The notes below the pieces were generated by a model. It had not been told where the DNA came from. It ran no database searches and saw nothing but the letters and a program-made list of their open reading frames with translations. This document shows, in pieces, positions 1 through 64,000 of a stretch of 64,000 nt of DNA; the stretch's first letter is position 1, and the number at the start of each line of letters is the position of its first letter. Position numbers and translations under genes: made by a program. The DNA lies in NCBI GenBank assembly GCA_021776525.1, contig JAJFFT010000004.1, positions 344,499-408,498 on the forward strand, in the 5' to 3' direction. The DNA comes from Robiginitomaculum sp. (GTDB lineage: Bacteria > Pseudomonadota > Alphaproteobacteria > Caulobacterales > Maricaulaceae).

Positions 1-640
1 ACAAATGTGCGCGCAAGACAATATGCAGGTCGCCAATTGCACTACGCCGGCCAATTACTTTCACATTTTGCGCCGCCAGATCCATCGCAAGTTTCGCAAA
101 CCGCTGATCCTGATGACGCCCAAATCGCTCTTGCGCCATAAACGTTGTGTCTCGGACCTTAATGAGCTTGGCGCACGTTCGTCCTTTCACCGTGTGTTGT
201 GGGACGACGCGCAGATCAAGGCGCGTCGCGCCGACGTCAAATTGTGCGCCGACAAGGATATCAAACGCGTAGTTCTGTGTTCGGGCAAGGTCTATTACGA
301 TCTGTTTGAAGAGCGCGAAAAACGCGGGCTGAACAATATCTATCTGATGCGGGTCGAACAGCTTTACCCCTTTCCGGCCAAATCCCTGATCACCGAGCTG
401 TCGCGTTTCAAAAATGCCGACATGGTCTGGTGCCAGGAAGAGCCCAAAAATATGGGGGCCTGGTTCTTTATGGAACCTAATCTGGAATGGGTGTTGAACA
501 AGATCGAAGCGCGTGTGCGACGTCCGCATTATGCGGGACGTTCGGCCTCGGCCTCAACCGCCGCCGGAACCATGGGCCAGCATCTGGCCGAACTGAACGC
601 CTTTATGGATGAAGCTCTAACATTGGAAAAAACATCATGA
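1..640 (+). CDS. sucA: 2-oxoglutarate dehydrogenase E1 component, C-terminal fragment (gene starts upstream of the window)
   Basis: The reading frame is open from the window edge. The translation ([39 protein letters not shown]...[12 protein letters not shown]) matches the conserved C-terminus of E1o. Its stop overlaps the sucB start (ATGA at 637-640). Confidence 0.9.
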
Positions 641-2109
641 CCAACATTGCAGTCCCAGCGCTGGGCGAGAGCGTCACCGAAGCCATTGTTGCCGACTGGA
701 AAGTTGGCGAGGGCGATGCGGTTACCAAAGATCAATTGCTGGTCGAACTGGAAACCGACAAGGTCTCGCTGGAAGTTAGCGCCCCGACCGATGGGGTGAT
801 CAGCTCTATCGCCGCCAAAGAGGGCGAAGAGGTTGGCATTGGCGCGCTTTTGGCTGTGCTCGAAGAAGGTCTGAAGGCCAGTGCGGCTCCAGCCAAAAAA
901 GGCACAGCACCCAAAGACGCGGCACCAGAGGCATCCGGCGCGGTTATTGATATTGCCATCCCGCAAATGGGCGAAAGTGTTGGCGAAGGCGTGATTGCCA
1001 CATGGATGGTTGCGGTCGGCGAAACGGTCAAAAAAGATGCGCCGCTGGTCGAGGTGGAAACCGACAAAGTGGCGATCGAGGTTCCATCCCCTGTGGATGG
1101 TGTAATGGTCGAACATTTGGTGAGCGAGGGCGATACCGTGGCTGTGGGTTCGGTTATTGCACGGGTTTCCAAAGGCGGTTCCGCCAGCGCCCCTACACCC
1201 GCCGCCGCACCGGCCCCGGCGGTCCCGGCGGCCAATGACAGTGCGCCCAAAGCCATGCCTTCGGCGGCCCGCGTAATGGCAGAAAAAGGCGTTGATCCGG
1301 CCAGTGTTTCCGGCACCGGAAAAGGTGGCCGCATAACCAAGGGTGATGCCTTGGCGGCCAGTGCAGCCCCGGCCCCAGCAACAGCTGCGGCTGCGCCCCG
1401 TGATACCGGCCCGCGCGAAGAACGGGTGCGCATGTCGCGCCTGCGCCAGACCATCGCCAAACGCCTCAAAGAAGCCCAGAACACCGCCGCCATGCTGACC
1501 ACATTTAACGAGGTCGATATGAGCGCCATTATGGCGTCACGTGGCAAATACAAAGACCTGTTTGCCAAAAAGCATGGCATAAAACTGGGTTTCATGTCGT
1601 TCTTTGTGAAGGCCTGTGTGACCGCATTAAAAGACGTGCCAGAAGTTAATGCCGAGATCGACGGCACCGATTTAATCTATAAAAATCATTATGATATCGG
1701 CGTTGCCGTTGGTACAGAAAAAGGCCTTGTGGTGCCCGTTGTGCGCGATTGTGATGCGCTTTCTATGGGCCAGGTTGAGCTTGGCATTTCTGCTCTGGCC
1801 AAAAAAGCTCGCGATGGCAAACTGACTATGGATGATATGACCGGGGCCACCTTCACCATCACCAATGGCGGGGTTTATGGCTCGTTGATGTCGACGCCGA
1901 TCCTCAATGCCCCCCAAAGCGGCATTTTGGGTATGCACGCCATCAAGGAACGCCCAATTGTGGTGGATGGAGAAATGGTTATCCGGCCAATGATGTATCT
2001 GGCGCTCTCTTATGATCACCGTGTGGTCGATGGCAAAGGCGCGGTGACGTTCCTTGTCCGCATCAAAGAATGCCTGGAAGACCCGGAACGCCTGTTGTTT
2101 GATTTGTAG
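637..2109 (+). CDS. sucB: dihydrolipoyllysine-residue succinyltransferase (E2o) with two tandem lipoyl domains
   Basis: 490 aa. It has two lipoyl domains, each with the ETDK lipoyl-lysine motif ([13 protein letters not shown] and [13 protein letters not shown]), Ala/Pro-rich linkers, a peripheral subunit-binding segment, and a C-terminal acyltransferase domain with the DHRVVDG active-site motif. Confidence 0.95.
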
Positions 2110-2175
2110 GGGCAATGCACACCTTCCCCCCACAGTGAAGTGGTATGATTTGAAAAGACGGATCGGCACACAGGC

Positions 2176-2361
2176 CTAGTCTTTGTCTATTGGCGTGTAC
2201 TCATTCACTTCGATATGAAGAGTTTCAATTGGGCCGATACGTAAACGCTTGAAAGATGCTTTTTTGGTCAAAATAGGACCAGAGACATCCTCGCGTTTGC
2301 GCAGGCTGTTGAATAATTTCAAAAAATACGAAATGAACAAGCACCATGGAATATTTTCCAT
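2176..2361 (-). CDS. hypothetical small protein (61 aa, hydrophobic N-terminus, basic middle)
   Basis: An internal ATG of the 92-aa track ORF lies 7 nt downstream of a GGAG (UGGAGCACCCAUG) and just downstream of an intrinsic terminator on the same strand. I recognise no family, and the region looks AT-rich. Confidence 0.25.
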   Translation of the reverse strand: MENIPWCLFISYFLKLFNSLRKREDVSGPILTKKASFKRLRIGPIETLHIEVNEYTPIDKD

Positions 2362-2373
2362 GGGTGCTCCATT

Positions 2374-2396
2374 AAAAAAGCCCGCCAATGGCGGGC
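2374..2396 (-). terminator. rho-independent terminator (minus strand)
   Basis: On the minus strand a GCCCGCC-AUU-GGCGGGC hairpin is followed directly by UUUUUU (plus-strand A-run 2374-2379, stem 2380-2396). Confidence 0.6.
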
Positions 2397-2477
2397 CGGA
2401 TATTGGGAAATTTCCCAATGCTGTGCGGCCGGGGGAAATGGTTGGGAGAATCACCTTCCCATTTCTCCGAGCTTCTA
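2374..2477 (-). ncRNA. candidate about-100-nt structured RNA (sRNA or 5' leader); ends approximate
   Basis: A minus-strand promoter-like TTGACA (2507-2512) is followed by a 17-nt spacer and TATCGG (2484-2489). The transcript would contain a 10-bp imperfect hairpin (GGAGAAAUGG/CCAUUUCCCC, 2434-2470), an alternative GGAGAA/UUCUCC pairing, the perfect 18-nt palindrome AUUGGGAAAUUUCCCAAU (2401-2418), and the terminator at 2374-2396. Confidence 0.3.
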
Positions 2478-2602
2478 TTTAGTCCGATAAAACAATAATA
2501 ATTTACTGTCAAGCGATAAATTGCTACTCTTGTAAGGAATACCTATCGTTTTGTGCGAAATTACGTTATACATTGTGCAACAAAATTGTGATGAGGTGTG
2601 AA

Positions 2603-2869
2603 ATGACCAAATCAACCGTAGGGTTGCGTCTGGATGACCAAACGCAAAACCGGTTAAAGAAGCTGGGTGTAGTGCGGGATCGTTCGCCGCATTATTTAAT
2701 GAAACAGGCGGTTGAACAGTTTTTAAGCCGGGAAGAAGAAATTGAGGCTGAAGATGCGCTGTTGAACGCCCGCTGGGACAAATTCGCCTTGACCGGCGAG
2801 TCGTATTCCCATGACGAGGCGCAAACCAGAATAGCCAACATGATAAAATCCCGTCGCACCCAAGCATGA
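2603..2869 (+). CDS. ribbon-helix-helix antitoxin (ParD/CopG-like) of a type II TA pair
   Basis: 88 aa, starting at an ATG preceded by GAGG. The N-terminus (KSTVGLRLDDQTQNRLKKLGVVRDRSPHYLMKQAVEQFL) is typical of an RHH fold. There is a 4-nt ATGA overlap with the downstream toxin gene. Confidence 0.8.
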   Translation: MTKSTVGLRLDDQTQNRLKKLGVVRDRSPHYLMKQAVEQFLSREEEIEAEDALLNARWDKFALTGESYSHDEAQTRIANMIKSRRTQA

Positions 2870-3147
2870 ATGTGCGTTGGAGCGATGGCGCATTAGAGGA
2901 TTTAGAACGGCTTTATGATTTTATCGCGCTGCATAATGCGGATGCTGCGCAAAAAGCCATGCATACTATATTTGAAGCAGTTGCTTTATTAGGAAACTAT
3001 CCAGAAGCTGGTCGCATTCGCCCTTCCAATCGTCAGTTTCGGGAATTTGCTGTAAAGTTTGGTGCCCGCGGTTATATGGTACGGTATCGTATCCATGATG
3101 ATGTGGTCATCATCGTCCGTGTCTGGCACGTGCACGAAAACAGTTAG
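2866..3147 (+). CDS. RelE/ParE family toxin
   Basis: 93 aa. The pattern ALEDLERLYDFI...EAGR...REF.V...YMVRYRI.DDVVIIVRVWHV is typical of the ParE/RelE fold. It is translationally coupled to the upstream RHH gene. Confidence 0.85.
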   Translation: MNVRWSDGALEDLERLYDFIALHNADAAQKAMHTIFEAVALLGNYPEAGRIRPSNRQFREFAVKFGARGYMVRYRIHDDVVIIVRVWHVHENS

Positions 3148-3152
3148 GTTGT

Positions 3153-3602
3153 TTAATCCCTTGCCGCATCCAGCACTTCGCGCAGGCGCACTAAAAATGG
3201 CAAGGCATCAGCAAATTCCTCAACGCTAAAGGACGATAAAGCCTGCTGCATCACAGGGGTGATGGCCGCCAGTGCCCGCCCGTGCATGGCCACGCCCGCA
3301 TCGGTAATGCACACCTGTTTGCCGCGCCCGTCTTGTGGATCGGCGGTCATGCTGATCAGCCCGCGCGCCGACAGACGGCTCAACGTGTTGGTCATCGCCC
3401 CCTTGGTCACCTGAAAGGCGCGTGCCAATTCTGTTGGGCTTTGGGCCGTATCACGGCGCAAGAAATGGCTGAGCACCCCAAAATGTGCCATGCGCAGGCC
3501 ATCAGGCAGCGCCCGTTCCAATGCGTTCTGGCTCAGCTGGCTGATAATGCCAATTTCTGTAAAAACGGCAAAGGTGGGATCTGGGTCAGGGGGAATACTC
3601 AT
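3153..3602 (-). CDS. MarR family transcriptional regulator
   Basis: 149 aa with a winged-HTH signature (LSHFLRRDTAQSPTELARAFQVTKGAMTNTLSRLSARGLISMTADPQDGRGKQV). Its start overlaps the upstream gene's stop (ATGA at 3599-3602). Confidence 0.9.
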   Translation of the reverse strand: MSIPPDPDPTFAVFTEIGIISQLSQNALERALPDGLRMAHFGVLSHFLRRDTAQSPTELARAFQVTKGAMTNTLSRLSARGLISMTADPQDGRGKQVCITDAGVAMHGRALAAITPVMQQALSSFSVEEFADALPFLVRLREVLDAARD

Positions 3603-4735
3603 GCCTGTATTAATTTTGCCTCCAGGGGCCAGCGGGGGGCGGGCACCACGGGTTTAGCATAGCCGATCCGCGCAAACATTTGAATACGGGCACCGTCTTC
3701 TATGTCCAGTAAATGGTGGATCAGTCCCAGTGCTTCCTGCATTTCTACATACTCCTGCAAAGCCTGACTGAGCGGATGCATGGCAAGGCCATGGGCTGTG
3801 GCGTTTAGGTTGAGGCGTAAATAGGCGGCCCCGGCTTTGATCTGATCCAGGCGGGTGTTGGCTGGTGTATTGACCCAGACAAAGCCATGGGCGCTTTTGA
3901 TACCTCTGGCGTAGTCTTCACGTCCGGTGCGAAACATGGCCGAATCCATATCGGCAAGGTTCTTGCGCGTTAAAAAGCCCAATCGGTGCAAGGCCTCTTT
4001 CATGGGACCTTCCAGCGCAATGCCATCAGGAGTTTCGTTGTTCTCGCGCGCGCCAATACGCATGACATCCACGCTTTCCATATAGGTGCGCGGGGTATCA
4101 AACTCGATATTCGAGGCAATGACGGTAATGTCCTGTAAGCGGGCCACTGGTTCTGGCGCATTGGTGAAACCAGCCAAGATGCCCTCACCCAGATCGTGGG
4201 TAATGGCCTCTAGCGTCTGTGACGAGGGTACTTGTTCCGTGTAAAGGGTGCGGTTGGTGCGTCGGTTCAAAATATGCGCAAAATAGGGGGAGGGTATAGC
4301 CTGTTCCAACGGACTTAGGCGTAAGTGAGCCACAGGTCTGGCATCAAGTTTTTTATCGTCATAGCCATCAGGAAAAGCGGTGATGTCGGCCTTAAAGCCA
4401 AATTCCTGTGCGGCAATGCGGAACTGTTCCAGAAAACAGCCAAGGCCAATGGTGATTTGACGGCTATAAGGGTCTGTTTCTGGCAATAAACGATCAAGAT
4501 CACACATCAGTGTGGCTTGGGTTTCCGAGGTCAACTCAACCACCCATGGCTGTTTATTGTGGGGGTTTGGTGCCAGCAAAGCATAGGAAAGTGAGCGGCG
4601 CATAGGGTCGCTATAGCTATCGGTGGCGCGCCAGGGCAGGCGGGCGCTGTCTGCACCAGTGGAGCAGGCCGTGGCGGGCAAAATAATTGCTGAGCTGCCT
4701 GCAATTTTGAGAAAGTTACGCCGATTGACTGACAT
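3599..4735 (-). CDS. Tat-signal nitroreductase-superfamily (Acg-like) FMN oxidoreductase
   Basis: I chose the start at MSVNRRNFLKIAGSSAIILPATACS (twin-arginine motif, GGAGA Shine-Dalgarno upstream). The body contains LLAPNPHNKQPW and related motifs typical of two-domain nitroreductase-like proteins. Confidence 0.8.
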   Translation of the reverse strand: MSVNRRNFLKIAGSSAIILPATACSTGADSARLPWRATDSYSDPMRRSLSYALLAPNPHNKQPWVVELTSETQATLMCDLDRLLPETDPYSRQITIGLGCFLEQFRIAAQEFGFKADITAFPDGYDDKKLDARPVAHLRLSPLEQAIPSPYFAHILNRRTNRTLYTEQVPSSQTLEAITHDLGEGILAGFTNAPEPVARLQDITVIASNIEFDTPRTYMESVDVMRIGARENNETPDGIALEGPMKEALHRLGFLTRKNLADMDSAMFRTGREDYARGIKSAHGFVWVNTPANTRLDQIKAGAAYLRLNLNATAHGLAMHPLSQALQEYVEMQEALGLIHHLLDIEDGARIQMFARIGYAKPVVPAPRWPLEAKLIQA

Positions 4736-4775
4736 GAGGTCTCCATTCTTTGTGGGCCGGGGAGGGCATTTATAA

Positions 4776-4814
4776 TTCAACGTTAAACTAATAACATAAA
4801 GTTCAACGTTAAAC
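4776..4814. promoter_or_regulatory. two copies of TTCAACGTTAAAC (26-bp period), a candidate MarR operator
   Basis: Exact 13-mers lie at 4776-4788 and 4802-4814. Each is an imperfect palindrome around AACGTT. They sit 40-80 nt upstream of the nitroreductase-MarR operon start. Confidence 0.45.
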
Positions 4815-4869
4815 AATGCGTGTTCACAAGAAAATTGGCTGATGGTTAAAGGTCGGTATCTGGCTGTGC

Positions 4870-6459
4870 TCAGAGATAGGTGCTGGGGCAGTCCGGGTCG
4901 TCACGATAGCGGCAGGCATTGGCCAGATTTTCATCACAAAACGTGCACAGCGCCTTGGGGTGGGGCTGGGTGATGGTGTCGTTTTCGATGCGAAAACCCT
5001 GGGCGCGGAATTTTTTCAAAGTGCGTGAAAAAGTTTCCGGGGTCATGTCCAGATAAGAGGCGATCAGAGATTTGTCATAAGGCAGGCGAATTGCCGTTGT
5101 GTTTTCACTGCCTTCTTCAATACCCAGTTTTAACAAATACCAGCCGACGCGTTCCGATGCATTACGCAGACGCGAATGTTCGATCTGTTGGATCAAATGC
5201 TGTGAACGCATGGACAGACTGCCAATCATGTTCAGCGCAAAGGCATTGTTGTCTTGCAAAATCTGACGCACCACTGGTGCAGGCAGGGACAGAAGCGTGG
5301 CTTTTTCTACGACCTGGGCACTGGCCACCGAAGGAATGTTGAGCAAGATAGCGGCTTCCATGATGCTGTCACCGGCCGAAAGCATTTGCAAAACAGCCTC
5401 ATCGCCCGCATCAGAGCCTTTGAATAATTTTACCCATCCCGAAAGGATGAGATAGAAGCGTGATAATGGTTCAGACTGTAAAAACAGCAGTTTTCCCTTT
5501 TCGCACTCCTGGATCGTGGCGTGCGTCAGCAAAGATGTCAGTTCTTTCTCCTCCAGCTTTGAAAGCGCTGGCAAGGCCCGGATTAACGGCATGTGCCGTT
5601 CCAGGCTGGTGGAGAGGGTTGGGGGTTTGACCGCTCGCCTTTGAGGCTGGCTGAGGATAACAGGGGCGGCAACCAGTGTGTTGACCAGTTCGGCCTCGAC
5701 CAGTTTTAACCGTTCAATTTTTCCGGTCAGCAGCTCGAACCAGGTGATCGGGGAAATAGTTTCCAGCTCTTTGGCTCGCGCATCACTGGCCAGCATGTCA
5801 TGCAGGTCTTCGACAAACTGCATGACATAACCGGACGTCACCTTTTCAACCATTTCGCGTTGTGCAGGCGAGGCGAGTGACACAAAGGCGCGTTTATAGG
5901 CGCCCTGTTCATCAATCAGGGTCAGCATGCGTTCGGAAAATTCGCGATTCTTGAACACCTGGCTGCAAAACCCATGAGCGCCCCAGGCGCGTTCCCGGCC
6001 GACGCGCTCCTTCCACTGCAATAAATTGGCATAGGCCGTTGCCGCGGTCGGGGTCGCGCTGGTGACATGCAGGGCGATTTCAATCTGTGTGTCCAAGATC
6101 GGGCTGAGCGTCGTGTAGGTGTAGAAGTTGACGGCCCGTGCGAAAGATAACGCAAATTGATCAACACGGTGTCTGTGGGTGGACAAATCCTGAGCCGTGC
6201 CCAGTATTTCCAACACTTTTTGCAGCGTTGCCGCACCAATGCTAGTGGCCAGTTCCGGTGTGTTGCAAACCGTCTGCAAAGCCTCGGCGGCGGCGTTGGT
6301 CTCCAGACGTTGCTGGCGCAGCTCATCCGAGAAAATCTCACCATCGCTGTCGACAAAAAGTGCCGTGCAGCCGCGTTCCAATTGTAATTGGTGCGCCAGC
6401 CCGCCCAATTTCAGCAGCACAGAAATCGTGACAGGTCCGAGTGTGACATTGTTGTCCAT
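4870..6459 (-). CDS. Crp/Fnr-family regulator with an N-terminal NIT (nitrate/nitrite-sensing) domain and a C-terminal CX2CX7CX7C tail
   Basis: 529 aa from the ATG at 6459 (a TTG at 6480 is also possible). The N-terminal 260 aa or so carry NIT-like motifs (LQLERGCTALF, LLQWKERVGRERAWG, ITWFELLTGKIERLKLVE). A cNMP-binding-like barrel follows, then an HTH with the FNR-type ETFSR motif, then the Cys-rich tail LCTFCDENLANACRYRDDPDC. Confidence 0.85.
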   Translation of the reverse strand: MDNNVTLGPVTISVLLKLGGLAHQLQLERGCTALFVDSDGEIFSDELRQQRLETNAAAEALQTVCNTPELATSIGAATLQKVLEILGTAQDLSTHRHRVDQFALSFARAVNFYTYTTLSPILDTQIEIALHVTSATPTAATAYANLLQWKERVGRERAWGAHGFCSQVFKNREFSERMLTLIDEQGAYKRAFVSLASPAQREMVEKVTSGYVMQFVEDLHDMLASDARAKELETISPITWFELLTGKIERLKLVEAELVNTLVAAPVILSQPQRRAVKPPTLSTSLERHMPLIRALPALSKLEEKELTSLLTHATIQECEKGKLLFLQSEPLSRFYLILSGWVKLFKGSDAGDEAVLQMLSAGDSIMEAAILLNIPSVASAQVVEKATLLSLPAPVVRQILQDNNAFALNMIGSLSMRSQHLIQQIEHSRLRNASERVGWYLLKLGIEEGSENTTAIRLPYDKSLIASYLDMTPETFSRTLKKFRAQGFRIENDTITQPHPKALCTFCDENLANACRYRDDPDCPSTYL

Positions 6460-6579
6460 GATACTCGTGCGCCTTCCCAAAACTCAGTGGAGTTTAGACC
6501 ATGGTGAAACAGACTCAAACCATTAAACCCCGATCAATAGCAGATAATGCGGGAGCCATTTTGCTGCGTCCGGTAAAAC

Positions 6580-6593
6580 TTGATGTATGTCAA
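6580..6593. promoter_or_regulatory. FNR/FixK-type box TTGATgtatGTCAA in the divergent regulator/narK1 promoter region
   Basis: It matches the TTGAT-N4-ATCAA consensus at 9 of 10 positions. Its centre is about 80 nt upstream of the narK1 ATG and about 125 nt upstream of the regulator ATG. Confidence 0.55.
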
Positions 6594-6666
6594 ACCGGTC
6601 TTCCTTATTCGGGGCTACAAGGCGCACAAATCAGCAAGTCTTTTTGAGTTTTTTGGAGGGCGTACA

Positions 6667-8142
6667 ATGGAATTACAAAACAAAGCTACCAGTCTTTGGG
6701 GCGATTTTTTACGCGTTGATAAAGTACAAATCAGAACATTTCATGTGACATGGTTTGCATTCTTTTTATGTTTCTTTGCCTGGTTTGGCATTGCGCCGTT
6801 AATGGCCGTTGTTCGCGAAGAACTGTCGCTGACTAAGGAACAAATCGGGTGGACGATTATCGGGGCTGTTTCGGCAACGGTGTTCGCGCGAATACTCATT
6901 GGTTGGCTCTGTGACCATTATGGACCACGGCTCACCTATACATGGTTGCTGGTTCTGGCCTCTTTGCCGGTTATGGGCATTGGGCTGGCCCACGATTTCA
7001 CCACTTTCCTGATTTTCAGGATCTTAATCGGTGTCATCGGTGCCAGTTTTGTTATCACCCAATATCACACAACGAATATGTTTGCTCCAAATGTGGTTGG
7101 CCAGGCCAATGCGACCAGCGCCGGCTGGGGTAATCTGGGTGGCGGCGTGACCCAATTTGCCATGCCGATGATCTTTTCAATATTTGTTGTCGGCTTTGGT
7201 ACAACCGAGGCATTTGGCTGGCGGGCATCGATGGTGTTGGCCGGTGCAGTTATTCTGGTGACAGGTATCATCTATTATGTCTTCACACAGGATGCCCCTG
7301 ACGGCAGCTATAAAGAACTGCGCGCTCAAGGCAAAATGCCGGAAAGAAATAAATCAGCCGGCAACTTTTTTCATGCATTGAAAGATTATCGCGTCTGGAT
7401 GCTGTTTTTTATCTATGCCGCATGTTTTGGTATCGAACTGATCATCTTTGGCACTCTGGCCCTGTATTTCTTCGATTATTTTGGCCTCAATCTGGTCACC
7501 GCCGGTATGGTTGCCGCAAGCTTTGGTTTGATGAATATCTTTGCCCGGACACTGGGCGGCGTTTTTGGCGATAACTTCGCATCATTATGGGGCCTGAAAG
7601 GCCGTGCAACATGGCTGTTCATGACCTTGTTTGTTGAAGGTCTGGCCCTGATGCTGTTCTCGCAAATGAGCGTGCTATTCCTGGCCATTCCAACTTTGCT
7701 GTTCTTCTCATTGTTCACACAGATGTCAGAAGGCGCAACATTCTCGGTGGTTCCCTTTATTTCCAAGAGATCTCTGGGTGCGGTTGCCGGTGTTGTTGGT
7801 GCAGGCGGTAATGTCGGTGCTGTAGCCGCTGGTTTCCTGTTCAAGGGCGAGATGGATTGGCACACCTCATATCTCATTCTTGGGGCCTTGGTGACCTGTG
7901 CATCTTTCCTGGCATTGCTGATCCGCTTTAGCAAAGCCGACGAAATTGAAGCCGAGGAACGTTTTGACAGCGGCTTTACACGCCACAGAAAAGAAGCAGC
8001 ACGCAAACACCTCGAAGTGCTGGGTGTTGCCGATGAAGAGATTGACAAGATCAAAGTCTTTGGCAGCCGCGAAGCGCATGCGCTCAAACGGTTGGAGGCA
8101 CTGGGTGTGGATCTGAGCGATGTAAAGTTCAAACACAACTAG
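6667..8142 (+). CDS. narK: MFS nitrate/nitrite transporter (NarK1-type) with a 70-aa C-terminal extension
   Basis: 491 aa from an ATG preceded by GGAGG. It is a 12-TM MFS protein with NNP-family glycine-rich motifs (GWGNLGGG, GAGGNVGA). It lies directly upstream of narK2-narGHJI. Confidence 0.9.
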   Translation: MELQNKATSLWGDFLRVDKVQIRTFHVTWFAFFLCFFAWFGIAPLMAVVREELSLTKEQIGWTIIGAVSATVFARILIGWLCDHYGPRLTYTWLLVLASLPVMGIGLAHDFTTFLIFRILIGVIGASFVITQYHTTNMFAPNVVGQANATSAGWGNLGGGVTQFAMPMIFSIFVVGFGTTEAFGWRASMVLAGAVILVTGIIYYVFTQDAPDGSYKELRAQGKMPERNKSAGNFFHALKDYRVWMLFFIYAACFGIELIIFGTLALYFFDYFGLNLVTAGMVAASFGLMNIFARTLGGVFGDNFASLWGLKGRATWLFMTLFVEGLALMLFSQMSVLFLAIPTLLFFSLFTQMSEGATFSVVPFISKRSLGAVAGVVGAGGNVGAVAAGFLFKGEMDWHTSYLILGALVTCASFLALLIRFSKADEIEAEERFDSGFTRHRKEAARKHLEVLGVADEEIDKIKVFGSREAHALKRLEALGVDLSDVKFKHN

Positions 8143-8169
8143 AAAATGCCGCACAAGATAACGGAAAAA

Positions 8170-8195
8170 ACGGGGGTTTTGCCCCCGTTTTTTTG
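8170..8195 (+). terminator. rho-independent terminator after narK1
   Basis: An ACGGGGG-loop-CCCCCGT hairpin is followed by a run of 7 T. Confidence 0.75.
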
Positions 8196-8242
8196 TGCCT
8201 GTCCCATCTGATGGGCACACAAGATGTAAAAAAAGAGCATTT

Positions 8243-8256
8243 TTGACTTAGGTCAA
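8243..8256. promoter_or_regulatory. FNR/FixK-type box TTGACttagGTCAA upstream of narK2
   Basis: It is a perfect palindrome of the TTGA-N6-TCAA class. Its centre is about 97 nt upstream of the narK2 ATG and downstream of the narK1 terminator. Confidence 0.55.
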
Positions 8257-8345
8257 ACCGAATTTTGAAAAAGCTGGCACTTTGCGTTCAGCTGTTTGGG
8301 CGTTCGTCACTACGTCTGATCGTTTTCAAGAGAAGGAGCCAGGAT

Positions 8346-9953
8346 ATGGCTAAAGATCTTCAACAATGGAATCCGGAAGACGAAGCCGAATGGGCCTCGA
8401 CCGGTAAAGCCATTGCCAACCGAAATTTATGGATTTCCATTCCCGCGCTTTTGTGCGGGTTTGCTGTGTGGCTCTATTGGGGCATTATCACGGTGCAGAT
8501 GATCAATCTTGGTTATCCCTTTGCCAAGTCCGAGCTCTTTACCCTTGCCGCTATTGCGGGTCTGACCGGTGCAACATTGCGCATCCCCTCAACCTTCTTT
8601 ATCCGGCTGGCCGGTGGGCGTAACACCATCTTCTTCACCACCGCGCTTCTGATCCTGCCCGCCGCCGGCACAGGTTATTTGCTGCAAAACCCCGATACCC
8701 CGCTCTGGCAGTTCCAGCTGATGGCGCTCTTATCCGGTTTTGGCGGCGGTAACTTTGCCTCTTCAATGTCCAATATCAGCTTTTTCTTTCCTAAAAAAAT
8801 GGCGGGCTATTCGCTAGGTATGAATGCGGGCCTTGGCAATTTTGGTGTAACAACCATGCAAATCCTGGTGCCACTGGTGATGACCGCAGGCATTTTTGGC
8901 GGCGCGCCTATGGTGCTCAAAGCCACTTCAGGGACTTTGATCGGTAAAATTCCGGCCGGGACAGAAACCTATCTGCACAATGCCGGTTATATCTGGGTTG
9001 TCATCCTGATCCCGATCGTCATTGCCGCCTGGGTTGGTATGAACAATATCACCGCCAAGCACGTTTCACCCAATATTGGCTCACCCGCAGGTGCCTTTGC
9101 TAAAATCTCTGGCATGTTGCTGATTGGTTTTGCCACCTCGATCTTTGGTTTGTGGCTGATGCTGCCTGCCGGCGTTGGTGGGTCGGGCATGATGATCAGC
9201 AAATGGATTGTTTTACCGATCGTTATTGTGCTGACCGTGTTTGCACTGAAAATGATTCCAGGAGCGATCAAAGATAGCCTCAATCACCAATACAAAATCT
9301 TCAGCAACAAACACACTTGGGCGATGACGGTGATCTACACCATGACCTTTGGTTCTTTCATTGGTTACGCCGTGGCCTTTGGTCTTTCGATCAAAGTTGT
9401 ATTTGGCTTTCAACATGTGATGGTTGATGGGGTTATGACCCACAATTTGGCCAACCCTGATGGGCCAAGCGCCTTGATGTTTGCATGGACCGGGCCGTTC
9501 ATCGGTGCCCTGATCCGGCCTATCGGCGGCATGATTGCCGACAAAATGGGTGGTGCCAAAGTGACCCAAATCATTTCCGTGGTCATGGTCGGTGCCGCAC
9601 TGGGCGTCGCATATTATATGAAAGCGGCTTATGCCTCTGCTACTCCGCAGGATTATTTTGTGCCCTTCCTGGTACTGTTCCTGATCCTGTTTGCCGCCAC
9701 CGGCATTGGTAATGGCTCAACCTTTAGAACCATCGCTATGGTGTTCGATAAAGAACAGGCTGGGCCGGTTCTGGGGTGGACCTCTGCGGTTGCCGCATAC
9801 GGCGCCTTTATCATTCCCAAAGTGTTTGGCGAACAGATCAAAGCCACCACACCGGAATATGCGCTGTATGGTTTTGCTGCCTTTTATGCCCTGTGTATCT
9901 TGATCAACTGGTGGTTCTACCTTCGCAAAGACGCCTATGTGAAGAACCCATAA
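8346..9953 (+). CDS. narK: MFS nitrate/nitrite antiporter (NarK2-type)
   Basis: 535 aa from an ATG preceded by GGAG. It is a second, divergent NNP-family MFS protein (FGGGNFASSM, GIGNGSTFR motifs) immediately upstream of narG. Confidence 0.9.
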   Translation: MAKDLQQWNPEDEAEWASTGKAIANRNLWISIPALLCGFAVWLYWGIITVQMINLGYPFAKSELFTLAAIAGLTGATLRIPSTFFIRLAGGRNTIFFTTALLILPAAGTGYLLQNPDTPLWQFQLMALLSGFGGGNFASSMSNISFFFPKKMAGYSLGMNAGLGNFGVTTMQILVPLVMTAGIFGGAPMVLKATSGTLIGKIPAGTETYLHNAGYIWVVILIPIVIAAWVGMNNITAKHVSPNIGSPAGAFAKISGMLLIGFATSIFGLWLMLPAGVGGSGMMISKWIVLPIVIVLTVFALKMIPGAIKDSLNHQYKIFSNKHTWAMTVIYTMTFGSFIGYAVAFGLSIKVVFGFQHVMVDGVMTHNLANPDGPSALMFAWTGPFIGALIRPIGGMIADKMGGAKVTQIISVVMVGAALGVAYYMKAAYASATPQDYFVPFLVLFLILFAATGIGNGSTFRTIAMVFDKEQAGPVLGWTSAVAAYGAFIIPKVFGEQIKATTPEYALYGFAAFYALCILINWWFYLRKDAYVKNP

Positions 9954-9962
9954 AACCTCTGT

Positions 9963-9989
9963 CTGGCGGGCGTGAAATGCGCCCGCCAG
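9963..9989 (+). other. intercistronic GC-rich stem-loop between narK2 and narG
   Basis: A 10-bp perfect stem CTGGCGGGCG/CGCCCGCCAG encloses a 7-nt loop. No U-tract follows it. The 10-bp palindrome CTGATATCAG lies just downstream. Confidence 0.4.
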
Positions 9990-10034
9990 TCTTATCTGAT
10001 ATCAGCGAATACGAACTCTTAAGGACAAAGATCC

Positions 10035-13000
10035 ATGAGCAATTTTATCGACAGACTGACTTATTTTTCAAAAGTCGACGGCAAGTTTTCAAACGGTCAC
10101 GGTATTACCACGACCGAGGCCAGAGACTGGGAAAAAGCCTATCGTGGACGCTGGGCGCACGACAAAATTGTACGCTCCACCCATGGGGTGAATTGCACCG
10201 GCTCATGTAGTTGGAAGATCTATGTCAAAAACGGTCTGGTGACCTGGGAAACCCAACAAACCGACTATCCGCGTACCCGGCCCGACATGCCCAATCATGA
10301 ACCACGTGGTTGTTCGCGCGGGGCCAGTTATTCCTGGTATCTCTATTCTGCGGCGCGGTTGAAATTTCCGCTGATCCGTTCCCGCCTTTTGAAGCTTTAT
10401 CGCGAAGCCAAGGCCGAACTGGGTGATCCGGTTCTGGCCTGGGGCAGCATTGTTTCAGATCCCGCCAAAGCCAATGACTATAAAAAAATGCGCGGTCTGG
10501 GCGGGTTTGTACGCGCCAATTGGGACGAAGTGAACGAAATCACCGCTGCAGCTAATATCTACACCACCAAAACCTATGGCCCGGACCGGGTGTTTGGCTT
10601 CTCGCCAATCCCGGCTATGTCGATGGTGTCTTATGCTGCGGGCTCGCGTTATTTGTCGCTCATGGGCGGGGTCTGCCTCAGCTTTTATGACTGGTATTGC
10701 GATCTGCCTCCATCAAGCCCGCAAACCTGGGGCGAGCAAACCGACGTGCCCGAAAGCGCCGACTGGTTCAACTCCTCCTATATTATCGCCTGGGGTTCCA
10801 ACGTGCCGCAAACCCGCACCCCGGATGCCCATTTCTTCACCGAGGTGCGTTATAAAGGCACCAAGACCGTATCCGTCACCCCGGATTATTCCGAAGTCGC
10901 CAAGCTGACGGATATCTGGCTGAACCCGCGCCAAGGCACCGATGCGGCCATGGCCATGGCCATGGGGCACGTGGTGTTCAAGGAATTCCATCTGGGCAAC
11001 AAGTCCGAATACTTTACTGATTACGTCCGTAATTATTCCGACATGCCGATGCAGGTTTTGCTGGAGAAGAAGGGCGGCCATTACGTGCCGACTCGCAATC
11101 TGCGCGCCTCGGACTTTACGGGGGCTTTGAAGGTCAAAAATAATGCCGAATGGAAATCGGTTATTTTCGATGAAAGTTCGCAAAGCCACCGGGTGCCAAA
11201 CGGCACCATCGGTTCGCGCTGGGGCGAAGAAGGCAAATGGAATCTTGAGGCCAAGGATAACGCCACCGGCGAAGATATCTGGCCCAATTTGAGCAATATC
11301 GACAATCCTGACGAGGTACTGGACGTCGCCTTCCCATATTTTGGTAATCAGGAACACGAAAGCAAAATTTTTGCCCATACAGACCATGACAGCGTACAGG
11401 TCCGTAAACTTCCCGTCCGCAAGGTTTCACTAAAAGGCAAAAAAACCGCTTATGTGGCAACCGTGTATGATCTGATGGCCGCAAATTACGGTATTGATCG
11501 TGGCCTTGGCGGCGACAATGTCGCCACCGGCTTTGACGACAATGTGCCTTATACACCGGCATGGGCCGAGGCCATTACGGGCGTGTCGGCTGATAAAATT
11601 ATTCAGGTGGCCCGCGAATTTGCGCAAAATGCCGACAAGACCCGTGGCCGCTCGATGGTCATTCTGGGCGCTGCGATCAATCACTGGTACCATATGGATA
11701 TGACCTATCGGGGGATTATGAATCTTCTGATGATGTGCGGGTGTATCGGTAAATCCGGTGGTGGCTGGGCGCACTATGTTGGGCAGGAAAAATTGCGCCC
11801 GCAAACCGGCTGGTTGCCATTGGCCTTTGGGCTGGATTGGAACCGTCCGCCACGGCAAATGAACTCGACCTCGTTCTTCTATAACCATTCCAACCAATGG
11901 CGTTATGAAAAACTGGGCGTTGATGAAATTCTTTCGCCGCTTGCCGATGCAGACAAATGGAAAAACCATTCATTGATTGACTGCAATGTACGCTCGGAAC
12001 GTATGGGCTGGTTACCATCAGCGCCGCAATTGGACGAAAATCCGCTGGGGCTGGCCGCCAAGGCCGCTGCGGCAGGTCAATCCACCAAGGATTATGTCAC
12101 CGCACAGCTGAAAGCGGGCGATCTGCAATTTGCAGCCGAAGACCCGGACAAAGAGGATAATTTCCCGCGCAACCTGTTTGTTTGGCGCTCTAACATTCTG
12201 GGCTCATCCGGCAAGGGGCACGAATACATGCTGCGCCATTTGCTGGGTGCTCAGAACGGTGTGATGAGCGACGATCTGGACGAAATGGGGGCTGAAAAAC
12301 CCGCCGAAGTGAAGTGGCACAAGGACGCACCCGAAGGCAAACTTGACCTGGTGGTGACGCTTGATTTTCGTATGTCGACCACGGCGGTTTATTCGGACAT
12401 CGTTATGCCGACCGCCACATGGTACGAAAAGAACGACCTGAACACCTCGGATATGCACCCCTTTATTCACCCGCTATCGCGCGCCGTGGACCCGGCCTGG
12501 GAAAGCCGCTCGGATTGGGACATTTTCAAAGGTCTGGCCCGTAAGTTCTCGGAAATCTGCCCCGGTCATCTGGGTGTTGAAACCGATCTGGTGACCGTGC
12601 CGATCTTGCACGACACCCCCGGAGAGCTGGGACAGGCGCTGGGCGTTTCTGACTGGAAAAAAGGCGAATGTGACCCGGTGCCCGGTAAATCCATGCCAAA
12701 CCTTGTCGAGGTAGAGCGCGATTACCCCAACCTTTACAAGAAGTTCACATCCCTGGGTCCACTTTTGTCTAAACTGGGCAATGGCGGCAAGGGTATTGGC
12801 TGGAATACCGAATCCGAGGTCGAACTGCTGGGTAAGCTCAATAAAACAGTACGCGAGGAAGGCGTTTCACACGGCCAGCCGCGTATCGAAAGCGACATTG
12901 ATGCAACCGAGGTGATCTTGTCTCTGGCCCCTGAAACCAATGGTCAGGTGGCGGTCAAAGCCTGGGCCGCCTTGTCCAAAATGACCGGACGGGATCATAC

Positions 13001-13826
13001 CCATCTGGCCCGGCCCAAAGAGGACGAGAAAATCCGCTTTCGGGATATTCAGGCCCAGCCGCGCAAGATCATTTCTTCGCCAACATGGTCTGGCCTTGAG
13101 GATGAGCATGTCAGCTATAATGCCTGTTATACCAATGTGCACGAGCTGATCCCGTGGCGCACGTTGACGGGGCGCCAGCACTTCTATCAGGATCATGAAT
13201 GGATGCGTGATTTCGGTGAAGGTTTGTGTGTTTACAAACCCCCGATCTCGACCCGCACCATCACCAATTCGGTGAAATCTCGCGGTGGTGATGCCAAACA
13301 GATCACGCTGAACTGGATCACCCCGCACCAGAAATGGGGGATCCACTCGACCTATTCGGACAACCTTTTGCTGCTCACCATGAACAGGGGCGGACCGGTG
13401 GTCTGGCTCTCGGAAACTGATGCACGCAAAGTGGACGTGGCCGATAATGACTGGATCGAGCTTTATAACGTCAATGGCGCCATCACCGCCCGTGCGGTGG
13501 TTAGCCAACGTGTGCCCGAAGGCATGTGCATGATGTATCATGCCCAGGAAAAGACCATGAATACCCCAGGCAGCCGCATTACCGGCAAGCGCGGCGGCAT
13601 TCATAATTCGGTCACCCGCGCGGTGGTCAAACCCACTCATATGATCGGCGGCTATGCGCAGCTTTCTTATGGCTTCAATTATTACGGCACCGTTGGGTCA
13701 AACCGTGATGAGTTTGTCATCTTGCGTAAAACCAACACGGTGGACTGGATGGAAGAACCATACGTCGAAGGCCAACCCATCAATACGCCAAAAGTTTCGC
13801 CTGCAGACAAGGAGGCAGCCCAATGA
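10035..13826 (+). CDS. narG: respiratory nitrate reductase alpha subunit
   Basis: 1263 aa. It has the N-terminal vestigial Tat-like segment, the FS0 ligand motif HGVNCTGSCSW (H-x3-C-x3-C), and molybdopterin oxidoreductase domains throughout. Confidence 0.98.
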   Translation: MSNFIDRLTYFSKVDGKFSNGHGITTTEARDWEKAYRGRWAHDKIVRSTHGVNCTGSCSWKIYVKNGLVTWETQQTDYPRTRPDMPNHEPRGCSRGASYSWYLYSAARLKFPLIRSRLLKLYREAKAELGDPVLAWGSIVSDPAKANDYKKMRGLGGFVRANWDEVNEITAAANIYTTKTYGPDRVFGFSPIPAMSMVSYAAGSRYLSLMGGVCLSFYDWYCDLPPSSPQTWGEQTDVPESADWFNSSYIIAWGSNVPQTRTPDAHFFTEVRYKGTKTVSVTPDYSEVAKLTDIWLNPRQGTDAAMAMAMGHVVFKEFHLGNKSEYFTDYVRNYSDMPMQVLLEKKGGHYVPTRNLRASDFTGALKVKNNAEWKSVIFDESSQSHRVPNGTIGSRWGEEGKWNLEAKDNATGEDIWPNLSNIDNPDEVLDVAFPYFGNQEHESKIFAHTDHDSVQVRKLPVRKVSLKGKKTAYVATVYDLMAANYGIDRGLGGDNVATGFDDNVPYTPAWAEAITGVSADKIIQVAREFAQNADKTRGRSMVILGAAINHWYHMDMTYRGIMNLLMMCGCIGKSGGGWAHYVGQEKLRPQTGWLPLAFGLDWNRPPRQMNSTSFFYNHSNQWRYEKLGVDEILSPLADADKWKNHSLIDCNVRSERMGWLPSAPQLDENPLGLAAKAAAAGQSTKDYVTAQLKAGDLQFAAEDPDKEDNFPRNLFVWRSNILGSSGKGHEYMLRHLLGAQNGVMSDDLDEMGAEKPAEVKWHKDAPEGKLDLVVTLDFRMSTTAVYSDIVMPTATWYEKNDLNTSDMHPFIHPLSRAVDPAWESRSDWDIFKGLARKFSEICPGHLGVETDLVTVPILHDTPGELGQALGVSDWKKGECDPVPGKSMPNLVEVERDYPNLYKKFTSLGPLLSKLGNGGKGIGWNTESEVELLGKLNKTVREEGVSHGQPRIESDIDATEVILSLAPETNGQVAVKAWAALSKMTGRDHTHLARPKEDEKIRFRDIQAQPRKIISSPTWSGLEDEHVSYNACYTNVHELIPWRTLTGRQHFYQDHEWMRDFGEGLCVYKPPISTRTITNSVKSRGGDAKQITLNWITPHQKWGIHSTYSDNLLLLTMNRGGPVVWLSETDARKVDVADNDWIELYNVNGAITARAVVSQRVPEGMCMMYHAQEKTMNTPGSRITGKRGGIHNSVTRAVVKPTHMIGGYAQLSYGFNYYGTVGSNRDEFVILRKTNTVDWMEEPYVEGQPINTPKVSPADKEAAQ

Positions 13827-15391
13827 CTATTCGTGCACAAATCGGCATGGTCCTGAATTTGGACAAATGCATTGGCTGTCACACCTGTTCCATCACCTGT
13901 AAAAACGTGTGGACCAGCCGCGGCGGCGTTGAATACGCTTGGTTCAACAATGTGGAAAGCAAGCCCGGTGTTGGTTATCCGCGCAATTGGGAAGACCAGT
14001 CTGAGTGGAAAGGCGGATGGGAGCTGAACAAGGCCGGTAAGTTGAAGCCAAAAATCGGTGGCAAACTCGGGGTTCTCTCCAACATTTTTGCCAATCCCGA
14101 CCTGCCTTTGATCGACGATTATTACGAGCCATTTACCTATGAGTATGACCATCTGAAAACTGCCAAGGAGAGCAAAGCGGTTCCCACGGCGCGGATGAAA
14201 TCGGCGATTACCGGCAAGTTCAAGGAAAAACCGGATTGGGGCGTCAACTGGGAGGAGATCCTGGGCGGTGAATTCGAAAAACGCTCGAAAGACTATAATT
14301 TCGACAAAATTCAAAAAGATATTTACGGCGAGTTTGAAAATACATTCATGATGTATTTGCCGCGTCTGTGCGAACATTGTCTGAACCCATCGTGTGTGGC
14401 CTCATGTCCCTCTGGCGCGATCTATAAGCGCGAGGAAGATGGTATTGTTCTGATCGATCAGGATAAGTGCCGGGGCTGGCGTATGTGTGTTTCGGGCTGC
14501 CCTTACAAGAAAATTTACTTCAATTGGCAGTCTGGTAAATCTGAAAAATGTACCTTCTGTTATCCTCGTATCGAGGCCGGCGAGCCAACCGTGTGTTCGG
14601 AAACCTGTGTCGGGCGTATTCGGTATCTGGGCGTGCTTTTGTATGATTCAGACAAGATCGAGGAAGCTGCATCAGCCAAGGAAGAAACAGATCTCTATCA
14701 AAGCCAGTGTGATCTCTTTTTGGACCCTCATGATCCCGAGGTGATCAAACAGGCGCTGGCCGATGGCGTGCCGCAAAGCTGGATTGACGGGGCGCAAAAT
14801 TCGCCGGTCTATAAAATGGCGATGGAATGGAAGATTGCCTTCCCGCTGCACCCTGAATATCGCACGCTGCCTATGGTTTGGTATGTGCCGCCGCTTTCGC
14901 CGATTCAATCGGCGGCCGAGGCCGGCCATCTGGACCAGAACGGCATGTTGCCCGATGTGCGCCAATTGCGCATCCCGACAAAATATCTGGCCAATTTGCT
15001 GACAGCAGGGGATGAAGAACCAGTGATCAGCGCGTTGGAACGGATGATGGCTATGCGGCTTTATATGCGCGGCAAAACCGTTGACGGGGTCGAAGATCCC
15101 GCCGTTCTGGAACAGGTCGGCATGTCAGAGGACGACATGAATGACATGTACCAGTTGATGGCGATTGCCAATTACGAGGACCGTTTTGTCATTCCGACCA
15201 ATCACCGCGAATACGCCGGTGATGGGCCGTTTGATCAGGAAATTGCCTTCTCGGCACGCTCTGAATGCGGCTTCTCTTTTGGTAATGGTTGTAATACGGG
15301 GGCGAAGAAAAAAACCAATCTCTTTGGTACCCAGACCCATAACAATACGCTTAGCGGGACACCGCGCAAAGGTCCGGGAGGCCAGTCATGA
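13823..15391 (+). CDS. narH: respiratory nitrate reductase beta subunit
   Basis: 522 aa with four Fe-S Cys groups (CIGCHTCSITC, CEHCLNPSCVASCP, CRGWRMCVSGCP, CTFCYPRIEAGEPTVCSETC). It overlaps narG by 4 nt. Confidence 0.98.
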   Translation: MTIRAQIGMVLNLDKCIGCHTCSITCKNVWTSRGGVEYAWFNNVESKPGVGYPRNWEDQSEWKGGWELNKAGKLKPKIGGKLGVLSNIFANPDLPLIDDYYEPFTYEYDHLKTAKESKAVPTARMKSAITGKFKEKPDWGVNWEEILGGEFEKRSKDYNFDKIQKDIYGEFENTFMMYLPRLCEHCLNPSCVASCPSGAIYKREEDGIVLIDQDKCRGWRMCVSGCPYKKIYFNWQSGKSEKCTFCYPRIEAGEPTVCSETCVGRIRYLGVLLYDSDKIEEAASAKEETDLYQSQCDLFLDPHDPEVIKQALADGVPQSWIDGAQNSPVYKMAMEWKIAFPLHPEYRTLPMVWYVPPLSPIQSAAEAGHLDQNGMLPDVRQLRIPTKYLANLLTAGDEEPVISALERMMAMRLYMRGKTVDGVEDPAVLEQVGMSEDDMNDMYQLMAIANYEDRFVIPTNHREYAGDGPFDQEIAFSARSECGFSFGNGCNTGAKKKTNLFGTQTHNNTLSGTPRKGPGGQS

Positions 15392-16053
15392 GAAGCTTTC
15401 GTGTTTTATCACATTTGCTGACCTATCCACAGGCTGACTGGGTCGGCCATATGGATGAGTTAAAAGAGGCCATTACAGACGAAGGTCTGGTCAAGGGCAA
15501 AACTTTGAAAAACCTGCTTGCCTTTATGGACGAGCTGGCCACCACAGACTTGATGGAAGCGCAAGAAAGCTATGTCGAGCTGTTTGACCGGGGGCGGGCA
15601 CATTGCCTGCATCTGTTCGAACATGTGCATGGCGAATCGCGGTTTCGTGGTCAGGCGATGATCGAACTGGCCGATAAGTATCAGGAAAAAGGGCTGCAAA
15701 TCGGCACCGGAGAATTGCCGGATTATTTGCCTTTGTTTTTGGAATTTATCTCTATTTGTGAGCCAGAAGAGGGCCTTGAAACTCTGGGGCAGGCCGCACC
15801 GGTGATTGCCACGATTGGCGAGAAACTGAAACGCGGTAAATCCGGTTATGCCTCTGTCATGACTGCCATTGTTGCGCTGTCGGGCGTAAAACTTAGCAAG
15901 GCAGAACTGGAAAAGGCGGCTGATGCAGCCTTGCCCGACATCCAAACACTGGACGAACTGGACGAGCAATGGAAGGAGCCCGAAGCCTTTACCGGGGCGC
16001 CCGATTGCGGCACCTGTGAAACTGGCGAAACCCCCACACTGGGAGCATTATAA
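15388..16053 (+). CDS. narJ: nitrate reductase molybdenum cofactor assembly chaperone
   Basis: 221 aa, NarJ/TorD-like (YVELFDRGRAHCLHLFEHVHGESR). It is translationally coupled on both sides. Confidence 0.9.
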   Translation: MRSFRVLSHLLTYPQADWVGHMDELKEAITDEGLVKGKTLKNLLAFMDELATTDLMEAQESYVELFDRGRAHCLHLFEHVHGESRFRGQAMIELADKYQEKGLQIGTGELPDYLPLFLEFISICEPEEGLETLGQAAPVIATIGEKLKRGKSGYASVMTAIVALSGVKLSKAELEKAADAALPDIQTLDELDEQWKEPEAFTGAPDCGTCETGETPTLGAL

Positions 16054-16736
16054 TGGCCGAATATATGAACACCTTTTTCTTTGGCATATATCCTTATATT
16101 GCCATTTTGACGATGATCGTCGGCTCGGTCCTGCGCTATGATCAAGACCCTTATTCTTGGAAAGCAGACAGCTCACAGTTGTTACACCGCAAGGGTTTGC
16201 GTGTGGGGAGTAATCTTTTCCACGTCGGCATTTTGTTGCTCTTTGCAGGTCATTTTGTTGGCCTTTTAACGCCGCACTGGGCTTATGAGCCGTTTATCAC
16301 AGCTGGTCAGAAACAAATTCTGGCGATGACGGCGGGCGGTATTTTTGGCTCTATGGCCTTTATCGGTATGACCATATTGATCTGGCGACGGACCACACAA
16401 GACCGGGTGCGGGCCACCACCAAATTTATGGATATGGCCATTTTGCTGATCCTCTTTGTGCAATTGGTGCTGGGTCTTTTAACAATTCCACAAAGCGCCA
16501 AGCACCTGGATGGCTCATCCATGATTGCTTTGGCCGAATGGGCACAGCATATCGTCACCTTTAGAGGCGGCGCCGCAGAGTTCATTACCGAAGAGGCGCT
16601 GGTCTTCAAACTGCACATTGTGCTGGGCCTGACCATCTTCCTCATCTTCCCATTCACGCGACTGGTGCACATGGTCAGTGCACCGTACAAATATATCTTG
16701 CGCTCTGGCTACCAGATCGTCCGCAAACGCGGCTAA
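16053..16736 (+). CDS. narI: respiratory nitrate reductase gamma subunit (dihaem cytochrome b)
   Basis: 227 aa with 5 predicted TM helices and the conserved His residues in helices II and V (FHVGILLLFAGHF; RLVHMVSAP). Confidence 0.95.
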   Translation: MAEYMNTFFFGIYPYIAILTMIVGSVLRYDQDPYSWKADSSQLLHRKGLRVGSNLFHVGILLLFAGHFVGLLTPHWAYEPFITAGQKQILAMTAGGIFGSMAFIGMTILIWRRTTQDRVRATTKFMDMAILLILFVQLVLGLLTIPQSAKHLDGSSMIALAEWAQHIVTFRGGAAEFITEEALVFKLHIVLGLTIFLIFPFTRLVHMVSAPYKYILRSGYQIVRKRG

Positions 16737-16762
16737 GATGTGTGCGAAAACCATCTGGAAGA

Positions 16763-16787
16763 GGGGAGCCATTGGCTCCCCTTTTTT
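16763..16787 (+). terminator. rho-independent terminator after narI
   Basis: A GGGGAGCC-att-GGCTCCCC hairpin is followed by TTTTTT. Confidence 0.8.
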
Positions 16788-16825
16788 GTGTGTTCCATAG
16801 GCTGCGACCTTTTGTCCACGAGGGT

Positions 16826-16839
16826 TTGATCTGAATCAA
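16826..16839. promoter_or_regulatory. perfect FNR consensus box TTGATctgaATCAA upstream of the porin gene
   Basis: It matches TTGAT-N4-ATCAA at 10 of 10 positions. A -10-like TAAAAT lies at 16862-16867, which puts the box centre near -41.5 (class II geometry). The porin ATG is at 16903. Confidence 0.7.
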
Positions 16840-16902
16840 ATTTTCGTGAGCCATGGATGGATAAAATGTGCGCAATATCCATTCACACACAGGAATTTAG
16901 TT

Positions 16903-18153
16903 ATGCGCACCCCTCTTAAATCTGGTCTTTTTGCCAGCATTGCATCACTCGCATTGATCGCGGCGGCTTCTCCGTCTCTTGCTGAAGAGGCTAATTCATT
17001 GTCAGAGGCCTTCACCTTGGGCAAGGCTAGCCTGACTTTTCGTTACCGTGCCGAAGATGTTGACCAAACAGGCTTTGCGCAAAATGCGTTTGCGTCGACA
17101 CTGCGTACGCGCTTGAAGCTCTCAACGGCCGTTTTCAAAGGCTTTTCCGGGGTTCTGGAATTTGACAATGTGTCAAATATCGGCGCGACGGCCTTTAATG
17201 ATACGATCAATGGCAAAGCTCGCTTTCCAGTGATTGCCGATCCGGAAATCACCGAAGTTAATCAGGCCTATCTAGCTTATACCGGGTTTGATAAAACCAC
17301 TATGCTGGCTGGCCGCGTAGCACTGAATATGAATAATCAGCGCTTTGTAGGCACTGTGGGCTGGCGCCAGAATGACCAGACCTGGGACATGACAGGCATT
17401 ATCAATTCCTCTATCCCTGACCTGACTTTGACCGCCGGGTATGTGTGGAATGTCAATCGTATTTTTGGTAATGATCACCCGTTTGGTGATCTGGATACCA
17501 ACACCTTAATTCTGGATGCAAAATACACTGGTCTGCCGATTGGCAATGTTACGGCTTATGGTCTGATCATTGATCTGAACGATGCGCCGGTTTACGGCCT
17601 GTCCAGCAAAACCTTCGGGGTACGTTTTGACGGCAAATACAAGGCTGAAGGCAGCAATCTGACATTCTTGTATGAAGCCGAGTTTGCAAACCAGACAGAC
17701 AATGCCAGTAATCCAACCAATTACAGCGCAGATTATATCCATCTTTCCGCCGGCCTTTCCGCCAGTGGTCTAACCGGTAAAATCGGGTTTGAAAAACTGG
17801 GCTCGGATAATGGCGGCACTGTTGCCTTCCAGACACCTTTGGCAACCTTGCACAAGTTTAACGGCTGGGCCGATAAATTTTTGGGTACACCGGCCGGTGG
17901 TTTGGAAGACTTCTATGGCAGCCTGTCCTACAAAGTTCAGGGTGATGGGCCAATGAAGGGCTTGAAGTTCGATGTCATTTATCACGACTTCTCGGCCGCA
18001 ATTGGTGGTTCATACGGCGAAGAAATTGACCTGCAAATTTCTAAAAAAATCAGCAAGCACTATTATGCGGGCCTGAAATTTGCCGATTACAATGCCAAAG
18101 GCTTCGCCACAGACACACAGAAAATCTGGTTTACGGTCGGCGCAAACTTCTAA
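16903..18153 (+). CDS. outer-membrane beta-barrel porin, alginate-export (AlgE)-like family
   Basis: 416 aa from MRTPLK, with a signal peptide ending SLAEE. It has alternating beta-strand patterns, the motif GRVALNMNNQRFVGTVGWRQNDQTWD typical of the AlgE-like family, and a C-terminal aromatic residue (VGANF). Confidence 0.8.
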   Translation: MRTPLKSGLFASIASLALIAAASPSLAEEANSLSEAFTLGKASLTFRYRAEDVDQTGFAQNAFASTLRTRLKLSTAVFKGFSGVLEFDNVSNIGATAFNDTINGKARFPVIADPEITEVNQAYLAYTGFDKTTMLAGRVALNMNNQRFVGTVGWRQNDQTWDMTGIINSSIPDLTLTAGYVWNVNRIFGNDHPFGDLDTNTLILDAKYTGLPIGNVTAYGLIIDLNDAPVYGLSSKTFGVRFDGKYKAEGSNLTFLYEAEFANQTDNASNPTNYSADYIHLSAGLSASGLTGKIGFEKLGSDNGGTVAFQTPLATLHKFNGWADKFLGTPAGGLEDFYGSLSYKVQGDGPMKGLKFDVIYHDFSAAIGGSYGEEIDLQISKKISKHYYAGLKFADYNAKGFATDTQKIWFTVGANF

Positions 18154-18179
18154 ACTAGACGATCTGTAACCAACGTATT

Positions 18180-18207
18180 GGGAGCGCCTTTCGGGCGCTC
18201 CCTTTTT
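18180..18207 (+). terminator. rho-independent terminator after the porin gene
   Basis: A GGGAGCGCC-loop-GGCGCTCCC hairpin is followed by TTTTT. Confidence 0.8.
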
Positions 18208-18218
18208 ATTATGGGTGG

Positions 18219-18641
18219 TCAAAAGGCTTCGCTTATCCTCTCCAGCATTTCGGCCAGCTTGCTCATGTCCTCTGGCGATATTTGGGCATCCAGAACATCG
18301 TTTATGGCGGCAAATGGCTGGGCAATGTTGGCAAAGGCCTGCCTGCCGGCCAGTGTCATGTCCAACTGCCAGGCCCGCCCGTCATCGGGACAGCGCGTGC
18401 GGGTGATATAATCCAGTTTGATCAGGCGTTTGGCCATGGCGGTGACCGCAGATTCGTTAATGCCCAATTGTTTGGCAATGTGTTTTTGGGTGACAGAACC
18501 ATCCGCATTGATGACGGCCATGACCGCGGCTTGTGCCGTTGTTATATTGGCCGCGCCCAGCAAGCTGCGGTCAGCGGCCTTGTTCACCGCATGAGCAGCA
18601 CGTTGCAGTTTGGAATATAGCCTGTGGTGTGATGCGCTCAT
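18219..18641 (-). CDS. MarR family transcriptional regulator
   Basis: 140 aa with a winged HTH (ITTAQAAVMAVINADGSVTQKHIAKQLGINESAVTAMAKRLIKLDYITRTRCPDDGRA). It is divergent from the amidohydrolase gene. The 10-bp palindrome TCACTAGTGA at 18689-18698 lies in the shared spacer. Confidence 0.9.
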   Translation of the reverse strand: MSASHHRLYSKLQRAAHAVNKAADRSLLGAANITTAQAAVMAVINADGSVTQKHIAKQLGINESAVTAMAKRLIKLDYITRTRCPDDGRAWQLDMTLAGRQAFANIAQPFAAINDVLDAQISPEDMSKLAEMLERISEAF

Positions 18642-18714
18642 TGTCGAACCCTAGCAACTTGCCAGATATACATAAACCACCTAATACTTCACTAGTGATG
18701 TAAAGGAGGGTGTT

Positions 18715-19527
18715 ATGGGTGCTGTCGATGTGTGGGCGCAAATTACAACCGAGCGCATGGCCCGAGCGCCATGGATGGAAACCTTGTTGCGCTGGACCAG
18801 ACGGCCCGGCCAGTTTCTGGTGCCGTCCGTGGCTGATACTCTTGCTGCCATGGACGCGGCCGGTGTGGATATTGCGCTTCTTTCGGCCTGGCATGGTCCG
18901 GGTGGATCATTGATCAGCAATGACGAAGTGGCTGAACAAATCGCCGAGGCCCCGGACCGGTTTCGCGGTCTGGTCAGTGTCGATCTTTACAATCCCATGC
19001 AGGCTGTTCGTGATATTCGTCGCCTTGTGGATGGACAAAACTTTGTCGGTGTTCGCGTCGTGCCTTGGTTATGGAATCTGCCACCCAATGACAGGTTATA
19101 CTACCCGATCTATACCGCCTGCATCGATGCGGGCGTGCCGTTTTGCACGCAGATCGGTCACACAGGACCGCTTTGCCGCTCTGAACCCGGCCGCCCTATT
19201 CCCTATCTGGATGATGTTTTGTTGGACTTCCCGGACCTAAAAATTGTTGCCGGGCATGTGGGTTTTCCGTGGATTGATGAACTGGTCTCGCTGGCCCTGA
19301 AATATCAAAACTTTTACGTTGATACGTCGGCCTATGCGTTGCACCGCTTGCCTGCGGATTTTGTCGCCTTCCTGAAAGGGCCGGGGGCCAAGCGGGTCAT
19401 GTTTGGTACCAATTGGCCCATGCTCAGCCCTGCGGCGTGCCTGAAACACCTTGATGCACTAGGGCTGGATGATGACACACGCGAGGCATATTTGTGCGGC
19501 AATGCGCGGCGGGTGTTTGGGTTATAG
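18715..19527 (+). CDS. amidohydrolase-2 family (ACMSD/lactonase-like) metal-dependent hydrolase
   Basis: 270 aa. The motifs FVGVRV...P, IGHTG, VAGHVGFPW and FGTNWP match the TIM-barrel amidohydrolase_2 pattern. A GGAGG Shine-Dalgarno precedes the start. Confidence 0.85.
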   Translation: MGAVDVWAQITTERMARAPWMETLLRWTRRPGQFLVPSVADTLAAMDAAGVDIALLSAWHGPGGSLISNDEVAEQIAEAPDRFRGLVSVDLYNPMQAVRDIRRLVDGQNFVGVRVVPWLWNLPPNDRLYYPIYTACIDAGVPFCTQIGHTGPLCRSEPGRPIPYLDDVLLDFPDLKIVAGHVGFPWIDELVSLALKYQNFYVDTSAYALHRLPADFVAFLKGPGAKRVMFGTNWPMLSPAACLKHLDALGLDDDTREAYLCGNARRVFGL

Positions 19528-19531
19528 GTCG

Positions 19532-19912
19532 TTATAAACCCAGTGCCTTTTGTGTTTCTGGCTCGTATTGAATAATAACGGCCTCATTGCCTTCGGTATC
19601 AGCAAATTGAACCAGCTCGCCGACCGTGGGGATGGAATGGGGTTTGCCCAACAGTGTGCCGCCCGCAGCCTTTATTTTGTCCATACTGGCGCGTAAACCA
19701 TCCACCGCGATCGAGCATTCAAATCCGTGTCGCCCCGGTGTTGATGGTCCGGATCTTTTTTGCAAGGCCCCGTGCACACCGGCTTCGTGGATCATGTAAA
19801 ATTCGGGTGGGCCCCAGGCCTCGAATTGCCAATCAAACACAGTTTCATAAAAGACGCGGGCGCGCTCGACATCATCGGCCTCGATGGCAAAATGGGCCAG
19901 TTTATTGGGCAT
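19532..19912 (-). CDS. VOC (glyoxalase/bleomycin-resistance) family protein
   Basis: 126 aa (LAHFAIEADDVERARVFYETVFDW...GGTLL...ADTEGNEAVI). Confidence 0.85.
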   Translation of the reverse strand: MPNKLAHFAIEADDVERARVFYETVFDWQFEAWGPPEFYMIHEAGVHGALQKRSGPSTPGRHGFECSIAVDGLRASMDKIKAAGGTLLGKPHSIPTVGELVQFADTEGNEAVIIQYEPETQKALGL

Positions 19913-19971
19913 TGTGCGTTACCTTTTTGCAAATGACCGGGGGATAACGGCCCTGGTCATTTAGCATTGTA

Positions 19972-21207
19972 TCAACCACCCAATTGCTTTTTCATCTGCT
20001 TGAGCTGAGGGTAGAGTTGCTTCATTTCCATGCGGGGGTCTTTGGTGTTGTCAATGATCTTGATCACAGCGTTAACCTGTTTCAAGGCATCATCGCGTTT
20101 ACCACCCATAGCATAGGCATTGAACAACAAATAGTGCGAATAAGGTGAGTTGGGATGCTGGTTGACAAATTCTTCGGCAATGGCTGTGCTTAGGCCAATT
20201 TTTTGTGCCTGTAACAATCCTTGCAAGGCCTGGGCAAAGGCGTTGACTTCATAATGCGGCCTTGTGCCATATTTTTTGGTAAGACCATCAAAATGGGCGG
20301 GTATATTGCCGCTATCTATGGCCGCCGTAATGGGCCAGTCTTTGGCAAAATATTGTTCCAGTGCGTCATAAGTACCGATCATGCGGGTTTGCATATGATC
20401 TCTACCGTCCTGATGTGAGCTAACATATTGCATGTTTTTTGGTGCCTTATCTTTCAGTAGGGAATCAACCTGGGAAAATCCTTTGGCCAGTAAGGGCTCA
20501 TCGCCAAGGGTCATGAAATAGGCGCTTTGCATCTCTGGATTGTTTTGCAACATGGCCTCCAGCCGCAGCAAAGAAAACTTGGTATTCACTTCAGCGAAAT
20601 ATGGGCTTTGCGCGAAATATCCGTTAAATAGTTTTGGCTTTTGGCTCATGGCATAGGTGACAAACAGGCCACCAAAGGAATGGCCGGAGATCAGGCGAAA
20701 ATCCGTGGTGCGATAGGATCGCTCTACCAGTGGAATCATTTCGGTATCTATGGCTTTCAAAAAGCGGCTTGCTTCACCAGATATTCCAGATTTGAGCGCC
20801 TCTGGGTCGGTGAGTTTAGGCAGATAATCTACCTCTCTAGACCCGTCGGCATGGATGCCAACAACGATCATTGCCGGCATTTGCCCCCCCTCACTTAAGT
20901 AATCGACTATGACGCCGGTAAAAGCGATATTGGTTTCGCTATCGAGGATATAGAGCACCGGATATTTGGTGTCCGGGTGTTTTTCATAGTCTTTGGGCAG
21001 ATGGACGCTGACATGACGATCAGCCTTCAGTAGACCAGATGCATATGTATGTAGAATGGTGCGAGAATGCTTGCCGACCTCTGTCTTCTGGCTTTCTGCT
21101 GTGGCGGATTGGGCATGTCCCCCCCCTAAGAGAGCGGGTATGATTGCCGCCAGGAACAGCAATAATATGTGCTCTGGCCTTAGCCTTTTTTTATTGAAAT
21201 TAAACAT
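19972..21207 (-). CDS. secreted alpha/beta-hydrolase (putative esterase family) with a C-terminal helical repeat region
   Basis: 411 aa with a signal peptide (ILLLFLAAIIPALLGGGHAQSA). It has the esterase-family pattern YPVLYILD...GHSFGG (nucleophile elbow GxSxG) and a TPR-like tail. Confidence 0.8.
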   Translation of the reverse strand: MFNFNKKRLRPEHILLLFLAAIIPALLGGGHAQSATAESQKTEVGKHSRTILHTYASGLLKADRHVSVHLPKDYEKHPDTKYPVLYILDSETNIAFTGVIVDYLSEGGQMPAMIVVGIHADGSREVDYLPKLTDPEALKSGISGEASRFLKAIDTEMIPLVERSYRTTDFRLISGHSFGGLFVTYAMSQKPKLFNGYFAQSPYFAEVNTKFSLLRLEAMLQNNPEMQSAYFMTLGDEPLLAKGFSQVDSLLKDKAPKNMQYVSSHQDGRDHMQTRMIGTYDALEQYFAKDWPITAAIDSGNIPAHFDGLTKKYGTRPHYEVNAFAQALQGLLQAQKIGLSTAIAEEFVNQHPNSPYSHYLLFNAYAMGGKRDDALKQVNAVIKIIDNTKDPRMEMKQLYPQLKQMKKQLGG

Positions 21208-21295
21208 GATTTTCTCCTTATGTTTGGGTGAGATTGAGGCACAGCTTTCCTGTTATCTGCGCAAGTGCAGGTCATTGAAGGTAAGCTGCGGGCGG

Positions 21296-21772
21296 TTATT
21301 CCTCGTCTGGCGGTGTCATGGTCCAGGCGAGAATATTGAATGGAATAATCATAGCATAGGCGAGGATCATAGAGCCGATAGTGACCAGTAAATGGCGCAT
21401 ATCCTTGCCGCCCAAACCGTCATTTGCAGCCGATGCGGCAATGACAATCAGCACCAGTGCAACAAGGATGGTCAGTCTGTATGCGGTATGAAAAGTGGTG
21501 GCACGCCTGTGCAATTCGTGCTCGTCGGCAACGCCCTTGCTATCCAGAATACGCAGAAATGCTCTGGGCATGAATAACATGGAGGCCAGGCTGGCCATAA
21601 TGAAGGCACCGCGCACACTTATGAAAAACCGCGCCTGACCAATGTCTGACAGACCATCCACATGGTATAACAATGCGCCAACTATCGGCATAATAAGGGC
21701 CAGTGCCCCCAGGGTTCGTGCATAGAGGGGGCTCCAGGGTTTTAAGGTTGATTGGTTATTGGTGGTGGTCAT
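21296..21772 (-). CDS. hypothetical 4-TM membrane protein (paralog B of the XRE-linked pair)
   Basis: 158 aa with four hydrophobic helices. It is clearly similar to the adjacent gene: the N-terminal W..LYAR.L...IMPI.G and the C-terminal MRHLLVTIGSMILAYAMIIPFNILAW match LRHVLETFSMLIVAYAFILPFTFLAW. Confidence 0.7.
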   Translation of the reverse strand: MTTTNNQSTLKPWSPLYARTLGALALIMPIVGALLYHVDGLSDIGQARFFISVRGAFIMASLASMLFMPRAFLRILDSKGVADEHELHRRATTFHTAYRLTILVALVLIVIAASAANDGLGGKDMRHLLVTIGSMILAYAMIIPFNILAWTMTPPDEE

Positions 21773-21816
21773 GACAGTTCTCTTTTGTTTGGTTCAGATT
21801 TAGGCAAAATAGGGCG

Positions 21817-22270
21817 CTATTCGTCGGTCAGGGGATTGATTGACCAGGCGAGGAAGGTGAACGGGAGAATAAAGGCATAGGCCACGATAAGCATGGAAAA
21901 TGTTTCCAGAACATGGCGCAATTCTATGACTGTCATTTCCCACTTGGTGGCGAACATACTGACAATGAACAAACCCCAGGCCAGTACGGCAATCAGGCGA
22001 TATGAATTGCGCACTGCCATATTGTGCCAGTTTTGTTGCATCTCATCTTTTGCGCTTTTTCTTTTGAAAACCAGATCGAGCCTTTCCTTGAGCATCACTG
22101 GCATTAATAGCAAAACCAGAACGCTGGAGGCGTGCAAAATACGGCCAAGTACTGGCATGTCTAAAATATGATAGGTTAGTACGCCGATTATTGGCATGAT
22201 AAAAGCAATGATCGAGAGACTGCGGGCATAACCGGCATTCCATGTTGGCTGAGAGTATTAGAGGCGGCCA
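21817..22270 (-). pseudogene. paralog A of the 4-TM membrane protein, apparently interrupted by a 1-nt frameshift near 22243
   Basis: An ATG at 22270 has a strong GGAGGG Shine-Dalgarno and lies 2 nt after the XRE stop. It encodes MAASNTLSQ, which aligns with the N-terminus of paralog B. Homology then continues as WNAGYARSLSIIAFIMPIIG in the next frame. The span is 454 nt (3n+1). The track ORF 21817-22197 is only the part after the next ATG. Confidence 0.6.
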
Positions 22271-22272
22271 TT

Positions 22273-22524
22273 TTAGCCCTCCTTCTTTTGATTTTTTTGC
22301 TGACGCAATTGCTGTGAAAGTGGCACAAATATGTTTAGGGAAAACACTTCCTCAAGGGGTAAGTCAAAAAATCTGGCCAGTTTCAATGCCAGTTCCAGCG
22401 AAGCGTTATAATCGCCTCGTTCCAGATAACCTATGGTTTGAAAATTCACACCTACGGCATCGGCTAGGTCCTGACGGCTGTAATTACGCTCGGTACGCAG
22501 GAGTTTGATTCGATTATATACCAT
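22273..22524 (-). CDS. small XRE-family HTH transcriptional regulator
   Basis: 83 aa from MVYNRIKLLRTERNYSRQDLADAVGVNFQTIGYLERGDYNASLELALKLARFF, a classic Cro/C1 HTH. The upstream alternative starts (22530, 22539) are less likely. Confidence 0.85.
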   Translation of the reverse strand: MVYNRIKLLRTERNYSRQDLADAVGVNFQTIGYLERGDYNASLELALKLARFFDLPLEEVFSLNIFVPLSQQLRQQKNQKKEG

Positions 22525-22537
22525 CAACATAATACCC

Positions 22538-22580
22538 AATTATTAGTATTTTATGTTGTATATGTATAACATAATAATTG
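22538..22580. promoter_or_regulatory. nested inverted repeats in an AT-rich promoter region (candidate XRE operator)
   Basis: CAATTATTA (22538-22546) pairs with TAATAATTG (22572-22580). TTATGTT (22551-22557) pairs with AACATAA (22568-22574). The repeats lie immediately upstream of the XRE gene. Confidence 0.4.
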
Positions 22581-22730
22581 AATGTCAAGATGATTTTGAA
22601 AAGATAACGCCTGTGGCTTCGATACACCTGCGACAAAGACAGGTTTAGTTACGACCACAAGGTAACAAAACCCGTTGCATCCGTGCGCGCACACCCGCAT
22701 GATTAAGGCTTAACAGCGCACGAGAGTTTA

Positions 22731-25514
22731 ATGGCAATTCTTCGACCCCTTACCCCCGACAGCCATTTGGTTCTGGTGGATGGCTCTGGCTATATTTTTC
22801 GGGCCTATCATGCACTGCCGCCGCTGACACGAAAATCCGATGGCATGCCCGTGGGTGCGGTTTCGGGCTATTGCAACATGTTGTGGAAACTGATCGAGGA
22901 TATGCGCGATGAGGAAAAGGCCACCCATTTGGCGGTGATTTTCGACGCACGTGGGCCAACCTTTCGCAATGATATTTATGATCAGTACAAGGCACATCGC
23001 CCCCCTGCGCCCGAAGATCTGGTGCCGCAATTTGCGATGGTGCGCGAGGCCACGCGCGCCTTTGGTCTACCCTCGGTTGAACTGGCGGGGTTTGAGGCCG
23101 ATGACCTGATTGCCACCTACGCCCGTCATGCCGAAGGTCTGGGCGCCAGCACCACGATCATTTCATCAGACAAGGATTTGATGCAATTGGTTGGTGATAA
23201 AATCAGCCTCTATGACACCATGAAATCACGCCGCCTTGGCCCGGTCGAAGTGATGGAGAAATTTGGCGTTGGCCCGGAAAAGGTCATTGAAGTTCAGGCG
23301 TTGGCCGGCGACAGCGCCGATAATGTGCCGGGGGTTCCGGGCATTGGCGTGAAAACAGCGGCGCTTCTGATCAATGAATATGGATCGCTGGATGAACTGC
23401 TGGAGCGTGCCGCCGAGATCAAACAGAATAAACGCCGCGAAAACTTGATCGAGTTTGCCGATCTGGCGCGTGTCAGCCGAGAACTGGTGACCTTGCGCAC
23501 TGATGCGCCCATGCCCGATCCGGCTGAGGAGTTTGGCACGGAAGACCCGGACCCGATGCCGCTACTGTCCTTTTTAGAGGAGATGGAGTTTGCCACCTTC
23601 ACCCGCAAAGTACGCCAGAACTTGTGTACGGATGGCGAGCATTGCGAGAGCGATAATTCCGGCACGCCCAGCGAGATTGACCGCTCAGCCTATGTCTGTG
23701 TGCAGGATCTGGAGACGTTAAAAGACTGGGTGACCCGCGCCCATGATGCCCGCGTGGTGGCGGTGGATACCGAGACCGATGCCCTGTCCGCAACGGCGGC
23801 GGGGCTGGTTGGTGTGTCGTTGGCCATTGCGTCCGGCGAGGCGTGTTATATTCCGCTGGCCCACGGCGCAGCGGGTGATTTGCTCAGCACAATACCCGAT
23901 CAAATCCCAATGGACGCCGCCATCGCGGCGCTTAAGCCTCTGCTCGAAGACCCGGCGGTCCTCAAAATTGGCCAGAACATCAAATATGATCTGGGCGTTT
24001 TGCACCGCTATGGCATTGATATTGCGCCCTTTGATGACACCATGTTGTTGTCTTATGTGGTCGATGGCACGGTGCATGGCCATGGCATGGACGAGTTGTC
24101 CAAACTGCATCTGGGTCATGCCCCGGTTCCGTTCAAAGAGGTCGCCGGGGTCGGCAAGGCGCAGATCAGTTTTGACCAGATTGACCTCAAACCAGCCACC
24201 GAATACGCCGCCGAAGATGCCGATGTCACCTTGCGCCTGTGGCAAATCCTCAAACCCCGCCTGACGGCAACAAAAATGCACACCGTCTACGAGATGCTGG
24301 AACGACCCATGCCGCAGGTGCTGTCCACCATGGAATTGCACGGCGTCAAGGTGGACCGCACGGCGCTTGGCACATTATCGGGCGATTTTGGTCAGCGCAT
24401 GGCAGAGTATGAAGACGAGGCAAAGCGTCTCGCCGGGCATAGCTTCAATCTCTCTTCTCCCAAGCAATTGGGGGAAATTCTGTTTGACGAACAGGGCCTT
24501 CCGGGGGGTAAAAAGACTAAAACCGGGGCTTGGAAAACCGATGCCAAAGTGTTGGACGAACTGGCCGCCGCTGGTCATGAATTGCCACAAGTGCTCTTGA
24601 AATGGCGACAACTCCAAAAGCTGAAATCCACCTATACCGATGCGCTGGCCAAGGCGATAAACCCTAAAACGGGACGCGTGCATACCTCCTTTATGCTGGC
24701 CTCGACCTCGACGGGTCGGCTCTCATCGTCTGACCCCAATTTGATGAATATCCCGATCCGCACCGAAGAGGGGCGCAAAATTCGCTCGGCCTTTATTGCT
24801 GAACCCGGCTATCTGCTGCTCAGCGCCGATTACTCACAAATTGAATTGAGGGTGCTGGCCCATATTGCCAAGGTCGATGCGCTGCAAGAAGCCTTTGCCA
24901 ATGGCGTCGACATTCACGCCCTGACGGCATCCGAAATGTTCGGCGTACCGGTTGAGGGCATGGACCCGATGGTGCGCAGGCAGGCCAAGGCCATCAATTT
25001 TGGTATCATTTACGGCATTTCTGCCTTTGGTCTGGCCAATCAATTGGGTATAGGGCGCGGCGAGGCGGCGGATTATATCAAAGCCTATTTCGAGAAATTC
25101 CCGGGCATTGAACGCTATATGGAGGCCGCCAAGGCCGAGGCCCGCGAGGCCGGATATGTCAAAACCCTGTTTGGTCGTCATTGCACGGTGCCTGGTATCA
25201 ACGACAAAAACCCGGCGCGGCGCGGCTTTTCTGAACGCCAGGCGATCAATGCGCCCATTCAAGGCAGTGCCGCCGACATTATGCGCCGGGCCATGATCCG
25301 TATGCCGGACGCTTTGGCAAAGTCTGGCCTTGATGCGCGCATGCTCTTGCAGGTTCATGATGAACTGGTCTTCGAAGTGCGCGAAGACCAGGCCGACGAT
25401 CTGGCTGCACTGGCTGGCGGTATTATGGAAAATGCCTGCGCCCCAACGCTGGAGCTTTCTGTACCACTGGTGGTGGATTCAGGAGCTGGCCTAAACTGGG
25501 ACGTGGCACATTAG
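22731..25514 (+). CDS. polA: DNA polymerase I
   Basis: 927 aa with a 5'-3' exonuclease domain, a 3'-5' exonuclease domain (VAVDTETD) and a pol domain (motif A LLSADYSQIELRVLAH, motif C LQVHDELVFE). Confidence 0.98.
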   Translation: MAILRPLTPDSHLVLVDGSGYIFRAYHALPPLTRKSDGMPVGAVSGYCNMLWKLIEDMRDEEKATHLAVIFDARGPTFRNDIYDQYKAHRPPAPEDLVPQFAMVREATRAFGLPSVELAGFEADDLIATYARHAEGLGASTTIISSDKDLMQLVGDKISLYDTMKSRRLGPVEVMEKFGVGPEKVIEVQALAGDSADNVPGVPGIGVKTAALLINEYGSLDELLERAAEIKQNKRRENLIEFADLARVSRELVTLRTDAPMPDPAEEFGTEDPDPMPLLSFLEEMEFATFTRKVRQNLCTDGEHCESDNSGTPSEIDRSAYVCVQDLETLKDWVTRAHDARVVAVDTETDALSATAAGLVGVSLAIASGEACYIPLAHGAAGDLLSTIPDQIPMDAAIAALKPLLEDPAVLKIGQNIKYDLGVLHRYGIDIAPFDDTMLLSYVVDGTVHGHGMDELSKLHLGHAPVPFKEVAGVGKAQISFDQIDLKPATEYAAEDADVTLRLWQILKPRLTATKMHTVYEMLERPMPQVLSTMELHGVKVDRTALGTLSGDFGQRMAEYEDEAKRLAGHSFNLSSPKQLGEILFDEQGLPGGKKTKTGAWKTDAKVLDELAAAGHELPQVLLKWRQLQKLKSTYTDALAKAINPKTGRVHTSFMLASTSTGRLSSSDPNLMNIPIRTEEGRKIRSAFIAEPGYLLLSADYSQIELRVLAHIAKVDALQEAFANGVDIHALTASEMFGVPVEGMDPMVRRQAKAINFGIIYGISAFGLANQLGIGRGEAADYIKAYFEKFPGIERYMEAAKAEAREAGYVKTLFGRHCTVPGINDKNPARRGFSERQAINAPIQGSAADIMRRAMIRMPDALAKSGLDARMLLQVHDELVFEVREDQADDLAALAGGIMENACAPTLELSVPLVVDSGAGLNWDVAH

Positions 25515-25527
25515 GGTGAAAATATAC

Positions 25528-26493
25528 ATGAAAGCCATAACCTGTCGTCGCTATGGGCCGCCCGAGGTGTTGCAGCTGGAGGAGGTTGAAAAACCTATTC
25601 CCGCCGATGATGAAGTGTTGGTAAAAATTCATGCCGCGACGGTGTTTACCGGTGATTGTGAAATGCGGGGGTTCAAATTCCCGCTTTCCTTTTGGCTTCC
25701 ACTGCGTCTGTTTATTGGACTTTTGCGGCCAAAACGGCCCATTCTGGGTCAGGAATTTTCCGGCGTGGTCGAGGCCATTGGCAAAGACGTGACACGTTTT
25801 AACGTGGGGGATGCAGTGTTTGGGCCGTCTGGCGGCTGGGGGGCGTATGCGCAGTATATTTGCCTGTCAGAAAATAAACCCATGGTCCACAAACCCAAAA
25901 ATATAACCCATGAAGCGGCGGCAACCGTGCCCACCGGCGGATTGAACGCCTTGCACTTTATCGGCAAAGCCGCCCTGAAACCGGGTCAGAAAATTCTGAT
26001 CAACGGGGCAGGCAGCAGTATCGGTACGGTTGCGGTGCAATTGGCCAAGGCCGCCGGGGCAGAGGTTTGGGCTGTGGACAGCGCCAAAAAGCTGGACATG
26101 TTGCGGACTATCGGCGCGGACCATGTCATTGATTACATGGCCGAGGATTTTACTAAAAACGCTGTGGTCTATGATGTGATCTTGGATGTTGTGGGTAAAA
26201 GTCATTTTTCGCGCAGTCTGCGTGCCTTAACCCCCGATGGGCGTTATCTTTTGGCGAACCCACGCGCCATCCCCATGTTGCGTGGGGTTTGGGCCAATAA
26301 AACCAGCACCCGAAAAGTGATGTTTTCCTTGGCCAGAGAGACGCTGGATGACGTGCAACATCTTGCTGATATGCTGGCGGATGGGACGCTAAAACCGGTT
26401 GTTGACCGGCGTTTTGCCCTCGAAGATATGGTGGCCGCACATCGTTATGTCGAAACCGGGCAAAAAACCGGCAATGTGGTCATTACCTTTTAG
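25528..26493 (+). CDS. NAD(P)-dependent medium-chain dehydrogenase/reductase (quinone oxidoreductase-like)
   Basis: 321 aa from MKAITC. It has a GroES-like N-domain and a Rossmann motif INGAGSSIGTVAVQLAK. The GTG at 25516 is an alternative start. Confidence 0.85.
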   Translation: MKAITCRRYGPPEVLQLEEVEKPIPADDEVLVKIHAATVFTGDCEMRGFKFPLSFWLPLRLFIGLLRPKRPILGQEFSGVVEAIGKDVTRFNVGDAVFGPSGGWGAYAQYICLSENKPMVHKPKNITHEAAATVPTGGLNALHFIGKAALKPGQKILINGAGSSIGTVAVQLAKAAGAEVWAVDSAKKLDMLRTIGADHVIDYMAEDFTKNAVVYDVILDVVGKSHFSRSLRALTPDGRYLLANPRAIPMLRGVWANKTSTRKVMFSLARETLDDVQHLADMLADGTLKPVVDRRFALEDMVAAHRYVETGQKTGNVVITF

Positions 26494-26567
26494 GCCGACA
26501 TAAATTTGACAAACAATCTGTCTTTCTAACGCAAAACCATTGTGGTGCTTGCTGAACTGGACGGGTT

Positions 26568-26858
26568 ATGACCGCTTACCTTGTGCTGGATTTTACTGTG
26601 CTCGATATGGGTGCATTTTTTGAATATATTGAGGCCGTTCCGGCCTTTATCGCCAAGCATGACGGGCGCTATGTTGTACAAGGCGCTGAGCCAGAGGTGA
26701 TGGAAGGCGACTGGTCACCCGAACGGCTGGTCATTCTGGAATTTCCGGTCAAGAAAAATGCCCGCGCCTTTCTGGATGACCCCGATTTTCAGGACCTGAT
26801 CGCTGTGCGCAAAGCCAACACCATCAGCAAGCTCATTCTGGTTGAGGGCTGCATTTAG
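26568..26858 (+). CDS. DUF1330 domain protein
   Basis: 96 aa. The pattern AYLVLDFTV.D...F.EY......I.KHDGRYVV.G...V.EGDW.P.R.VILEFP is typical of DUF1330. Confidence 0.85.
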   Translation: MTAYLVLDFTVLDMGAFFEYIEAVPAFIAKHDGRYVVQGAEPEVMEGDWSPERLVILEFPVKKNARAFLDDPDFQDLIAVRKANTISKLILVEGCI

Positions 26859-26886
26859 GGCGCGAATGCATTTTCATCCCGCGTCA

Positions 26887-27247
26887 TACCGGTGTCGGCC
26901 GGTATCCATCTTGAGGCATCAAAATAGGCCCTGGCCTGCGCCGGGGTGACGCCTTTGGTTAGCTTTCACCCTCGTCGCCCTCCGGTTAAACCGAAGGGTG
27001 ACGAACAGAGGGACTCAATATCAATACAACGGCAGCTTTTAACCAGGCTCTTTCCTCTCCCCCTAAAGGGAAAATGGGAGAGGAATAAGGTGAGGGGTTT
27101 GGGCTTTTGCAAGCGTATTGATCTGCCGATTCACTATCCCCTCATCCCAACCTTCTCCCCAAGGGAGAAGGGGAAAACTCGTCCTCATATAGCGAGGCTT
27201 GCTGTCGCGTCCTTCGAGGGTGCTACGCACCACCTCAGGATGAGGAG
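26887..27247. repeat. field of at least five REP/RIME-like GC-rich hairpins in a 440-nt non-coding spacer
   Basis: The hairpins are ATACCGG/CCGGTAT (26887-26906), TCACCCT/AGGGTGA with an inner CGGTT/AACCG (26967-27002), CCTCTCCC/GGGAGAGG (27055-27084), CCTTCTCCC/GGGAGAAGG (27152-27172) and TCCTCAT/ATGAGGA (27183-27247). The spurious translations (WIPADTGMT, PLIPTFSPREKG, HLRMRS) resemble well-known intergenic repeat artefacts. Confidence 0.5.
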
Positions 27248-27253
27248 CACAAG

Positions 27254-27297
27254 AAAACCCGTGCTCAAGTAGCGGGCGCTAGCACCGCGATAGCACA
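27254..27297 (-). terminator. probable terminator downstream of rnpB
   Basis: On the minus strand there is a compound hairpin (GUGCU...AGCAC with an inner UAGCG/CGCUA) followed by GGGUUUU. Confidence 0.45.
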
Positions 27298-27305
27298 AGA
27301 AAAAA

Positions 27306-27677
27306 GGCCAGATGACGTGTAAGCCGGGTTCTGTATCCCCTTATGCAAGCACAAAAGGCGACGATCATTCCTCTGGGATGCCTGTTACCAGACACCTCAC
27401 GCGACCGACCCGGATGACAGCGCAAAGACACGCCATATGCCATCCCTATTTGGTCTTGCTCCAGGTGGGGCTTGCCATGCCCTTCACATTGCTGCGAAGG
27501 CGGTGCGCTCTTACCGCACCTTTTCACCCTTACCGCACCATCGCTGGCGCAGCGGTTTGTTTTCTGTGGCGCTTTCCCTAGGATCGCTCCCGCCGGGCGT
27601 TACCCGGCACCCTGTCTTCGTGGAGCCCGGACTTTCCTCGATGCGTTGCCGCACCGCGATCGCCCAGTCATCTGGCC
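27306..27677 (-). ncRNA. rnpB: RNase P RNA, bacterial class A
   Basis: The reverse complement contains the universally conserved P4 strands GAGGAAAGUCCGGGCUCC and ACAGAACCCGGCUUA. It also has GGGUGCCGGGUAACGCCCGG, GGUAAGGGUGAAAAGGUGCGGUAAGAGCGCACC and CAAGACCAAAUAGG. P1 is closed by GGCCAGAUGAC/GUCAUCUGGCC. Confidence 0.95.
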
Positions 27678-27709
27678 CAGGGCGTAGAAAGGCGGTTTTT
27701 AGTCCCTCG

Positions 27710-28393
27710 TCAAGGGGACGGGATCAGTGCAGCCAATGCGTGGGCCATGGCACATGTTTGTGCATCAGCTTTGCCGGTCAGGTTTTGGGATAAAAATCGG
27801 CGTTGAAAAGCTGTGATGGTGTCTGCCTTGCTGGCCTGATCAGACCCGTAGCCGATATGGGCCAGGTCTTGGTGCAAATCGGCGTTTTGTGCGGACGTCG
27901 GCTGATCGATCCACAGGCCAAGACCAGCCTTGGCTAGCCTCTGCCAGTCAAAGCGTTCGCCGGGGTCAGTTTTACGGCCGGGCGCAATGTCCGAATGGCC
28001 GACAATGTTATGAGCGGCAATGTTGTGGTGCGATACAATCTGCTGACACAGGGTGATCAGCGCGTCCATTTGTTCTTGCGGATACTCTGGTAAGCCAAAA
28101 TCATGGCCACCATTGACGATTTCTATGCCGATTGATGCGCTGTTGATATCTGTTACGCCGCGCCAAGACCCAAGGCCCGCATGCCAGGCGCGCCGGTTCT
28201 CATCGACAAGCTGGAAAATACGCCCATCTTCTTCGATCAGATAATGCGAAGAGACTTTGGCGGCAGGATCGCGCAGGCGCGCAAGCGCCTCTGCACCGCT
28301 TTTCATACCAGTATAATGCAGAACCAGCATAGAGATAGGCAAAGTGCGGGCATCGTGATTAGGCGAAGGGGTCTTAATGATGCTCATCGGCAC
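27710..28393 (-). CDS. N-acetylmuramoyl-L-alanine amidase (AmpD-like, amidase_2) with a C-terminal peptidoglycan-binding-like domain
   Basis: 227 aa with the motifs LVLHYTGM, SSHYLI..DG, AWHAG.S.W, GIEIVN, IVGHSDIAPGRKTDPG. Confidence 0.9.
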   Translation of the reverse strand: MPMSIIKTPSPNHDARTLPISMLVLHYTGMKSGAEALARLRDPAAKVSSHYLIEEDGRIFQLVDENRRAWHAGLGSWRGVTDINSASIGIEIVNGGHDFGLPEYPQEQMDALITLCQQIVSHHNIAAHNIVGHSDIAPGRKTDPGERFDWQRLAKAGLGLWIDQPTSAQNADLHQDLAHIGYGSDQASKADTITAFQRRFLSQNLTGKADAQTCAMAHALAALIPSP

Positions 28394-28402
28394 AAAGCGG
28401 CG

Positions 28403-28714
28403 TTAGCGTGAGCCAAAAGGCCCAAAGCCGTCCACGGTCCAGCCATCGGGGCCGCGATGGGCGTTCAGTGTGTGTGGATCGCCTGATGTGCTGTTGCGTG
28501 TGCGCCGCGATCCGGTAATGCGAAAGATCAACCAGATCAGCGCCAGCGTACCAGCGATAATCAATGCGCCAATCACGGCCGCAATCGCAAAGAAAAAAGC
28601 AGCCAGAGCAGCCAAAGCTGCAAAACCAACCGCACCAAGCCAAAGGGCGCTGTTGCGAACAAAGCTTTTGATCCGGGACAGAAACCCGTTGTGTTCAATT
28701 TTTGCCGTCGTCAT
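28403..28714 (-). CDS. hypothetical membrane protein
   Basis: 103 aa from MTTAKIEH, with a GGAG Shine-Dalgarno. It has two hydrophobic helices (ALWLGAVGFAALAALAAFFFAIAAVIGALIIAGTLALIWLIF). Confidence 0.55.
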   Translation of the reverse strand: MTTAKIEHNGFLSRIKSFVRNSALWLGAVGFAALAALAAFFFAIAAVIGALIIAGTLALIWLIFRITGSRRTRNSTSGDPHTLNAHRGPDGWTVDGFGPFGSR

Positions 28715-28826
28715 GACAGTCTCCACGCGTCTATGCCCCCCAAGGCAAGACGAAACGTATCTTGGCATGTTTAGCGCCAAGGTCAATGCAGGCTAATGCG
28801 TGTTCATGTCAGGATTTAGGCAAGAC

Positions 28827-29513
28827 CTAGGCAGTCAGGCCCCGCTCGGCGAGTATCTTTTCATAGGCAAGATTGATCATCGCCATCTTTTTGCTGGCCA
28901 GACCCTGCATTTCGGGGGGCAGGCCCCGCGCCATGATTCGGTCTGGGTGGTTGGCAGAGGCCATGCGCCGATAGGCCTTTTTGATATCCATATCGCGGAT
29001 GCTCTCGTCAATTCCCAATATCAAGTACGGGTCATCAGGTTCGCGGCCCAGGCGGCTGGCGCGGATGCGGCGGTATTCGCGCGATGAAAAGCCAAAAATA
29101 TCTGCAACCTGTTTCAAATAGACCTCTTCATCATCGGTGACCCGGCCATCGGCGCGGGCGATGTGAAACAGGCCATCCAGTATGTCTTCCAATATACACG
29201 GGCAACAGCGAAACTTGCGGGCCACGCGCTTGGCATAGGATTCGTAACCCAATGTGGTCTGACGAAACAGATTAAACAGGCGAGCCACATCATTTTGGGC
29301 GCTTTCGGGGGCCGAAAACACTTCGCGAAAAGCGCTTATCTCTTCGGCCGTGACCAGACCGTCGGCTTTAGCCAGCTTGGCCCCAAGGGCAATCAAGGCG
29401 GTGGCAAAACCGGCATCATCCACACGCCGACCGGGCTTGAGTTCGCTCTCATGCTCGACAAAGAACGCGGCTGCGCCAGCGGCGATGTCGGTAACTTTTT
29501 GCCAAATGCCCAT
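28827..29513 (-). CDS. djlA: DjlA-like co-chaperone (TerB-like domain plus C-terminal J domain)
   Basis: The J domain carries HPD (DPYLILGIDESIRDMDIKKAYRRMASANHPD). A TerB-like tellurite-resistance fold lies upstream (LAKADGLVTAEEI...IARADGRVTDDEEVYL). The GTG at 29534 is an alternative start. Confidence 0.8.
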   Translation of the reverse strand: MGIWQKVTDIAAGAAAFFVEHESELKPGRRVDDAGFATALIALGAKLAKADGLVTAEEISAFREVFSAPESAQNDVARLFNLFRQTTLGYESYAKRVARKFRCCPCILEDILDGLFHIARADGRVTDDEEVYLKQVADIFGFSSREYRRIRASRLGREPDDPYLILGIDESIRDMDIKKAYRRMASANHPDRIMARGLPPEMQGLASKKMAMINLAYEKILAERGLTA

Positions 29514-29631
29514 GTGTTTGCTCGCTTGTACCACAGTTTGAGCAAATCAGGCCGGGTGTGGCAATCACAAATGGGCGTGCGCCGCAGTATCGCCAAAATA
29601 ACGGCTTTCCTTTGCGGCCAAATTGCGCGAC

Positions 29632-32600
29632 ATGGATATGATGAATAAAGCGCCTGATAATACGGCTCCATGGTCCTTCTGGATTGATCGCGGCGGCACG
29701 TTTACCGATGTGATCGGGGTCTGTGCCAATGGGCGTTTTGAAACCACGAAAATTCTGTCGGATAATCCGCAAAGCTATGCTGATGCAGCGATCGAAGGCA
29801 TCCGGCACATACTGGGTGTTTCGGCGGGACAGCCCACACCGGCGGACCGCATTACCGCGGTCAAAATGGGCACCACGGTGGCCACAAATGCTTTGCTGGA
29901 GCGCAACGGCACCAAAACCCTGTTTGTGACGACCAGTGGCTTTGCCGATGCTCTGTTGATTGGTGACCAGACGAGGGCTGATATTTTTGCGCTGGATGTA
30001 ACCCGGCCGCCGCCGCTGTATGATGATGTTCTGGAAATTGAAGAACGTATTGGCGCGGATGGGGCGCTGATCACGCCGCTGAATGAAAATGCTGCCCGAA
30101 AAGGGTTGCAACAGGCTTATGACCGGGGCTGCCGTGCGCTGGCAATTTGTTTGATGCACGGGTTTTTCCGGCCCGAACATGAACAGCGTCTGGCGCAGAT
30201 CGGGCGCGAGATCGGTTTTCAGGCGATCAGCACCAGCGCCGTTGACCCTTTACAAAAACTGATCCCACGAGCCTCGACCGTGCTTACCGATGCCTATCTG
30301 TCGCCGGTGTTGAACGATTATATGGACCGGGTGCGTGGTGCATTGGGGCGTGCACCGCTCTATTTTATGAAATCTTCTGGCGGGCTGGCTGCGGCTGACA
30401 GTTTTGCGGCCCGCGATGCGGTGCTTTCCGGCCCGGCAGGCGGCGTGGTGGGCATGGCTAAAACTGCGCTGAAAGCGGGTTTCCCCAAAGTCATTGGCTT
30501 TGACATGGGTGGCACCTCCACCGATGTGTCACGGGCCGAAAACGGCGACGTGGAACGCATGGCCGGTATGGATGTGCAAGGAGTTTTCCTGCGCGCCCCG
30601 ATGGTGGCGGTGCACACCATCGCCGCTGGTGGTGGCTCGGTCCTGAAATTTGAGGGTGGGCGCGCTCAGGTTGGCCCGCAAAGCGCCGGTGCAGCCCCCG
30701 GCCCAGCCAGTTATGGGCGCGGCGGACCACCAAGTCTGACCGATGCCAATCTGGCGCTGGGGCGTTTGCACGGGGACTTCTTTCCCAAGGTCTTTGGGCT
30801 GAACAGTGATGCTCCACCAGATCTGGCGGCTGCCCAAACCGCCCTTGATCTTTTGGCCAAAGATATGGCCGCACCAAACGCCGCTGATGCGGCACTGGGC
30901 TTTGTGGAAATTGCCGTTGAGAATATTGCCCAGGCGATCAAGTCAATCTCGCTGACCAAGGGGATAGATCCGGCGGGCTATGCGTTGGCTTCATTTGGCG
31001 GGGCGGGTGGTCAAATGGCCTGTGCTGTGGCCAGTGCTTTGGGCATGAAAACCGTGTTGGTGCACCCCTTTGCCGGTGTGCTTTCGGCCTTTGGGATTGG
31101 GCTGGCGGATTTGCGCGCAGAGCGGCGGCAATCGCTGCTCGTGCCGCTGGATGAGGCAGGTCTTAACGCTGCTCGGACACAGGCCGATATGCTGACCGCA
31201 GAGGCACGGGACGAGCTGTTACGCCACGACATTGATCCTGATAGAATCACCCGCAGCGCCGAAGTTTTCCTTAAATATGCCGGATCGGATTCAGTTCTGC
31301 CGGTGCCACTGGATGCTTGTGAGGCTATGCGGGCAAAATTTGAAGGAGATCATCAGCGGCTTTACGGGTTTGCCCGTTCGGGCGCAGAGATTGAGATGGA
31401 ATCGCTGGCTCTGGCGCTCGAGGCCGCGCCAAAAAACAGCACAAACATGGTCCTTGACCGTGCCGTGCGCGATATGCCGCCAGCACCTTTGACGACCAGT
31501 ACACTGGTCACCCGTTCCGGCCCGCTGGACCTGCCGGTCTATGCGCTTTCGAGTTTGGGCAGTGGGCACAGCATAGAAGGCCCGGCTCTTTTGGTGGATG
31601 ATCTATCACAAATCCTGCTGGAGCCAGGCTGGACCGCCAATATGCGCTCTGATGGTATGTTGGTGCTAAAGGGCGGCGCGCAATCAAGCCAGCTTGCCGA
31701 TCCGCATCAGGTTAATCCGGTCCAGCTGGAACTTTACAACCGACGCTTTATGGGTGTGGCAGTACAGATGGGGCAAGTGCTGGAGCGCACGGCCCTGTCG
31801 GTCAATATGAAAGAACGGCTGGATTTTTCCTGCGCAGTTTTTGATGCCGGCGGGGCGCTGGTGGCCAATGCCCCGCACATGCCGGTTCATCTTGGCTCTA
31901 TGTCGGCCAGTGTACGCGAAGTGCTGGCGCGCCTGCCCGACCTGCAACCCGGCGAAGCGGTGGCGCTCAATTCCCCTTATGCCGGCGGCACCCATGTCCC
32001 CGATATAACAGTGGTGATGCCGGTGGCCGATGCAACAGGCGCACGGGTATTCTGGGTAGCGGCGCGCGGCCATCATGCCGATGTTGGCGGCTCGCGGCCT
32101 GGCTCCATGCCACCATTTTCAACGCATATTGACGAAGAGGGCGTGATTTTCGATTGCCTGCCGATTTTGCGCCGCGGTGTGTTTCAGCAGACAGCAGTGC
32201 GTGACGTGCTGGGTTCTACTAAGTGGCCGGCGCGTAATCCCGACCAGAATATTGCTGACCTACAGGCCCAGATTGCCGCCTGCACCTGTGGTGCCAACGC
32301 GTTGATGCGCATGGTTTGTGACCATGGGCTAGGCACCGTGCAGGCTTATATGGGCCATGTGCGCGATAATGCCGAAGCCGCAGTGCGCGGCGTTATTGAT
32401 CGCCTGCAGTCGGGTGCTGCCGAAGTGCCAATGGATTGCGGGGCGGTTGTTAAGGTGCGCATTAAGGTTGATCATAAGGCCCGTCGTGCGGTGGTGGATT
32501 TCACCGGCACAACAGCGCAGATGAAAAATAACTTCAACGCCCCCTCATCTGTGGCTCGGGCCGCGGTGCTTTATGTTTTTCGCTGCCTTGCCGATGCTGA

Positions 32601-33237
32601 TATTCCGCTGAACGAGGGGTGTTTGATCCCGCTGGACATTATTGTTCCCGAAGGCTCGATGCTGGACCCGCATTATCCGGGGGCTGTGGTGGCCGGTAAT
32701 GTGGAAACCAGCCAGCACATAGTTGATGCTTTATTTTTGGCCAGTGGCCAGATGGCGGCGGCGCAGGGCACCATGAACAACCTGACTTTTGGCGATGCCG
32801 CGCACCAGTATTATGAAACCATATGTGGCGGTGCCGGGGCCGGTATGGGCTTTGATGGGCAAAGCGCCATTCATACCCATATGACCAATTCACGTCTGAC
32901 CGATCCCGAAGTGTTTGAGGGCCGTTTTCCGGTCAGGGTCGAGCATCATAGAGTGCGAGCCGGTTCGGGCGGCGCCGGGCAATATCTTGGCGGTCATGGC
33001 AGTGTGCGCCGCCTGCAGTTTTTGGCCCCGATGAGCGTGGCCTTGTTGTCCACACACCGATCAACCAATCCCCAGGGTTTGTTGGGCGGCGAAGACGGGG
33101 CCTGTGGCCTGCAAAAACTGATCCGTGCCGATGGCCGGGTTGAGGAACAGAAGGGTTGTTTTCAGGCTGATCTGAATTCTGGCGACAGTCTGGAAATTCA
33201 AACCCCCGGCGGCGGCGGTTTCGGCATTAAATCTTAA
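29632..33237 (+). CDS. fused hydantoinase A/B family protein (ATP-dependent 5-oxoprolinase-like)
   Basis: About 1200 aa. The N-terminus is HyuA-like ([22 protein letters not shown]) and the C-terminus is HyuB-like ([17 protein letters not shown]). The start is ambiguous among 29623, 29632, 29638 and 29641. Confidence 0.9.
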
Positions 33238-33390
33238 GCTTTCAATTTTAGTCTCATTGTACGGGCCAAAGGGGTGCAAACCCCGCTGGGCCATATGTGA
33301 CAGCAATGTTCTTGTATCGTTCTGATATTGTGATGAAAAATCGCAGAAACACGACGAAAAACTCTAAAGAATGTCTTAATTGTCGTTGTT

Positions 33391-33416
33391 TCCCATAAAT
33401 TCCCATGATATCCCAT
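33391..33416. promoter_or_regulatory. three direct TCCCAT repeats at exact 10-bp spacing (candidate MraZ operator in the dcw promoter)
   Basis: TCCCAT occurs at 33391, 33401 and 33411, which reads ATGGGA on the other strand. An inverted ATGGGG lies at 33428-33433. The repeats are 71-96 nt upstream of mraZ. Confidence 0.55.
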
Positions 33417-33486
33417 ATGTTAACAACATGGGGGTTGGACGAGGGCAGGGACGCTGTTCTGACCCATAACTGGGAGCCGGGCGCGC

Positions 33487-34011
33487 GTGTTTTTATCTAC
33501 ATCCGAACATAGTGCGGACGCGAAGAACCGGGTTTCTGTGCCAGCGGGCTATCGTGAGGCGCTGCGCGATGATCCTTACGACGCAATTTATGTTTTGCCG
33601 CATTTTGATGGCCCGTATCTGGAATGCGGGGGCGAGCAGTTTGTCCAGCAATACCGCATGGATATTGCCAACCTGCCGCGTTATGACGCCTTGCGTAAAG
33701 ATCTGGAAATCGCCGTTATCGGTGCCATCCGCCGCCTTGATTTTGACAGCACCGGGCGGGTCACCTTGCCGCGTGATTTTATCGATCATGCGGGCATAGA
33801 CGGGCGTTGTGCCTTTGTCGGGTGTGATAATCATTTTCAAATCTGGAATGCTGATGCCCACGCTGCGCGTCTGCGCGATGTGCGTTCGCGTCTTTCCGCA
33901 CGACTGGCCGACCCCGCCGAGGCCGAGCGCATGGGCGGCGGTACTGATCTTGGGTCTTTGTTGCGTAACAGCGAATCCCTTGCTGCCCTCTTGAAGGGGG
34001 AGAAGCTATGA
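33487..34011 (+). CDS. mraZ: transcriptional regulator MraZ
   Basis: 174 aa with a GTG start and two SpoVT/AbrB-like halves (DAKNRVSVPAGYR and DSTGRVTLPRDF). It is the first gene of the dcw cluster. Confidence 0.9.
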   Translation: MFLSTSEHSADAKNRVSVPAGYREALRDDPYDAIYVLPHFDGPYLECGGEQFVQQYRMDIANLPRYDALRKDLEIAVIGAIRRLDFDSTGRVTLPRDFIDHAGIDGRCAFVGCDNHFQIWNADAHAARLRDVRSRLSARLADPAEAERMGGGTDLGSLLRNSESLAALLKGEKL

Positions 34012-35003
34012 GCCATGCCCCGGTCATGCTGGATGAAGTGTGTGCGGCGCTGGATGTGCGCGATGGATCGCGCATTGTTGATTGTACTTTTGGGGCGGGG
34101 GGGTATTCGCGCGCCATTTTGGCTCATGAGGGTGTGTCCTTGCTGGGGCTGGACCGTGATCCCACGGTTATGCCGCATGTCGAGCAGTTGAGAGATGCGT
34201 TTGGGGCGCGCTTTTCATTTGTGCAGACCCCGTTTTCTGGCCTCGAGGCCGCCATAGCCAGCCAGGGCTGGGATGGTGTTGAAGGTGTGGTGTTGGATGT
34301 TGGTGTGTCGTCCATGCAAATTGATAATGCCGAGCGCGGTTTCTCCTTTATGCGCAATGGGCCATTGGATATGCGCATGAGCGATAGCGGCCCGACTGCC
34401 GCTGATGCGGTTAATCTGCTCAGCGCCCAGGAGTTGACTTCTATTTTTCGCAACTATGGCGAAGAGCGCGGCGCCCGCCGTGCCGCCGCCGCCATTGTTG
34501 CGGCGCGGGCTGATGCGCCGTTCACCACCACAGGGGCGCTGGCCGAGTTGTTGGCCAATGTGTTGGGTGCAGGGTGGCAGAAAATTCACCCGGCGACCCG
34601 TGTTTTTCAGGCGCTGCGTATTTATGTGAATGACGAACTGGGTGAATTGTCTCGTGCTTTGTTGGCGGCTGAACGGGTGTTGGTGCCCACAGGCCGGTTG
34701 GTTGTGGTTGCCTTTCATTCTCTGGAGGACCGGATTGTGAAGCAGTTTTTTCGCGAACGCGCAGAGCAGCCGTCGCAGGGTTCACGTCATATTCCGCAAG
34801 ATTCTGCAGCCGAGTTTGCGCCGTCGTTTTCGCTTTTGAGCCGCAAGGCCATCAAGCCCGGCGAGGCAGAGGTTTCCAAAAACCCGCGGGCCCGCTCGGC
34901 GCGACTGCGGGCTGGTGTACGTGAAGATGCAGCGCCGTTTTCGACCCAACCTGTCGGTTTTGCCGGCATTCCTGATCTTGATACGCTGGAGGCCATGATA
35001 TGA
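34008..35003 (+). CDS. rsmH: 16S rRNA (cytosine1402-N4)-methyltransferase
   Basis: 331 aa (HAPVMLDEV, DCTFGAGGYS, LDVGVSSMQID, FHSLEDRIVK). Confidence 0.95.
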   Translation: MSHAPVMLDEVCAALDVRDGSRIVDCTFGAGGYSRAILAHEGVSLLGLDRDPTVMPHVEQLRDAFGARFSFVQTPFSGLEAAIASQGWDGVEGVVLDVGVSSMQIDNAERGFSFMRNGPLDMRMSDSGPTAADAVNLLSAQELTSIFRNYGEERGARRAAAAIVAARADAPFTTTGALAELLANVLGAGWQKIHPATRVFQALRIYVNDELGELSRALLAAERVLVPTGRLVVVAFHSLEDRIVKQFFRERAEQPSQGSRHIPQDSAAEFAPSFSLLSRKAIKPGEAEVSKNPRARSARLRAGVREDAAPFSTQPVGFAGIPDLDTLEAMI

Positions 35004-35353
35004 TCCGGGTGTTTTATGGTCTAGCTACCGTGGTAATGGCGCTTTTGGCTTTTGCGTTGTATGTGGCCAAGACCGAAGCCCAAAGTGCACAGCAACGCAT
35101 TGCCAGCATGGAAGACGGTATCATTAGCGAGCTGGCCCATATCGCACAGTTGGAAAACGAGTTGGCTTATCTGGAACGTCCTGAACGTCTGGAGGCACTG
35201 GCGCGGGTGCATTTACAATTGCGGCCATTGGCTCCGGAACAGGACATGGCTTTTGCATTGCTCAGCGGTCAATACGCAGGGGCTTCGCCAAATGTTACGT
35301 CGAAAAATGCTGAGGCCAGCGGAGTTGTGTTGTCTGGCCGGGCGCATCAATAA
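35000..35353 (+). CDS. ftsL: cell division protein FtsL (alphaproteobacterial type)
   Basis: 117 aa with a single N-terminal TM helix followed by a coiled coil (LENELAYLERPERLE). It lies between rsmH and ftsI. Confidence 0.75.
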   Translation: MIRVFYGLATVVMALLAFALYVAKTEAQSAQQRIASMEDGIISELAHIAQLENELAYLERPERLEALARVHLQLRPLAPEQDMAFALLSGQYAGASPNVTSKNAEASGVVLSGRAHQ

Positions 35354-37062
35354 TGGCCGGTGCAGGGCGTTATAACACCCCACTTGCGGACGTAGAGCGC
35401 ATTGATGCCGCTGATTTATTTGCTATTTCCGGGTCGCAACGGGCGGCGGTGCGCACCGCGCGGCCGCGCATTATTGCGGTGGCGCTGGCATTTGTGCTGG
35501 CCTATGGTGTGTTGGTTGCCCGTTCGGTCGAGCTAACAATTTTTAGTCATCAGACCGCGAAGGTCAGGATTGCTGCTCCGACAAAAAAGGCAGTCCGTGC
35601 CAAGCTGACAGACCGCAACGGGGCCTTGTTGGCCTCAAGTATCGAAACCTATTCCGCGCTGGTTGAACGCGCTAATGTGCGCGATGCAGCCAAGCTGGCC
35701 GCACAATTGACCGGTGTGAAGGGCTTGGCCAGCCCGGAAATTCTAAAAGCCCGTCTTGAAGGCGAGCGCGGCAGCGCCCGGCTGGGCCATCGTCTGACCC
35801 CGGCCAGCCGCGAGGCAATTTTTTCACTTGGCTTGCCGGGGGTTGAATTTACCACCCAGCACACGCGGTATTATCCGCGCGGTGAATTTGCGGCTCATGT
35901 GCTGGGTTGGGTCAAGGCCGATGGTACTGGTGTCGCCGGTGCTGAGCGCGCCTTTGAAGATGAGCTGATGGACGGCAAGACAAAGGCGCTGGCCTTGTCG
36001 ATTGATACGCGGGTTCAGTTCGCACTGGAGGGTGAACTGAAAAAAGCCATGAGCGAATTTCGCCCAAAGGCGGCACTGGGCATTGTCACCAATGTCAAAA
36101 CTGGCGAGGTGCTGGCTTTGGCTGGACAGCCGCTTTTTAACCTCAATACACCCGGCAAGGCATTGCCACGCGAGCGCCGTAATCGCGCCGCAACTGATCG
36201 GTATGAATTGGGTTCGGTGTTCAAGCCGATCACGCTGGCTATGGCGTTTGATCAGGAGTTGATTGAACCAGATGATATGTTTGATGTGGTGAGCCCCTTG
36301 ATCGTCAGTACCTTGAAAATCAACGACATGCACCGCAATCACCACGCGCTCAGCGTGCGCGATATTCTGGTTGAATCCTCCAACAAAGGGGCGGCAATGA
36401 TTGCCCTGAAGGTTGGCGGGGAAAAACAACGTCAGTATCTGGCTGATTTTGGTCTTCTGGATGCGGCCAGAATAGAACTGCGTGAAAGCGTGCGTCCTTT
36501 TATGTCATCCAGAAAATGGCGGCCGGTTAAAACCGCGACCATTGGTTACGGGCACGGCCTTACGGTGACGCCATTGGCTTTTGTGCGGGCCATGGGGGCG
36601 CTGGCCAATGGTGGCCGTTTGGTGCCGTTGACATTGCGGGCCAGAGACCCGGATTATCGCCCCGAAGGGCGCAATATTATCAGCCCCAGAGCGGCGCAAA
36701 CCGTGATCGACATTATGCGCGAAGTGGTCACCGACGGCACCGGTCGTCGCGCCAACATCAAAGGCTATGATGTGGCCGGAAAAACCGGCTCAGCGGAAAA
36801 ACTGGACCCCGTCACCAAGCGTTACGTCAAGGATCGTAATATTTCTTCGTTTGTGGCTGTTTTTCCGGCGCACAAACCGCAATATCTGGTGTTTATTTTA
36901 CTGGATGAGCCAAAGGGCGATGTGCGTACGTCCGGCTGGGAAACCGCCGGGTGGAATGCCGCGCCGGTGACAGGGCGGTTGATCAGCCGCATAGGGCCGA
37001 TTTTGTTGCCGCGGCCATCGCGGGACAATCTGCTGGCCAGTATCGGGGAGACAAACCCGTGA
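35353..37062 (+). CDS. ftsI: peptidoglycan D,D-transpeptidase (PBP3)
   Basis: 569 aa with a PBP dimerisation domain and a transpeptidase domain carrying the SVFK (SxxK), SSN and KTG motifs. Confidence 0.9.
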   Translation: MAGAGRYNTPLADVERIDAADLFAISGSQRAAVRTARPRIIAVALAFVLAYGVLVARSVELTIFSHQTAKVRIAAPTKKAVRAKLTDRNGALLASSIETYSALVERANVRDAAKLAAQLTGVKGLASPEILKARLEGERGSARLGHRLTPASREAIFSLGLPGVEFTTQHTRYYPRGEFAAHVLGWVKADGTGVAGAERAFEDELMDGKTKALALSIDTRVQFALEGELKKAMSEFRPKAALGIVTNVKTGEVLALAGQPLFNLNTPGKALPRERRNRAATDRYELGSVFKPITLAMAFDQELIEPDDMFDVVSPLIVSTLKINDMHRNHHALSVRDILVESSNKGAAMIALKVGGEKQRQYLADFGLLDAARIELRESVRPFMSSRKWRPVKTATIGYGHGLTVTPLAFVRAMGALANGGRLVPLTLRARDPDYRPEGRNIISPRAAQTVIDIMREVVTDGTGRRANIKGYDVAGKTGSAEKLDPVTKRYVKDRNISSFVAVFPAHKPQYLVFILLDEPKGDVRTSGWETAGWNAAPVTGRLISRIGPILLPRPSRDNLLASIGETNP

Positions 37063-38504
37063 AACTGGCACAACTTGTTACCGACCCTAAAAGTCTGCCC
37101 GCTGATCTGAACATTACCGGCCTGACCGCGGACAGCCGTCAGGTCAAGCCGGGGTTTTTATTTGCCGCCATTCCTGGTGTGGCCATGGATGGTCGCGATT
37201 TTATCCCCAGCGCCGTTAAGAATGGCGCAATTGCAATTCTGGCGCCTGCCGGTACACCAAATCCCGGCGTGCCAATGCTGGAATGTGATAACCCGCGTCA
37301 TGATCTGGCGATGATGGCGGCCCGGTTTTACCCGCGCCAGCCCAAAACCATCATTGCGGTGACAGGCACCAATGGCAAAAGCTCTACGGTGGAATTTTTA
37401 CGCCAGATATGGTCTTTTGCAGGGCGTTCCGCGGCCTGTCTTGGTACTTTGGGTGTAACCACAGATAAGGGGCTGATCCCTTTGCATCACACCACGCCCG
37501 ACCCGGTCAGCCTGCATCATGCGCTCGATGCTCTGGCGCGTGATGAGATAACCCATTTGGCGCTTGAGGCCTCCAGCCATGGTCTGGAACAAAGCCGGTT
37601 GGATGGTGTGCGGATTACTCAGACCGGTTTTACCAATTTATCACAAGATCATTTTGATTATCACGACGGGTTCGAGCCGTATTTTGCGGCCAAGGCGCGG
37701 CTTTTTGAGGGCCTTGCCCCGGGTGGTTCATCAGCCGCCATTTTGGCGGATGGGCCTTGGGGAACACGCATGGCAAAGTTGTGCCGTGATCAGGGCTTGG
37801 ATGTTCTAAGCGTGGGTTGGCAGGGCGAAGATATTCAATTGTGCGAGCTGCACCCACTGGCCAAAAGCCAGACTTTGACGTTGAGTATTTCGGGTGCACT
37901 GCATTCTGTTGAACTGCCTTTGGCCGGTGAATTTCAGGCCCTGAACGCCATATTGGCATTGGGGCTGGCCTTGCAAAGCGGTGTGGTGTTGGATGTGGCG
38001 CTGGACGCCTTGCGCAATTTGCACGGCGTACGTGGCCGGATGGAGGCCGTGGGGGCCACGCAAGGCGATGCCCCGGTCTTTGTCGACTTTGCGCACACCC
38101 CTGATGGCCTGGACAAATTATTGCGGGCGCTCAGACCTCATACGGTGGGCGATATTCATCTGGTCTTTGGTTGCGGCGGTGATCGCGATCCTTTGAAACG
38201 CCCTAAAATGGGTAAAATTGCCACTGAACTGGCTGATCATGTGATCGTCACAGACGATAACCCGCGCCATGAAGACCCGGCGCTGGTTCGCGCTGCCATT
38301 TTGCAGGCGTGCCCTGGTGCGGTGGAAATTGCCGATCGCAAAGCCGCCATTGAGGCCGGCATATTGGTGCTAAAAAAAGGCGACGCACTGGTGATCGCCG
38401 GCAAAGGCCACGAAAGTGGTCAAATTGTCGGGGATCAGCGCATACCCTTTGATGATGCGGATATTGCTCGGGCCATACTGGCCGGGACTGCGGGTGCATC
38501 ATGA
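37059..38504 (+). CDS. murE: UDP-N-acetylmuramoyl-L-alanyl-D-glutamate--2,6-diaminopimelate ligase
   Basis: 481 aa from a GTG that overlaps the ftsI stop. It has the P-loop GTNGKSS and the DAP-specific DNPR motif (VTDDNPRHEDP). The track ORF start at 36951 lies inside ftsI. Confidence 0.93.
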   Translation: MKLAQLVTDPKSLPADLNITGLTADSRQVKPGFLFAAIPGVAMDGRDFIPSAVKNGAIAILAPAGTPNPGVPMLECDNPRHDLAMMAARFYPRQPKTIIAVTGTNGKSSTVEFLRQIWSFAGRSAACLGTLGVTTDKGLIPLHHTTPDPVSLHHALDALARDEITHLALEASSHGLEQSRLDGVRITQTGFTNLSQDHFDYHDGFEPYFAAKARLFEGLAPGGSSAAILADGPWGTRMAKLCRDQGLDVLSVGWQGEDIQLCELHPLAKSQTLTLSISGALHSVELPLAGEFQALNAILALGLALQSGVVLDVALDALRNLHGVRGRMEAVGATQGDAPVFVDFAHTPDGLDKLLRALRPHTVGDIHLVFGCGGDRDPLKRPKMGKIATELADHVIVTDDNPRHEDPALVRAAILQACPGAVEIADRKAAIEAGILVLKKGDALVIAGKGHESGQIVGDQRIPFDDADIARAILAGTAGAS

Positions 38505-39889
38505 CCGAGGCGTTATGGACCGCCATTGAAACAGCACAAGCCACTGGCGCGGCTCTGGTTGATGGGAGCGACTGGCAGGCCCATGGCATTTCCATTGACA
38601 CCCGCAGCCTGTCTTCGGGCGATTTGTTCGTGGCATTGCATGCCGAGCGCGATGGTCATGATTTTGTTGCCAAAGCCTTTGACGTTGGTGCCGCCGCTGC
38701 ACTGGTGGATCATGCTGTTGGTGGTGGGCCGCAGGCGTTGGTAGAAGACAGCCTGATCGGCTTGGCCCGTATGGGTATTTTTGCCCGCGAACGCGCCAAA
38801 GCACACCGGGTGGCGGTTACCGGTTCGGTTGGCAAGTCAAGCGTCAAGGAGGCCATAGCGGCGATTTTTGAAGCTTTGGGCTTTGCTCATAAATCTGAGA
38901 AATCCTATAATAATCATTGGGGTGTGCCGCTGTCTCTGGCCCGAATGCCCCGACAGACCAAACGCGCAGTTTTTGAAATCGGCATGAACCATGTGGGCGA
39001 AATTGCGCCGCTGACCGATATGGTGCGCCCCCATGTGGGCATTGTCACCCGGCTGGCTCCGGCGCATATGGAAGCCATGGGGACCATGCAGGCAATCGCC
39101 GAGGAAAAGGCGCAAATCTGGTCGGCAATGGCGCAAAACGGTGTTGCGATAATTCCTGCCGACGACCCTTATGCTGATAAATTGATGACATTAGCGCGCA
39201 CGCACAAGGCCTCGCGCATTGTGACCTTTGGTCATATGCACAGCGCCGATGTTCAGGTGACGGCTTTTGAAACTGGCCCGAATGGATCATCTGGAACCAT
39301 GAATATTTTTGGCGAGGCTCATGATTTTCGCCTGCAGGTCAGCGGCACGCATTGGGCCACCAATGCAGCAGCGGCGGTTGCTGCGGCGTTGTTTTGCGGC
39401 GTTAGCGCCGAGGAGGCCATTGCCGGTCTGGCGCATTTAAAACCTTTACCCGGTCGCGGCGGCGCGAAGCAGATTGTTGTGCCGGGTGGTCATGCAACTC
39501 TTCTGGATGATGCATATAACGCCAACCCGGTTTCCATGGCGGCGGCGTTGCATACTTTGGGGAATTGGCCGGCAAAACGGCGTATTGCGGTGCTGGGCGA
39601 TATGTTGGAGCTGGGCGACGAGGCCCGCCGTTATCATGAAGAATTAAGCTGGAGCATAGAACAGGCCGGTATTGATCAGGTCTATTGTACCGGACCACAC
39701 ATGCAGGCGCTGTTTTCCAGCTTGCCGCAAAGACGACAGGGGGGATGGTTTGAAAATATTGATGATCTGGTGCACGCCCTTCACGATATGGTAACACCCG
39801 GTGATGTCCTTTTGCTCAAAGGATCCAACGGCTCGCGCATTCATCAGATTGTTGGTGCGCTTTCCTCTGCCACTCCTAGCGAGGCCTAA
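38501..39889 (+). CDS. murF: UDP-N-acetylmuramoyl-tripeptide--D-alanyl-D-alanine ligase
   Basis: 462 aa (GSVGKSS P-loop, DAYNANP). Confidence 0.93.
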   Translation: MTEALWTAIETAQATGAALVDGSDWQAHGISIDTRSLSSGDLFVALHAERDGHDFVAKAFDVGAAAALVDHAVGGGPQALVEDSLIGLARMGIFARERAKAHRVAVTGSVGKSSVKEAIAAIFEALGFAHKSEKSYNNHWGVPLSLARMPRQTKRAVFEIGMNHVGEIAPLTDMVRPHVGIVTRLAPAHMEAMGTMQAIAEEKAQIWSAMAQNGVAIIPADDPYADKLMTLARTHKASRIVTFGHMHSADVQVTAFETGPNGSSGTMNIFGEAHDFRLQVSGTHWATNAAAAVAAALFCGVSAEEAIAGLAHLKPLPGRGGAKQIVVPGGHATLLDDAYNANPVSMAAALHTLGNWPAKRRIAVLGDMLELGDEARRYHEELSWSIEQAGIDQVYCTGPHMQALFSSLPQRRQGGWFENIDDLVHALHDMVTPGDVLLLKGSNGSRIHQIVGALSSATPSEA

Positions 39890-40996
39890 ATGCTCCATTA
39901 TTTTCTCTTCCCACTTGCCGACCAGTTTCAGCTTTTTAACGTGTTGAAATATATATCATTTCGCTCTGGCGGCGCGATGATGACCTCGATGATTCTGGCC
40001 TTCATGTTTGGCAAGCCGATCATTGATTGGCTGCGGATTAAGCAAAAACACGGCCAGCCGATCCGCGAGGATGGCCCCGAACGCCACATTATCGAAAAGG
40101 CTGGCACCCCGACCATGGGCGGCGTGTTGATCCTGTTTCCAGCAGTGCTCAGCACCATTTTGTGGACTGATCTGAGCAATATTCATATGTGGATTGTACT
40201 GGGCATATTGATCAGTTTCGGGCTGATCGGTTTTGCCGATGATTATACCAAAGTGACCAAGCGCACTCATGCCGGGGTTTCTGGCCGCCTGCGCCTGCTG
40301 ATCGAATTTATTGTCGCCGGTGTGGCGGTCTATGTCATGGCCGGTCTGGCATCAGGCTCAGCAACGGCGCCGGCCGGGTTCTCATCCTCTGTGGCAATCC
40401 CGTTTTTCAAGGACGTGTTGATCAATCTGGGTCCGTTTTATGTTTTGTTTGGAGCTTTTGTGATTGTCGGGGCTTCGAATGCCGTCAATCTGACCGATGG
40501 CCTGGATGGCCTGGCCATTGTGCCGGTGATGATTGCGGCGGGCTCATTGGGCCTGATTGCCTATATCGTTGGCCGGGTGGATTACACCGATTACCTGCAA
40601 TTGCCCTATGTGCCAGGCACATCCGAGCTGGCCGTTGTGGTTGCGGCGCTGCTCGGCGGCGGGCTTGGCTTTTTATGGTGGAATGCTCCGCCGGCAATGA
40701 TTTTTATGGGCGATACCGGATCGCTGTCTCTGGGTGCCGCCATTGGTGCTATTGCCGTTTCTGTCAAACACGAAATTGTTCTGGCGATCATTGGTGGTCT
40801 GTTTGTGCTGGAGGCCGTCTCGGTCATTATTCAGGTGGCCTCGTTCAAACTTACCGGCAAGCGGGTGTTCAAAATGGCACCCATCCACCATCATTTTGAA
40901 AAACTGGGTTGGGCCGAACCAACCATCGTTATTCGCTTTTGGATCATTGCGGTTGTGCTGGCTCTGGTTGGTCTTGCAACGCTGAAACTACGTTAG
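39890..40996 (+). CDS. mraY: phospho-N-acetylmuramoyl-pentapeptide transferase
   Basis: 368 aa, polytopic ([35 protein letters not shown]). Confidence 0.97.
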
Positions 40997-41004
40997 GAAA
41001 CACT

Positions 41005-42423
41005 GTGATTGCCGCCACCGGGTTTGCGCAAAAAACCGTTGCTGTAATGGGGCTGGGCCGAACCGGCCAGAGTGCCGCCAAGGCTTTGGTGGCCGGTGGT
41101 GCACAGGTGCTGGCCTGGGATGATAATGCTGATAACCGCGCCGCGGCCGAAGCCGCCGGTATTGCCTGTCAGGATATTGCCAAACGCGACTGGAGCGACA
41201 TTGCTGCGCTGGTGTTGTCGCCGGGCATTGCCCACACACACCCCAAGCCGCACCATGTGGTTGAACTGGCCCGCGCCGTTGGTGTGCCGATCATTGGTGA
41301 TACAGAGCTTTTTGCGCTGGCCATCAATGCGCTTGCCGAAAAGGATCGCCCTATGGTGTTCGGAATTACCGGCACCAATGGCAAGTCCACAACGACGGCA
41401 TTGCTGTCCCATGTATTGCGCGAATGTGGCCATGACGCCCATGCGGGCGGCAATATCGGCACGGCCTGTCTTGATCTTCCCGCGCCGCATCCGGGTAGCG
41501 TTTATGTGTTGGAGCTATCCTCCTATCAGTTGGAACTGACCTCAAGTCTGCGTTGTGATGGTGCCATATTGTTGAACGTGTCGCCCGATCATCTGGATCG
41601 TCATGGCGGAATGGACGGATACAAAGCCGCCAAGCGCAGGATCTTTGACAACCAGCGAAAAGATGATGTGGCGATTGTCTCTATGGATGATACCCATGCG
41701 CAAAACATCTGCATGAGCCTGATGGCGCAAAACGTGGTGAAGCTTGTCCCGATTTCTGCGCAAGGCATGCTCAGCACGGGCATTTCGTTTGCCGCGGGAA
41801 AAATATATGAATCCAATGCCCATGAGACCAAAATGCGTGTTGATCTTGATGCCGCTCCGGCGCTGATAGGGCGGCATAACGGGCAAAATGCAGCGGCGGT
41901 TTTTGCTGCGGCACGCCATGCGGGTCTGGCCGCTGATGCTATTGCCGCCGCAATGTACAGTTTTTCCGGTCTGGAACACCGTATGGAATACATTGGCACG
42001 GTGGGGGGGGTGCGTTTTATCAATGATTCCAAGGCCACCAATGCCGATGCCGTACATCAGGCGCTGGCCACCTTCGAGAATGTGTTCTGGATTGCCGGTG
42101 GTCAGGCCAAGTCCGGTGGTCTGGATGGTCTGGAGGCCGATCTGGACCATGTCCGCGCTGCCTATTTAATTGGCCAGGCCCAAAATAACTTTGCCAAACA
42201 GCTCAAAGGCAAGGTCGAGGTGCACCGCTCTGGCACTTTGGATGCGGCGGTTGCGGCGGCTTTTCTGGCGGCGCAACAATCAGGCTTGCATGATCCTGTG
42301 GTTCTGCTGTCTCCGGCCTGCGCTTCATTTGATCAGTTTGCAGATTTCAAAGCCCGCGGCGAAGCCTTTCGCAACTGTGTTGCCGCCCTTGAGGCCCCCA
42401 AAGAACACAAGAGGCCGGCATGA
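41005..42423 (+). CDS. murD: UDP-N-acetylmuramoylalanine--D-glutamate ligase
   Basis: 472 aa from an in-frame GTG just after the mraY stop (VAVMGLGRTG Rossmann motif, GTNGKST). The track start at 40909 overlaps mraY. Confidence 0.93.
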   Translation: MIAATGFAQKTVAVMGLGRTGQSAAKALVAGGAQVLAWDDNADNRAAAEAAGIACQDIAKRDWSDIAALVLSPGIAHTHPKPHHVVELARAVGVPIIGDTELFALAINALAEKDRPMVFGITGTNGKSTTTALLSHVLRECGHDAHAGGNIGTACLDLPAPHPGSVYVLELSSYQLELTSSLRCDGAILLNVSPDHLDRHGGMDGYKAAKRRIFDNQRKDDVAIVSMDDTHAQNICMSLMAQNVVKLVPISAQGMLSTGISFAAGKIYESNAHETKMRVDLDAAPALIGRHNGQNAAAVFAAARHAGLAADAIAAAMYSFSGLEHRMEYIGTVGGVRFINDSKATNADAVHQALATFENVFWIAGGQAKSGGLDGLEADLDHVRAAYLIGQAQNNFAKQLKGKVEVHRSGTLDAAVAAAFLAAQQSGLHDPVVLLSPACASFDQFADFKARGEAFRNCVAALEAPKEHKRPA

Positions 42424-43547
42424 ACATGATCTCGCGGTCCATACAGTATTTCGCCGGTGCCTTGCGTGACTGGTGGTGGAGTGTTGACCGGGTTCTGGTT
42501 CTGACATTTTGCATTCTGATCGCCGTTGGTCTGGTTCTGTCTTTGGCGGCCAGTCCCGGCGCAGCGGCGCGATTGCGCATTGCTGATCCATTTTACTTTT
42601 TCATCCGCCATAGCGTTTTTGCCATTGCCGGGCTGAGCATTATGGTCGCGGTATCGCTGGCCGATCCGGTCAATGCCCGCCGTTTTGCCAATCTTGTAAT
42701 GGTTGGCGCCTTGCTGGTCATGGTTTTCATCATTTTTGGTGGCCATGAAGCCAAAGGGGCACAGCGTTGGGTCCGTCTCGGCCCGTTCAGCCTGCAACCT
42801 TCCGAGTTTCTAAAACCCGGTCTGATCGTCACGGTGGCCTGGCTTTTTTCTCGTGCCAAAGCCAAAGGTTCGCCAACCATGGCGTTGGCCTTTCTGGCGC
42901 TTGGAACCTCGATCTTATTGCTGATGAAACAGCCCGATCTGGGGCAAACGGTGCTGATCACTGCCAGCTTCGGTGCCGTATTTTTTCTTTCGGGTATGTC
43001 ATGGTTGTGGATCATCAGTATGGGCACGATCAGCCTTGGCGGGCTTTATGCGGCCTATTCATTCTTCCCCTACATTGCGGCTCGCGTACAACGGTTTCTG
43101 GAACCTTCAGGCGACGGTAATTCGCAAACCGAGCGGGCGTTTAACGCGCTCACTGGCGGCGGCGTTTTTGGTCGTGGTCCGGGTGAGGGGGTGATCAAAT
43201 GGAATTTGCCCGAAGCTCAGACAGATTATATTTTTTCGGTCGCTGTCGAAGAATATGGAACGTTGGCGGCGCTGTTTATTATTGGGCTGTTTTCCATCAT
43301 TCTGTTTCGCGGTTTTTCCAGCGCCTTTCGGCTCACTGACCAAACAGAACAGTTGGCAGTTGCAGGCCTCACGGTGTTGATCGGCTTGCAGGCGGCCATC
43401 AATATTGCCGTGAATTTGCATATTTCCCCGCCAGAGGGCATGACCTTGCCTTTCCTGTCTTATGGGGGGTCGTCCATGTTGGGTATGTGCATTACGGCGG
43501 GCTTATTGCTGGCCTTTACCCGGCGTCGCCACGGCGCGTTTGAATGA
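42420..43547 (+). CDS. ftsW: SEDS-family peptidoglycan glycosyltransferase FtsW
   Basis: 375 aa, 10-TM SEDS pattern (LQPSEFLKP, TDYIFSV, PPEGMTLPFLSYGGSS). Confidence 0.93.
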   Translation: MNMISRSIQYFAGALRDWWWSVDRVLVLTFCILIAVGLVLSLAASPGAAARLRIADPFYFFIRHSVFAIAGLSIMVAVSLADPVNARRFANLVMVGALLVMVFIIFGGHEAKGAQRWVRLGPFSLQPSEFLKPGLIVTVAWLFSRAKAKGSPTMALAFLALGTSILLLMKQPDLGQTVLITASFGAVFFLSGMSWLWIISMGTISLGGLYAAYSFFPYIAARVQRFLEPSGDGNSQTERAFNALTGGGVFGRGPGEGVIKWNLPEAQTDYIFSVAVEEYGTLAALFIIGLFSIILFRGFSSAFRLTDQTEQLAVAGLTVLIGLQAAINIAVNLHISPPEGMTLPFLSYGGSSMLGMCITAGLLLAFTRRRHGAFE

Positions 43548-44626
43548 GTAAAACCATTATCCTTGCCGCTGGCGGAACCGGTGGCCACATGTTCCCGGCG
43601 CGCGCACTGGCCGAAGAATTGCGCACGCGCGGCTGGCGCATAGTGTTGATCACTGATGCGCGCGGCGCGGCGCTTTCCGATGGTTTTGACGATACGGAAC
43701 GCCACGTCATTCCGGCGGCGCGGTTGAACAGTCGGAACCCGCTTCGGCTGCTTATGGGTGGTTTTGCACTGTTGGCCGGGATTATCAAAAGCCTGTGGCT
43801 GATCATGAGAACCCGGCCCCAACTGGTTGCGGGGTTTGGTGGCTATCCATCTTTTCCGGCGCTGGCGGCTTCGTGGCTGGTGTTTCGTCCCATTGTTTTG
43901 CATGAACAAAACTGTGTTCTTGGGCGCGCCAATCGGGTGTTTGCCAAACGCGCGGCAATCATTGCCAGTGGTTTTGATGATCTGGATAAATTACCGCCAT
44001 CGGCACAGGCACGCCACACAGTCACCGGCAATCCATTACGGGCCAGCATTGTGCAAAAAATGGATATTGCCCCATCCGAGACGGATGAGCGGCTTAATCT
44101 GCTGATCCTGGGCGGTTCGGCCGGGGCACGGATATTGGGCGAGTGCGTACCGGCGGCTTTGGCACTTCTCCCAAAATCGCTGCAAAACCGCCTTGATGTG
44201 GTCCAACAAACCCGCGAAGAGCAATTGAAAAGTATCAAAGAGATTTATGCGAAGGCCAATATGAACGCCGAATGTGCCCCTTTTTTTGCTGATGTGGCTG
44301 ACCGGATGGTGGCCGCTGATCTGGTTATTGCGCGCGCTGGTGCGTCCAGCGTTTCTGAAATCGCAGCACTTGCCAAGCCCAGTATATTGATCCCGCTGGC
44401 CATTGCCATGGATGATCACCAAACCCGCAACGCGCAAACTCTGGCGGGGGCAGGTGCCGCCGATGTGATTTTTGAGGAAGAACTGACCCCGCAAAAACTG
44501 GCCGCATTGATTGCTGCACGGCTGGGTGATCCGGATGATCTGGCCCGCCGCGGCGCCGCGGCGCGGGCGCTGGCCAAGCCTGATGCAGCCGGAACATTGG
44601 CAGATTTAATCGAAGATTTGGGATAA
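43544..44626 (+). CDS. murG: undecaprenyldiphospho-muramoylpentapeptide beta-N-acetylglucosaminyltransferase
   Basis: 360 aa ([22 protein letters not shown]). Confidence 0.95.
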
Positions 44627-44631
44627 GAGCG

Positions 44632-46038
44632 ATGCGTAAAGACCTGCCCTTTGATATTGGTATTGTGCATTTTGTCGGCATTGGCGGCATTGGTATGAGC
44701 GGCATTGCCGAGGTGATGATCAATCTGGGTTATCAGGTTCGCGGGTCTGATATTTCTGATAATGCCAATGTCCAGCGCCTGCGTAAAATTGGCGCCGACA
44801 TTCGCATCGGCCATGGCCCGGAAAATATCGACGGCGTTGGTACGGTGGTCATCTCAACGGCCATATCGGGCAGTAATCCAGAGGTTGATGCGGCCCGCGC
44901 TTTGGGCATACCCATTGTGCGGCGCGCCGAAATGCTGGCCGAATTGATGCGTCTGAAATGGTCGGTGGCCATTGCCGGAACCCACGGAAAAACCACCACA
45001 ACGTCGCTGGTTTCGGCACTGCTCGATGGTGCGGGGCTGGACCCCACGGTGATCAATGGTGGGGTAATCTCGGCCTATGGATCAAACGCCAAGCTGGGCG
45101 GCGGGGACTGGATGGTGGTCGAGGCCGACGAATCCGATGGCTCGTTTTTAAAATTGCGCGGCGCGGTGGCGGTGGTCACCAATATTGATCCTGAACACAT
45201 GGAGCATTATGGCAGCTTTGACGCCCTGCGCGCGGCTTTTGATCAATTTGTCGAGGCCATTCCGTTTTATGGTTTTGCGGTTCTATGCCTGGATCATCCA
45301 GAGGTGCAGGCGCTGGTGGCGCGGGTGCGCGATCGCAAAGTGCTGACCTATGGTTTCACACCGCAAGCCGGCTCGCGTATCGAAAATGCGCGTACTGATA
45401 ACGGCAATGCGGTTTTTGATGCGGTATTTGCCGGCACAGATGAGCAAAGCGAAACCCGCTGGGACGCCATGGTGCTGCCTATGGCCGGTGACCATAATAT
45501 CCAAAACGCCATGGCCGCCATTACCGTGGCGCGCGAACTGGGCGCCGACGAGCAGAGCATACGCCGATCATTGGCCGGGTTTTCAGGGGTCAAACGGCGT
45601 TTTACCCGTGTTGGCACATGGAATGGCGCCGCCATCATTGATGATTATGGCCACCACCCGGTGGAGATTGCTGCGGTTCTCAAAGCAGCGCGCAGCATCA
45701 CATCAGGCAAGGTCATAGCCGTAGTGCAACCGCACAGATTTTCGCGCCTGCATGATTTATTCGAAGAGTTTTGCACCTGTTTTAATGATGCCGATATGGT
45801 CTTTGTGGCCCCTGTCTTTCGGGCCGGGGAAACCCCGATCGAAGGCATGGATGCGGCTGGCCTGGTTGAGGGGCTTCGGACCCACGGTCACCGCCATGTT
45901 CAACAGACCGAGCGTGAAACGCTGGCCCAGTCCATAGCCGCCAGTGCCCAGGATGGCGACATTGTTTTGTTCTTGGGTGCTGGTGACATCACCCACTGGG
46001 CCGCTGCATTGCAAAGCGAGCTGGAGGCCTTGGCTTGA
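44632..46038 (+). CDS. murC: UDP-N-acetylmuramate--L-alanine ligase
   Basis: 468 aa ([32 protein letters not shown]). Confidence 0.95.
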
Positions 46039-46940
46039 ACGGCCCGGCCATCGCAAAACGCCTGCCTGCGGTGCGCGGGAAACTGCTTTTTGATGTGCCG
46101 CTGGCCCACTATACATGGCTGAGGGTGGGCGGTCCGGCAGAGGTTCTTTTTCTCCCTGCCGATGAGGCCGATCTGGCGCTATTTCTGGCGGCCTGCCCGC
46201 AAGATATACCGGTTTTTCCTTTTGGCGTGGCCTCTAACCTTTTGGTGCGTGATGGCGGGGTGCGCGGGGTTGTGGTGCGACTTGGGCCATCTTTTTCTAA
46301 AATTTCCATCAAGGGCGCCAAGGTCCGCGCCGGGGCGGCGGCCCTGGATAAATCCGTGGCCAAAGCGGCCGCCAAAGCTGGCCTGACTGGATTGGAATTT
46401 TACGCGGGTATTCCGGGTACCATTGGTGGGGCCTTGCGTATGAATGCCGGTTGTTATGGTCGCGAGACTGTGGATTGCGTGCGCCAGATTATTGCTATTG
46501 ATCGACTGGGCAGGCGGGTTGTGAAATCGGTTGATGAAATGGGTTACGCCTACCGGCACAGCGATGTTCCGGCGGATTGGATTTTTGTTGAAGCCGTATT
46601 CGAGGGTGCGCGGGATGATCCGGCGGCAATTTTGGCACGTATGGATGAGATCACCGCCAAACGCGAGGCCAGCCAGCCAATTCGCGAAAAAACCGGCGGT
46701 TCAACCTTTGCCAACCCAATTGGTGCCAGGTCATGGGAACTGATTGATGCAGCGGGCGGGCGCGGACGCCGGGTGGGCGGTGCGCAAATGTCTTCGCAAC
46801 ATTGTAATTTCATGATCAATACCGGCAATGCCAGTGCTGCGGATCTTGAAAATCTTGGCGAACGTATTCGTGCTGATGTCCGCGCACAAAGCGGTATAAA
46901 CTTGCGTTGGGAGATCAAGCGGGTGGGAGAGCAACCATGA
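46035..46940 (+). CDS. murB: UDP-N-acetylenolpyruvoylglucosamine reductase
   Basis: 301 aa with an FAD-binding domain ([32 protein letters not shown]). Confidence 0.95.
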
Positions 46941-47881
46941 GCCGTCATATTGCCGTTCTTTTGGGCGGGCCAAGCCCTGAGCGCGAGGTGTCACTGTCAA
47001 CTGGCAAGGCCTGCGCCGATGCCTTGCGTGCCAAAGGCTGGCAGGTCAGTGAAATTGATGCCGGGCGTGATCTGGCTTCCCGGCTAAGCGACATAAATCC
47101 TGATGTGATTTTTAATGCCCTGCATGGGGCCTGGGGCGAAGATGGTACGGTCCAGGGTATTTTGGAAACTTTTGGCAAGCCCTACACCCACTCTGGTGTT
47201 GCTGCGTCGGCCTTGGCGATGGACAAGCACCGCGCCAAGGCGGTTTTGGAATCAGTTGGTATTGCCTGCCCAAAAAGCGTTCTGGCCAACCGCTTTGACG
47301 CTGCAAAAACCCATCTCTTGCCACCGCCATATGTGGCTAAACCCAATGCCCAGGGCTCCAGCGTTGGTGTGCTGATTGTCAAAGAAGGGGCCAATCGGCC
47401 GCCAGCAATTCTGGCCAGTGATGATTGGCCTTATGGTGATGAGATCCTCATCGAGGAATATATACCGGGCCGTGAACTGACCGTGGCCGTGTTGGGTGAC
47501 CGGGCGCTGGCGGTGACAGAAATTTGTCCCAACACTGCGTTTTATGATTATGAAGCAAAATATGCAGATGGCGGGTCTGTGCATGCGATACCGGCCGATA
47601 TACCGACAAACCTCGAAAAGGCCGCATTGGAACAAGCACTTGGCGCGCACAAGGCGCTTGATTGCCGGGGTTTGACGCGTGCAGATTTTCGTTATGATGA
47701 AAAAAATAATATCTTAAGGTTACTCGAAATTAACACCCAACCGGGCATGACTGCTACCTCGCTTGCACCAGAACAGGCGAACCATGTGGGAATCGTATTC
47801 AACGATCTCGTAGAATGGATGGCGGAGAATGCCCATGTCCCGTGCGACACAGCGGGCAAAACCAAAGACCAAGGCGCGTAA
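46937..47881 (+). CDS. ddl: D-alanine--D-alanine ligase
   Basis: 314 aa from an ATG overlapping the murB stop ([36 protein letters not shown]). Confidence 0.95.
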
Positions 47882-48773
47882 GGCACCGGCACGCCGGCGC
47901 AAAACTGCGCGTGGGCGCAGCCCTGTGCCGCGCAAAGCCACAAATTGGTTGCATGCGCGCGCCCGCGATGTGAAGCGCGGCCATAATGTTCGCGGTACCG
48001 TGTTGGGGCTTTTTGGCGGTTTTCTGGCCACTCTGTTTATTGCATTATGGCTTTCAGGCGGTATGAGCGCTGCGGTGCTTTCTGCGCAATCGGCCGTACA
48101 AAACAGCCTGTTGGCTGCGGGATTTAAGGTCGAATATATTGAAGTGGTCGGCCCCAGCGGCAAGACCGTTGGCCCGCTCGACAAGGTGGCCGTACGCCGG
48201 GCGCTGGCCGTCGAAGAGGGCGAGTTGGTGTTTTCCGTAAACCTCAATCAGGCCCGCCGCCGTATTGAAGATTTAGGCTGGATCAAGGAAGCCCGCATTG
48301 TGCGGCAATTGCCCAACCGCCTGACGGTGATTGTTATTGAGCGCGCGCCATTTGCGCTCTGGCAGTCGCAGGGCGAATGGCGGGTCATTAGTGAAAATGG
48401 CAGTGTGATTGTCTCGGCAAAAGCCAAAGACAATGCCGACCTGCCTTTGGTGGTCGGTCAGGGCGGACCGCAGCGATTGCAACAATTGTTGATCACCATG
48501 CAGGATTATCCGCGCATTGCCACGCATGTGCATGCTTATGTACGCGTTTCTGATCGGCGCTGGAATTTGCGTCTGGATAACGGCAGCGATTTGATGCTGC
48601 CCGCCGGCAATTTTGCACAGGCTCTGGCCTCTTTCGAGCATGATCCAAAGGCTCTGCGTCTTTTGGAGATGCCTCTGGCGCGCATTGATGCCCGCATGCC
48701 GGGGCAGATATTCGTGCGCCCCAATGTCCCCACAACCCTCGCCAAGAGCGAAGCTAAGGAGCGTGTGTCGTGA
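47829..48773 (+). CDS. ftsQ: cell division protein FtsQ
   Basis: 314 aa with a basic N-tail, a single TM helix, and POTRA plus FtsQ domains. The start is uncertain: the ATG at 47829 overlaps ddl by 53 nt, and in-frame GTG/TTG starts exist downstream. Confidence 0.85.
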
Positions 48774-50101
48774 GTAAGAGCGACGTGTCCGCACAGCGTA
48801 AAACATCGATCAATGCCGTCTCATCCGGGGCCGCATCGCGCCAAGCCGCGGTTGGCGTTCTGGATGTTGGTGCGTCTAAAATTGCCTGCTTTGTGGCGCG
48901 TTCCGGCGAATTGCCCAGCGCTTCGATCAGGGTAGCCGGCGTTGGCCACCAATCCTCCAAAGGCTTGCGCTCTGGTAGCATAATCGATCTTGATGCCACA
49001 GAATCCGCCGTTCGCCTGGCCATCGAGCAAGCTGAGCGCATGGCCGGAACATCAATAACCGCCGTTACGCTTAATTATTGCGGGCCATCCTTGCGGGCGC
49101 AAAAAGTACGCGGCATGGCCACCATCAATGGCCGCGAAGTGAATAATCGCGACGTTAAACGGGCTTTGAAAACCGCTTTGGCGGGTTGGCATGAAGAGGA
49201 CCGGGTGATCATTCATGCGATCCCGCAACGCTATAGCGTTGATGACAATGCCGATGTGCGTGACCCGCGTGGCATGTTTGCCTCCCGGTTGGGGGTCGAG
49301 GTTTGCATTGTCAGTGTCGATCGCAATCCCTTGCGTAATCTGGCACTGGTCGTGGACCGTTGCCGCCTTGATCTGCGCTCAATCGTTGCTACGCCCTATG
49401 CGGCGGGTCTGGCCTCGCTGGTTGATGATGAAATGCACCTTGGTGCAACCGTGATTGATATGGGTGCCGGGTCCACATCATTCGCGGTTTTTTGCGATGG
49501 GGCGCTGGTCCATTTGGGGGCTGTACCGCTGGGCGGCCAACATGTCACCAATGACATTGCACGCGGGCTTTCAACGCCGATGGCCGCAGCAGAGCGTATC
49601 AAAACCATGTATGGTACGGTTCTGGACGGTCCCGATGATGATTTTGAAATGATCGATTGCCCCGGCATGTGTGATGACCCGGGTATGCGTACCGATCAGG
49701 CCCCTCGCGCTGTCCTGACCAGTGTCATACGCCCCAGACTGGAAGAAATTTTTGAAATGGTGCGTGACCAGCTGCAAAGCGGTGGCGTCTATCGCGATGC
49801 CGGTGAACGGGTGGTTTTGGTTGGCGGTGCCAGCCAGCTGGACGGCGTCCGAGAACTGGCCGGTCGGGTGTTGAAAAAACAAGTGCGTCTGGGCCGGCCA
49901 CTACGCCTTTCAGGCCTTGGTGATGCGGTTAACGGGGCCGGTTTTGCCGCCACCGCTGGAACCTTGCATCATGTTATATCCGGCCCGCGTGAAGCCATTT
50001 ACGGGGCACCCGATCTGGCCGGTGATGGTCGGCACAATGGCAATGGTGACCGTACGCATCCGGTCAGACAACTGTGGGGCTGGCTTAAAGATAATTTCTA
50101 G
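48770..50101 (+). CDS. ftsA: cell division protein FtsA
   Basis: 443 aa with an actin-like ATPase fold (VIDMGAGSTS, LVGGASQL) and a C-terminal amphipathic helix (LWGWLKDNF). The GTG start overlaps the ftsQ stop. Confidence 0.95.
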   Translation: MSKSDVSAQRKTSINAVSSGAASRQAAVGVLDVGASKIACFVARSGELPSASIRVAGVGHQSSKGLRSGSIIDLDATESAVRLAIEQAERMAGTSITAVTLNYCGPSLRAQKVRGMATINGREVNNRDVKRALKTALAGWHEEDRVIIHAIPQRYSVDDNADVRDPRGMFASRLGVEVCIVSVDRNPLRNLALVVDRCRLDLRSIVATPYAAGLASLVDDEMHLGATVIDMGAGSTSFAVFCDGALVHLGAVPLGGQHVTNDIARGLSTPMAAAERIKTMYGTVLDGPDDDFEMIDCPGMCDDPGMRTDQAPRAVLTSVIRPRLEEIFEMVRDQLQSGGVYRDAGERVVLVGGASQLDGVRELAGRVLKKQVRLGRPLRLSGLGDAVNGAGFAATAGTLHHVISGPREAIYGAPDLAGDGRHNGNGDRTHPVRQLWGWLKDNF

Positions 50102-50127
50102 TCGCCTGCTTTGAATGCTTTGTCGCT

Positions 50128-50682
50128 CTACATACGACTCCAAGTGCCATCAGGGTTTTTGCATAAAATAATCGTTTCAGGGTCATAATAACCATTTTGA
50201 TCAGCGGTTTTTGTGGTGATGGTGTTACAGGTGCGTCCATCACTGGCGACAAAAGTTTGTGCGGGTTGTGCTGATCCGCCATAGCCACTGTCATTATTCG
50301 TCCAGCTTTGGGCTTGTCCTGTATTGATGGCCCGCACCGCAGCTTCATCTTGTAGATAGCGATCACAGGACGACATTTTTCCAGCGATGGCCTGGCCGGC
50401 AATGGCACCACCCACCGCGCCGGCTATGGTGCCGGTTTCATGGTGACGCCCACCGTCAATTTTACGACCGATAAAACCGCCAACAGCTGCGCCGCCCAGT
50501 GCGCCAAGAATTTTATTCTTCTTTTTCTTTTTATGATTGGCGCACGGATGTTTGCGTTTTCCACTATCGTAGGTGCTGTTATTTTGGGCCTGAACAGGTT
50601 GTGCCATTGCGCCAAACCCGGCTACGCTGATGCTTAAGGCTATGAAAAAGCTGGTTGTATGTTGGTGAAGTGGAACAGACAT
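50128..50682 (-). CDS. secreted glycine-zipper / 17-kDa surface-antigen-like protein
   Basis: 184 aa from MSVPLH, with a GAGGAAG Shine-Dalgarno and a signal peptide ending AMAQP. It has a Lys-rich stretch (HKKKKKNK), glycine zippers (GALGGAAVGGFIG, GTIAGAVGGAIAGQAIAG), and a Cys-containing C-terminal surface-antigen-like domain. Confidence 0.75.
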   Translation of the reverse strand: MSVPLHQHTTSFFIALSISVAGFGAMAQPVQAQNNSTYDSGKRKHPCANHKKKKKNKILGALGGAAVGGFIGRKIDGGRHHETGTIAGAVGGAIAGQAIAGKMSSCDRYLQDEAAVRAINTGQAQSWTNNDSGYGGSAQPAQTFVASDGRTCNTITTKTADQNGYYDPETIILCKNPDGTWSRM

Positions 50683-50781
50683 AATCTTCCTCGCTTGTAT
50701 GGCGGCCACAGGGCAGAGAATCAGTTCAAAGGCCGGTTTTCTCAAAAAGAGTGTACCACAGACATCAATCCTTTCTTAAGC

Positions 50782-50796
50782 TTAACTGGGCGTTAA
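50782..50796. promoter_or_regulatory. TTAA-N7-TTAA (CtrA-box-like) motif upstream of ftsZ
   Basis: TTAACTGGGCGTTAA lies about 55 nt upstream of the ftsZ ATG, with a third TTAA 2 nt further upstream. This is a motif match only. Confidence 0.3.
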
Positions 50797-50850
50797 AGGT
50801 CACCGCCCCATAATCAACCTTCATTCTGATTTTCTTTTAGGGGCCGACCT

Positions 50851-52380
50851 ATGCCTATTTCACTTTCCGCACCAAAAGTGCTTGAGCTTAAACCACGCAT
50901 CGTCGTATTTGGTGTCGGTGGCGCCGGCGGCAATGCCGTCAACAACATGATCGAAGCCGATCTTCAGGGCGTCGAATTTGTCGTCGCCAATACCGATGCA
51001 CAGGCTTTGCACTTCTCAAAAGCGGAATGCACCATTCAAATGGGCCCAGCCATAACCGGTGGCCTTGGGGCCGGTGCCAATCCTGAAAAAGGTGCACAAT
51101 CAGCAGAGGATTCTGCCGATGAAATTGCCGCGCAGATCGAAAGCGCGCACATGGTCTTTATTACCGCTGGCATGGGTGGTGGCACGGGTACCGGGGCGGC
51201 CCCGGTAATTGCCCGTATGGCCCGCGAACGCGGCATTCTTACGGTCGGTGTGGTTACCAAGCCTTTTCGCTTTGAGGGCGATCGGCGGATGCGCATTGCC
51301 AATCAAGGTATCGAAGAGCTGCAAAGCGCCGTTGATACACTGATCATTATTCCCAATCAGAATTTGTTTCGCATTACCAATGACAAAACCACGGTCACGG
51401 ATGCCTTTTCAATGGCCGACGAAGTCTTGCATTCGGGCGTCCGCGGCCTGACCAGCCTGATGGTCCAGCCGGGCCTGATCAATCTTGATTTTGCCGATGT
51501 TCGCACCGTGATGAACGAAATGGGCAAGGCCCTGATGGGGACCGGCGAAGCCGGGGGTGAAGACCGCGCCATCGAGGCCGCTCGTGCCGCCATTGCCAAT
51601 CCGCTGCTGGATGATGTGGCCATTCGCGGCGCACAGGGCGTCTTGATCAATATCACCGGGGGCGAGGATTTGACCCTGCATGAGGTCGACGAAGCCGCCG
51701 AGCTGATTCGCGCCGAAGTTGACGAAGGGGCCAATATCATTGTTGGCGCAACGTTTGATGATACGCTGGACGGTGTGATGCGGGTCTCCGTTGTCGCCAC
51801 CGGCATCGAAATGAACGAAGATATGAAAACCGCGCGCAATGCGCAAAACACCCGCCCGGCGTTCGAGCGTCCAACAACGACGCAAGCAACGCCCCAGGCA
51901 CCGTCCACGACACCGCCAATGCCGCCAGCAGAGCCAGTGGCACCAGAAATGACAACAGCCGCAACGGATTACGCCGCGCCTGAGATGTCCCATAATACGC
52001 CTGACGTTGAGCCAGAACCCGAACCATATATGGCCGACACAGCCCCTATGGAGATGGAAGACCCTGCGCCAATGGAGATGGCGGCTCCACACGAAGAGCC
52101 GGTTATAGAAGATTCTGTGCAGGATGAAATTCACGAGGAACAGCCCCGCCAGCCCCGTTTTGGTCTTGGCTTTTTAGGCCTGCGCCGCAAACCATCCGGT
52201 CCACCGCCTGCGTTTATTGCCGATAACCCGCCGAAGATGAGCCACCGCGCTGAGTCGCAGGCCGAAACCCGCCGTGTTACACCAACGCTAGACGACGAAG
52301 CACCTTCTGGGGACCTGTTTGGTGGCCATATTGATGAAGAGCTGGAAATCCCGGCCTTTTTGAGGCGCCAAGCCAACTAA
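50851..52380 (+). CDS. ftsZ: cell division GTPase FtsZ
   Basis: 509 aa with the tubulin signature [10 protein letters not shown], a long Pro/Glu-rich linker and the conserved C-terminal peptide (EIPAFLRRQ). Confidence 0.98.
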
Positions 52381-52492
52381 CCGGCCAGGTGCCAAAGCCG
52401 ATTTGGCAATATTTCGACAAATATCGTTTATTGCGCGTGGTTCGTGATCCGCGTAACTGTGCCTAGATGTCAGGACAAGGACAACAGGCCCG

Positions 52493-53395
52493 GTGAGCAC
52501 GGTATTTCCATTTACAACGCTGCCTCACAACCAGCATACACTGGCAGCGCCCCTCGTTTGTGCCGGTATCGGGCTGCACAGCGGCGCAAATGCTAGTTTA
52601 AGCGTTCACCCGGCCCCCGCAAACAGCGGCTTGGTGATCATCCGCACGGATGTGGCGGATGAAAGTGGGCGCCTTGAATTGCGGGCCGATGCGGTTGTTC
52701 AAACCATACGCGGTACCAATCTTGGCAATGCTGCGGGAACCATGATTGCCACAACCGAACATGTCCTGGCGGCGCTTTACGCCTGTGGTGTTGATAATGC
52801 GGTGCTGAATATCGATGGCCCTGAAATGCCGGCCATGGATGGCAGCGCGCTTGCCTTTGCCGAAGCGATCAGCAAATCCGGCCTGAAAGAGCAACGCGCA
52901 CAGCGCCATTATATCGAAGTGCTCAAACCACTGCAGATCAGCGATGGCACAAGACAGGTCAGCCTTGCGCCCCGGCAAAACTTAATGATCAGCGCCCGCA
53001 TTGATTATCCGGCTACATTGATCGGCGTGCAGAATTTTCAATGCGAAATTACTGCAGCAAACTTTGTCGCCGATATCGCCCCGGCCAGAACTTTCGTTTT
53101 AGAACAAGAAGTTGCGGACTTGCGTGATGCAGGTCTTGCCCGCGGCGGATCCCACGACAACTGTCTTGTTATTGATGGCATGGCTTTGCAAAATAAAGAT
53201 GGCTTGCGTTTCAAGGACGAATTTGCGCGCCATAAAGTTCTTGATATTCTGGGCGATATTGCTCTGGCCGGCGCGCCAATACTGGGGCATTTTACCTCTG
53301 ATTGTGCCGGGCATGCCCTCAATAATGCGTTGATCCGGGCGTTGATGGCCGACGCGTCTGCATGGCGTAAGACGACGCTGCCTCTGGCCAAATGA
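52493..53395 (+). CDS. lpxC: UDP-3-O-acyl-N-acetylglucosamine deacetylase
   Basis: 300 aa with a GTG start (GIGLHSG, TTEHVLAAL, ARTF, FARHKVLDILGD, GHALN). Confidence 0.95.
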   Translation: MSTVFPFTTLPHNQHTLAAPLVCAGIGLHSGANASLSVHPAPANSGLVIIRTDVADESGRLELRADAVVQTIRGTNLGNAAGTMIATTEHVLAALYACGVDNAVLNIDGPEMPAMDGSALAFAEAISKSGLKEQRAQRHYIEVLKPLQISDGTRQVSLAPRQNLMISARIDYPATLIGVQNFQCEITAANFVADIAPARTFVLEQEVADLRDAGLARGGSHDNCLVIDGMALQNKDGLRFKDEFARHKVLDILGDIALAGAPILGHFTSDCAGHALNNALIRALMADASAWRKTTLPLAK

Positions 53396-53500
53396 AACAA
53401 GTCTAACCGCATAATCTGGGGCGGGCATAAGTCAAATTTATAGTGGGCCATCGCGGCGATAAACCTCGTTATCTGGGACAATTTATCCCCGCTTTTAGCA

Positions 53501-53601
53501 GGGGCAAAAAGGGACTAAAAGCTCCGTTTTAAGGGCAATTAGGGGGTAATAAGGGACACTTTAGGGGCATTTTTGGGAAAATCAGAGGGTCGCTAAGGGA
53601 C
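53501..53601. repeat. array of nine G3-5 tracts phased at about 10.7 bp and separated by A/T-rich spacers
   Basis: G-runs start at 53501, 53511, 53533, 53542, 53553, 53564, 53575, 53587 and 53597. AAGGGAC occurs three times (53509, 53551, 53595), and GGGAC also occurs at 53475. Confidence 0.6.
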
Positions 53602-53856
53602 GCTATTGCCCCTTGAGGCATGATTTGCACAAACTTATCCAACACCCAGGCAAATGGAGTATGATTTCCCACACTGAAAGGTGCTTTGCCGTTGCATCGG
53701 CCCAGAAGGGGGAGATTCAAGGCGGGGCACAGCGAAAAGTTCAACTCTGGCCGCATTCAATCAAGGCAAAAGTGTGATTGTTCCAGCTTGGCGCTTCACC
53801 CCGGCACCGCTTCGGGGTACAGAGTGTTTTCCGGTTCCCAATTGTCAGACTGTATC

Positions 53857-54708
53857 ATGCCAAAAATATTTACTGCGCTAGTCCTTGCTTCATTGGTCTT
53901 CACTGTCGGTTGCGGCAGCAAGGGTAAGAAAAAACTGGCCTATGTCGAACGCCCGGCCGAGAAAATTTATCTTGAGGGTTACGACAAAATGGGACGGCGA
54001 GAATGGCCGCGTGCCGTTTTGCTGTTCGATGAAGTAGAGCGCCAGCATCCGTATTCGGTCTGGGCACGTCGCGCCATGTTGATGGCAGCCTATGCCAATT
54101 ACCAGTCCAATAAATATACCGAAGCGATCAGTGCGGCCCAACGCTTTGTGGCCCTGCACCCCGGTTCGCGCAGTGCGCCCTATGCTTATTACCTGATTGG
54201 TATTTGTCATTTTGAACAAATTTCTGATGTGGGCCGCGACCAGTTGGAAACCCAACAGGCGCTTGATGCCTTGCGTCAGGTGCTTCGCCGCTTTCCCAAC
54301 AGCGAATATGCCCGCGATGCACGGCTGAAAATCGATCTGACCAATGACCAGCTGGCTGGCAAGGATATGGCGGTTGGCCGCTGGTATTTGCGCCGCGGTT
54401 ATCACCTGGCGGCAATCGCCCGTTTCCAGCATGTGATTGATGTCTATGAAACCACCAGCCACACCCCCGAAGCCCTGCACCGTCTGGTCGAGGCTTATGT
54501 GCGACTGGGCGTTTTGGACGAGGCCGTTCAGGTGGCCGCTGTTTTGGGCCACAATTATCCGGGCACGGACTGGTATCAGGATTCGTACCGCCTCTTGGCC
54601 AAAAACGGCGTCACAAACGTGGCCGAAGCCCAAAGCGATGCACAAACTGATGAAGAGCAAAAAAAGAAAGGTTCATTCATCAGCCGCACCTGGAGACGTT
54701 TATTCTAA
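53857..54708 (+). CDS. bamD: outer membrane protein assembly factor BamD
   Basis: 283 aa from MPKIFTALVLASLVFTVGC (lipobox). TPR-like repeats follow (YEGYDKM, YANYQSNKY, YAYYLIGICHF). The track ORF start at 53686 is an upstream extension. Confidence 0.9.
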   Translation: MPKIFTALVLASLVFTVGCGSKGKKKLAYVERPAEKIYLEGYDKMGRREWPRAVLLFDEVERQHPYSVWARRAMLMAAYANYQSNKYTEAISAAQRFVALHPGSRSAPYAYYLIGICHFEQISDVGRDQLETQQALDALRQVLRRFPNSEYARDARLKIDLTNDQLAGKDMAVGRWYLRRGYHLAAIARFQHVIDVYETTSHTPEALHRLVEAYVRLGVLDEAVQVAAVLGHNYPGTDWYQDSYRLLAKNGVTNVAEAQSDAQTDEEQKKKGSFISRTWRRLF

Positions 54709-54721
54709 ACCCTAGCACACC

Positions 54722-56428
54722 ATGCTGAACGCACTGACCATTCGCAATATCGTGCTGATTGACCGGCTGGATCTGGTGTTCGAACCGGGTTTAACGGCGC
54801 TGACCGGTGAAACCGGTGCGGGTAAATCCATAATTCTGGATGCGCTTGGATTGGCACTGGGTATGCGCGGTGCCAAATCATTGGTGCGCAATGGCGCAAC
54901 ACAGGCCAGCGTTAGCGCGATGTTCTCGCTTGGACAGGCGCACCCGGCGCTGGACCTTCTTGATGATGCCGGTGTTGATCAGGGCGAGGGTGAAGATCTG
55001 GTCTTGCGCCGTACTTTGGGGGCCGATGGGCGCAGCCGCGCCTTTATCAATGACCAGCCGGTATCGGCAAAGCTGTTACAGGACGTTGGCACCAAAGTGC
55101 TTGAAATTCATGGCCAGCATGACGGGCAGGGTCTGATGAATGCCGCCACCCACCGCCCATTGTTGGATGGTTATGCCAGTTTGCAAGGCGATGTCGCGGC
55201 TTTGGGTGGCATGTGGCAGGCCTTGCAGGATGCCCGCACGCGCATGTCCGGTCTGGCCGAGCGGCGCGCACAAGGCGATGCCCAAAGTGATTTTGTGCGC
55301 ATGTCGTTGGAAGAGTTGAACCGGCTGGACCCCAAAGACAATGAAGAAGAGGGGCTGGCCGAAGAACGCGCCTTTTTAATGCAGGCCCATAAAATTGCCC
55401 AGCGCGTCGAAACCGCCAGCACATTGCTGCGCGATGGTACCGGTCTGGAGGCAAACCTGTCTTCGGCGCTGGTGGCGCTGGAACAGGCGCTGGATGGTTT
55501 GCAGGACGGGGCGCAGTCCGAAGTGGTCAAGCTGCCGCTGGAACGCGGCGCCGGTGCACTGGAACGCGCTTTGATCGAGATGAGCGAGGCGTCTTCTGCG
55601 CTGGATGATGCCGGGCAGGCCCTTGATGTTCAACCCGAACGCATGGAACGCGCCGAAGAACGACTGTTTGCTTTGCGGGCTGCGGCGCGCAAACACGGGG
55701 TGCAGGTTGACGGTCTGGTGGAATTGCGCGCCCAATTGACCGCCGAGCTGGAAAGCGTTGAAAATCTGGCAGAGGACGAAAAGGCGGCCCGTCTGGCCTT
55801 TGAAAAGGCACAAAGCACTTATGATCGTGCTGCTGGCGCATTGGCTCAAAAGCGCGCCAAGGCTGGCCAGCAACTGGAACGCATTCTCGCAAAAGAACTG
55901 GTCCCCCTGAAGATGGACAAGGCACGCTTTGCCGTGCGCCAAATCATGCTGGAGGCCGATCGGGCTGGTCCCGGCGGTGCAGATCAGATTCATTTCGAGG
56001 TCAGCACCAATCCCGGCACGCCGTTTGGGCCACTGGGTTCGATCGCCTCTGGCGGTGAGCTGTCGCGCTTTTCACTGGCGCTCAAAGCCGCACTGGCCAG
56101 CCGCGATGGCCCGCAGGCGATGATTTTTGATGAAATTGATCAAGGGGTTGGCGGCGCGGTTGCCGATGCGGTGGGGCGTCGTCTGGCCGACCTCTCCAAA
56201 GGCGCGCAAGTGTTGATGGTCACCCACAGCCCGCAAGTGGCGGCGCGGGCCAATACGCAAATCCGGGTGGAAAAATACGTTAAGGATAAAACCACACTGA
56301 CCCGTCTTCGGGTGCTGGATGCCGATGAACGCTGTGAGGAAATTGCCCGCATGCTGGCCGGTGCCGATGTCTCCGATGAAGCGCGGGCTGCGGCACGGGC
56401 CTTGCTGGACCCTGCCGCCGCTGACTAG
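54722..56428 (+). CDS. recN: DNA repair protein RecN
   Basis: 568 aa, SMC-like, with Walker A GETGAGKS, a long coiled coil, the signature GGELSR and Walker B MIFDEIDQG. Confidence 0.95.
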   Translation: MLNALTIRNIVLIDRLDLVFEPGLTALTGETGAGKSIILDALGLALGMRGAKSLVRNGATQASVSAMFSLGQAHPALDLLDDAGVDQGEGEDLVLRRTLGADGRSRAFINDQPVSAKLLQDVGTKVLEIHGQHDGQGLMNAATHRPLLDGYASLQGDVAALGGMWQALQDARTRMSGLAERRAQGDAQSDFVRMSLEELNRLDPKDNEEEGLAEERAFLMQAHKIAQRVETASTLLRDGTGLEANLSSALVALEQALDGLQDGAQSEVVKLPLERGAGALERALIEMSEASSALDDAGQALDVQPERMERAEERLFALRAAARKHGVQVDGLVELRAQLTAELESVENLAEDEKAARLAFEKAQSTYDRAAGALAQKRAKAGQQLERILAKELVPLKMDKARFAVRQIMLEADRAGPGGADQIHFEVSTNPGTPFGPLGSIASGGELSRFSLALKAALASRDGPQAMIFDEIDQGVGGAVADAVGRRLADLSKGAQVLMVTHSPQVAARANTQIRVEKYVKDKTTLTRLRVLDADERCEEIARMLAGADVSDEARAAARALLDPAAAD

Positions 56429-57039
56429 GCCAGTTTTGTATCGGCGGCGCGCCATAAATACCAACAGGCGATCGAGCGCCATGGCCGCCATTGCTCGCCC
56501 ATTTCGGTAAATGCCTGTGCATCCGGACGGGTGTCCAGTCCATAGGCGATCTGCGCCCCGTTCAACAGGCCAACATCATTTAATGGCAAAATGTCTGGGC
56601 GCCCCAATGTGGACATCAGGAACATTTCGGCAGTCCATTTGCCGACCCCGCGCACGGTGACAAGGCGTTCAATGACATGATCATCATCCAGCGCCGATAA
56701 TTCGTCTTGGGTGGGGATGGTGCCGTCCAGCGATTTGGCCGCAACATCAATCACCGCCAACGCCTTATTGCGCGATAAACCAACGGCGCGCAGGGCTTCC
56801 CATTCCATAGCTGCCAGTGCGGTTTGCGGTGGAAATTCAGCATCAAAAAGCGCCGCAAACCGGCCCCAGATGGCACTGGCGGCGGCCCCTGAAATTTGTT
56901 GAAAAATGATTGTGCGGACCAAAGCCCGGTACGGGTTGGTATCAGGATTATATTGAAGCGGGCAGGGGCCATGACGTTCAATAAGGCCCTGCATGACCGG
57001 GTCTGTGTTCAGGTGTGCGTATGCGGGTTTTGTGCTCAT
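56425..57039 (-). CDS. HhH-GPD family DNA-3-methyladenine glycosylase (AlkA-like)
   Basis: 204 aa with a helix-hairpin-helix and catalytic Asp region (LVTVRGVGKWTAEMFLM...PLNDVGL). It is convergent with recN and overlaps it by 4 nt. Confidence 0.85.
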   Translation of the reverse strand: MSTKPAYAHLNTDPVMQGLIERHGPCPLQYNPDTNPYRALVRTIIFQQISGAAASAIWGRFAALFDAEFPPQTALAAMEWEALRAVGLSRNKALAVIDVAAKSLDGTIPTQDELSALDDDHVIERLVTVRGVGKWTAEMFLMSTLGRPDILPLNDVGLLNGAQIAYGLDTRPDAQAFTEMGEQWRPWRSIACWYLWRAADTKLA

Positions 57040-57042
57040 GAC

Positions 57043-58026
57043 TTATCTCATGGCCTCGACCCAGCGCAACATAAAGGGGCCAAGCGCCAGAGCAATGACA
57101 TAGACCAGCCCGGCAGTTTTATTATTCTTGAAGGCCCGCAAACATGATGCAGTATCATTAAAATCGGTGCGGGTGATCTGTTCGGATAGAAAAAATGCAA
57201 ATAACAGAACCGGCATCCAGCTGCCCACCAAGGCGGCTTGGTCGGCGTGTTTTGCGGTTTCCTCTACACCGGCAAAGGCCAGCAATAAAAGACAGGCGGC
57301 ATAAATGATGATCAACGCCGATTTGGTGTGTCGGCCAAATAATCGCGCCGTCGATTTAATACCGATCAAGGCATCGTCTTCCTTGTCCTGATGGGCGTAA
57401 ATAGTGTCATAACCCAAGGTCCAAAAAAACAGACCCGCATAGGCCAGAAGCAGCGCCGGTGTGATCGCCCCGGTGATGGCTACATATCCCACCAGCACGC
57501 CCCAATTAAATGTCAGGCCCAGCCAGGCCTGGGGCCAAAAGGTGATGCGCTTCATAAACGGATAGCCCAAGATCAGCGGCAAAGAGCCCAGCGCCACCAG
57601 CCGCGCCGTGGGGGGCAGGACGAGGAGCACACCAAGGCCAACCAGACATTGGGCCAGCAAAAACGCCCAAGCGGATTTCAGGCTGACCTGACCAGAGGCG
57701 ATGGGGCGTTTGGCGGTGCGTTCCACCTTGGCATCCAGATCACGGTCGACAATATCATTATAGGTGCACCCGGCACCGCGCATGGCCAACGCCCCGATCC
57801 AAAGCGCCAATCCTAAAACCAGATCAAACATCTGCCATGGCCGCGTTAAATGCGCCAATGCGATGCCGACCCAGCACGGAATGGCCAACAGCCAAAAGCC
57901 AATGGGGCGATCATAGCGCGCCAATCTGAGATAGGGCCGCCAGCGTGTCGGGGCCAGCGTATCGACCCAGCCCTGGGGCACCGCGTCATTGATGGTTTGT
58001 GGATCAATACTCATGCCCTGTTGCAA
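57043..58026 (-). CDS. ubiA: 4-hydroxybenzoate polyprenyltransferase
   Basis: 327 aa, polytopic, with UbiA-family Asp-rich motifs (NDIVDRDLD and YAHQDKEDD). Confidence 0.93.
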   Translation of the reverse strand: MQQGMSIDPQTINDAVPQGWVDTLAPTRWRPYLRLARYDRPIGFWLLAIPCWVGIALAHLTRPWQMFDLVLGLALWIGALAMRGAGCTYNDIVDRDLDAKVERTAKRPIASGQVSLKSAWAFLLAQCLVGLGVLLVLPPTARLVALGSLPLILGYPFMKRITFWPQAWLGLTFNWGVLVGYVAITGAITPALLLAYAGLFFWTLGYDTIYAHQDKEDDALIGIKSTARLFGRHTKSALIIIYAACLLLLAFAGVEETAKHADQAALVGSWMPVLLFAFFLSEQITRTDFNDTASCLRAFKNNKTAGLVYVIALALGPFMLRWVEAMR

Positions 58027-58089
58027 ACGAATATGGAGGAAAGGTCAAGAGGGCTTGACCTGCACCCCGCCATCAGGTGCATTTGCGTC

Positions 58090-58863
58090 ATGAAAGCTGC
58101 GCCCCGCCTCTATGTTGATGAACCGCTCTGTGTGGACCAGAATATCACGCTGGATCGTGATGCGGCCCATTATGTGACCAGTGTGATGCGTCGCCGCGTT
58201 GGCGATGACATGCGCCTGTTTAATGGCCGCGACGGTGAGTGGACGGCCCAGGTCACGACGTTGGACCGCAAAGCCGCCAGCCTGACGGTTACGACACAAA
58301 CACGCACTTTTTCCAATGTCCCTGATCTGCATTTACTGTATGCGCCGGTCAAGAAAAACCGATCCGAATTTATTGTTGAAAAAGCCACCGAATTGGGGGT
58401 GAGGGCCATGCTTAGCATCCAGACGGAACGCACCAATGCGCGGCCCTTGCGCCATGATCGCATGGTGTTGATTGCTCGTGAAGCGGCCGAACAGACCGAG
58501 CGTCTGGATGTGCCGCATATCGGCACGCATACCCCGTTAAAAACAGTGTTGGAGGATTGGGACGAAAGCCGGGCCTTATATTTTTGCGACGAAGCCGGCG
58601 ATAGTGGGGAACAGCCTTGGGGCGGATCAAAGGGGAGGGCGCGGCCGATGCTGGACGTTCTTGACGGGCACCAGGCAAGCCAGCGCAAAGCAGCCATTTT
58701 GATCGGCCCTGAGGGCGGGTTTTCAACGCAAGAGCGCGCTTTTTTACGCAGCCATGCCTTTGTGCACCCGGTGACCTTGGGGCCACGGATTTTGCGTGCC
58801 GATACGGCGGCGCTGGCGGCGCTGACCCTTTGGCAATCGGTATTGGGCGACTGGTCCGCATAA
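58090..58863 (+). CDS. rsmE: 16S rRNA (uracil1498-N3)-methyltransferase
   Basis: 257 aa from MKAAPRLYV, with a PUA-like N-domain and a SPOUT C-domain (IGPEGGFS, LGPRILRADTA). The track start at 57850 overlaps ubiA on the other strand. Confidence 0.9.
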   Translation: MKAAPRLYVDEPLCVDQNITLDRDAAHYVTSVMRRRVGDDMRLFNGRDGEWTAQVTTLDRKAASLTVTTQTRTFSNVPDLHLLYAPVKKNRSEFIVEKATELGVRAMLSIQTERTNARPLRHDRMVLIAREAAEQTERLDVPHIGTHTPLKTVLEDWDESRALYFCDEAGDSGEQPWGGSKGRARPMLDVLDGHQASQRKAAILIGPEGGFSTQERAFLRSHAFVHPVTLGPRILRADTAALAALTLWQSVLGDWSA

Positions 58864-58973
58864 CTAAATAATGACAAAAAATTAAAGGGTATTTCAGTGG
58901 CTCGCCAGTTTGTGACTTGCCGCGAGCAGATTGGCTTCCTAAATCAGATAGTTCGGGTTTAAGGAGTGGCTGA

Positions 58974-60335
58974 ATGGCTGGCATGGATAAAACGGCACCG
59001 ATTGAAAACAAGGCGGTGCTGGTGGATTACCTCGCCTCGGGGTGTAAACCTCAAAGTGAATGGCGTATCGGCACCGAACACGAAAAGTTTGGTTTTGCGC
59101 TGGATAGTCATACGCCGCTGCCCTATGAGGGCGATGGCCCAACGATCAAAAAAATGCTGGAAGGCCTGCAACAATATGGCTGGGCGCCAATGATCGAAGA
59201 GGGCTATCTGATCGGTTTGTCTCGCGACGGGGCGACCGTGACGTTGGAGCCGGGTGGCCAGTTTGAACTGTCTGGCGCGCCCCTTGACGACATTCATGAA
59301 ACCTGTTCCGAGGTGAATATCCATCTCAAAGAGGTCAAAAAAATCGCCGATGAAATGGGCGCCGGGTTTTTGGGGTTGGGCTTTTCGCCGGTCACCAGCC
59401 TTGAAGATACGCCGATTATGCCCAAGCCGCGCTATAAAATCATGCGTAATTATATGCCCAAAGTGGGGCGTCTGGGTCGCCAGATGATGTTCCGCTCTTG
59501 CACTGTTCAGGTTAATCTGGATTTTTCCAGCGAGCCGGACATGGTGAAAAAATTTCGCACTTCGCTGGCCTTGCAACCGGTGGCCACGGCATTGTTTGCC
59601 AATTCACCGTTTGCTGATGGCCGTCCCAATGGCTTTTTGTCTTACCGCAGCTATATCTGGGGCGATACCGACCCGGATCGTACCGGCATGTTGCCGTTTG
59701 TGTTTGAAGACGGTTTTGGGTTTGAACAATATGTCGATTATGCGCTTGATGTGCCGATGTATTTCGTCAAACGCGACGGCCATTATCTGGACGCATCGGG
59801 CAAAAGCTTTCGCGACTTTATGGCAGGTAAACTGGACATATTGCCCGGCGAAAAACCGTCTTTGAAAGACTGGGAAGACCATATCTCGACTATCTTCCCC
59901 GAAGTGCGCTTAAAAACATTTCTTGAAATGCGCGGCGCAGATGGTGGCCCTTGGTCGCGTCTGTGCGCCCTTTCGGCCTTCTGGACCGGCATTTTTTATG
60001 ATGCAGAGGCGTTGGACGAGGCCTGGTCACTGGTCAAGGACTGGAACGTCTATGAACGTGAAGGTCTGCGCCGCAATGCGCCAACGCTGGGGCTGAACGC
60101 CCCCTTCCGGCTGACCACTATGCAGGACCTTGCCAAAAAGGTTCTGGAGATTTCCCATAACGGCTTGAAACGCCGGGCCCGGCATAATGCCTATGGCGAA
60201 AACGAGAGCCTGTTTCTGCGCGGCATGGAAGACATTGCCCGGGCCGGCATCACGCCTGCCGAAGAGCTGATCGCCTGTTATCACGGCGAATGGGAAGGTG
60301 ATCTGGATATGATATTCACGGCGGGTGCCTACTGA
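58974..60335 (+). CDS. gshA: glutamate--cysteine ligase, plant/alphaproteobacterial type (GCS2)
   Basis: 453 aa (IGTEHEKFGF, EPGGQFELSGAP, TVQVNLDF, FPEVRLKTFLEMRGADG). Confidence 0.9.
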   Translation: MAGMDKTAPIENKAVLVDYLASGCKPQSEWRIGTEHEKFGFALDSHTPLPYEGDGPTIKKMLEGLQQYGWAPMIEEGYLIGLSRDGATVTLEPGGQFELSGAPLDDIHETCSEVNIHLKEVKKIADEMGAGFLGLGFSPVTSLEDTPIMPKPRYKIMRNYMPKVGRLGRQMMFRSCTVQVNLDFSSEPDMVKKFRTSLALQPVATALFANSPFADGRPNGFLSYRSYIWGDTDPDRTGMLPFVFEDGFGFEQYVDYALDVPMYFVKRDGHYLDASGKSFRDFMAGKLDILPGEKPSLKDWEDHISTIFPEVRLKTFLEMRGADGGPWSRLCALSAFWTGIFYDAEALDEAWSLVKDWNVYEREGLRRNAPTLGLNAPFRLTTMQDLAKKVLEISHNGLKRRARHNAYGENESLFLRGMEDIARAGITPAEELIACYHGEWEGDLDMIFTAGAY

Positions 60336-60424
60336 ATATTGGCCATGCAATTTTATATGATTGCCTCATAGCGTAAAAAAGAACATAATAGAAACATTGA
60401 TAATGTTTAATATTGGAGAACGCC

Positions 60425-60808
60425 ATGATTGGATACGTTACCGTCGGCACAAATGATTTTGATGCATCGGCAAAATTTTATGATGACCTGCTGGCTGTAC
60501 TTGGTGGCAAGCGCATGATGGACGAGGATACTTTTATCGCCTGGGGCGCCGGTGGTAACGGCGCGGCTGTTTCTATCATCAAACCATTTGATGGCGAAAA
60601 GGCCTCTTCTGGCAATGGAACCATGCTGGCTCTGGCTGCCAATACAACTGATCTGGTCGATCAGGTGTATGCCAAAGCCATTGAGTTGGGCGGCGTTTGT
60701 GAAGGCAAGCCCGGCCCGCGCGGCGAAAGCGGATTTTACGCCGGTTATTTTCGTGACCCGGATGGTAATAAGCTGAACGCCTTCTTCATGCCCGGCATGG
60801 GCGGCTAA
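60425..60808 (+). CDS. VOC (glyoxalase) family protein
   Basis: 127 aa from MIGYVTVGTNDF, with a GGAGA Shine-Dalgarno (...YFRDPDGNKLNAF). The palindrome AAACATT-gat-AATGTTT lies at 60392-60408 upstream. Confidence 0.8.
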   Translation: MIGYVTVGTNDFDASAKFYDDLLAVLGGKRMMDEDTFIAWGAGGNGAAVSIIKPFDGEKASSGNGTMLALAANTTDLVDQVYAKAIELGGVCEGKPGPRGESGFYAGYFRDPDGNKLNAFFMPGMGG

Positions 60809-60827
60809 GGCCTGATTTTTGACTGAC

Positions 60828-60875
60828 CGTGAAGGGTGCGCTTTGTGCCCTTCACGGGTTTACTTTCTTTCTTCT
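60828..60875 (+). terminator. rho-independent terminator
   Basis: A 10-bp stem CCGTGAAGGG/CCCTTCACGG is followed by a T-rich tract (GTTTACTTTCTTTCTT). Confidence 0.7.
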
Positions 60876-60959
60876 GCTCTTGAGCACAGCCCGTCAGCGT
60901 GCTTTGGTACACCCTAACGCGACTCTTAATGACGCGACCATAAACTGGGGAGTACCATC

Positions 60960-62699
60960 GTGGTAGAAACACAAGCCGGGGCAGCAGCCGCCGGATCTCA
61001 CGACACGTCATTTTTTGGCCACCCGCGCGGGTTGGCCATTTTGTTTTTAACAGAGATGTGGGAGCGGTTTTCCTATTACGGGATGCGCGGCCTGCTGATC
61101 ATTTATCTCACACAGCATTTTTTGTTTTCAGATCAGCATTCGGCACTGATTTATGGCGCCTATATCGCGCTGGTTTATGTGATGGCCATCTTTGGCGGCT
61201 CGCTGGCAGATAAGTATCTGGGGCAGCGAAAAGCCGTCACTTTTGGGGCGATTTTGCTGGTCATGGGCCATTTTGGTATGGCGTTTGAGGGCGGTGGCTC
61301 AAAAGAAGTGATGGTCGTTGATGGCCTGGAATATCAACTGACCCTTGAGGGGCGGGGCGGGGACGCGACCCCAATTGTTAAATCAGCCATCGGGCAATCA
61401 GAAATCTCGTTTAGCGAGGGCGCATCGCATATGATCATTGCTGATCCTGCTGCGGTCGGCCTGCCGGCTCAGATCGCTACGGATTCTTACGAAACACAAA
61501 CAACGCGCGAGCCGCTATTTGTGGGTGTTCTCTACCTCTCTCTGGCCCTGATTATTGCCGGGGTCGGCTTTTTGAAGGCCAATATTTCAACCATTGTTGG
61601 CGACCTTTACGGCCTGCATGATGCCCGTCGCGATTCCGGTTTCACCATCTTTTATATGGGCATCAATCTTGGCTCATTCCTGGCCTCATGGTCTTGCGGG
61701 ATATTGGGCATTGTCTATGGCTGGAAATATGGTTTTGGCCTGGCCGGTATCGGTATGCTGGCGGGTCTTTTGATCTTCCTGCGCTATCAGGGATGGCTTG
61801 AAGGCCGTGCCGAGCCACCGGATCCTGCCAAGCTGAAAGAAAAAGTCTTTGGCCCGATCAATGTTGAATGGGCCTGTTATTCTTCGGCTCTGTTGATGAT
61901 GGCTGTGGCCATGAGCCTGATTATGAACCCCGCGCCTGCGGCCAAGTTGATGGCGGCCACCGGCGTGTTGATGGTGTTGTTTTTGATCTGGTACAGCTTT
62001 GCCAAAGTTGACGGAAAATATCGCAGCCGCGTTTGGGCCGCGACTTATTTTGCCTTGGCGCAAATTCCGTTCTGGTCGTTGTTCGAACAAGCCGGATCAT
62101 CGCTGACCTTATTCACGGACCGTCTGGTGGATCGCAACATTGCGGGCTGGTCTGTGCCAACGCCGGTGTTTCAGTCCCTGAACGCTGGGTTTATTTTCAT
62201 TTTCGCACCGTTCATTGCCTGGCTGTGGATCTGGATGGCCAAACGTAAAATTGAACCATCGACACCAGTGAAATTCTCAATTGGTATATTCGGGGTTGGT
62301 CTGGGCTTTTTGGCGCTGGTCGCAGGTATGAAAAGCACTGGCGCAAGCGCGCTGACACCGGTCTATTTCATTTTCATGGTTTACTGGATTCATACCATGT
62401 CTGAATTGATGCTCTCTCCGGTGGGCCTTTCGGCGATGACCAAGCTGGCACCGCCTCATGCAGCGGGTCTGATGATGGGCACATGGTTCTTATATTCCGG
62501 CCTGTCCAACTCGCTTTCCGGCGTCATTGCCGGGGCTACGGGGGCGGAAACCATTGGCGGCAAGATCATTGATGTGACGGCCGCCAAAGCCGGTTATGCC
62601 TCTGTCTATACCAATGTTGGTACGGTGGCGATCGGGGTCTCGGTATTCATGTTATTGATCTCACCGATTATCAAAAAATGGATGAAAGAGGCGGGTTAA
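60960..62699 (+). CDS. proton-dependent oligopeptide transporter (POT/PTR2, DtpT-like)
   Basis: 579 aa with the PTR2 signatures ExxERFxYYG (TEMWERFSYYGMR) and GGSLADKYLG, and the FYMGINLGS motif. It carries an insertion of about 60-75 aa after TM4. The start is a GTG. Confidence 0.9.
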   Translation: MVETQAGAAAAGSHDTSFFGHPRGLAILFLTEMWERFSYYGMRGLLIIYLTQHFLFSDQHSALIYGAYIALVYVMAIFGGSLADKYLGQRKAVTFGAILLVMGHFGMAFEGGGSKEVMVVDGLEYQLTLEGRGGDATPIVKSAIGQSEISFSEGASHMIIADPAAVGLPAQIATDSYETQTTREPLFVGVLYLSLALIIAGVGFLKANISTIVGDLYGLHDARRDSGFTIFYMGINLGSFLASWSCGILGIVYGWKYGFGLAGIGMLAGLLIFLRYQGWLEGRAEPPDPAKLKEKVFGPINVEWACYSSALLMMAVAMSLIMNPAPAAKLMAATGVLMVLFLIWYSFAKVDGKYRSRVWAATYFALAQIPFWSLFEQAGSSLTLFTDRLVDRNIAGWSVPTPVFQSLNAGFIFIFAPFIAWLWIWMAKRKIEPSTPVKFSIGIFGVGLGFLALVAGMKSTGASALTPVYFIFMVYWIHTMSELMLSPVGLSAMTKLAPPHAAGLMMGTWFLYSGLSNSLSGVIAGATGAETIGGKIIDVTAAKAGYASVYTNVGTVAIGVSVFMLLISPIIKKWMKEAG

Positions 62700-62766
62700 A
62701 GTGTCGTATGGCTATGGCGTATAAGCGCCAAGGCCAGCCAAGACGCCCCCGTTGCGGAGTATAAAC

Positions 62767-63522
62767 ATGCAAAGCATGGGGGTTATTGGTCTGGGGGCCT
62801 TTGGGCAATTGCTGGCGCAACATATGCGCCCGTATTTTGAACTCAAAGTTCATGATCCTTCGGATCAGGCCAAAGCCTTTGCCCAGGCCAATGACATAGC
62901 ACTGACCAGTTTGGCCGATTGCGCCAGCGCCCAGATTGTGGTGCTGGCTGTTCCGGTTTTGCAGATCGGTCCGGTGGCGCATGCCATTGCATCCTTTGTG
63001 CGCCCTGGTGCAACTGTGTTTGACGTGGCCTCGGTCAAAGTCGGCCCGGCGCAGGCCATGAAAGCCGCGCTGCCCGACCATGTCCGCATTATCGGCACAC
63101 ACCCTTTGTTTGGTCCGCAAAGTGCGCTGGGCGGGCTGGATGGTCTGAAGATAGCCATTTGCCCGGTGCGCGGTGCCGGTTCAAAACGGGTCGCACAGGT
63201 GATCGCGTTTTTGCGGGGCGCTTTGCAGCTGGATGCCTTTGAAAGCAACCCGGTGAGCCATGACAAGGACATGGCCATGGTTCAGGGCCTGACCCATTTG
63301 ATTGCCAAAGTGCTGGACCAAATGGAGCCATTACCGCGTCGCCAGACGACTCTCAGCTTTGATTATCTGGTTAATGCCATGCAATTGGTACGCGGCGATT
63401 CGGACGAGTTGTTTCGCGCCATCGAGCGTGAAAACCCATATTCAGCTGACGTGCGCAGCCGCTTTTTTCGTCTGATTGACGAGCTTAGAGTGTCGCTGGA
63501 AAACGGTGAAGGTAGCGCGTAG
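62767..63522 (+). CDS. prephenate/arogenate dehydrogenase family protein
   Basis: 251 aa from MQSMGVIGLGAFGQ (Rossmann GxGxxG, GGAG Shine-Dalgarno 8 nt upstream). It contains GTHPLFGP, typical of TyrA proteins. Confidence 0.8.
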   Translation: MQSMGVIGLGAFGQLLAQHMRPYFELKVHDPSDQAKAFAQANDIALTSLADCASAQIVVLAVPVLQIGPVAHAIASFVRPGATVFDVASVKVGPAQAMKAALPDHVRIIGTHPLFGPQSALGGLDGLKIAICPVRGAGSKRVAQVIAFLRGALQLDAFESNPVSHDKDMAMVQGLTHLIAKVLDQMEPLPRRQTTLSFDYLVNAMQLVRGDSDELFRAIERENPYSADVRSRFFRLIDELRVSLENGEGSA

Positions 63523-63528
63523 AGCGCC

Positions 63529-64000
63529 TTAACCCTCAACTTTAGGCAGGTTTTTTTCCACCGCTTTGCGGATCTTTCTCGACATCGGTTTGACGATGGT
63601 CGGGAATGAGCCAACCAGATTGCCTTGCGGGTCGATCAGGTATTTGTGGAAATTCCATTTGGGGCCAGACCCGGTTTCACCGCGTGCCCATTTATAAAAC
63701 GGGTGTGCGTCTTCGCCCTTGGTGGTGATTTTGCTGGTCAGGGGGAAGTTGACGTTGAAATTCACTTCACAGAACTTTTTGATCTCGGTTTCTGAGCCCG
63801 GCTCCTGGCCGCCAAAATCATTGCTGGGGGCGCCAAGGACCACAAACCCCTGGTCGCGGTATTCTTCCCACAGGGCCTGCAAGCCTTCGTATTGCGGGGT
63901 AAAGCCGCATTCTGATGCGGTGTTGACCACCAGGACGGTTTTGCCGCGAAATTGTTCCAGCGGCAAAGGTGTATCGTCGATTGATGTAAAGGCATAATCA
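63529..64000 (-). CDS. glutathione peroxidase (Cys-type); N-terminus lies beyond the window edge
   Basis: The motifs VNTASECGFTPQY, LGAPSNDFGGQEPG and WNFHKYL are present. The frame stays open upstream of the track start to position 64000 (DYAFTSIDDTPLPLEQF). The catalytic residue is encoded by TGC, not TGA. Confidence 0.9.
   Translation of the reverse strand, partial: DYAFTSIDDTPLPLEQFRGKTVLVVNTASECGFTPQYEGLQALWEEYRDQGFVVLGAPSNDFGGQEPGSETEIKKFCEVNFNVNFPLTSKITTKGEDAHPFYKWARGETGSGPKWNFHKYLIDPQGNLVGSFPTIVKPMSRKIRKAVEKNLPKVEG

Follow-up and report, generated by a model that had tools for sequence, protein, structure and literature searches.

A conserved family of predicted nitrate-responsive regulators joining a NIT domain, a Crp/Fnr module and a C-terminal cysteine tail at narK-narGHJI loci

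Nitrate sensing for respiration is incompletely understood in bacteria that lack NarX/NarL. In the FNR plus NarXL pair, nitrate is sensed by a membrane histidine kinase. In Paracoccus pantotrophus and P. denitrificans, narK-narGHJI is activated by NarR, a nitrate/nitrite-responsive protein of the FNR/CRP family that comprises about 230–255 aa and has been described as an alphaproteobacterial substitute for NarXL; nar expression in Paracoccus requires both FnrP and NarR (PMC3541799, PMC8139620). In the accessible literature NarR figures as the nitrate/nitrite sensor, and no sensing mechanism was found for it there. One-component logic is also employed by Klebsiella oxytoca NasR (PDB 4AKK), in which a cytoplasmic N-terminal NIT domain is combined with an RNA-binding ANTAR antiterminator that serves nitrate assimilation. 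A FRET biosensor built on NasR ceased to respond to nitrate when either R50 or R176 was replaced by alanine, and NasR responds to nitrite also, the biosensor binding one of these anions with an affinity of about 2 µM and the other with one of about 90 µM (PMC9581486). R176 lies within the proposed binding pocket (PMC7496416). Among FNR proteins, those of E. coli and Aliivibrio fischeri carry an N-terminal Cys cluster, which in the E. coli type consists of three Cys close to the N-terminus and one in the barrel and ligates a [4Fe-4S] cluster, and those of Bacillus subtilis and B. cereus, which regulate anaerobic and nitrate respiration, hold a [4Fe-4S] cluster with cysteines of a C-terminal extension following the HTH (CX2CX4C, together with an Asp of the dimer helix; PMC3520743).

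Here we analyze a regulator encoded in a 64,000-nt stretch of Robiginitomaculum sp. DNA (hereafter, the window), a member of a family that joins a domain of established role in nitrate response to a NarR-like output. Paracoccus NarR is its closest functional analogue. Both proteins possess an FNR-family DNA-binding module with the E--SR motif, and in each case TTGA-N6-TCAA sites separate the gene from the divergent narK, the Paracoccus site (TTGATCCAGATCAA) being identical to the box of one of the loci analyzed below (L002). NarR matches regulator residues 293–511 at 31% identity (E 1e-26), but contains neither a NIT domain nor C-terminal cysteines. Orthology to NarR was therefore rejected, as the identity covers the Crp module only and NarR falls outside the clade of Cys-tailed proteins in an NJ tree of Crp modules. 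The regulator shares with NasR the cytoplasmic N-terminal NIT domain, the two arginines and the one-component logic, whereas its output is a DNA-binding Crp/Fnr module and its process, judged by gene neighbourhood, is nitrate respiration. It has the fold, E--SR motif, DNA site type and target operon class of E. coli and A. fischeri FNR, but a NIT domain stands in place of their N-terminal Cys cluster, and nitrate sensing is predicted to be built into the regulator itself rather than into a separate kinase. Like Bacillus Fnr, with which it has no close sequence relationship, it is a Crp/Fnr protein with cysteines clustered after the HTH and a proposed role in anaerobic and nitrate respiration; the putative ligands here are four Cys spaced X2, X7 and X7.

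Domain architecture and NIT residues of the regulator

The regulator comprises 529 aa when translated from its ATG. A longer alternative, a TTG start, lies at position 6480 of the window, and the ATG was taken as the start because the orthologue alignments begin there. The original prediction described a four-part protein composed of a NIT domain, a Crp/Fnr-type barrel, an HTH and a Cys tail. This architecture is real, and all motifs quoted in its favour were located in the translation: LQLERGCTALF at residues 25–35, LLQWKERVGRERAWG at 146–160, ITWFELLTGKIERLKLVEAELV at 238–259, and TPETFSR at 473–479. A Pfam search returned a strong match to NIT (PF08376; residues 21–262, E 2.3e-39, score 136.6 bits with a cutoff of 24.9, covering profile positions 2–238 of 239), and cNMP_binding (PF00027; residues 317–404, E 1e-15) and HTH_Crp_2 (PF13545; residues 436–505, E 4e-11) likewise exceeded their Pfam cutoffs. 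Coordinates of the domains and of the locus are collected in Table 1.

Table 1 Features of the regulator gene and of the adjoining nar locus, in positions of the window
Feature	Position	Strand	Basis and remarks
NIT - Crp/Fnr - Cys-tail regulator gene	4870..6459	-	Stop codon included; ORF, translation, three Pfam domains above cutoff
NIT (nitrate/nitrite-sensing) domain, residues 21-262	5674..6399	-	Pfam, NasR match; R29 (LERG) and E156/R157 (RERA) inside
Flexible inter-domain linker, residues about 265-283	5611..5667	-	AF2 pLDDT <50 at 266-281; poor conservation in A1
Crp/Fnr-type sensor beta-barrel (cNMP_binding-like), residues 317-404	5248..5511	-	Pfam PF00027, Foldseek; followed by dimerisation helix 405-429 (AF2)
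Crp-type winged HTH, residues 436-505, E475-x-x-S478-R479	4945..5154	-	Pfam PF13545, A1 conservation
C-terminal Cys tail, C505-X2-C508-X7-C516-X7-C524-P525	4885..4947	-	Conservation in A1
Box 1, TTGATGTATGTCAA, FNR/FixK-type, divergent promoter region	6580..6593		Centre 80.5 nt before narK1 ATG, about 127 nt before regulator ATG
narK1, NarK-family MFS nitrate/nitrite transporter, likely target	6667..8142	+	Pfam MFS_1; NCBIfam TIGR00886 E 6e-87, 292 bits, below curated cutoff of 311.7
Box 2, TTGACTTAGGTCAA	8243..8256		96.5 nt before narK2 ATG; after hairpin terminator 8165-8193
narK2, NarK/NarU-type transporter, first gene of narK2-narGHJI unit	8346..9953	+	NCBIfam NarU E 1e-86, NarK-family 2e-76, both below curated cutoffs
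narGHJI, respiratory nitrate reductase	10035..16736	+	Pfam
narG	10035-13826	+	Pfam matches across narGHJI: Nitr_red_alph_N, Molybdopterin, Fer4_11, Nitr_red_bet_C, Nitrate_red_del, Nitrate_red_gam
narH	13823-15391	+	Pfam, narGHJI set
narJ	15388-16053	+	Pfam, narGHJI set
narI	16053-16736	+	Pfam, narGHJI set
Box 3, TTGATCTGAATCAA	16826..16839		About 70 nt before ATG of outer-membrane protein gene
Outer-membrane (porin-like) protein, 416 aa, signal-peptide-like N-terminus	16903..18153	+	Opr-porin match weak, 29.7 bits, below cutoff

In the AF2 model, residues 8–264 are all-helical and form long helices (block-mean pLDDT of at least 85, save for one block at 75); the pTM is 0.57, and the geometry between domains is uncertain. 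The C-terminal half has the layout of the Crp/Fnr superfamily, with a beta-barrel, a long dimerisation helix and a winged HTH. The Foldseek matches listed for the model all fall on this half (GlxR, MtbCRP, CAP, FNR and DNR, each with probability 1.0 and target-normalised TM-scores of 0.5–0.79), and none of them superposes the NIT domain on 4AKK. The best sequence and structure matches to the C-terminal half come from the group of FtrB, SPOA0323 (PDB 3FX3, 3H3Z) and DNR, with profile E values of 5e-45 for 3FX3 and 1e-37 for DNR and a common GWVKL motif, but these are single-module proteins of about 230 aa that contain neither NIT nor a Cys tail.

Assignment to several established classes of regulator was rejected. 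The protein is not FNR proper of the E. coli type, as its N-terminus is a NIT domain and with the NCBIfam Fnr model it reaches 36.2 bits, the cutoff being 228. It is not a Bacillus-type Fnr either, since four Cys in CX2CX7CX7C spacing replace CX2CX4C plus Asp. The FtrB models (NCBIfam NF006901/PRK09392) give 129.8 bits against a cutoff of 211, and the Caulobacter FtrB model 105.7 against 300. Membership of the NasR-type NIT-ANTAR proteins fails because Pfam finds no ANTAR domain in the regulator, the C-terminal half being Crp/Fnr. In the accessible literature, we found no description of a NIT plus Crp/Fnr architecture, and no characterised protein of NIT-Crp-Cys architecture, in line with the original statement that none was known.

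For comparison of functional residues, we used an alignment of 61 orthologues (A1; 90–38% identity). The A1 family profile matches NasR (4AKK) with an E value of 1e-26, and R50 and R176 of NasR align with R29 and R157 of the regulator, respectively. Both arginines are invariant across A1, as are the surrounding ERG and GxERA motifs. By this alignment, the NIT domain of the regulator carries both conserved arginines needed for the nitrate response of NasR, which belong to the first helix of each four-helix bundle in the NIT family, and it would be expected to bind nitrate or nitrite.

The nar locus and its conserved neighbourhood

In the window, the regulator heads a narK1-narK2-narGHJI locus. 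The locus was originally said to lack narXL, and indeed, among the ORFs tested there, neither narXL nor any other two-component gene was found. Each of the three TTGA-N6-TCAA boxes predicted for it is present, one ahead of narK1, one ahead of narK2 and one ahead of the porin-like gene. The last of these genes, with an FNR-type box of its own, is a probable member of the regulon, and homologues with 42–53% identity stand beside or near the regulator gene in loci L043, L052, L055, L059, L065 and L074. The E--SR motif (E475, T476, S478 and R479 are invariant in A1), together with TTGA-N6-TCAA at the target promoters, predicts FNR-type DNA specificity. A promoter scan found no sigma-70 -35/-10 match near the boxes, which fits activator-dependent promoters.

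The window contains 5 occurrences of TTGA-N6-TCAA against 1.24 expected. The one at 44225 was rejected as a regulatory site and is probably due to chance, because it lies inside a coding ORF, within an apparent cell-division (dcw) cluster as judged by gene order. Another, at 2309, is found downstream of sucB without a clear target. A hairpin followed by a T-run, read by eye after narI at about 16761–16790, is unconfirmed, being absent from the terminator-scan list.

The regulator is a member of a conserved family, with relatives in 161 species-level genomes and at least 120 clusters of full-length homologues. The best 80 loci all belong to marine Alphaproteobacteria, and most of the closest matches are MAGs; one very divergent member, encoded divergently from narK-narK-narGH, occurs in a SUP05-type gammaproteobacterial symbiont of mussel gills. 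Cultured carriers include Kordiimonas lacus S3-22, K. marina A6E486, K. lipolytica and Pseudokordiimonas caeni LB-31. No PLSDB plasmid record covers 80% or more of the regulator, and the best Crp-only plasmid matches (Paracoccus sp. MC1862 and Ruegeria SPOA0323) have uninformative gene contexts.

Flanking sequence of 2.5 kb or more is available for 68 loci; in 67 of these the regulator is divergent from narK-narGHJI, and in the remaining one from a mobA-like gene. Orthologues of narK2 with 74–95% identity are present in most of the best 80 loci, one match being weaker. An exact TTGA-N6-TCAA occurs in the divergent region of 57 of the 67 nar-linked loci, and the other 10 have a box with one mismatch, mostly GTGA-N6-TCAA; the chance expectation for an exact box, estimated from region lengths, is about 0.003–0.03 per region. 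In loci with a NarK1 orthologue, the box is centred upstream of the narK1 ATG at a median distance of 81.5 nt. In 16 loci, another box lies 88.5–110.5 nt before narK2 (median 98 nt).

The C-terminal cysteine tail and its relatives

The Cys codons listed in the original prediction (4945–4947, 4936–4938, 4912–4914 and 4888–4890) correspond exactly to C505, C508, C516 and C524, in CX2CX7CX7C spacing. Conservation of the tail extends down to 38% identity: C508, C516 and C524 are invariant in A1, C505 is present in 60 of the 61 sequences, and P525 in at least 90%. The motif was found in 39 of 48 representatives of 470–560 aa, of which 44 are NIT fusions, and in 33 of 55 stand-alone relatives, some of which may be truncated gene calls (P0151, for instance, is a split NIT-Crp). 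The SUP05 homologue bears the name 'HcpR' in one database record; the HcpR/HcpR2 lead was abandoned, as no comparable C-terminal motif was found in the accessible HcpR literature.

The tail is not special to the NIT fusion, since NIT-less paralogues carry it, and it appears to predate that fusion. In an NJ tree of Crp modules, the tailed proteins do not separate by presence or absence of NIT, and NarR lies outside their clade; the tree was used for these two points only, because it has no support values and some of its stand-alone sequences are possibly truncated. NIT-less relatives with the same tail also adjoin nar (P0144 and P0146), so that a regulator can stand at this position without a NIT domain. 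In Robiginitomaculum NORP39, a NIT-less Cys-tailed paralogue that shares a contig with the NIT fusion is divergent from ccoNOQP-fixGHIS with a perfect FNR-type box, TTGATCTAGATCAA, in between. In Kordiimonas lacus, a separate Cys-tailed Crp protein adjoins a HemN-like radical SAM gene and fixGHIS. The paralogues at these two kinds of locus have no N-terminal FNR cysteines and no other cysteine cluster. Both occupy the classical position of FNR and FixK, which is usually beside ccoNOQP.

By analogy with Bacillus Fnr, the tail of the regulator probably binds a metal or Fe-S centre, and its activity may be sensitive to O2 or NO. Four cysteines spread across 20 residues might just as well form a structural zinc site, and to our knowledge no characterised Fe-S motif has the CX2CX7CX7C spacing. 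These two points, together with the moderate confidence of the AF2 model in the tail (block-mean pLDDT 65–77), are consistent with an alternative in which the regulator is a nitrate sensor only: the tail would be structural (e.g., zinc-binding) or stabilize the DNA-binding domain, and O2 control would be exerted by a separate FNR-like paralogue acting on the same or neighbouring boxes. The dual requirement for FnrP and NarR in Paracoccus offers a precedent, and the separate Cys-tailed paralogues of related genomes, at ccoNOQP or at HemN-like/fixGHIS loci, are associated with identical box types. Those very paralogues, however, bear the same tail as their sole cysteine cluster and stand where an O2 sensor is classically encoded, and this speaks for a sensory role. 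The terminal Cys-Pro, itself conserved, moreover resembles ferredoxin-type ligands, and many loci have a single narK1 box, which two different dimers would need to share. We regard this alternative as unlikely, albeit as one to be taken seriously.

The reading with a sensory tail can be extended, tentatively, to an AND gate with two inputs in one polypeptide. The NIT domain would read cytoplasmic nitrate and a previously undescribed CX2CX7CX7C-P Fe-S site low O2 (or NO), both acting on one FNR-type dimer at a single box. The tail would then define an unrecognised proteobacterial class of FNR-like O2 sensors that includes the NIT-less paralogues beside ccoNOQP and nar and arose independently of Bacillus Fnr. 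This full version is a possible rather than a probable one.

Proposed mechanism and regulatory role

We consider it fairly probable that the regulator is a cytoplasmic one-component nitrate/nitrite-responsive activator of narK1, narK2-narGHJI and the porin-like gene, whose tail carries a probable metal centre. In the model that we propose, nitrate or nitrite would be bound between the two four-helix bundles of the NIT domain via R29 and R157, as in NasR, and the signal would pass through the flexible linker to the Crp/Fnr module, relieving auto-inhibition or altering dimer geometry. The HTH of the dimer, with its E--SR motif, would then bind the TTGA-N6-TCAA boxes, which are spaced as expected for class II (-41.5) activation of a transcript with a 5' leader some 40 nt long, the box taking the place of a -35 element. 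For the CX2CX7CX7C-P tail, the most likely role is that of a metal-binding site; the centre is probably an Fe-S cluster labile to O2 or NO, comparable to that of Bacillus Fnr, in which case activity would further require low oxygen. As the inducer would be imported by NarK, the circuit would be self-reinforcing. The NIT domain is attached at the place occupied by the N-terminal sensory extension in E. coli FNR.

The first step of this model would change if nitrate were not the main ligand of the NIT domain, which might instead respond to nitrite alone or to some other small anion, or if the domain served chiefly as a constitutive module for dimerisation or auto-inhibition, the real signal entering through the Cys tail or the beta-barrel. 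NasR itself responds to nitrite also (PMC9581486), NIT specificity has been examined in few proteins, and NIT-less relatives occupy the same position at the locus. Nevertheless, both arginines of the NasR nitrate response and the ERG and GxERA motifs are invariant in the family, and the NIT-containing members are almost exclusively nar-linked, which makes a different ligand or a non-sensory NIT domain improbable.

The position of the boxes alone is compatible with repression, and activation is what the wider evidence suggests. That the regulator is a repressor or an auto-regulator released by nitrate is very improbable: the box is about 52–105 nt from the regulator start codon in the majority of loci that have a NarK1 orthologue and could thus overlap the regulator's own promoter, but its distance is constant to narK1 and narK2 and not to the regulator gene, it has no accompanying -35-like element, and proteins of the FNR family with E--SR, among them NarR, typically activate from sites of this kind (PMC8139620).

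As a predicted nitrate-responsive activator, the regulator probably shows how bacteria without NarX/NarL switch on nitrate respiration. Because the family joins a NIT domain to a NarR-like output, the mechanism is directly testable, with a defined ligand pocket, point mutants and a DNA site. Given its presence in about 160 species-level genomes, with mostly marine MAGs among its closest matches and a SUP05-type symbiont, it could be a major marine switch for the reduction of nitrate. Should the tail prove to be an Fe-S sensor, the family would represent a new and widespread type of FNR-like oxygen sensor and, as a compact switch for nitrate AND anoxia in one protein, would be of use in biosensors.

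The original prediction passed each of the computational tests that it named as possible refutations. It went further and proposed that the protein could replace both FNR and NarXL. The NarXL part of this proposal fits the lack of narXL in the locus, but replacement of FNR is doubtful. The boxes are generic FNR/FixK/DNR-type sites that paralogues in the same genomes could bind and, as the NORP39 and Kordiimonas lacus paralogues indicate, related genomes keep a separate FNR-like regulator that might do so. The fusion is better called a NarR/NarXL substitute, because NarR provides the precedent of a nitrate-responsive FNR-family protein encoded at the same divergent position. The Paracoccus NarR precedent was absent from the original prediction.

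Domain organization of the regulator

The regulator is an uncharacterised yet widespread one-component type. Its parts are already known singly, as NIT domains, nitrate-responsive regulators of the FNR family (NarR) and Fnr proteins with a C-terminal cluster. No description of the NIT, Crp/Fnr and C-terminal Cys combination was found in full-text searches of a literature collection with few subscription journals, in solved-structure libraries or in NCBIfam. The 529-codon translation contains every sequence motif quoted in the original prediction, its four Cys codons lie where they had been placed, with CX2CX7CX7C spacing, and a Pfam search recovered three domains (NIT, cNMP_binding and HTH_Crp_2), all with scores far over the gathering scores. 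For the C-terminal half, the nearest NCBIfam model is FtrB (129.8 bits, below the cutoff of 211); the E. coli-type Fnr model gives 36 bits vs a cutoff of 228.

Features of the window and domains of the regulator
Feature	Position	Strand	Details
Regulator ORF	4870–6459	–	529 codons, ATG start
NIT	residues 21–262		Pfam, E 2.3e-39
cNMP_binding	residues 317–404		Pfam, E 1e-15
HTH_Crp_2	residues 436–505		Pfam, E 4e-11
narK1	ATG 6667		divergent from regulator
narK2	ATG 8346		divergent from regulator; then narG, narH, narJ, narI
Porin-like gene	16903–18153	+	ATG 16903; 416 aa; signal peptide; 3' of narI
narK1 box	6580–6593		centre 80.5 nt before start
narK2 box	8243–8256		centre 96.5 nt before start
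Porin box	16826–16839		5' of porin-like gene
Fourth exact box	2309–2322		TTGAATAATTTCAA; 3' of sucB
Palindrome	about 2346–2365		near fourth box
Terminator-like hairpin	about 2375–2400		near fourth box
Acg-family gene	3599–4816	–	directly downstream of regulator
MarR-type regulator gene	3153–3602	–	after Acg-family gene
sucA (3' end) and sucB	5–2109		housekeeping context
polA	22731–25514		
dcw-like ORF run	about 34000–50100		same strand; cell-division/cell-wall cluster-like by gene order

The family profile of the regulator matched NasR (PDB: 4AKK) with an E of 1e-26. In the pairwise alignment, R50 (CERG) and E175/R176 (QERA) of NasR correspond to R29 (LERG) and E156/R157 (RERA), respectively. 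R50 and R176 have been termed 'critical for response to NO3-', and a NasR-based FRET biosensor no longer responds to nitrate when it carries R50A or R176A (PMC9581486); E175 and R176 lie within a proposed pocket (PMC7496416). R29, E156 and R157 are invariant in 61 orthologues spanning 90–38% identity, as are the neighbouring H23, Q26, E28, G30, K150, E151 and G154. Because the regulator has no signal peptide or membrane segment and the AF2 model is helical, the NIT domain is cytoplasmic, as in NasR, and would read nitrate once imported by NarK.

The best solved relative of the Crp/Fnr half is Ruegeria pomeroyi SPOA0323 (PDB: 3FX3/3H3Z; E 5e-45), itself uncharacterised, followed by Pseudomonas DNR (E 1e-37) and the more distant Aliivibrio FNR (E 1e-15). 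Foldseek confirms the Crp/Fnr fold of this half and found no PDB entry spanning both halves (query-normalised TM-score ≤0.35). In the recognition helix, E475, T476, S478 and R479 do not vary among the 61 orthologues, and E--SR is also kept in SUP05-type members. In the AF2 model, built on the 61-sequence alignment (mean pLDDT 85; pTM 0.57, relative domain orientation unreliable), NIT residues 8–264 form long helices (block-mean pLDDT at least 85, one block 75), followed by a disordered linker (266–281, pLDDT below 50), the barrel, a long helix (405–429) and the HTH. This layout tethers the NIT domain where E. coli FNR has its N-terminal sensory extension.

The NIT-Crp family and its nar loci

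The NIT-Crp regulator is a family, not a single oddity. A search of 5.8 billion proteins gave 290 matches; nearly all of the best 120 clusters, which reach down to 40% identity, show this triple Pfam architecture at a length of about 525 aa. Among 1.84 billion 50%-identity representatives, a profile search identified about 45 full-length members, and 161 of 185,579 species genomes scanned encode a relative. The best 80 loci are all from Alphaproteobacteria (Robiginitomaculum, Henriciella, Parvularculaceae, Hyphomicrobiales MAGs, Emcibacter, Methyloligella and Rhodomicrobium); the closest relative is from a Robiginitomaculum MAG (90% identity), and among cultured bacteria the gene is carried by Kordiimonas marina, K. 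lacus, K. lipolytica and Pseudokordiimonas caeni. An AT-rich, very divergent member in the Bathymodiolus thermophilus thioautotrophic gill symbiont extends the family to SUP05-type Gammaproteobacteria. Database names are generic only ('nitrate- and nitrite sensing domain-containing protein', 'CRP-like cAMP-binding protein', once 'HcpR').

An Emcibacteraceae MAG (L055) has two NIT-Crp paralogues, at about 10001–11536 and from about 13089, with a porin-like gene between them. On a metagenomic contig (L087, 596–2173), the regulator is broken into NIT (204 aa), 105-aa and Crp (241 aa) ORFs, probably through a frameshift or assembly error, a caution that some 'stand-alone' database entries may be broken fusions; moaA, moaC/MoCF-biosynthesis, moeA, moaE and MobA-like genes follow.

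Of the 68 loci whose upstream flank reaches 2.5 kb or more, 67 have the regulator divergent from narK..narGHJI; in the sole exception (L014), its divergent neighbour is a mobA-like molybdenum-cofactor gene. The divergent nar arrangement recurs at the SUP05-symbiont gene. The divergent region contains an exact TTGA-N6-TCAA box in 57 of the 67 loci and a one-mismatch box, mostly GTGA-N6-TCAA, in the other 10; by our estimate, an exact box (8 fixed bases) would occur by chance in about 0.3–3% of regions of a few hundred to 1,500 nt. In loci with a NarK1 orthologue, the box centre lies 77.5–100.5 nt before the narK1 start in nearly all cases (median 81.5), and a second box lies 88.5–110.5 nt before narK2 (median 98). 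The spacing is constant relative to the nar genes, not to the regulator gene. No sigma-70 −35/−10 match was found at the boxes, as expected for class II activator-dependent promoters.

GTGA-N6-TCAA is likewise present in several Hyphomicrobiales loci. In the B. thermophilus symbiont (L090, about 7960–7985), the divergent region carries GTGATTTATATCAC, a GTGA-N6-TCAC rather than TTGA-N6-TCAA box, despite which the regulator keeps E--SR. For the fourth exact box of the window, no target gene was identified.

According to reviews, Paracoccus NarR is an FNR-type regulator that senses nitrate/nitrite. In P. pantotrophus DSM 11072, narR and the narK fusion gene are divergent, and TTGATATTTGTCAA and TTGATCCAGATCAA lie between them; locus layout and box type are the same as at the NIT-Crp gene. 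NarR aligns to regulator residues 293–511 (31% identity, E 1e-26) and has neither NIT nor C-terminal cysteines. Thus, NarR is the closest functional analogue of the regulator, not an orthologue.

The C-terminal cysteines and a proposed mechanism

The predicted Cys tail is conserved among the 61 orthologues: C508, C516 and C524 occur in every sequence, C505 in 60 of them and P525 in at least 90% (consensus aLCxFCDxxLAxxCxxxxxxxCP). The motif is kept in 39 of 48 representatives of 470–560 aa, 44 of which are NIT fusions. It is also found in 33 of 55 stand-alone relatives (215–330 aa), with a CX2CXnC tail in 9 more; the tail is therefore not fusion-specific. Two Cys-tailed relatives without NIT, P0144 (L085, 250 aa) and P0146 (L086, 287 aa), are divergent from narK-narGH, the exact NIT-Crp position, in loci with too little space for a NIT exon. 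P0132 (L084, 8001–8747), a Cys-tailed Crp without NIT on the same Robiginitomaculum NORP39 contig as a NIT fusion (L017), is divergent from ccoNOQP-fixGHIS with the perfect palindrome TTGATCTAGATCAA (box 7934–7947) between; it looks like the FNR/FixK-equivalent oxygen regulator of this organism. Kordiimonas lacus P0186 (L091, 7001–7747) adjoins a HemN-like radical SAM gene and fixGHIS and has a second kind of tail, YVCxxCSxEFPC, with three cysteines; regulators of this type are further alphaproteobacterial candidates for FNR analogues with a C-terminal cluster. Such alphaproteobacterial loci normally house FnrL/FixK/FNR-type oxygen sensors; the N-terminal FNR cysteines are absent in all four proteins.

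The loci of these relatives, the C-terminal cluster of Bacillus Fnr (PMC3520743) and the terminal Cys-Pro make an Fe-S sensory role for the tail plausible by analogy, and FNR-like sensors with C-terminal cysteines may form a new class. Zinc is another ligand that four cysteines within 20 residues could hold, and the tail is modelled with moderate AF2 confidence only (block-mean pLDDT 65–77). The main rival explanation keeps nitrate sensing but gives the tail a structural role and has O2 control exerted by a separate box-sharing paralogue, as with FnrP and NarR in Paracoccus.

In the mechanism that we propose, NIT would bind nitrate/nitrite, as the conserved NasR residues suggest, and ligand binding would alter the tethered Crp/Fnr dimer, either by lifting auto-inhibition of the kind proposed for NasR or by changing dimerisation. 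The dimer would then bind the conserved boxes, whose presence is observed together with the recognition motif; box position and the NarR/FNR precedent point to activation of narK1, narK2-narGHJI and the porin-like gene. The tail probably supplies a second, metal-dependent input. The NIT-Crp family provides a concrete model of how bacteria without NarXL could sense nitrate.

Other neighbouring genes

The ORFs tested across the window included no two-component genes. GC content is about 50–58%, and about 49–55% in the nar island, whose examined ORFs bear no obvious signs of mobile elements. At the P0146 locus, one unrelated gene follows the regulator, then moaA, moaC/MoCF-biosynthesis and moeA.

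The FMN-binding oxidoreductase downstream of the regulator belongs to the Acg family (NCBIfam NF047509, 238.9 bits, cutoff 199), the family of Mycobacterium tuberculosis Rv3131, a member of the hypoxia/NO-induced DosR regulon. The Acg and MarR pair is confined to the closest relatives (both genes in L002–L004, MarR without Acg in L001).

The porin-like outer-membrane protein, whose gene has its own FNR-type box, shows weak Opr-porin and Alginate_exp matches only and no confident family. A porin function related to nitrate/nitrite is possible, and the gene may be the second conserved member of the regulon. Homologues (42–53% identity) lie beside or near the NIT-Crp gene in loci of Kordiimonadaceae, Emcibacteraceae and related MAGs (L043, L052, L055, L059, L065 and L074).

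Follow-up and report, generated by a model that had tools for sequence, protein, structure and literature searches.

The window analysed here (the whole stretch of 64 kb from Robiginitomaculum sp.) contains a nitrate reductase locus with a porin gene located after narI. The features of the locus are as follows (coordinates in the window).

4870..6459, minus strand: regulator gene, NIT - cNMP_binding - HTH_Crp_2, with a C-terminal CX2CX7CX7C tail (Pfam NIT 2.3e-39, cNMP_binding 1e-15, HTH_Crp_2 4e-11)
6580..6593, unstranded: FNR-type box TTGATGTATGTCAA, between the regulator gene and narK1 (from the sequence)
6667..8142, plus strand: narK1, MFS nitrate/nitrite transporter (Pfam MFS_1 8e-32; GGAGG 5' of the ATG at 6667)
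8243..8256, unstranded: FNR-type box TTGACTTAGGTCAA, 5' of narK2 (from the sequence)
8265..9953, plus strand: narK2, MFS transporter (Pfam MFS_1; ORF list)
10035..13826, plus strand: narG (Pfam)
13823..15391, plus strand: narH (Pfam)
15388..16053, plus strand: narJ (Pfam)
16053..16736, plus strand: narI (Pfam)
16763..16787, plus strand: intrinsic terminator after narI, GGGGAGCC-AUU-GGCUCCCC followed by U6 (folding)
16826..16839, unstranded: perfect FNR/FixK-type palindrome TTGATCTGAATCAA (TTGAT-N4-ATCAA; from the sequence)
16862..16867, plus strand: -10 element TAAAAT, starting 22 nt 3' of the box, in class II geometry (from the sequence)
16892..16896, plus strand: ribosome-binding site AGGAA, 6 nt 5' of the ATG at 16903 (from the sequence)
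16903..18153, plus strand: porin gene, 416 aa, 27-residue signal peptide, 18 predicted beta strands, C-terminal Phe (translation, AlphaFold2, Foldseek)
18180..18210, plus strand: intrinsic terminator of the porin gene, 10-bp stem (18180-18202) with 8 GC pairs, then TTTTT

The Pfam matches of narGHJI are Molybdopterin, Nitr_red_alph_N, Fer4_11, Nitr_red_bet_C, Nitrate_red_del, and Nitrate_red_gam. The true start of narK2 is probably downstream of the listed TTG. The porin gene has narI on one side and a MarR gene on the other (Pfam), and its product begins with a Sec signal peptide, for which the translation gives a cleavage between MRTPLKSGLFASIASLALIAAASPSLA and EE. The box, TAAAAT, the narI terminator, and the gene for a 416-aa secreted barrel all exist at the positions given in a preliminary description of this DNA. 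While a consensus terminator scan made no call at the narI terminator, folding confirmed the hairpin there: the stretch 16763-16781 with its T-run has a dG of -24.7 kcal/mol (z -5.5), and none of 200 shuffles was as good.

With a transcription start near 16874, the centre of the porin box (16832.5) would fall at about -41.5. The perfect pattern TTGAT-N4-ATCAA occurs only once within the window. In the 2.96-Mb genome it occurs 12 times (vs 0 for a reversed control pattern), the majority being intragenic and chance-like; those located 5' of the porin gene, of moaA, and possibly the one at C7:16054 are the only promoter-like ones. With the majority intragenic, a single perfect match carries little weight by itself. 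A box is also kept, however, upstream of the porin orthologue (TTGA[TC]-N4-[AG]TCA[AG] at most 200 nt upstream of the gene): among 100 loci in other genomes, 61 have one, while about 0.15 box-bearing loci are expected by chance according to our own calculation. The position of TAnnnT peaks 21-22 nt 3' of the box (20 of the 61 box-bearing orthologous promoters). The perfect box reported in the preliminary description is confirmed, and the class II spacing that it proposed fits the geometry and recurs among orthologues. Such conservation is strong evidence for a predicted promoter box of the porin gene. Together with the terminators, it supports the gene as a putative transcription unit of its own between two intrinsic terminators, appended to narGHJI, as had been suggested.

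Similar boxes are found 5' of narK1, narK2, moaA, and nirS in the same genome, and the moaA box is perfect. The genome encodes only two Crp/Fnr proteins. One is the NIT-Crp/Fnr protein at the head of the locus (528 aa, recognition helix ETFSR, four C-terminal Cys); the other Crp-family protein has the helix EAVNR. No classical FNR with an N-terminal Cys cluster exists among them, and the regulator is probably not a classical FNR. The NIT-Crp/Fnr protein is the only one of the two carrying an E--SR helix, and it probably activates transcription at the FNR-type boxes of this locus. The arrangement resembles the class II denitrification promoters of FNR, ANR, FixK, and NarR: TTGAT-N4-ATCAA would be centred near -41.5, and boxes of this type precede nar, nir, and moaA genes in this genome. 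It differs from them in its candidate activator, which is a fusion (NIT-Crp/Fnr) ending in a tail with four Cys.

The porin models as a monomeric 18-stranded outer-membrane barrel (AlphaFold2, pLDDT 80.8, pTM 0.79, 18 strands), and the best Foldseek matches of the model are Occ/OprD, C. jejuni MOMP, chitoporin, and AlgE. Alginate_exp (PF13372) is the only Pfam family touching the sequence. The HMM search for this family, which the preliminary description had proposed as a check, gives 17.7 bits (E 0.0017, residues 95-164 only), below the gathering cut-off of 25.2 bits. Orthologues at 55-65% identity carry PF13372 in precomputed tables and are labelled 'alginate export family'. Since these distant orthologues pass and the porin falls below the cut-off, the wider clade borders PF13372 while the porin itself does not qualify. 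Alginate-export-family motifs had been ascribed to the protein. The motif quoted is present (residues 137-162, GRVALNMNNQRFVGTVGWRQNDQTWD), but with a sub-threshold match the ascription is only weakly true. AlgE of P. aeruginosa is likewise an 18-strand barrel (Foldseek E 1e-11, TM about 0.6), yet it has no profile match to the porin, alginate genes are not found nearby, and the porin's context consists of nitrate genes. AlgE chains rank 38th or lower among the fold matches of the model. In PDB sequences, phmmer with the porin and a 51-sequence profile gave no significant match, and no AlgE at E up to 10. None of the alg8, alg44, algK, or algX-type partners of polysaccharide synthesis and export is found among the neighbours of the loci examined.

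The top fold matches are OprD/Occ channels (P. aeruginosa OccD/OccK, A. baumannii OccAB1-4) with E 1e-15 to 1e-12 and TM 0.63-0.76. They too are monomeric barrels of 18 strands, but their sequence identity with the porin is 12-16%. The porin has no match to Pfam OprD and scores 29.7 bits against the NCBIfam 'Opr family porin' (NF033923), for which the cut-off is 150. The substrates also differ: carboxylate-bearing organics in OprD/Occ channels, whereas the porin's context points to inorganic nitrogen oxyanions. Both have loops L3 and L7 as conserved parts. In Occ channels these two loops form the constriction, and one member (OprE/OccK8) is anaerobically induced. The model places the porin no nearer to AlgE than to OprD/Occ channels. 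The earlier reasoning that the protein is AlgE-type and therefore anion-selective is invalid, because the Pfam cut-off is missed, no AlgE sequence match exists, and the OprD/Occ, MOMP, and chitoporin fold matches are at least as good. For many of the proteins that bear it, the name 'alginate export family protein' is probably wrong. By analogy, the closest functional counterpart may be OprP/OprO of P. aeruginosa, an inorganic-oxyanion-specific outer-membrane channel. These phosphate- and pyrophosphate-specific channels are induced with the matching uptake system and are useful at low substrate. OprP is a trimeric 16-strand porin (Pfam Porin_O_P) regulated by PhoB, while the porin here has 18 strands and an FNR-type box; OprP has no sequence or fold match to it.

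Conservation within the porin is highest in the extracellular loops L3, L4, and L7 (mean identity 0.87-0.88), compared with 0.38-0.64 for the periplasmic turns. This is the pattern of a specific channel and not of a general porin. The model has pLDDT <50 for L3 and for part of L7, so the inward folding of L3/L7 is a prediction. Conserved basic residues cluster on strands 1, 2, 5, 10, 17, and 18 and in L3 and L7. A crude strand-parity count of conserved lumen-facing charges gives 7 basic vs 13 acidic, and anion selectivity is not evident from the sequence.

The preliminary description also proposed examining co-occurrence with nar in relatives, which is strongly positive. Among 101 genomes sampled from the family of Robiginitomaculum, 23 have NarI, and in 20 of these the porin gene is at most 7 kb away on the same contig; two more are compatible with contig breaks. 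In species-representative genomes, nar genes are found within 10 kb in 47 of the best 80 loci. The linkage exists in at least four layouts (after narI, before narK, divergent, and convergent) spread over Maricaulales, Kordiimonadaceae, Emcibacteraceae, Sphingomonadales, and Porticoccaceae/Pseudomonadales. Five seemingly unlinked loci were checked: NarH is encoded in all five genomes and is about 17 kb from the porin in three. In two annotated loci with this gap, nrdDG and ubiTUV-type genes lie between the porin and NarH. In a class-wide sample, porin and NarI are within 15 kb in about 10 of 14 genomes having both (not counting one further genome with a weak NarI match). The sample of 401 Pseudomonadota genomes has 52 bearing NarI and 32 bearing the porin, with the two within 13 kb in 10 of the 14 having both. 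As 38 of the 52 lack a porin homologue and 18 of the 32 lack NarI, nitrate respiration does not require the porin, and the porin is not confined to nitrate respirers.

In Nar-less genomes, porin relatives adjoin nasTS-nrtABC, cynABDS, or a NIT chemoreceptor. The gene orders include nasT-nasS-porin-nrtABC, porin-NIT-MCP-nrtAB, porin-nrtA-nrtA-nrtB, and cynABD-cynS-porin. A further nitrate context, in a locus that does have nar genes, is narGHJI-ppiC-HPP/CBS-porin-NasR-nirC-kinase-porin2. A quick tree, of which the starred branches alone were relied on, sets the nrt/cyn-linked members apart (with weak support). These members are without the FNR-type box, and Nar-linked members have it. These links to nitrate and cyanate import in the absence of Nar add support for a channel of nitrogen oxyanions. 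With one relative in a cyanate cluster, the specificity may be broader and extend to small nitrogen oxyanions in general.

On the evidence of comparative genomics, the best reading is that the porin is a nitrate/nitrite-specific outer-membrane channel which, we infer, is induced under anoxia. It would probably serve as the cell's outer gate for nitrate, because it has an FNR-type box and its family adjoins nitrate, nitrite, and cyanate uptake genes in many bacteria. Under anoxia with nitrate, NIT-Crp/Fnr (or the other Crp-family protein of the genome) would bind the TTGAT-N4-ATCAA box, and the porin would be switched on together with narK1, narK2GHJI, moaA, and nirS. External nitrate would then cross the outer membrane through the channel to NarK and on to cytoplasmic Nar, and nitrite might also be passed. 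The conserved loops L3, L4, and L7, folding inward, could form a substrate-selective constriction as in OprD/Occ-type channels. This genome encodes NirS, which leaves nitrate as the substrate to be taken in from outside the cell. The explanation as a whole, an FNR-type-driven 18-strand channel passing nitrate to NarK and Nar, appears reasonably probable to us.

An alternative is a general-purpose porin of the anaerobic regulon, with no nitrate specificity, that is near nar since anaerobic genes cluster and share a regulator. It would alter small-solute permeability at low oxygen (cf. OprE/OccK8 in P. aeruginosa and OmpW in E. coli). The FNR-type box indeed persists at loci without adjacent nar, two loci have the porin in an anaerobic island after nrdDG and ubiTUV-type genes (one also with crp and moeA), and more than half of the porin-bearing genomes of the phylum sample (18/32) are without NarI. 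However, box-less relatives reside in nitrate-assimilation and cyanate-uptake clusters, whose functions are not anaerobic. The nar linkage survives at least four gene layouts, Nar is present in all five of the 'unlinked' genomes tested, and conservation falls on the inward loops, as it does in specific channels. This alternative is considered unlikely. The channel could also be a route for the products of the pathway, namely nitrite exit or NO-related species. NarK2-type exchangers bring nitrite to the periplasm, and the nitrite transporter families NirC and HPP adjoin the porin in one locus. With periplasmic NirS in this genome, however, nitrite need not leave the cell, and the systems found in the nrtABC and nasST contexts serve import. 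NO and N2O need no channel to pass through membranes. A product-side role is considered very unlikely.

Instead of nitrate itself, the channel might pass another oxyanion that the pathway needs, chiefly molybdate to supply the molybdenum cofactor in Nar and Nas. Both Nar and the assimilatory nitrate reductase need molybdenum, so molybdate would fit both contexts; moaA has the same perfect box in this genome, and moeA is near the porin in one locus. Such a role is nonetheless highly improbable, as modABC is not found beside the porin in annotated loci, the cynABDS and NIT chemoreceptor contexts have no molybdenum link, and the neighbours NrtA, NasS, NirC, and HPP all handle nitrate or nitrite. 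The export of acidic polysaccharide, as the Pfam name 'alginate export' suggests, is hardly credible. It would draw on the sub-threshold Alginate_exp match, the labels of the orthologues at 55-65% identity, and an 18-strand barrel like that of AlgE. It is already disfavoured by the neighbours, which include no polysaccharide synthesis or export genes in the loci examined, by the profile search, in which AlgE does not appear, and by the fold ranking, where AlgE is 38th.

The reading as a nitrate/nitrite channel can be extended to the family, which comprises about 1,200 sequence clusters at E<=1e-30. We give an even chance to the view that the porin typifies a widespread family, as yet without a name, whose members are outer-membrane channels specific for nitrate, nitrite, and cyanate as small nitrogen oxyanions. 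Its subgroups would have been recruited to respiratory pathways controlled by FNR/NarXL and to assimilatory pathways controlled by NasST/NasR. A literature search found no published description of this family as nitrate porins. In textbooks, denitrification and nitrate assimilation start at the inner membrane (NarK, NrtABC), and passage through the outer membrane is assumed to use general porins. If the extended reading is true, the family would fill the outer-membrane step of bacterial nitrate uptake, to which no protein has yet been assigned, and would set the nitrate affinity of denitrifiers and nitrate assimilators in low-nitrate waters. Both denitrification and nitrate assimilation would gain a component in the form of a dedicated, co-regulated nitrate channel. 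Marine Alphaproteobacteria are reportedly without classical general porins (as stated for Caulobacter). Such a channel could explain how these bacteria scavenge micromolar nitrate, and its gene would serve as a new metagenomic marker of nitrate use. Testing is straightforward, with a single gene, several cultured carriers (among them Robiginitomaculum antarcticum, Kordiimonas lacus, K. lipolytica, K. sediminis, and Sphingorhabdus sp.), and standard bilayer assays as for OprP.

Outside Alphaproteobacteria, the order narX-narL-box-porin is found in one genome. In the nar cluster of P. stutzeri RCH2, a 'hypothetical protein', Psest_3489, shows a fitness defect under nitrate respiration (PMC5554334). 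The gammaproteobacterial narX-narL-porin order differs from the position of Psest_3489 in P. stutzeri RCH2.

The porin gene lies 3' of narI, and its sequence surroundings indicate a monocistronic unit flanked by two terminators. On re-reading the sequence, all coordinates that the preliminary description had given for the box, the -10 element, and the ORF are correct. The unit and the nar genes preceding it have the following features.

about 6667-16736, +, narKGHJI, assigned by Pfam; narI stop at 16736
16763-16787, intrinsic terminator 3' of narI, hairpin and U-run (dG -24.7 kcal/mol, z -5.5 against shuffles)
16826-16839, perfect palindrome TTGATCTGAATCAA, read from the sequence
16862-16867, TAAAAT (-10), starting 22 nt past the box
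16892-16896, AGGAA, read from the sequence
16903-18153, +, porin ORF of 416 residues, ATG at 16903
18180-18202, second intrinsic terminator, 3' of the porin gene

The GTG at 16846, chosen as the start by an ORF finder, is rejected. It is located upstream of the -10 element and orthologues align from residues 1-5, and therefore the ATG at 16903 is the porin start. At the N terminus of the translation is a Sec signal peptide of typical form, with its cleavage site after SLA (residue 27), and the last residue is Phe. A MarR-family regulator gene (18219-18641, -) converges on the porin terminator. Beyond it are amidohydrolase and esterase genes, for which no link to nitrate genes is seen.

Going by the names of its best hits, the organism is a Robiginitomaculum-like alphaproteobacterium. 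The association with nar noted in the preliminary description recurs in relatives. NarI is found in 23 of the 101 genomes of the family sample, and in 20 of these the porin is no more than 7 kb from nar on the same contig. Two further genomes have the porin and NarI at contig ends, and in one (89% complete) no porin is detected. Among the best 80 loci, taken from species-representative genomes, 47 have nar genes within 10 kb. The porin gene is directly 3' of narI in Robiginitomaculaceae, Hyphomonadaceae, and Parvularculaceae, follows narI after one gene in Kordiimonadaceae, is 5' of narK on the same strand in Sphingomonadales, and is convergent with narI in Porticoccaceae and other Pseudomonadales. 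At some of the best 80 loci it is divergent from narK. NarH is present in all five checked genomes whose porin has no nar within 10 kb, and in three of them the distance between porin and NarH is about 17 kb. Annotation of two of the three places nrdD-nrdG and ubiT/U/V-type genes in this interval (one also has crp and moeA). These "anaerobic islands," about 17 kb from nar, are found at 350-11266 of locus L086 (a Micavibrio chromosome; ubiT/U/V-like genes encoding SCP2 and two Peptidase_U32 proteins, nrdD-nrdG, porin, crp, and moeA) and at 1023-11260 of L087 (the same ubiT/U/V-like set, nrdD-nrdG, and porin, with riboflavin genes separating nrdG from the porin).

In an even sample of 401 Alphaproteobacteria, 49 genomes have the porin, 67 have NarI, and 14 have both (plus one with a weak NarI match only); the two are within 15 kb in about 10 of the 14. 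In 401 evenly sampled Pseudomonadota the corresponding numbers are 32, 52, and 14, with a distance of at most 13 kb in 10. By calculation, a pair of genes picked at random from a genome of 3 Mb is within 15 kb in about 1% of cases, relatives not being independent. Such linkage, outlasting repeated rearrangement, argues for a functional tie between the porin and nar rather than for inheritance. The porin is optional for nitrate respirers; in the Pseudomonadota sample it is not detected in 38 of the 52 NarI genomes, and NarI is not detected in 18 of the 32 porin genomes. A linked case outside Alphaproteobacteria has narX-narL-box-porin divergent from narK-narGH. At locus L108, outside Alphaproteobacteria, a 276-aa protein with two PilJ/NarX-type sensor domains and no kinase part (16393-17220) is encoded directly 3' of narX-narL-porin, and might act as a free-standing nitrate-binding module of the periplasm.

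The box is conserved as well. Of 100 fetched loci, 61 have TTGA[TC]-N4-[AG]TCA[AG] no more than 200 nt ahead of the porin start, when about 0.15 loci are expected by chance. The perfect TTGAT-N4-ATCAA is found in 22 of the 78 loci that could be scored in the first 80. The class II geometry proposed earlier agrees with a TAnnnT hexamer peak 21-22 nt past the box in 20 of the 61 box-bearing loci. In Kordiimonadaceae (loci L023-L029, L033, L041, and L042) the box is TTGAT-N4-ATCAG, changed in the last base of one arm, and the extra gene between narI and porin is about 1.3 kb. Boxes of this type also precede other genes in the genome.

6580-6593, same-type box upstream of narK1
8243-8256, same-type box upstream of narK2
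contig 4, 890684-890697 (outside the window), perfect box TTGATCCAGATCAA about 150 nt ahead of moaA (Radical_SAM and Mob_synth_C)
contig 1, 135685-135698 (outside the window), box TTGACCTATGTCAA about 64 nt upstream of nirS (cytochrome cd1 nitrite reductase, E 2.7e-153)

From the perfect box ahead of moaA, molybdenum-cofactor synthesis appears to share a regulon with nar and the porin. Since nirS is present, the organism denitrifies at least as far as NO. Most other perfect boxes of the genome are intragenic and probably chance occurrences. The genome has just two genes for Crp/Fnr-family proteins and none for a classical FNR. One has 213 aa, helix EAVNR, and no Cys cluster. The other, nar-linked (4870-6459, -), is a 528-aa NIT-cNMP_binding-HTH_Crp_2 protein. 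Its helix is ETFSR, and it carries CX2CX7CX7C at the C terminus. NIT is a nitrate/nitrite-sensing domain. This protein is the natural candidate for binding the box and could integrate nitrate and oxygen signals, and the porin promoter would be induced anaerobically.

Twenty porin loci were fetched from Nar-less genomes of the Alphaproteobacteria sample and their neighbours scanned. In four of them the porin is part of an N-oxyanion import cluster.

L105, nasT (ANTAR response regulator)-nasS (NMT1_2)-porin-nrtA-nrtB-nrtCD
L100, porin-NIT-domain chemoreceptor-nrtA-nrtB
L102, porin-nrtA-nrtA-nrtB
L103 (genome G402), 4119-9221, cynA-cynB-cynD-cyanase-porin, possibly with the porin as outer-membrane route for cyanate

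No FNR-type box is found upstream of these nrt/cyn-linked porins. In a quick maximum-likelihood tree they group together, outside the large group containing all nar-linked members, with weak support for the split (73). Within one porin family, different branches thus appear to be attached to respiration and to assimilation of one type of solute, each suitably regulated. We take this as the best evidence for nitrate or nitrite (cyanate in one branch) as the solute, against just any small molecule under anoxia. A chemoreceptor gene (about 650-800 aa) adjoins the porin in six of the 20 loci (L088, L090, L094, L096, L098, and L100). A NIT domain can be recognised only in that of L100. In the other five, Pfam matches nothing in the large periplasmic domains except a 4HB_MCP_1 module in L088, and these domains could be unrecognised nitrate sensors. 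In one of the 20 loci a cytochrome cd1 (NirS-type) gene neighbours the porin. The Nar-bearing locus L109, outside Alphaproteobacteria (Pseudomonadota sample), is unusually dense in nitrate/nitrite transport genes, with narGHJI-ppiC-HPP/CBS-porin-NasR (NIT-ANTAR)-nirC-kinase-second porin at 8574-17688. The HPP-CBS protein is a membrane protein, and the kinase is a PP2C-Ser/Thr kinase fusion. The HPP family includes nitrite transporters.

The only Pfam match of the porin is Alginate_exp, below threshold (17.7 bits; cut-off 25.2), and its NCBIfam match, "Opr family porin," is far below (29.7 vs 150). PDB sequences match neither the porin nor the profile of its 51-sequence orthologue alignment. 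An AlphaFold2 model from this alignment (pLDDT 80.8, pTM 0.79) has 18 beta strands, and Foldseek against PDB returns monomeric 18-strand barrels. The best matches are A. baumannii OccAB2-4, P. aeruginosa OccK and OccD, C. jejuni MOMP, and chitoporin (E 1e-15 to 1e-12); AlgE appears from rank 38 (E 1e-11, TM about 0.6). The modelled porin is therefore placed in the OprD/AlgE fold class, and what stands of its description as AlgE-like is this fold class but not a specific likeness to AlgE. The family comprises 3,031 clusters (50% identity) at E<=1e-3 and 1,207 at E<=1e-30.

Along the alignment, conservation is highest in extracellular loops (L3 0.88, L4 0.87, L7 0.87), L3 containing NMNNQRFVGTVGWRQNDQ, the motif quoted in the preliminary description, and lowest in periplasmic turns (0.38-0.64). 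General porins have the opposite pattern. In Occ channels L3 and L7 fold inward and form a specific constriction, and the loop conservation would suit a similar channel here; we only infer this because the model is poor (pLDDT below 50) exactly at those loops (148-157 and 312-320). Strands 1, 2, 5, 10, 17, and 18 carry conserved basic residues, as do L3 and L7, and conserved acidic residues are on the opposite wall. The anion selectivity claimed earlier is not readable from sequence, a crude lumen count of conserved charges (7 basic, 13 acidic) giving no evident electropositive lumen.

The reading we favour, and consider rather probable, is an anaerobically induced porin raising outer-membrane nitrate permeability for NarK and NarGHI. 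Under anoxia with nitrate, the regulator would activate the porin promoter and, with it, the genes for transporter, reductase, cofactor, and nitrite reductase. Once inserted, the porin would make the outer membrane more permeable to nitrate, NarK would import nitrate to cytoplasmic NarGHI, and nitrite would return to the periplasm and be consumed by NirS. A non-specific anaerobic porin is unlikely, since branches of the family are tied to respiratory and assimilatory nitrate/nitrite routes (in one case cyanate). A function on the nitrite or NO side is improbable. That the porin is a molybdate channel is quite improbable, and that it exports polysaccharide is scarcely credible.

In architecture the porin would resemble a specific channel of the OprD/Occ type. 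By sequence it qualifies as a member of neither Alginate_exp nor OprD nor the NCBIfam Opr family. In logic it would resemble OprP, which conducts an inorganic anion and is regulated jointly with the matching uptake system. Nitrate channel function, well supported by comparative genomics, would give the substrate-specific outer-membrane channels a class of substrate new to them and a member under anaerobic control. In literature searches, no publication was found that credits this porin or any relative of it with nitrate transport. In transposon-fitness data, an unnamed hypothetical gene of the P. stutzeri nar cluster has a nitrate-respiration defect (PMC5554334).

Follow-up and report, generated by a model that had tools for sequence, protein, structure and literature searches.

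What is a regular array of G-runs, repeated once per helical turn, doing between the two envelope genes lpxC and bamD of Robiginitomaculum sp.? In the window analysed here (the whole 64,000-nt stretch of DNA, to which positions refer unless a contig is named), Pfam searches confirmed both genes, and the gap between them, singled out in the preliminary description as a long non-coding spacer, measures 461 nt (53396–53856). Runs of at least three G begin, exactly as had been listed, at 53501, 53511, 53533, 53542, 53553, 53564, 53575, 53587, and 53597, with intervals of 10, 22, 9, 11, 11, 11, 12, and 10 nt, and a further run begins at 53475. The Fourier power of the G-track has its maximum at 10.7 nt, which was reached by none of 2000 dinucleotide-preserving shuffles, so that the proposed periodicity stands above every control, and nine G-runs were attained in 4 of the 2000. 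The array is the densest 110-nt stretch of G-runs within the window, and the heptamer AAGGGAC, reported to recur three times, is found at 53509, 53551, and 53595, each within the array and nowhere else in the window. It is confirmed that the G-tract array is real and far from chance.

The array is not confined to this locus. A first search of the organism's own genome (2.96 Mb in seven contigs; hereafter G000) with the spacer retrieved 14 further matches to its central 135 nt, and BLASTN together with iterated nhmmer searches raised the number to approximately 42 copies of a 132-nt core, spread over all seven contigs; among the 42 nhmmer matches, that of the window scores highest. The array is thus repeated elsewhere in the genome, a point that the preliminary description had proposed to check, and the other 41 copies adjoin unrelated genes. 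A sequence-only covariance model of the core detected at least 14 to at least 28 copies each in seven of nine congeneric genomes, gave no match in G012 and G017, and detected none in 111 genomes from 25 other genera of the family or in 148 genomes from 39 other genera of the order. A 17-nt terminal pattern matched 80 loci in a metagenome collection, none of them with the element; these are chance matches, the pattern being too short for that collection. The array is securely assigned as one copy of a new, genus-restricted, non-coding, MITE-like family.

The element bears no specific relation to lpxC or bamD. In six congeneric loci (L024, L027, L029, L030, L032, and L087) the lpxC–bamD gap is only 82–192 nt and has no element, and because these distant congeners have short gaps without the array, the array is an insertion and not native to the spacer. 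The element or a remnant of it is present between lpxC and bamD in closer relatives (L025, from the genome G013, L019, and L018). The earlier view of the array as a feature proper to this spacer does not hold. At L018, from the NORP55 MAG, the lpxC–bamD interval contains 1.7 kb of sequence that includes an extra ORF, and a truncated element comes after it. We propose that the element would have inserted directly behind the lpxC stop codon in an ancestor of Robiginitomaculum sp. and its near relatives. The conserved region upstream of bamD contains CTTCACCCCGG..CGGGGTACAGAG (~53793–53830), which resembles an alphaproteobacterial −35/−10 promoter, and the conserved stretch GGCAAAAGTGTGATTGTTCCAGCTTGGCGCTTCACCCCGG...CGGGGTACAGAG is probably the bamD promoter and 5′ UTR. 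A promoter scan gave a single promoter-like site, at the bamD start, and none inside the element; a terminator scan of the spacer found none.

Table 1. Features of the lpxC–bamD region (positions in the window).
Feature	Position	Strand	Basis
lpxC	52493..53395	+	ORF list; Pfam LpxC PF03331, E 3.5e-93
Whole element, window copy, ~280 bp	53398..53676	+	Copies aligned with flanks; orthologous L025/G013 copy
Degenerate 5′ terminal module CAAGTCTAACCGCATAATC (consensus CAAATTGCACCATTATAC), then inner box TGGGGCGGGCATAA (consensus GGCGGGGATAA)	53398..53430	+	Aligned to L025 copy and family 5′ consensus
Second, partial 5′ module (TCAAATT..TATAG, then CGCGGCGATAA) and linker	53432..53481	+	Read from sequence
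132-nt conserved core: TTTATCCCCG, linker, nine AGGG boxes, inverted box ATTGCCCCT	53482..53613	+	nhmmer E 1.1e-30; covariance model R1, 96.6 bits
Array of nine tnAGGGnCaa boxes	53500..53602	+	G-run positions and family profile
Inverted box ATTGCCCCT (family consensus ATTGACCCT)	53605..53613	+	Pairs with last direct boxes; 82% of cells paired
3′ terminal module: TTGCACAAACTTATCCAACACC, 12 nt, GTATGAT and tail	53625..53676	+	Pattern scan and 3′ profile
Conserved bamD upstream region, outside the element	53740..53856	+	Present at all Robiginitomaculum loci, with or without element
bamD (yfiO), lipoprotein	53857..54708	+	Pfam YfiO PF13525, E 1.5e-51

The family has a modular layout. From the 5′ terminus CAAATTGCACCATTATAC, approximately 13 variable nucleotides, which often form a hairpin with the next box, lead to the inner box GGCGGGGATAA; after a further ~8 nt follow TTTATCCCCG, the nine boxes, and one inverted box (ATTGACCCT), and the 3′ part consists of CTATCCACGGGATAA (in most copies), a nested hairpin repeat, and then CTTATCCCACACC, 12 nt, and GTATAGT with a tail. 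The basic element is ~280 bp, and nested hairpin repeats near the 3′ end lengthen many copies to 450–500 bp. The window copy (boundaries good to ~10 nt, both ends being degenerate) is without the module CTATCCACGGGATAA and without the nested repeats carried by most other copies; its 5′ end lies 2 nt after the lpxC stop codon TGA (53393–53395), and its 3′ module holds an inverted inner box TTATCC and an outward-facing −10-like hexamer. The second, partial 5′ module may have arisen by local duplication or be left over from an earlier insertion, and the copy at G000 C6:142886 carries a similar extra segment. The 3′ module belongs to the same unit as the core: approximately 20 of 27 genome matches in a scan for the 3′ pattern lie 150–320 nt downstream of a core on the same strand, and 26 of the 27 sites matched by the 3′ profile adjoin a core.

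Within the core, box spacing in the family profile is 10, 21, 11, 10, 11, 11, 12, and 10 nt; the profile and the window copy agree in all nine box positions and share a period of 10.7. The 21-nt gap of the profile represents a decayed tenth box, which is degenerate (AAGCTCC) in the 22-nt interval of the window copy and an intact AGGG box in the G013 copies. Stacking all boxes gave the logo t-n-A(86%)-G(89%)-G(96%)-G(91%)-n-C(67%)-a-a-w. Strand asymmetry is strong, the array being C-poor with a G/C ratio of 2.43. A conserved reading frame is excluded by the 11-nt period and the indels between copies.

The ends of the element are related to each other as terminal inverted repeats, CAAATTGC...GCAATTTG for the family. 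The repeats are imperfect (5′-CAAATTGCMCCAKTATAC ... GTATAWTNNNGGCAATTTG-3′), with an inner box on each side (GGGGATAA / TTATCC). They are clearest in the genome G004, where an alignment of the copies shows that the first 19 nt (CAAATTGCCCGATTATAC) match the reverse complement of the last 19 nt (CAAATTGCCGGTAATATAC), that the inner boxes are also inverted (GGGGATAA / GGATAAG), and that the 5′ boundary is sharp; a repeat finder with a 7-nt exact seed reported none in two of these G004 copies, in which the alignment does show them. In the G000 copies, including that of the window, the terminal repeats are degenerate. At one point between CTATCCACGGGATAA and the 3′ module sit nested hairpin-type repeats from three or more unrelated families (CGTCGTCCTCCGGCTTGACCGGAGG...; GTGTCATCCCGG...CCGGGATGACAC; TCTCCCATGGGGAGAGG...CCTCTCCC), for example at G000 C4:621145, C5:25256, and C4:322984 and at the G004 loci L109–L128, and this point appears to be an insertion hot spot. 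A fourth hairpin repeat (CCATGCTTCGAGG...CCTCAGCATGAGG) comes after the 3′ end of the element.

Several observations bear on how the family moves. Mean pairwise core identity is 61% in G000, 68% in G013 (a good assembly with diverged copies), and 79% in G004, where it reaches 99%, a sign that the G004 copies recently multiplied in a burst or were homogenised. G000 is empty at three sites (C1:316131-316216, C6:151135-151277, and C1:292217-292351) that carry the element in G004 or G013, and the element has been gained or lost between species. Target-site duplications were seen neither at the ends of G004 copies nor in the filled/empty pair formed by L123 and G000 C1, in genomes so divergent (~25%) that duplications of 2–3 bp could escape. 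Neither G000 nor G004 yielded an autonomous partner sharing the ends of the element; loose regular-expression scans for one were uninformative. Profile searches of G000 for solo ends gave one weak match each, the 5′ and 3′ modules otherwise adjoining arrays, and in G004 every end module has an array beside it or sits at a contig end. Self-BLAST of G000 ORFs revealed no multi-copy transposase-like ORF, and among ORFs of at least 90 aa just two paralogous pairs share at least 80% identity. Several families of small non-coding repeats are abundant in G000, although IS-like multi-copy genes are absent from it. The Y1/RAYT transposase (PF01797) is absent from five element-bearing genomes (G000, G002, G013, G015, and G018), and RAYT was rejected as the mobilising partner, since its presence does not track that of the element. 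Like MITEs, the elements are short (~280–500 bp), non-coding, multi-copy, and dispersed, have terminal inverted repeats, and show presence/absence polymorphism and recent amplification; a related autonomous IS with the same ends is the trait of MITEs that was not found. Because neither a target-site duplication nor an IS partner was seen, we call the family MITE-like and not a proven MITE. Its mobility would be by transposition.

Copies also coincide with changes in gene order. Between G013 and G000, 7 of the 16 sites with both flanks mapped are collinear and 9 are synteny breaks (loci L141, L145, L146, and L151–L156), at which the flanks often adjoin different G000 copies. Between G004 and G000, 10 of 13 sites (among loci L110–L128) break synteny, a count to which chimeric MAG joins at near-identical repeats may contribute. 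The swapped flanks are as expected if rearrangements ran through the elements or their nested hairpin repeats. At L119 of G004, an array element stands beside sequence orthologous to G000 C4:371744-374045 (around window position 27246, downstream of rnpB); the G000 locus downstream of rnpB (window 26887–27297), unlike L119, has no array. MAG contigs of G002, G003, and G004 often end in or beside copies (for example G004:C31:212-340, C3:357-486, and C80:123-252; L129, L130, and L133), and since many contigs end at copies, the family causes assembly breaks in the genus.

Comparison of copies at conserved sites separates the boxes from the sequence around them. Five copies, that between lpxC and bamD included, have both flanks conserved between G013 and G000, and they are 60% identical, against 57.5% for non-orthologous pairs. 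Their spacers are 45% identical, approximately chance level for A/T-rich sequence, whereas the AGGG columns are 76% identical, and a comparison with G004 gives the same pattern of boxes kept and spacers diverged. Because the spacers are saturated while the AGGG columns are kept, the phased boxes are under constraint. The boxes and their phase have been maintained while the sequence between them turned over, and we infer that the constraint acts at the DNA level.

Since one box falls in each helical turn and A/T-rich spacers alternate with the boxes, all boxes should lie on the same side of the duplex, and a bend of the segment is predicted. Curvature was calculated with a dinucleotide wedge model (Bolshoy–Trifonov parameters; values approximate), in which the end-to-end/contour ratio of the window copy is 0.754, compared with a genome median of 0.972 and a 0.1 percentile of 0.806, and 81% of the arrays fall under the first percentile of the genome. 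When the ratios are converted as a planar arc, the predicted static bend is approximately 115–145°. Of the interpretations offered in the preliminary description, intrinsically bent DNA is supported by this model, and the conserved tnAGGGnCaa box, together with the 10.7-bp phase, is in keeping with an iteron-like array for a putative DNA-binding protein. We regard it as rather probable that this MITE-like element has as its core a helically phased protein-binding or bending module. In the proposed arrangement, nine to ten direct tnAGGGnCaa boxes, 10–12 bp apart (mean 10.7) and closed by one inverted box, would form a nucleoprotein or architectural module, working either through cooperative binding of a sequence-specific protein to one face or by its intrinsic bend without a protein. 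In both cases, folding of the short element would bring its two ends together, by analogy the role of the IHF site in other small mobile repeats. This DNA-level reading is preferred because a specific 6-bp box, strict one-turn phasing, and predicted curvature occur together. Once-per-turn boxes bound cooperatively on one face are known from MraZ boxes, PhoB/OmpR-type 11-bp repeats, and the 11-bp iterons of ParR–parC; unlike such par, rep, or regulon operators, the 42 dispersed sites do not lie beside par, rep, or regulon genes. An MraZ operator (TGGGN in 10-bp repeats) was rejected as the identity of the array, whose boxes carry A (86%) and seldom T (7%) before GGG and whose copies are not at dcw promoters. 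An MraZ-like operator does occur elsewhere in the window, upstream of the dcw cluster, as three ATGGGA at 10-bp spacing (33391–33434, minus strand), similar to the array boxes in style though not in sequence.

Bending at the DNA level alone leaves one set of facts unexplained, namely the position of the copies relative to genes. In G000 the upstream ORF is co-oriented with the element in 30 of 42 copies (p = 0.008), a count based on a crude longest-ORF gene call, and of the 30 copies whose 5′ module can be recognised, 19 start between −20 and +27 nt from the stop codon of the upstream ORF; that stop codon is in some cases provided by the terminus itself, in a TAA variant. The same trend is seen in G004 (15/20) and G013 (12/20), whose copies are not independent. 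Of the 42 copies, 24 are followed by a convergent gene. A replication-strand bias, which IS200/IS605-like or Chi-like behaviour would produce, was not found in G000 (20/42), and both of these candidates were rejected. The polarity and the proximity to stop codons suggest either a constraint linked to transcription or RNA, or an insertion mechanism that is directed.

The first of these possibilities would make the element a 3′-UTR element acting in RNA, where read-through from the upstream gene transcribes the G-rich strand and the nine single-stranded AGGG motifs bind an RNA-binding protein, as a sponge or stability element, or block 3′ exonucleases. It would account for the ~70% of copies that are co-oriented with the upstream gene and abut its stop codon with their 5′ end; moreover, without a replication-strand bias the asymmetry follows transcription, and in an array that is C-poor and predicted to be largely unstructured the AGGG motifs would be exposed. 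Yet a known or structured RNA, an option that had also been raised for the array, found no support. Rfam cmscan of the whole spacer, with E up to 10, returned a single chance lncRNA match and nothing relevant, and the plus-strand fold (z = −1.8) is only slightly better than shuffles. No proposed helix shows covariation: a hairpin between the last boxes and the inverted box was rejected, because its covariation is no greater than that of shuffles even though 82% of cells are paired, and a mini-hairpin GGGGC/GCCTC within the array scores below shuffles. The folding of the 5′ region varies from copy to copy, and the hairpin preceding the array was rejected as an intrinsic terminator common to the family, being followed by a U-tract in G000 copies but by A-runs in the young G004 subfamily. 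A sponge RNA of the CsrB/RsmZ type was likewise discarded, with no match to an Rfam model, a motif of AGGG plus a variable base, and no promoter or terminator detected by scan to frame the array. Furthermore, 30% of the copies, some of them among the best conserved, are oppositely oriented, and for an RNA the agreement of the 10.7-nt mean period with the DNA helical repeat would be a coincidence. We therefore consider a role in the 3′ UTR unlikely.

Transcription of the other strand offers a further explanation. Rho sites show regularly spaced C residues ~12 nt apart, and the minus strand of the array carries CCCU runs every 11–12 nt in a G-poor antisense RNA that is predicted to be unstructured (z = +0.47) and in which, from the G/C ratio of the array, C is well above G. 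The element might then be an antisense insulator, whose CCCU runs serve as a Rho loading (rut) site terminating transcripts that enter from downstream before these extend antisense into the upstream gene, as would suit the convergent downstream gene in 24 of 42 copies. Rho, however, needs YC dinucleotides only, which leaves the conserved A before and C after the G-run unexplained, and nine fixed boxes exceed the need of six subunits; we judge this explanation quite improbable.

Curved DNA stimulates some promoters from upstream, and the element could in principle be a mobile promoter, the promoter-like end of its 3′ module being stimulated by the predicted curvature of the array 20–250 bp upstream. 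The 3′ module has TTATCC, 19 nt, and TATAAT/TATAGT facing outward, the −10-like GTATAGT stands at a fixed 12 nt from CTTATCCCACACC, the same outward arrangement recurs at the 5′ end, and the BrickBuilt MITE shows bidirectional promoter activity (PMC4596501). Against this, the module offers only a poor −35 equivalent, 19 nt is long for a spacer, most copies have a convergent downstream gene, bamD retains its own conserved promoter, and no promoter was detected inside the element by the scan, so that a promoter function seems doubtful at best.

The suggestion that the array is prone to form G-quadruplexes, in DNA or RNA, and thereby blocks replication or transcription or initiates recombination, fares worse and is very unlikely to be correct. 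Nine runs of three to five G on one strand, a median G4Hunter score of 1.56 for the best 25-nt window, the fit of 25 of 33 copies to G3N1-12, and the coincidence of the elements with synteny breakpoints could be cited for it; but the canonical motif (four runs of at least three G with loops of 1–7 nt) is present in only 1 of 33 copies, the mean G4Hunter score of the array is 0.82, the A/T loops are 6–9 nt, and the conserved A(−1) and C(+4) and the strict phase would be superfluous. A locus-specific operator or iteron regulating lpxC or bamD, with its position between two envelope genes as sole support, is scarcely credible given the 41 other copies beside unrelated genes, the congeners with the same gene pair, a short spacer, and no array, and the separate conserved promoter region of bamD.

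A phased protein-binding or bending core in a MITE-like element, as preferred above, has no exact counterpart among the systems with which we compared it. The nearest described system is BrickBuilt of Porphyromonas gingivalis, a MITE with an internal minisatellite (PMC4596501). Both are small, strictly intergenic, species- or genus-restricted families of ~20–40 copies with short inverted-repeat and promoter-like ends and an internal short tandem array. BrickBuilt, however, consists of contiguous 23-nt units without spacers, described as a minisatellite (PMC4596501), whereas the present array has nine to ten AGGG boxes at fixed profile positions with variable A/T spacers and one-turn phase, and the present element is polar relative to the stop codon of the upstream gene. 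The Correia/NEMIS, ERIC, and RU-type repeats resemble the element in having terminal inverted repeats and a central DNA-bending feature and in being non-coding and intergenic; they contain a single protein-induced bend (IHF) site, have target-site duplications, and in several cases have IS relatives (PMC2229807, PMC3184786, PMC10969869), whereas here the predicted bend would be intrinsic or arise from about ten phased boxes, and neither target-site duplication nor IS partner was found. Nested small repeats, location at gene 3′ ends, and rearrangement hot spots are shared with BIME/REP (REPIN) mosaics and with the pneumococcal BOX/RUP/SPRITE repeats, small repeats of which types insert into one another (PMC10969869). 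Unlike REPs, which are 20–40-nt palindromes spread by RAYT, the array consists of non-palindromic, strand-asymmetric direct repeats; a REP/REPIN–RAYT system was rejected, there being no palindromic unit and no PF01797 in the five element-bearing genomes named above. The Caulobacter CIR is likewise a long, strictly intergenic repeat family of Caulobacterales-type alphaproteobacteria, but it is defined by its link to GANTC (CcrM) methylation sites, and identity with it was rejected, as GANTC occurs in just 1 of 33 cores.

Small interspersed repeats are common, and to our knowledge nearly all known bacterial families are palindromic. The present family is set apart by a strand-asymmetric core with one-turn spacing, in which boxes have been kept while spacers mutated to saturation, so that the array itself is under selection; by its fixed polarity at gene stop codons; and by its spread or homogenisation in genomes essentially without insertion sequences, where it coincides with many synteny breaks. 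In practice, the family should be masked when intergenic regions of Robiginitomaculum are read. A further step, to which we attach a low probability, is that the array is a loading platform for a putative sequence-specific protein, possibly a ring or filament former engaging one box per turn, and that the family has been domesticated as a gene-end module, marking the 3′ boundaries of transcription units and serving as a preferred rearrangement breakpoint; if true, it would represent a new class of bacterial genome-architecture element, beyond a decaying MITE. If a protein reads the boxes, the family would be a tractable mobile element that carries its own architectural DNA, and would provide a handle on chromosome reshuffling in IS-poor marine alphaproteobacteria.
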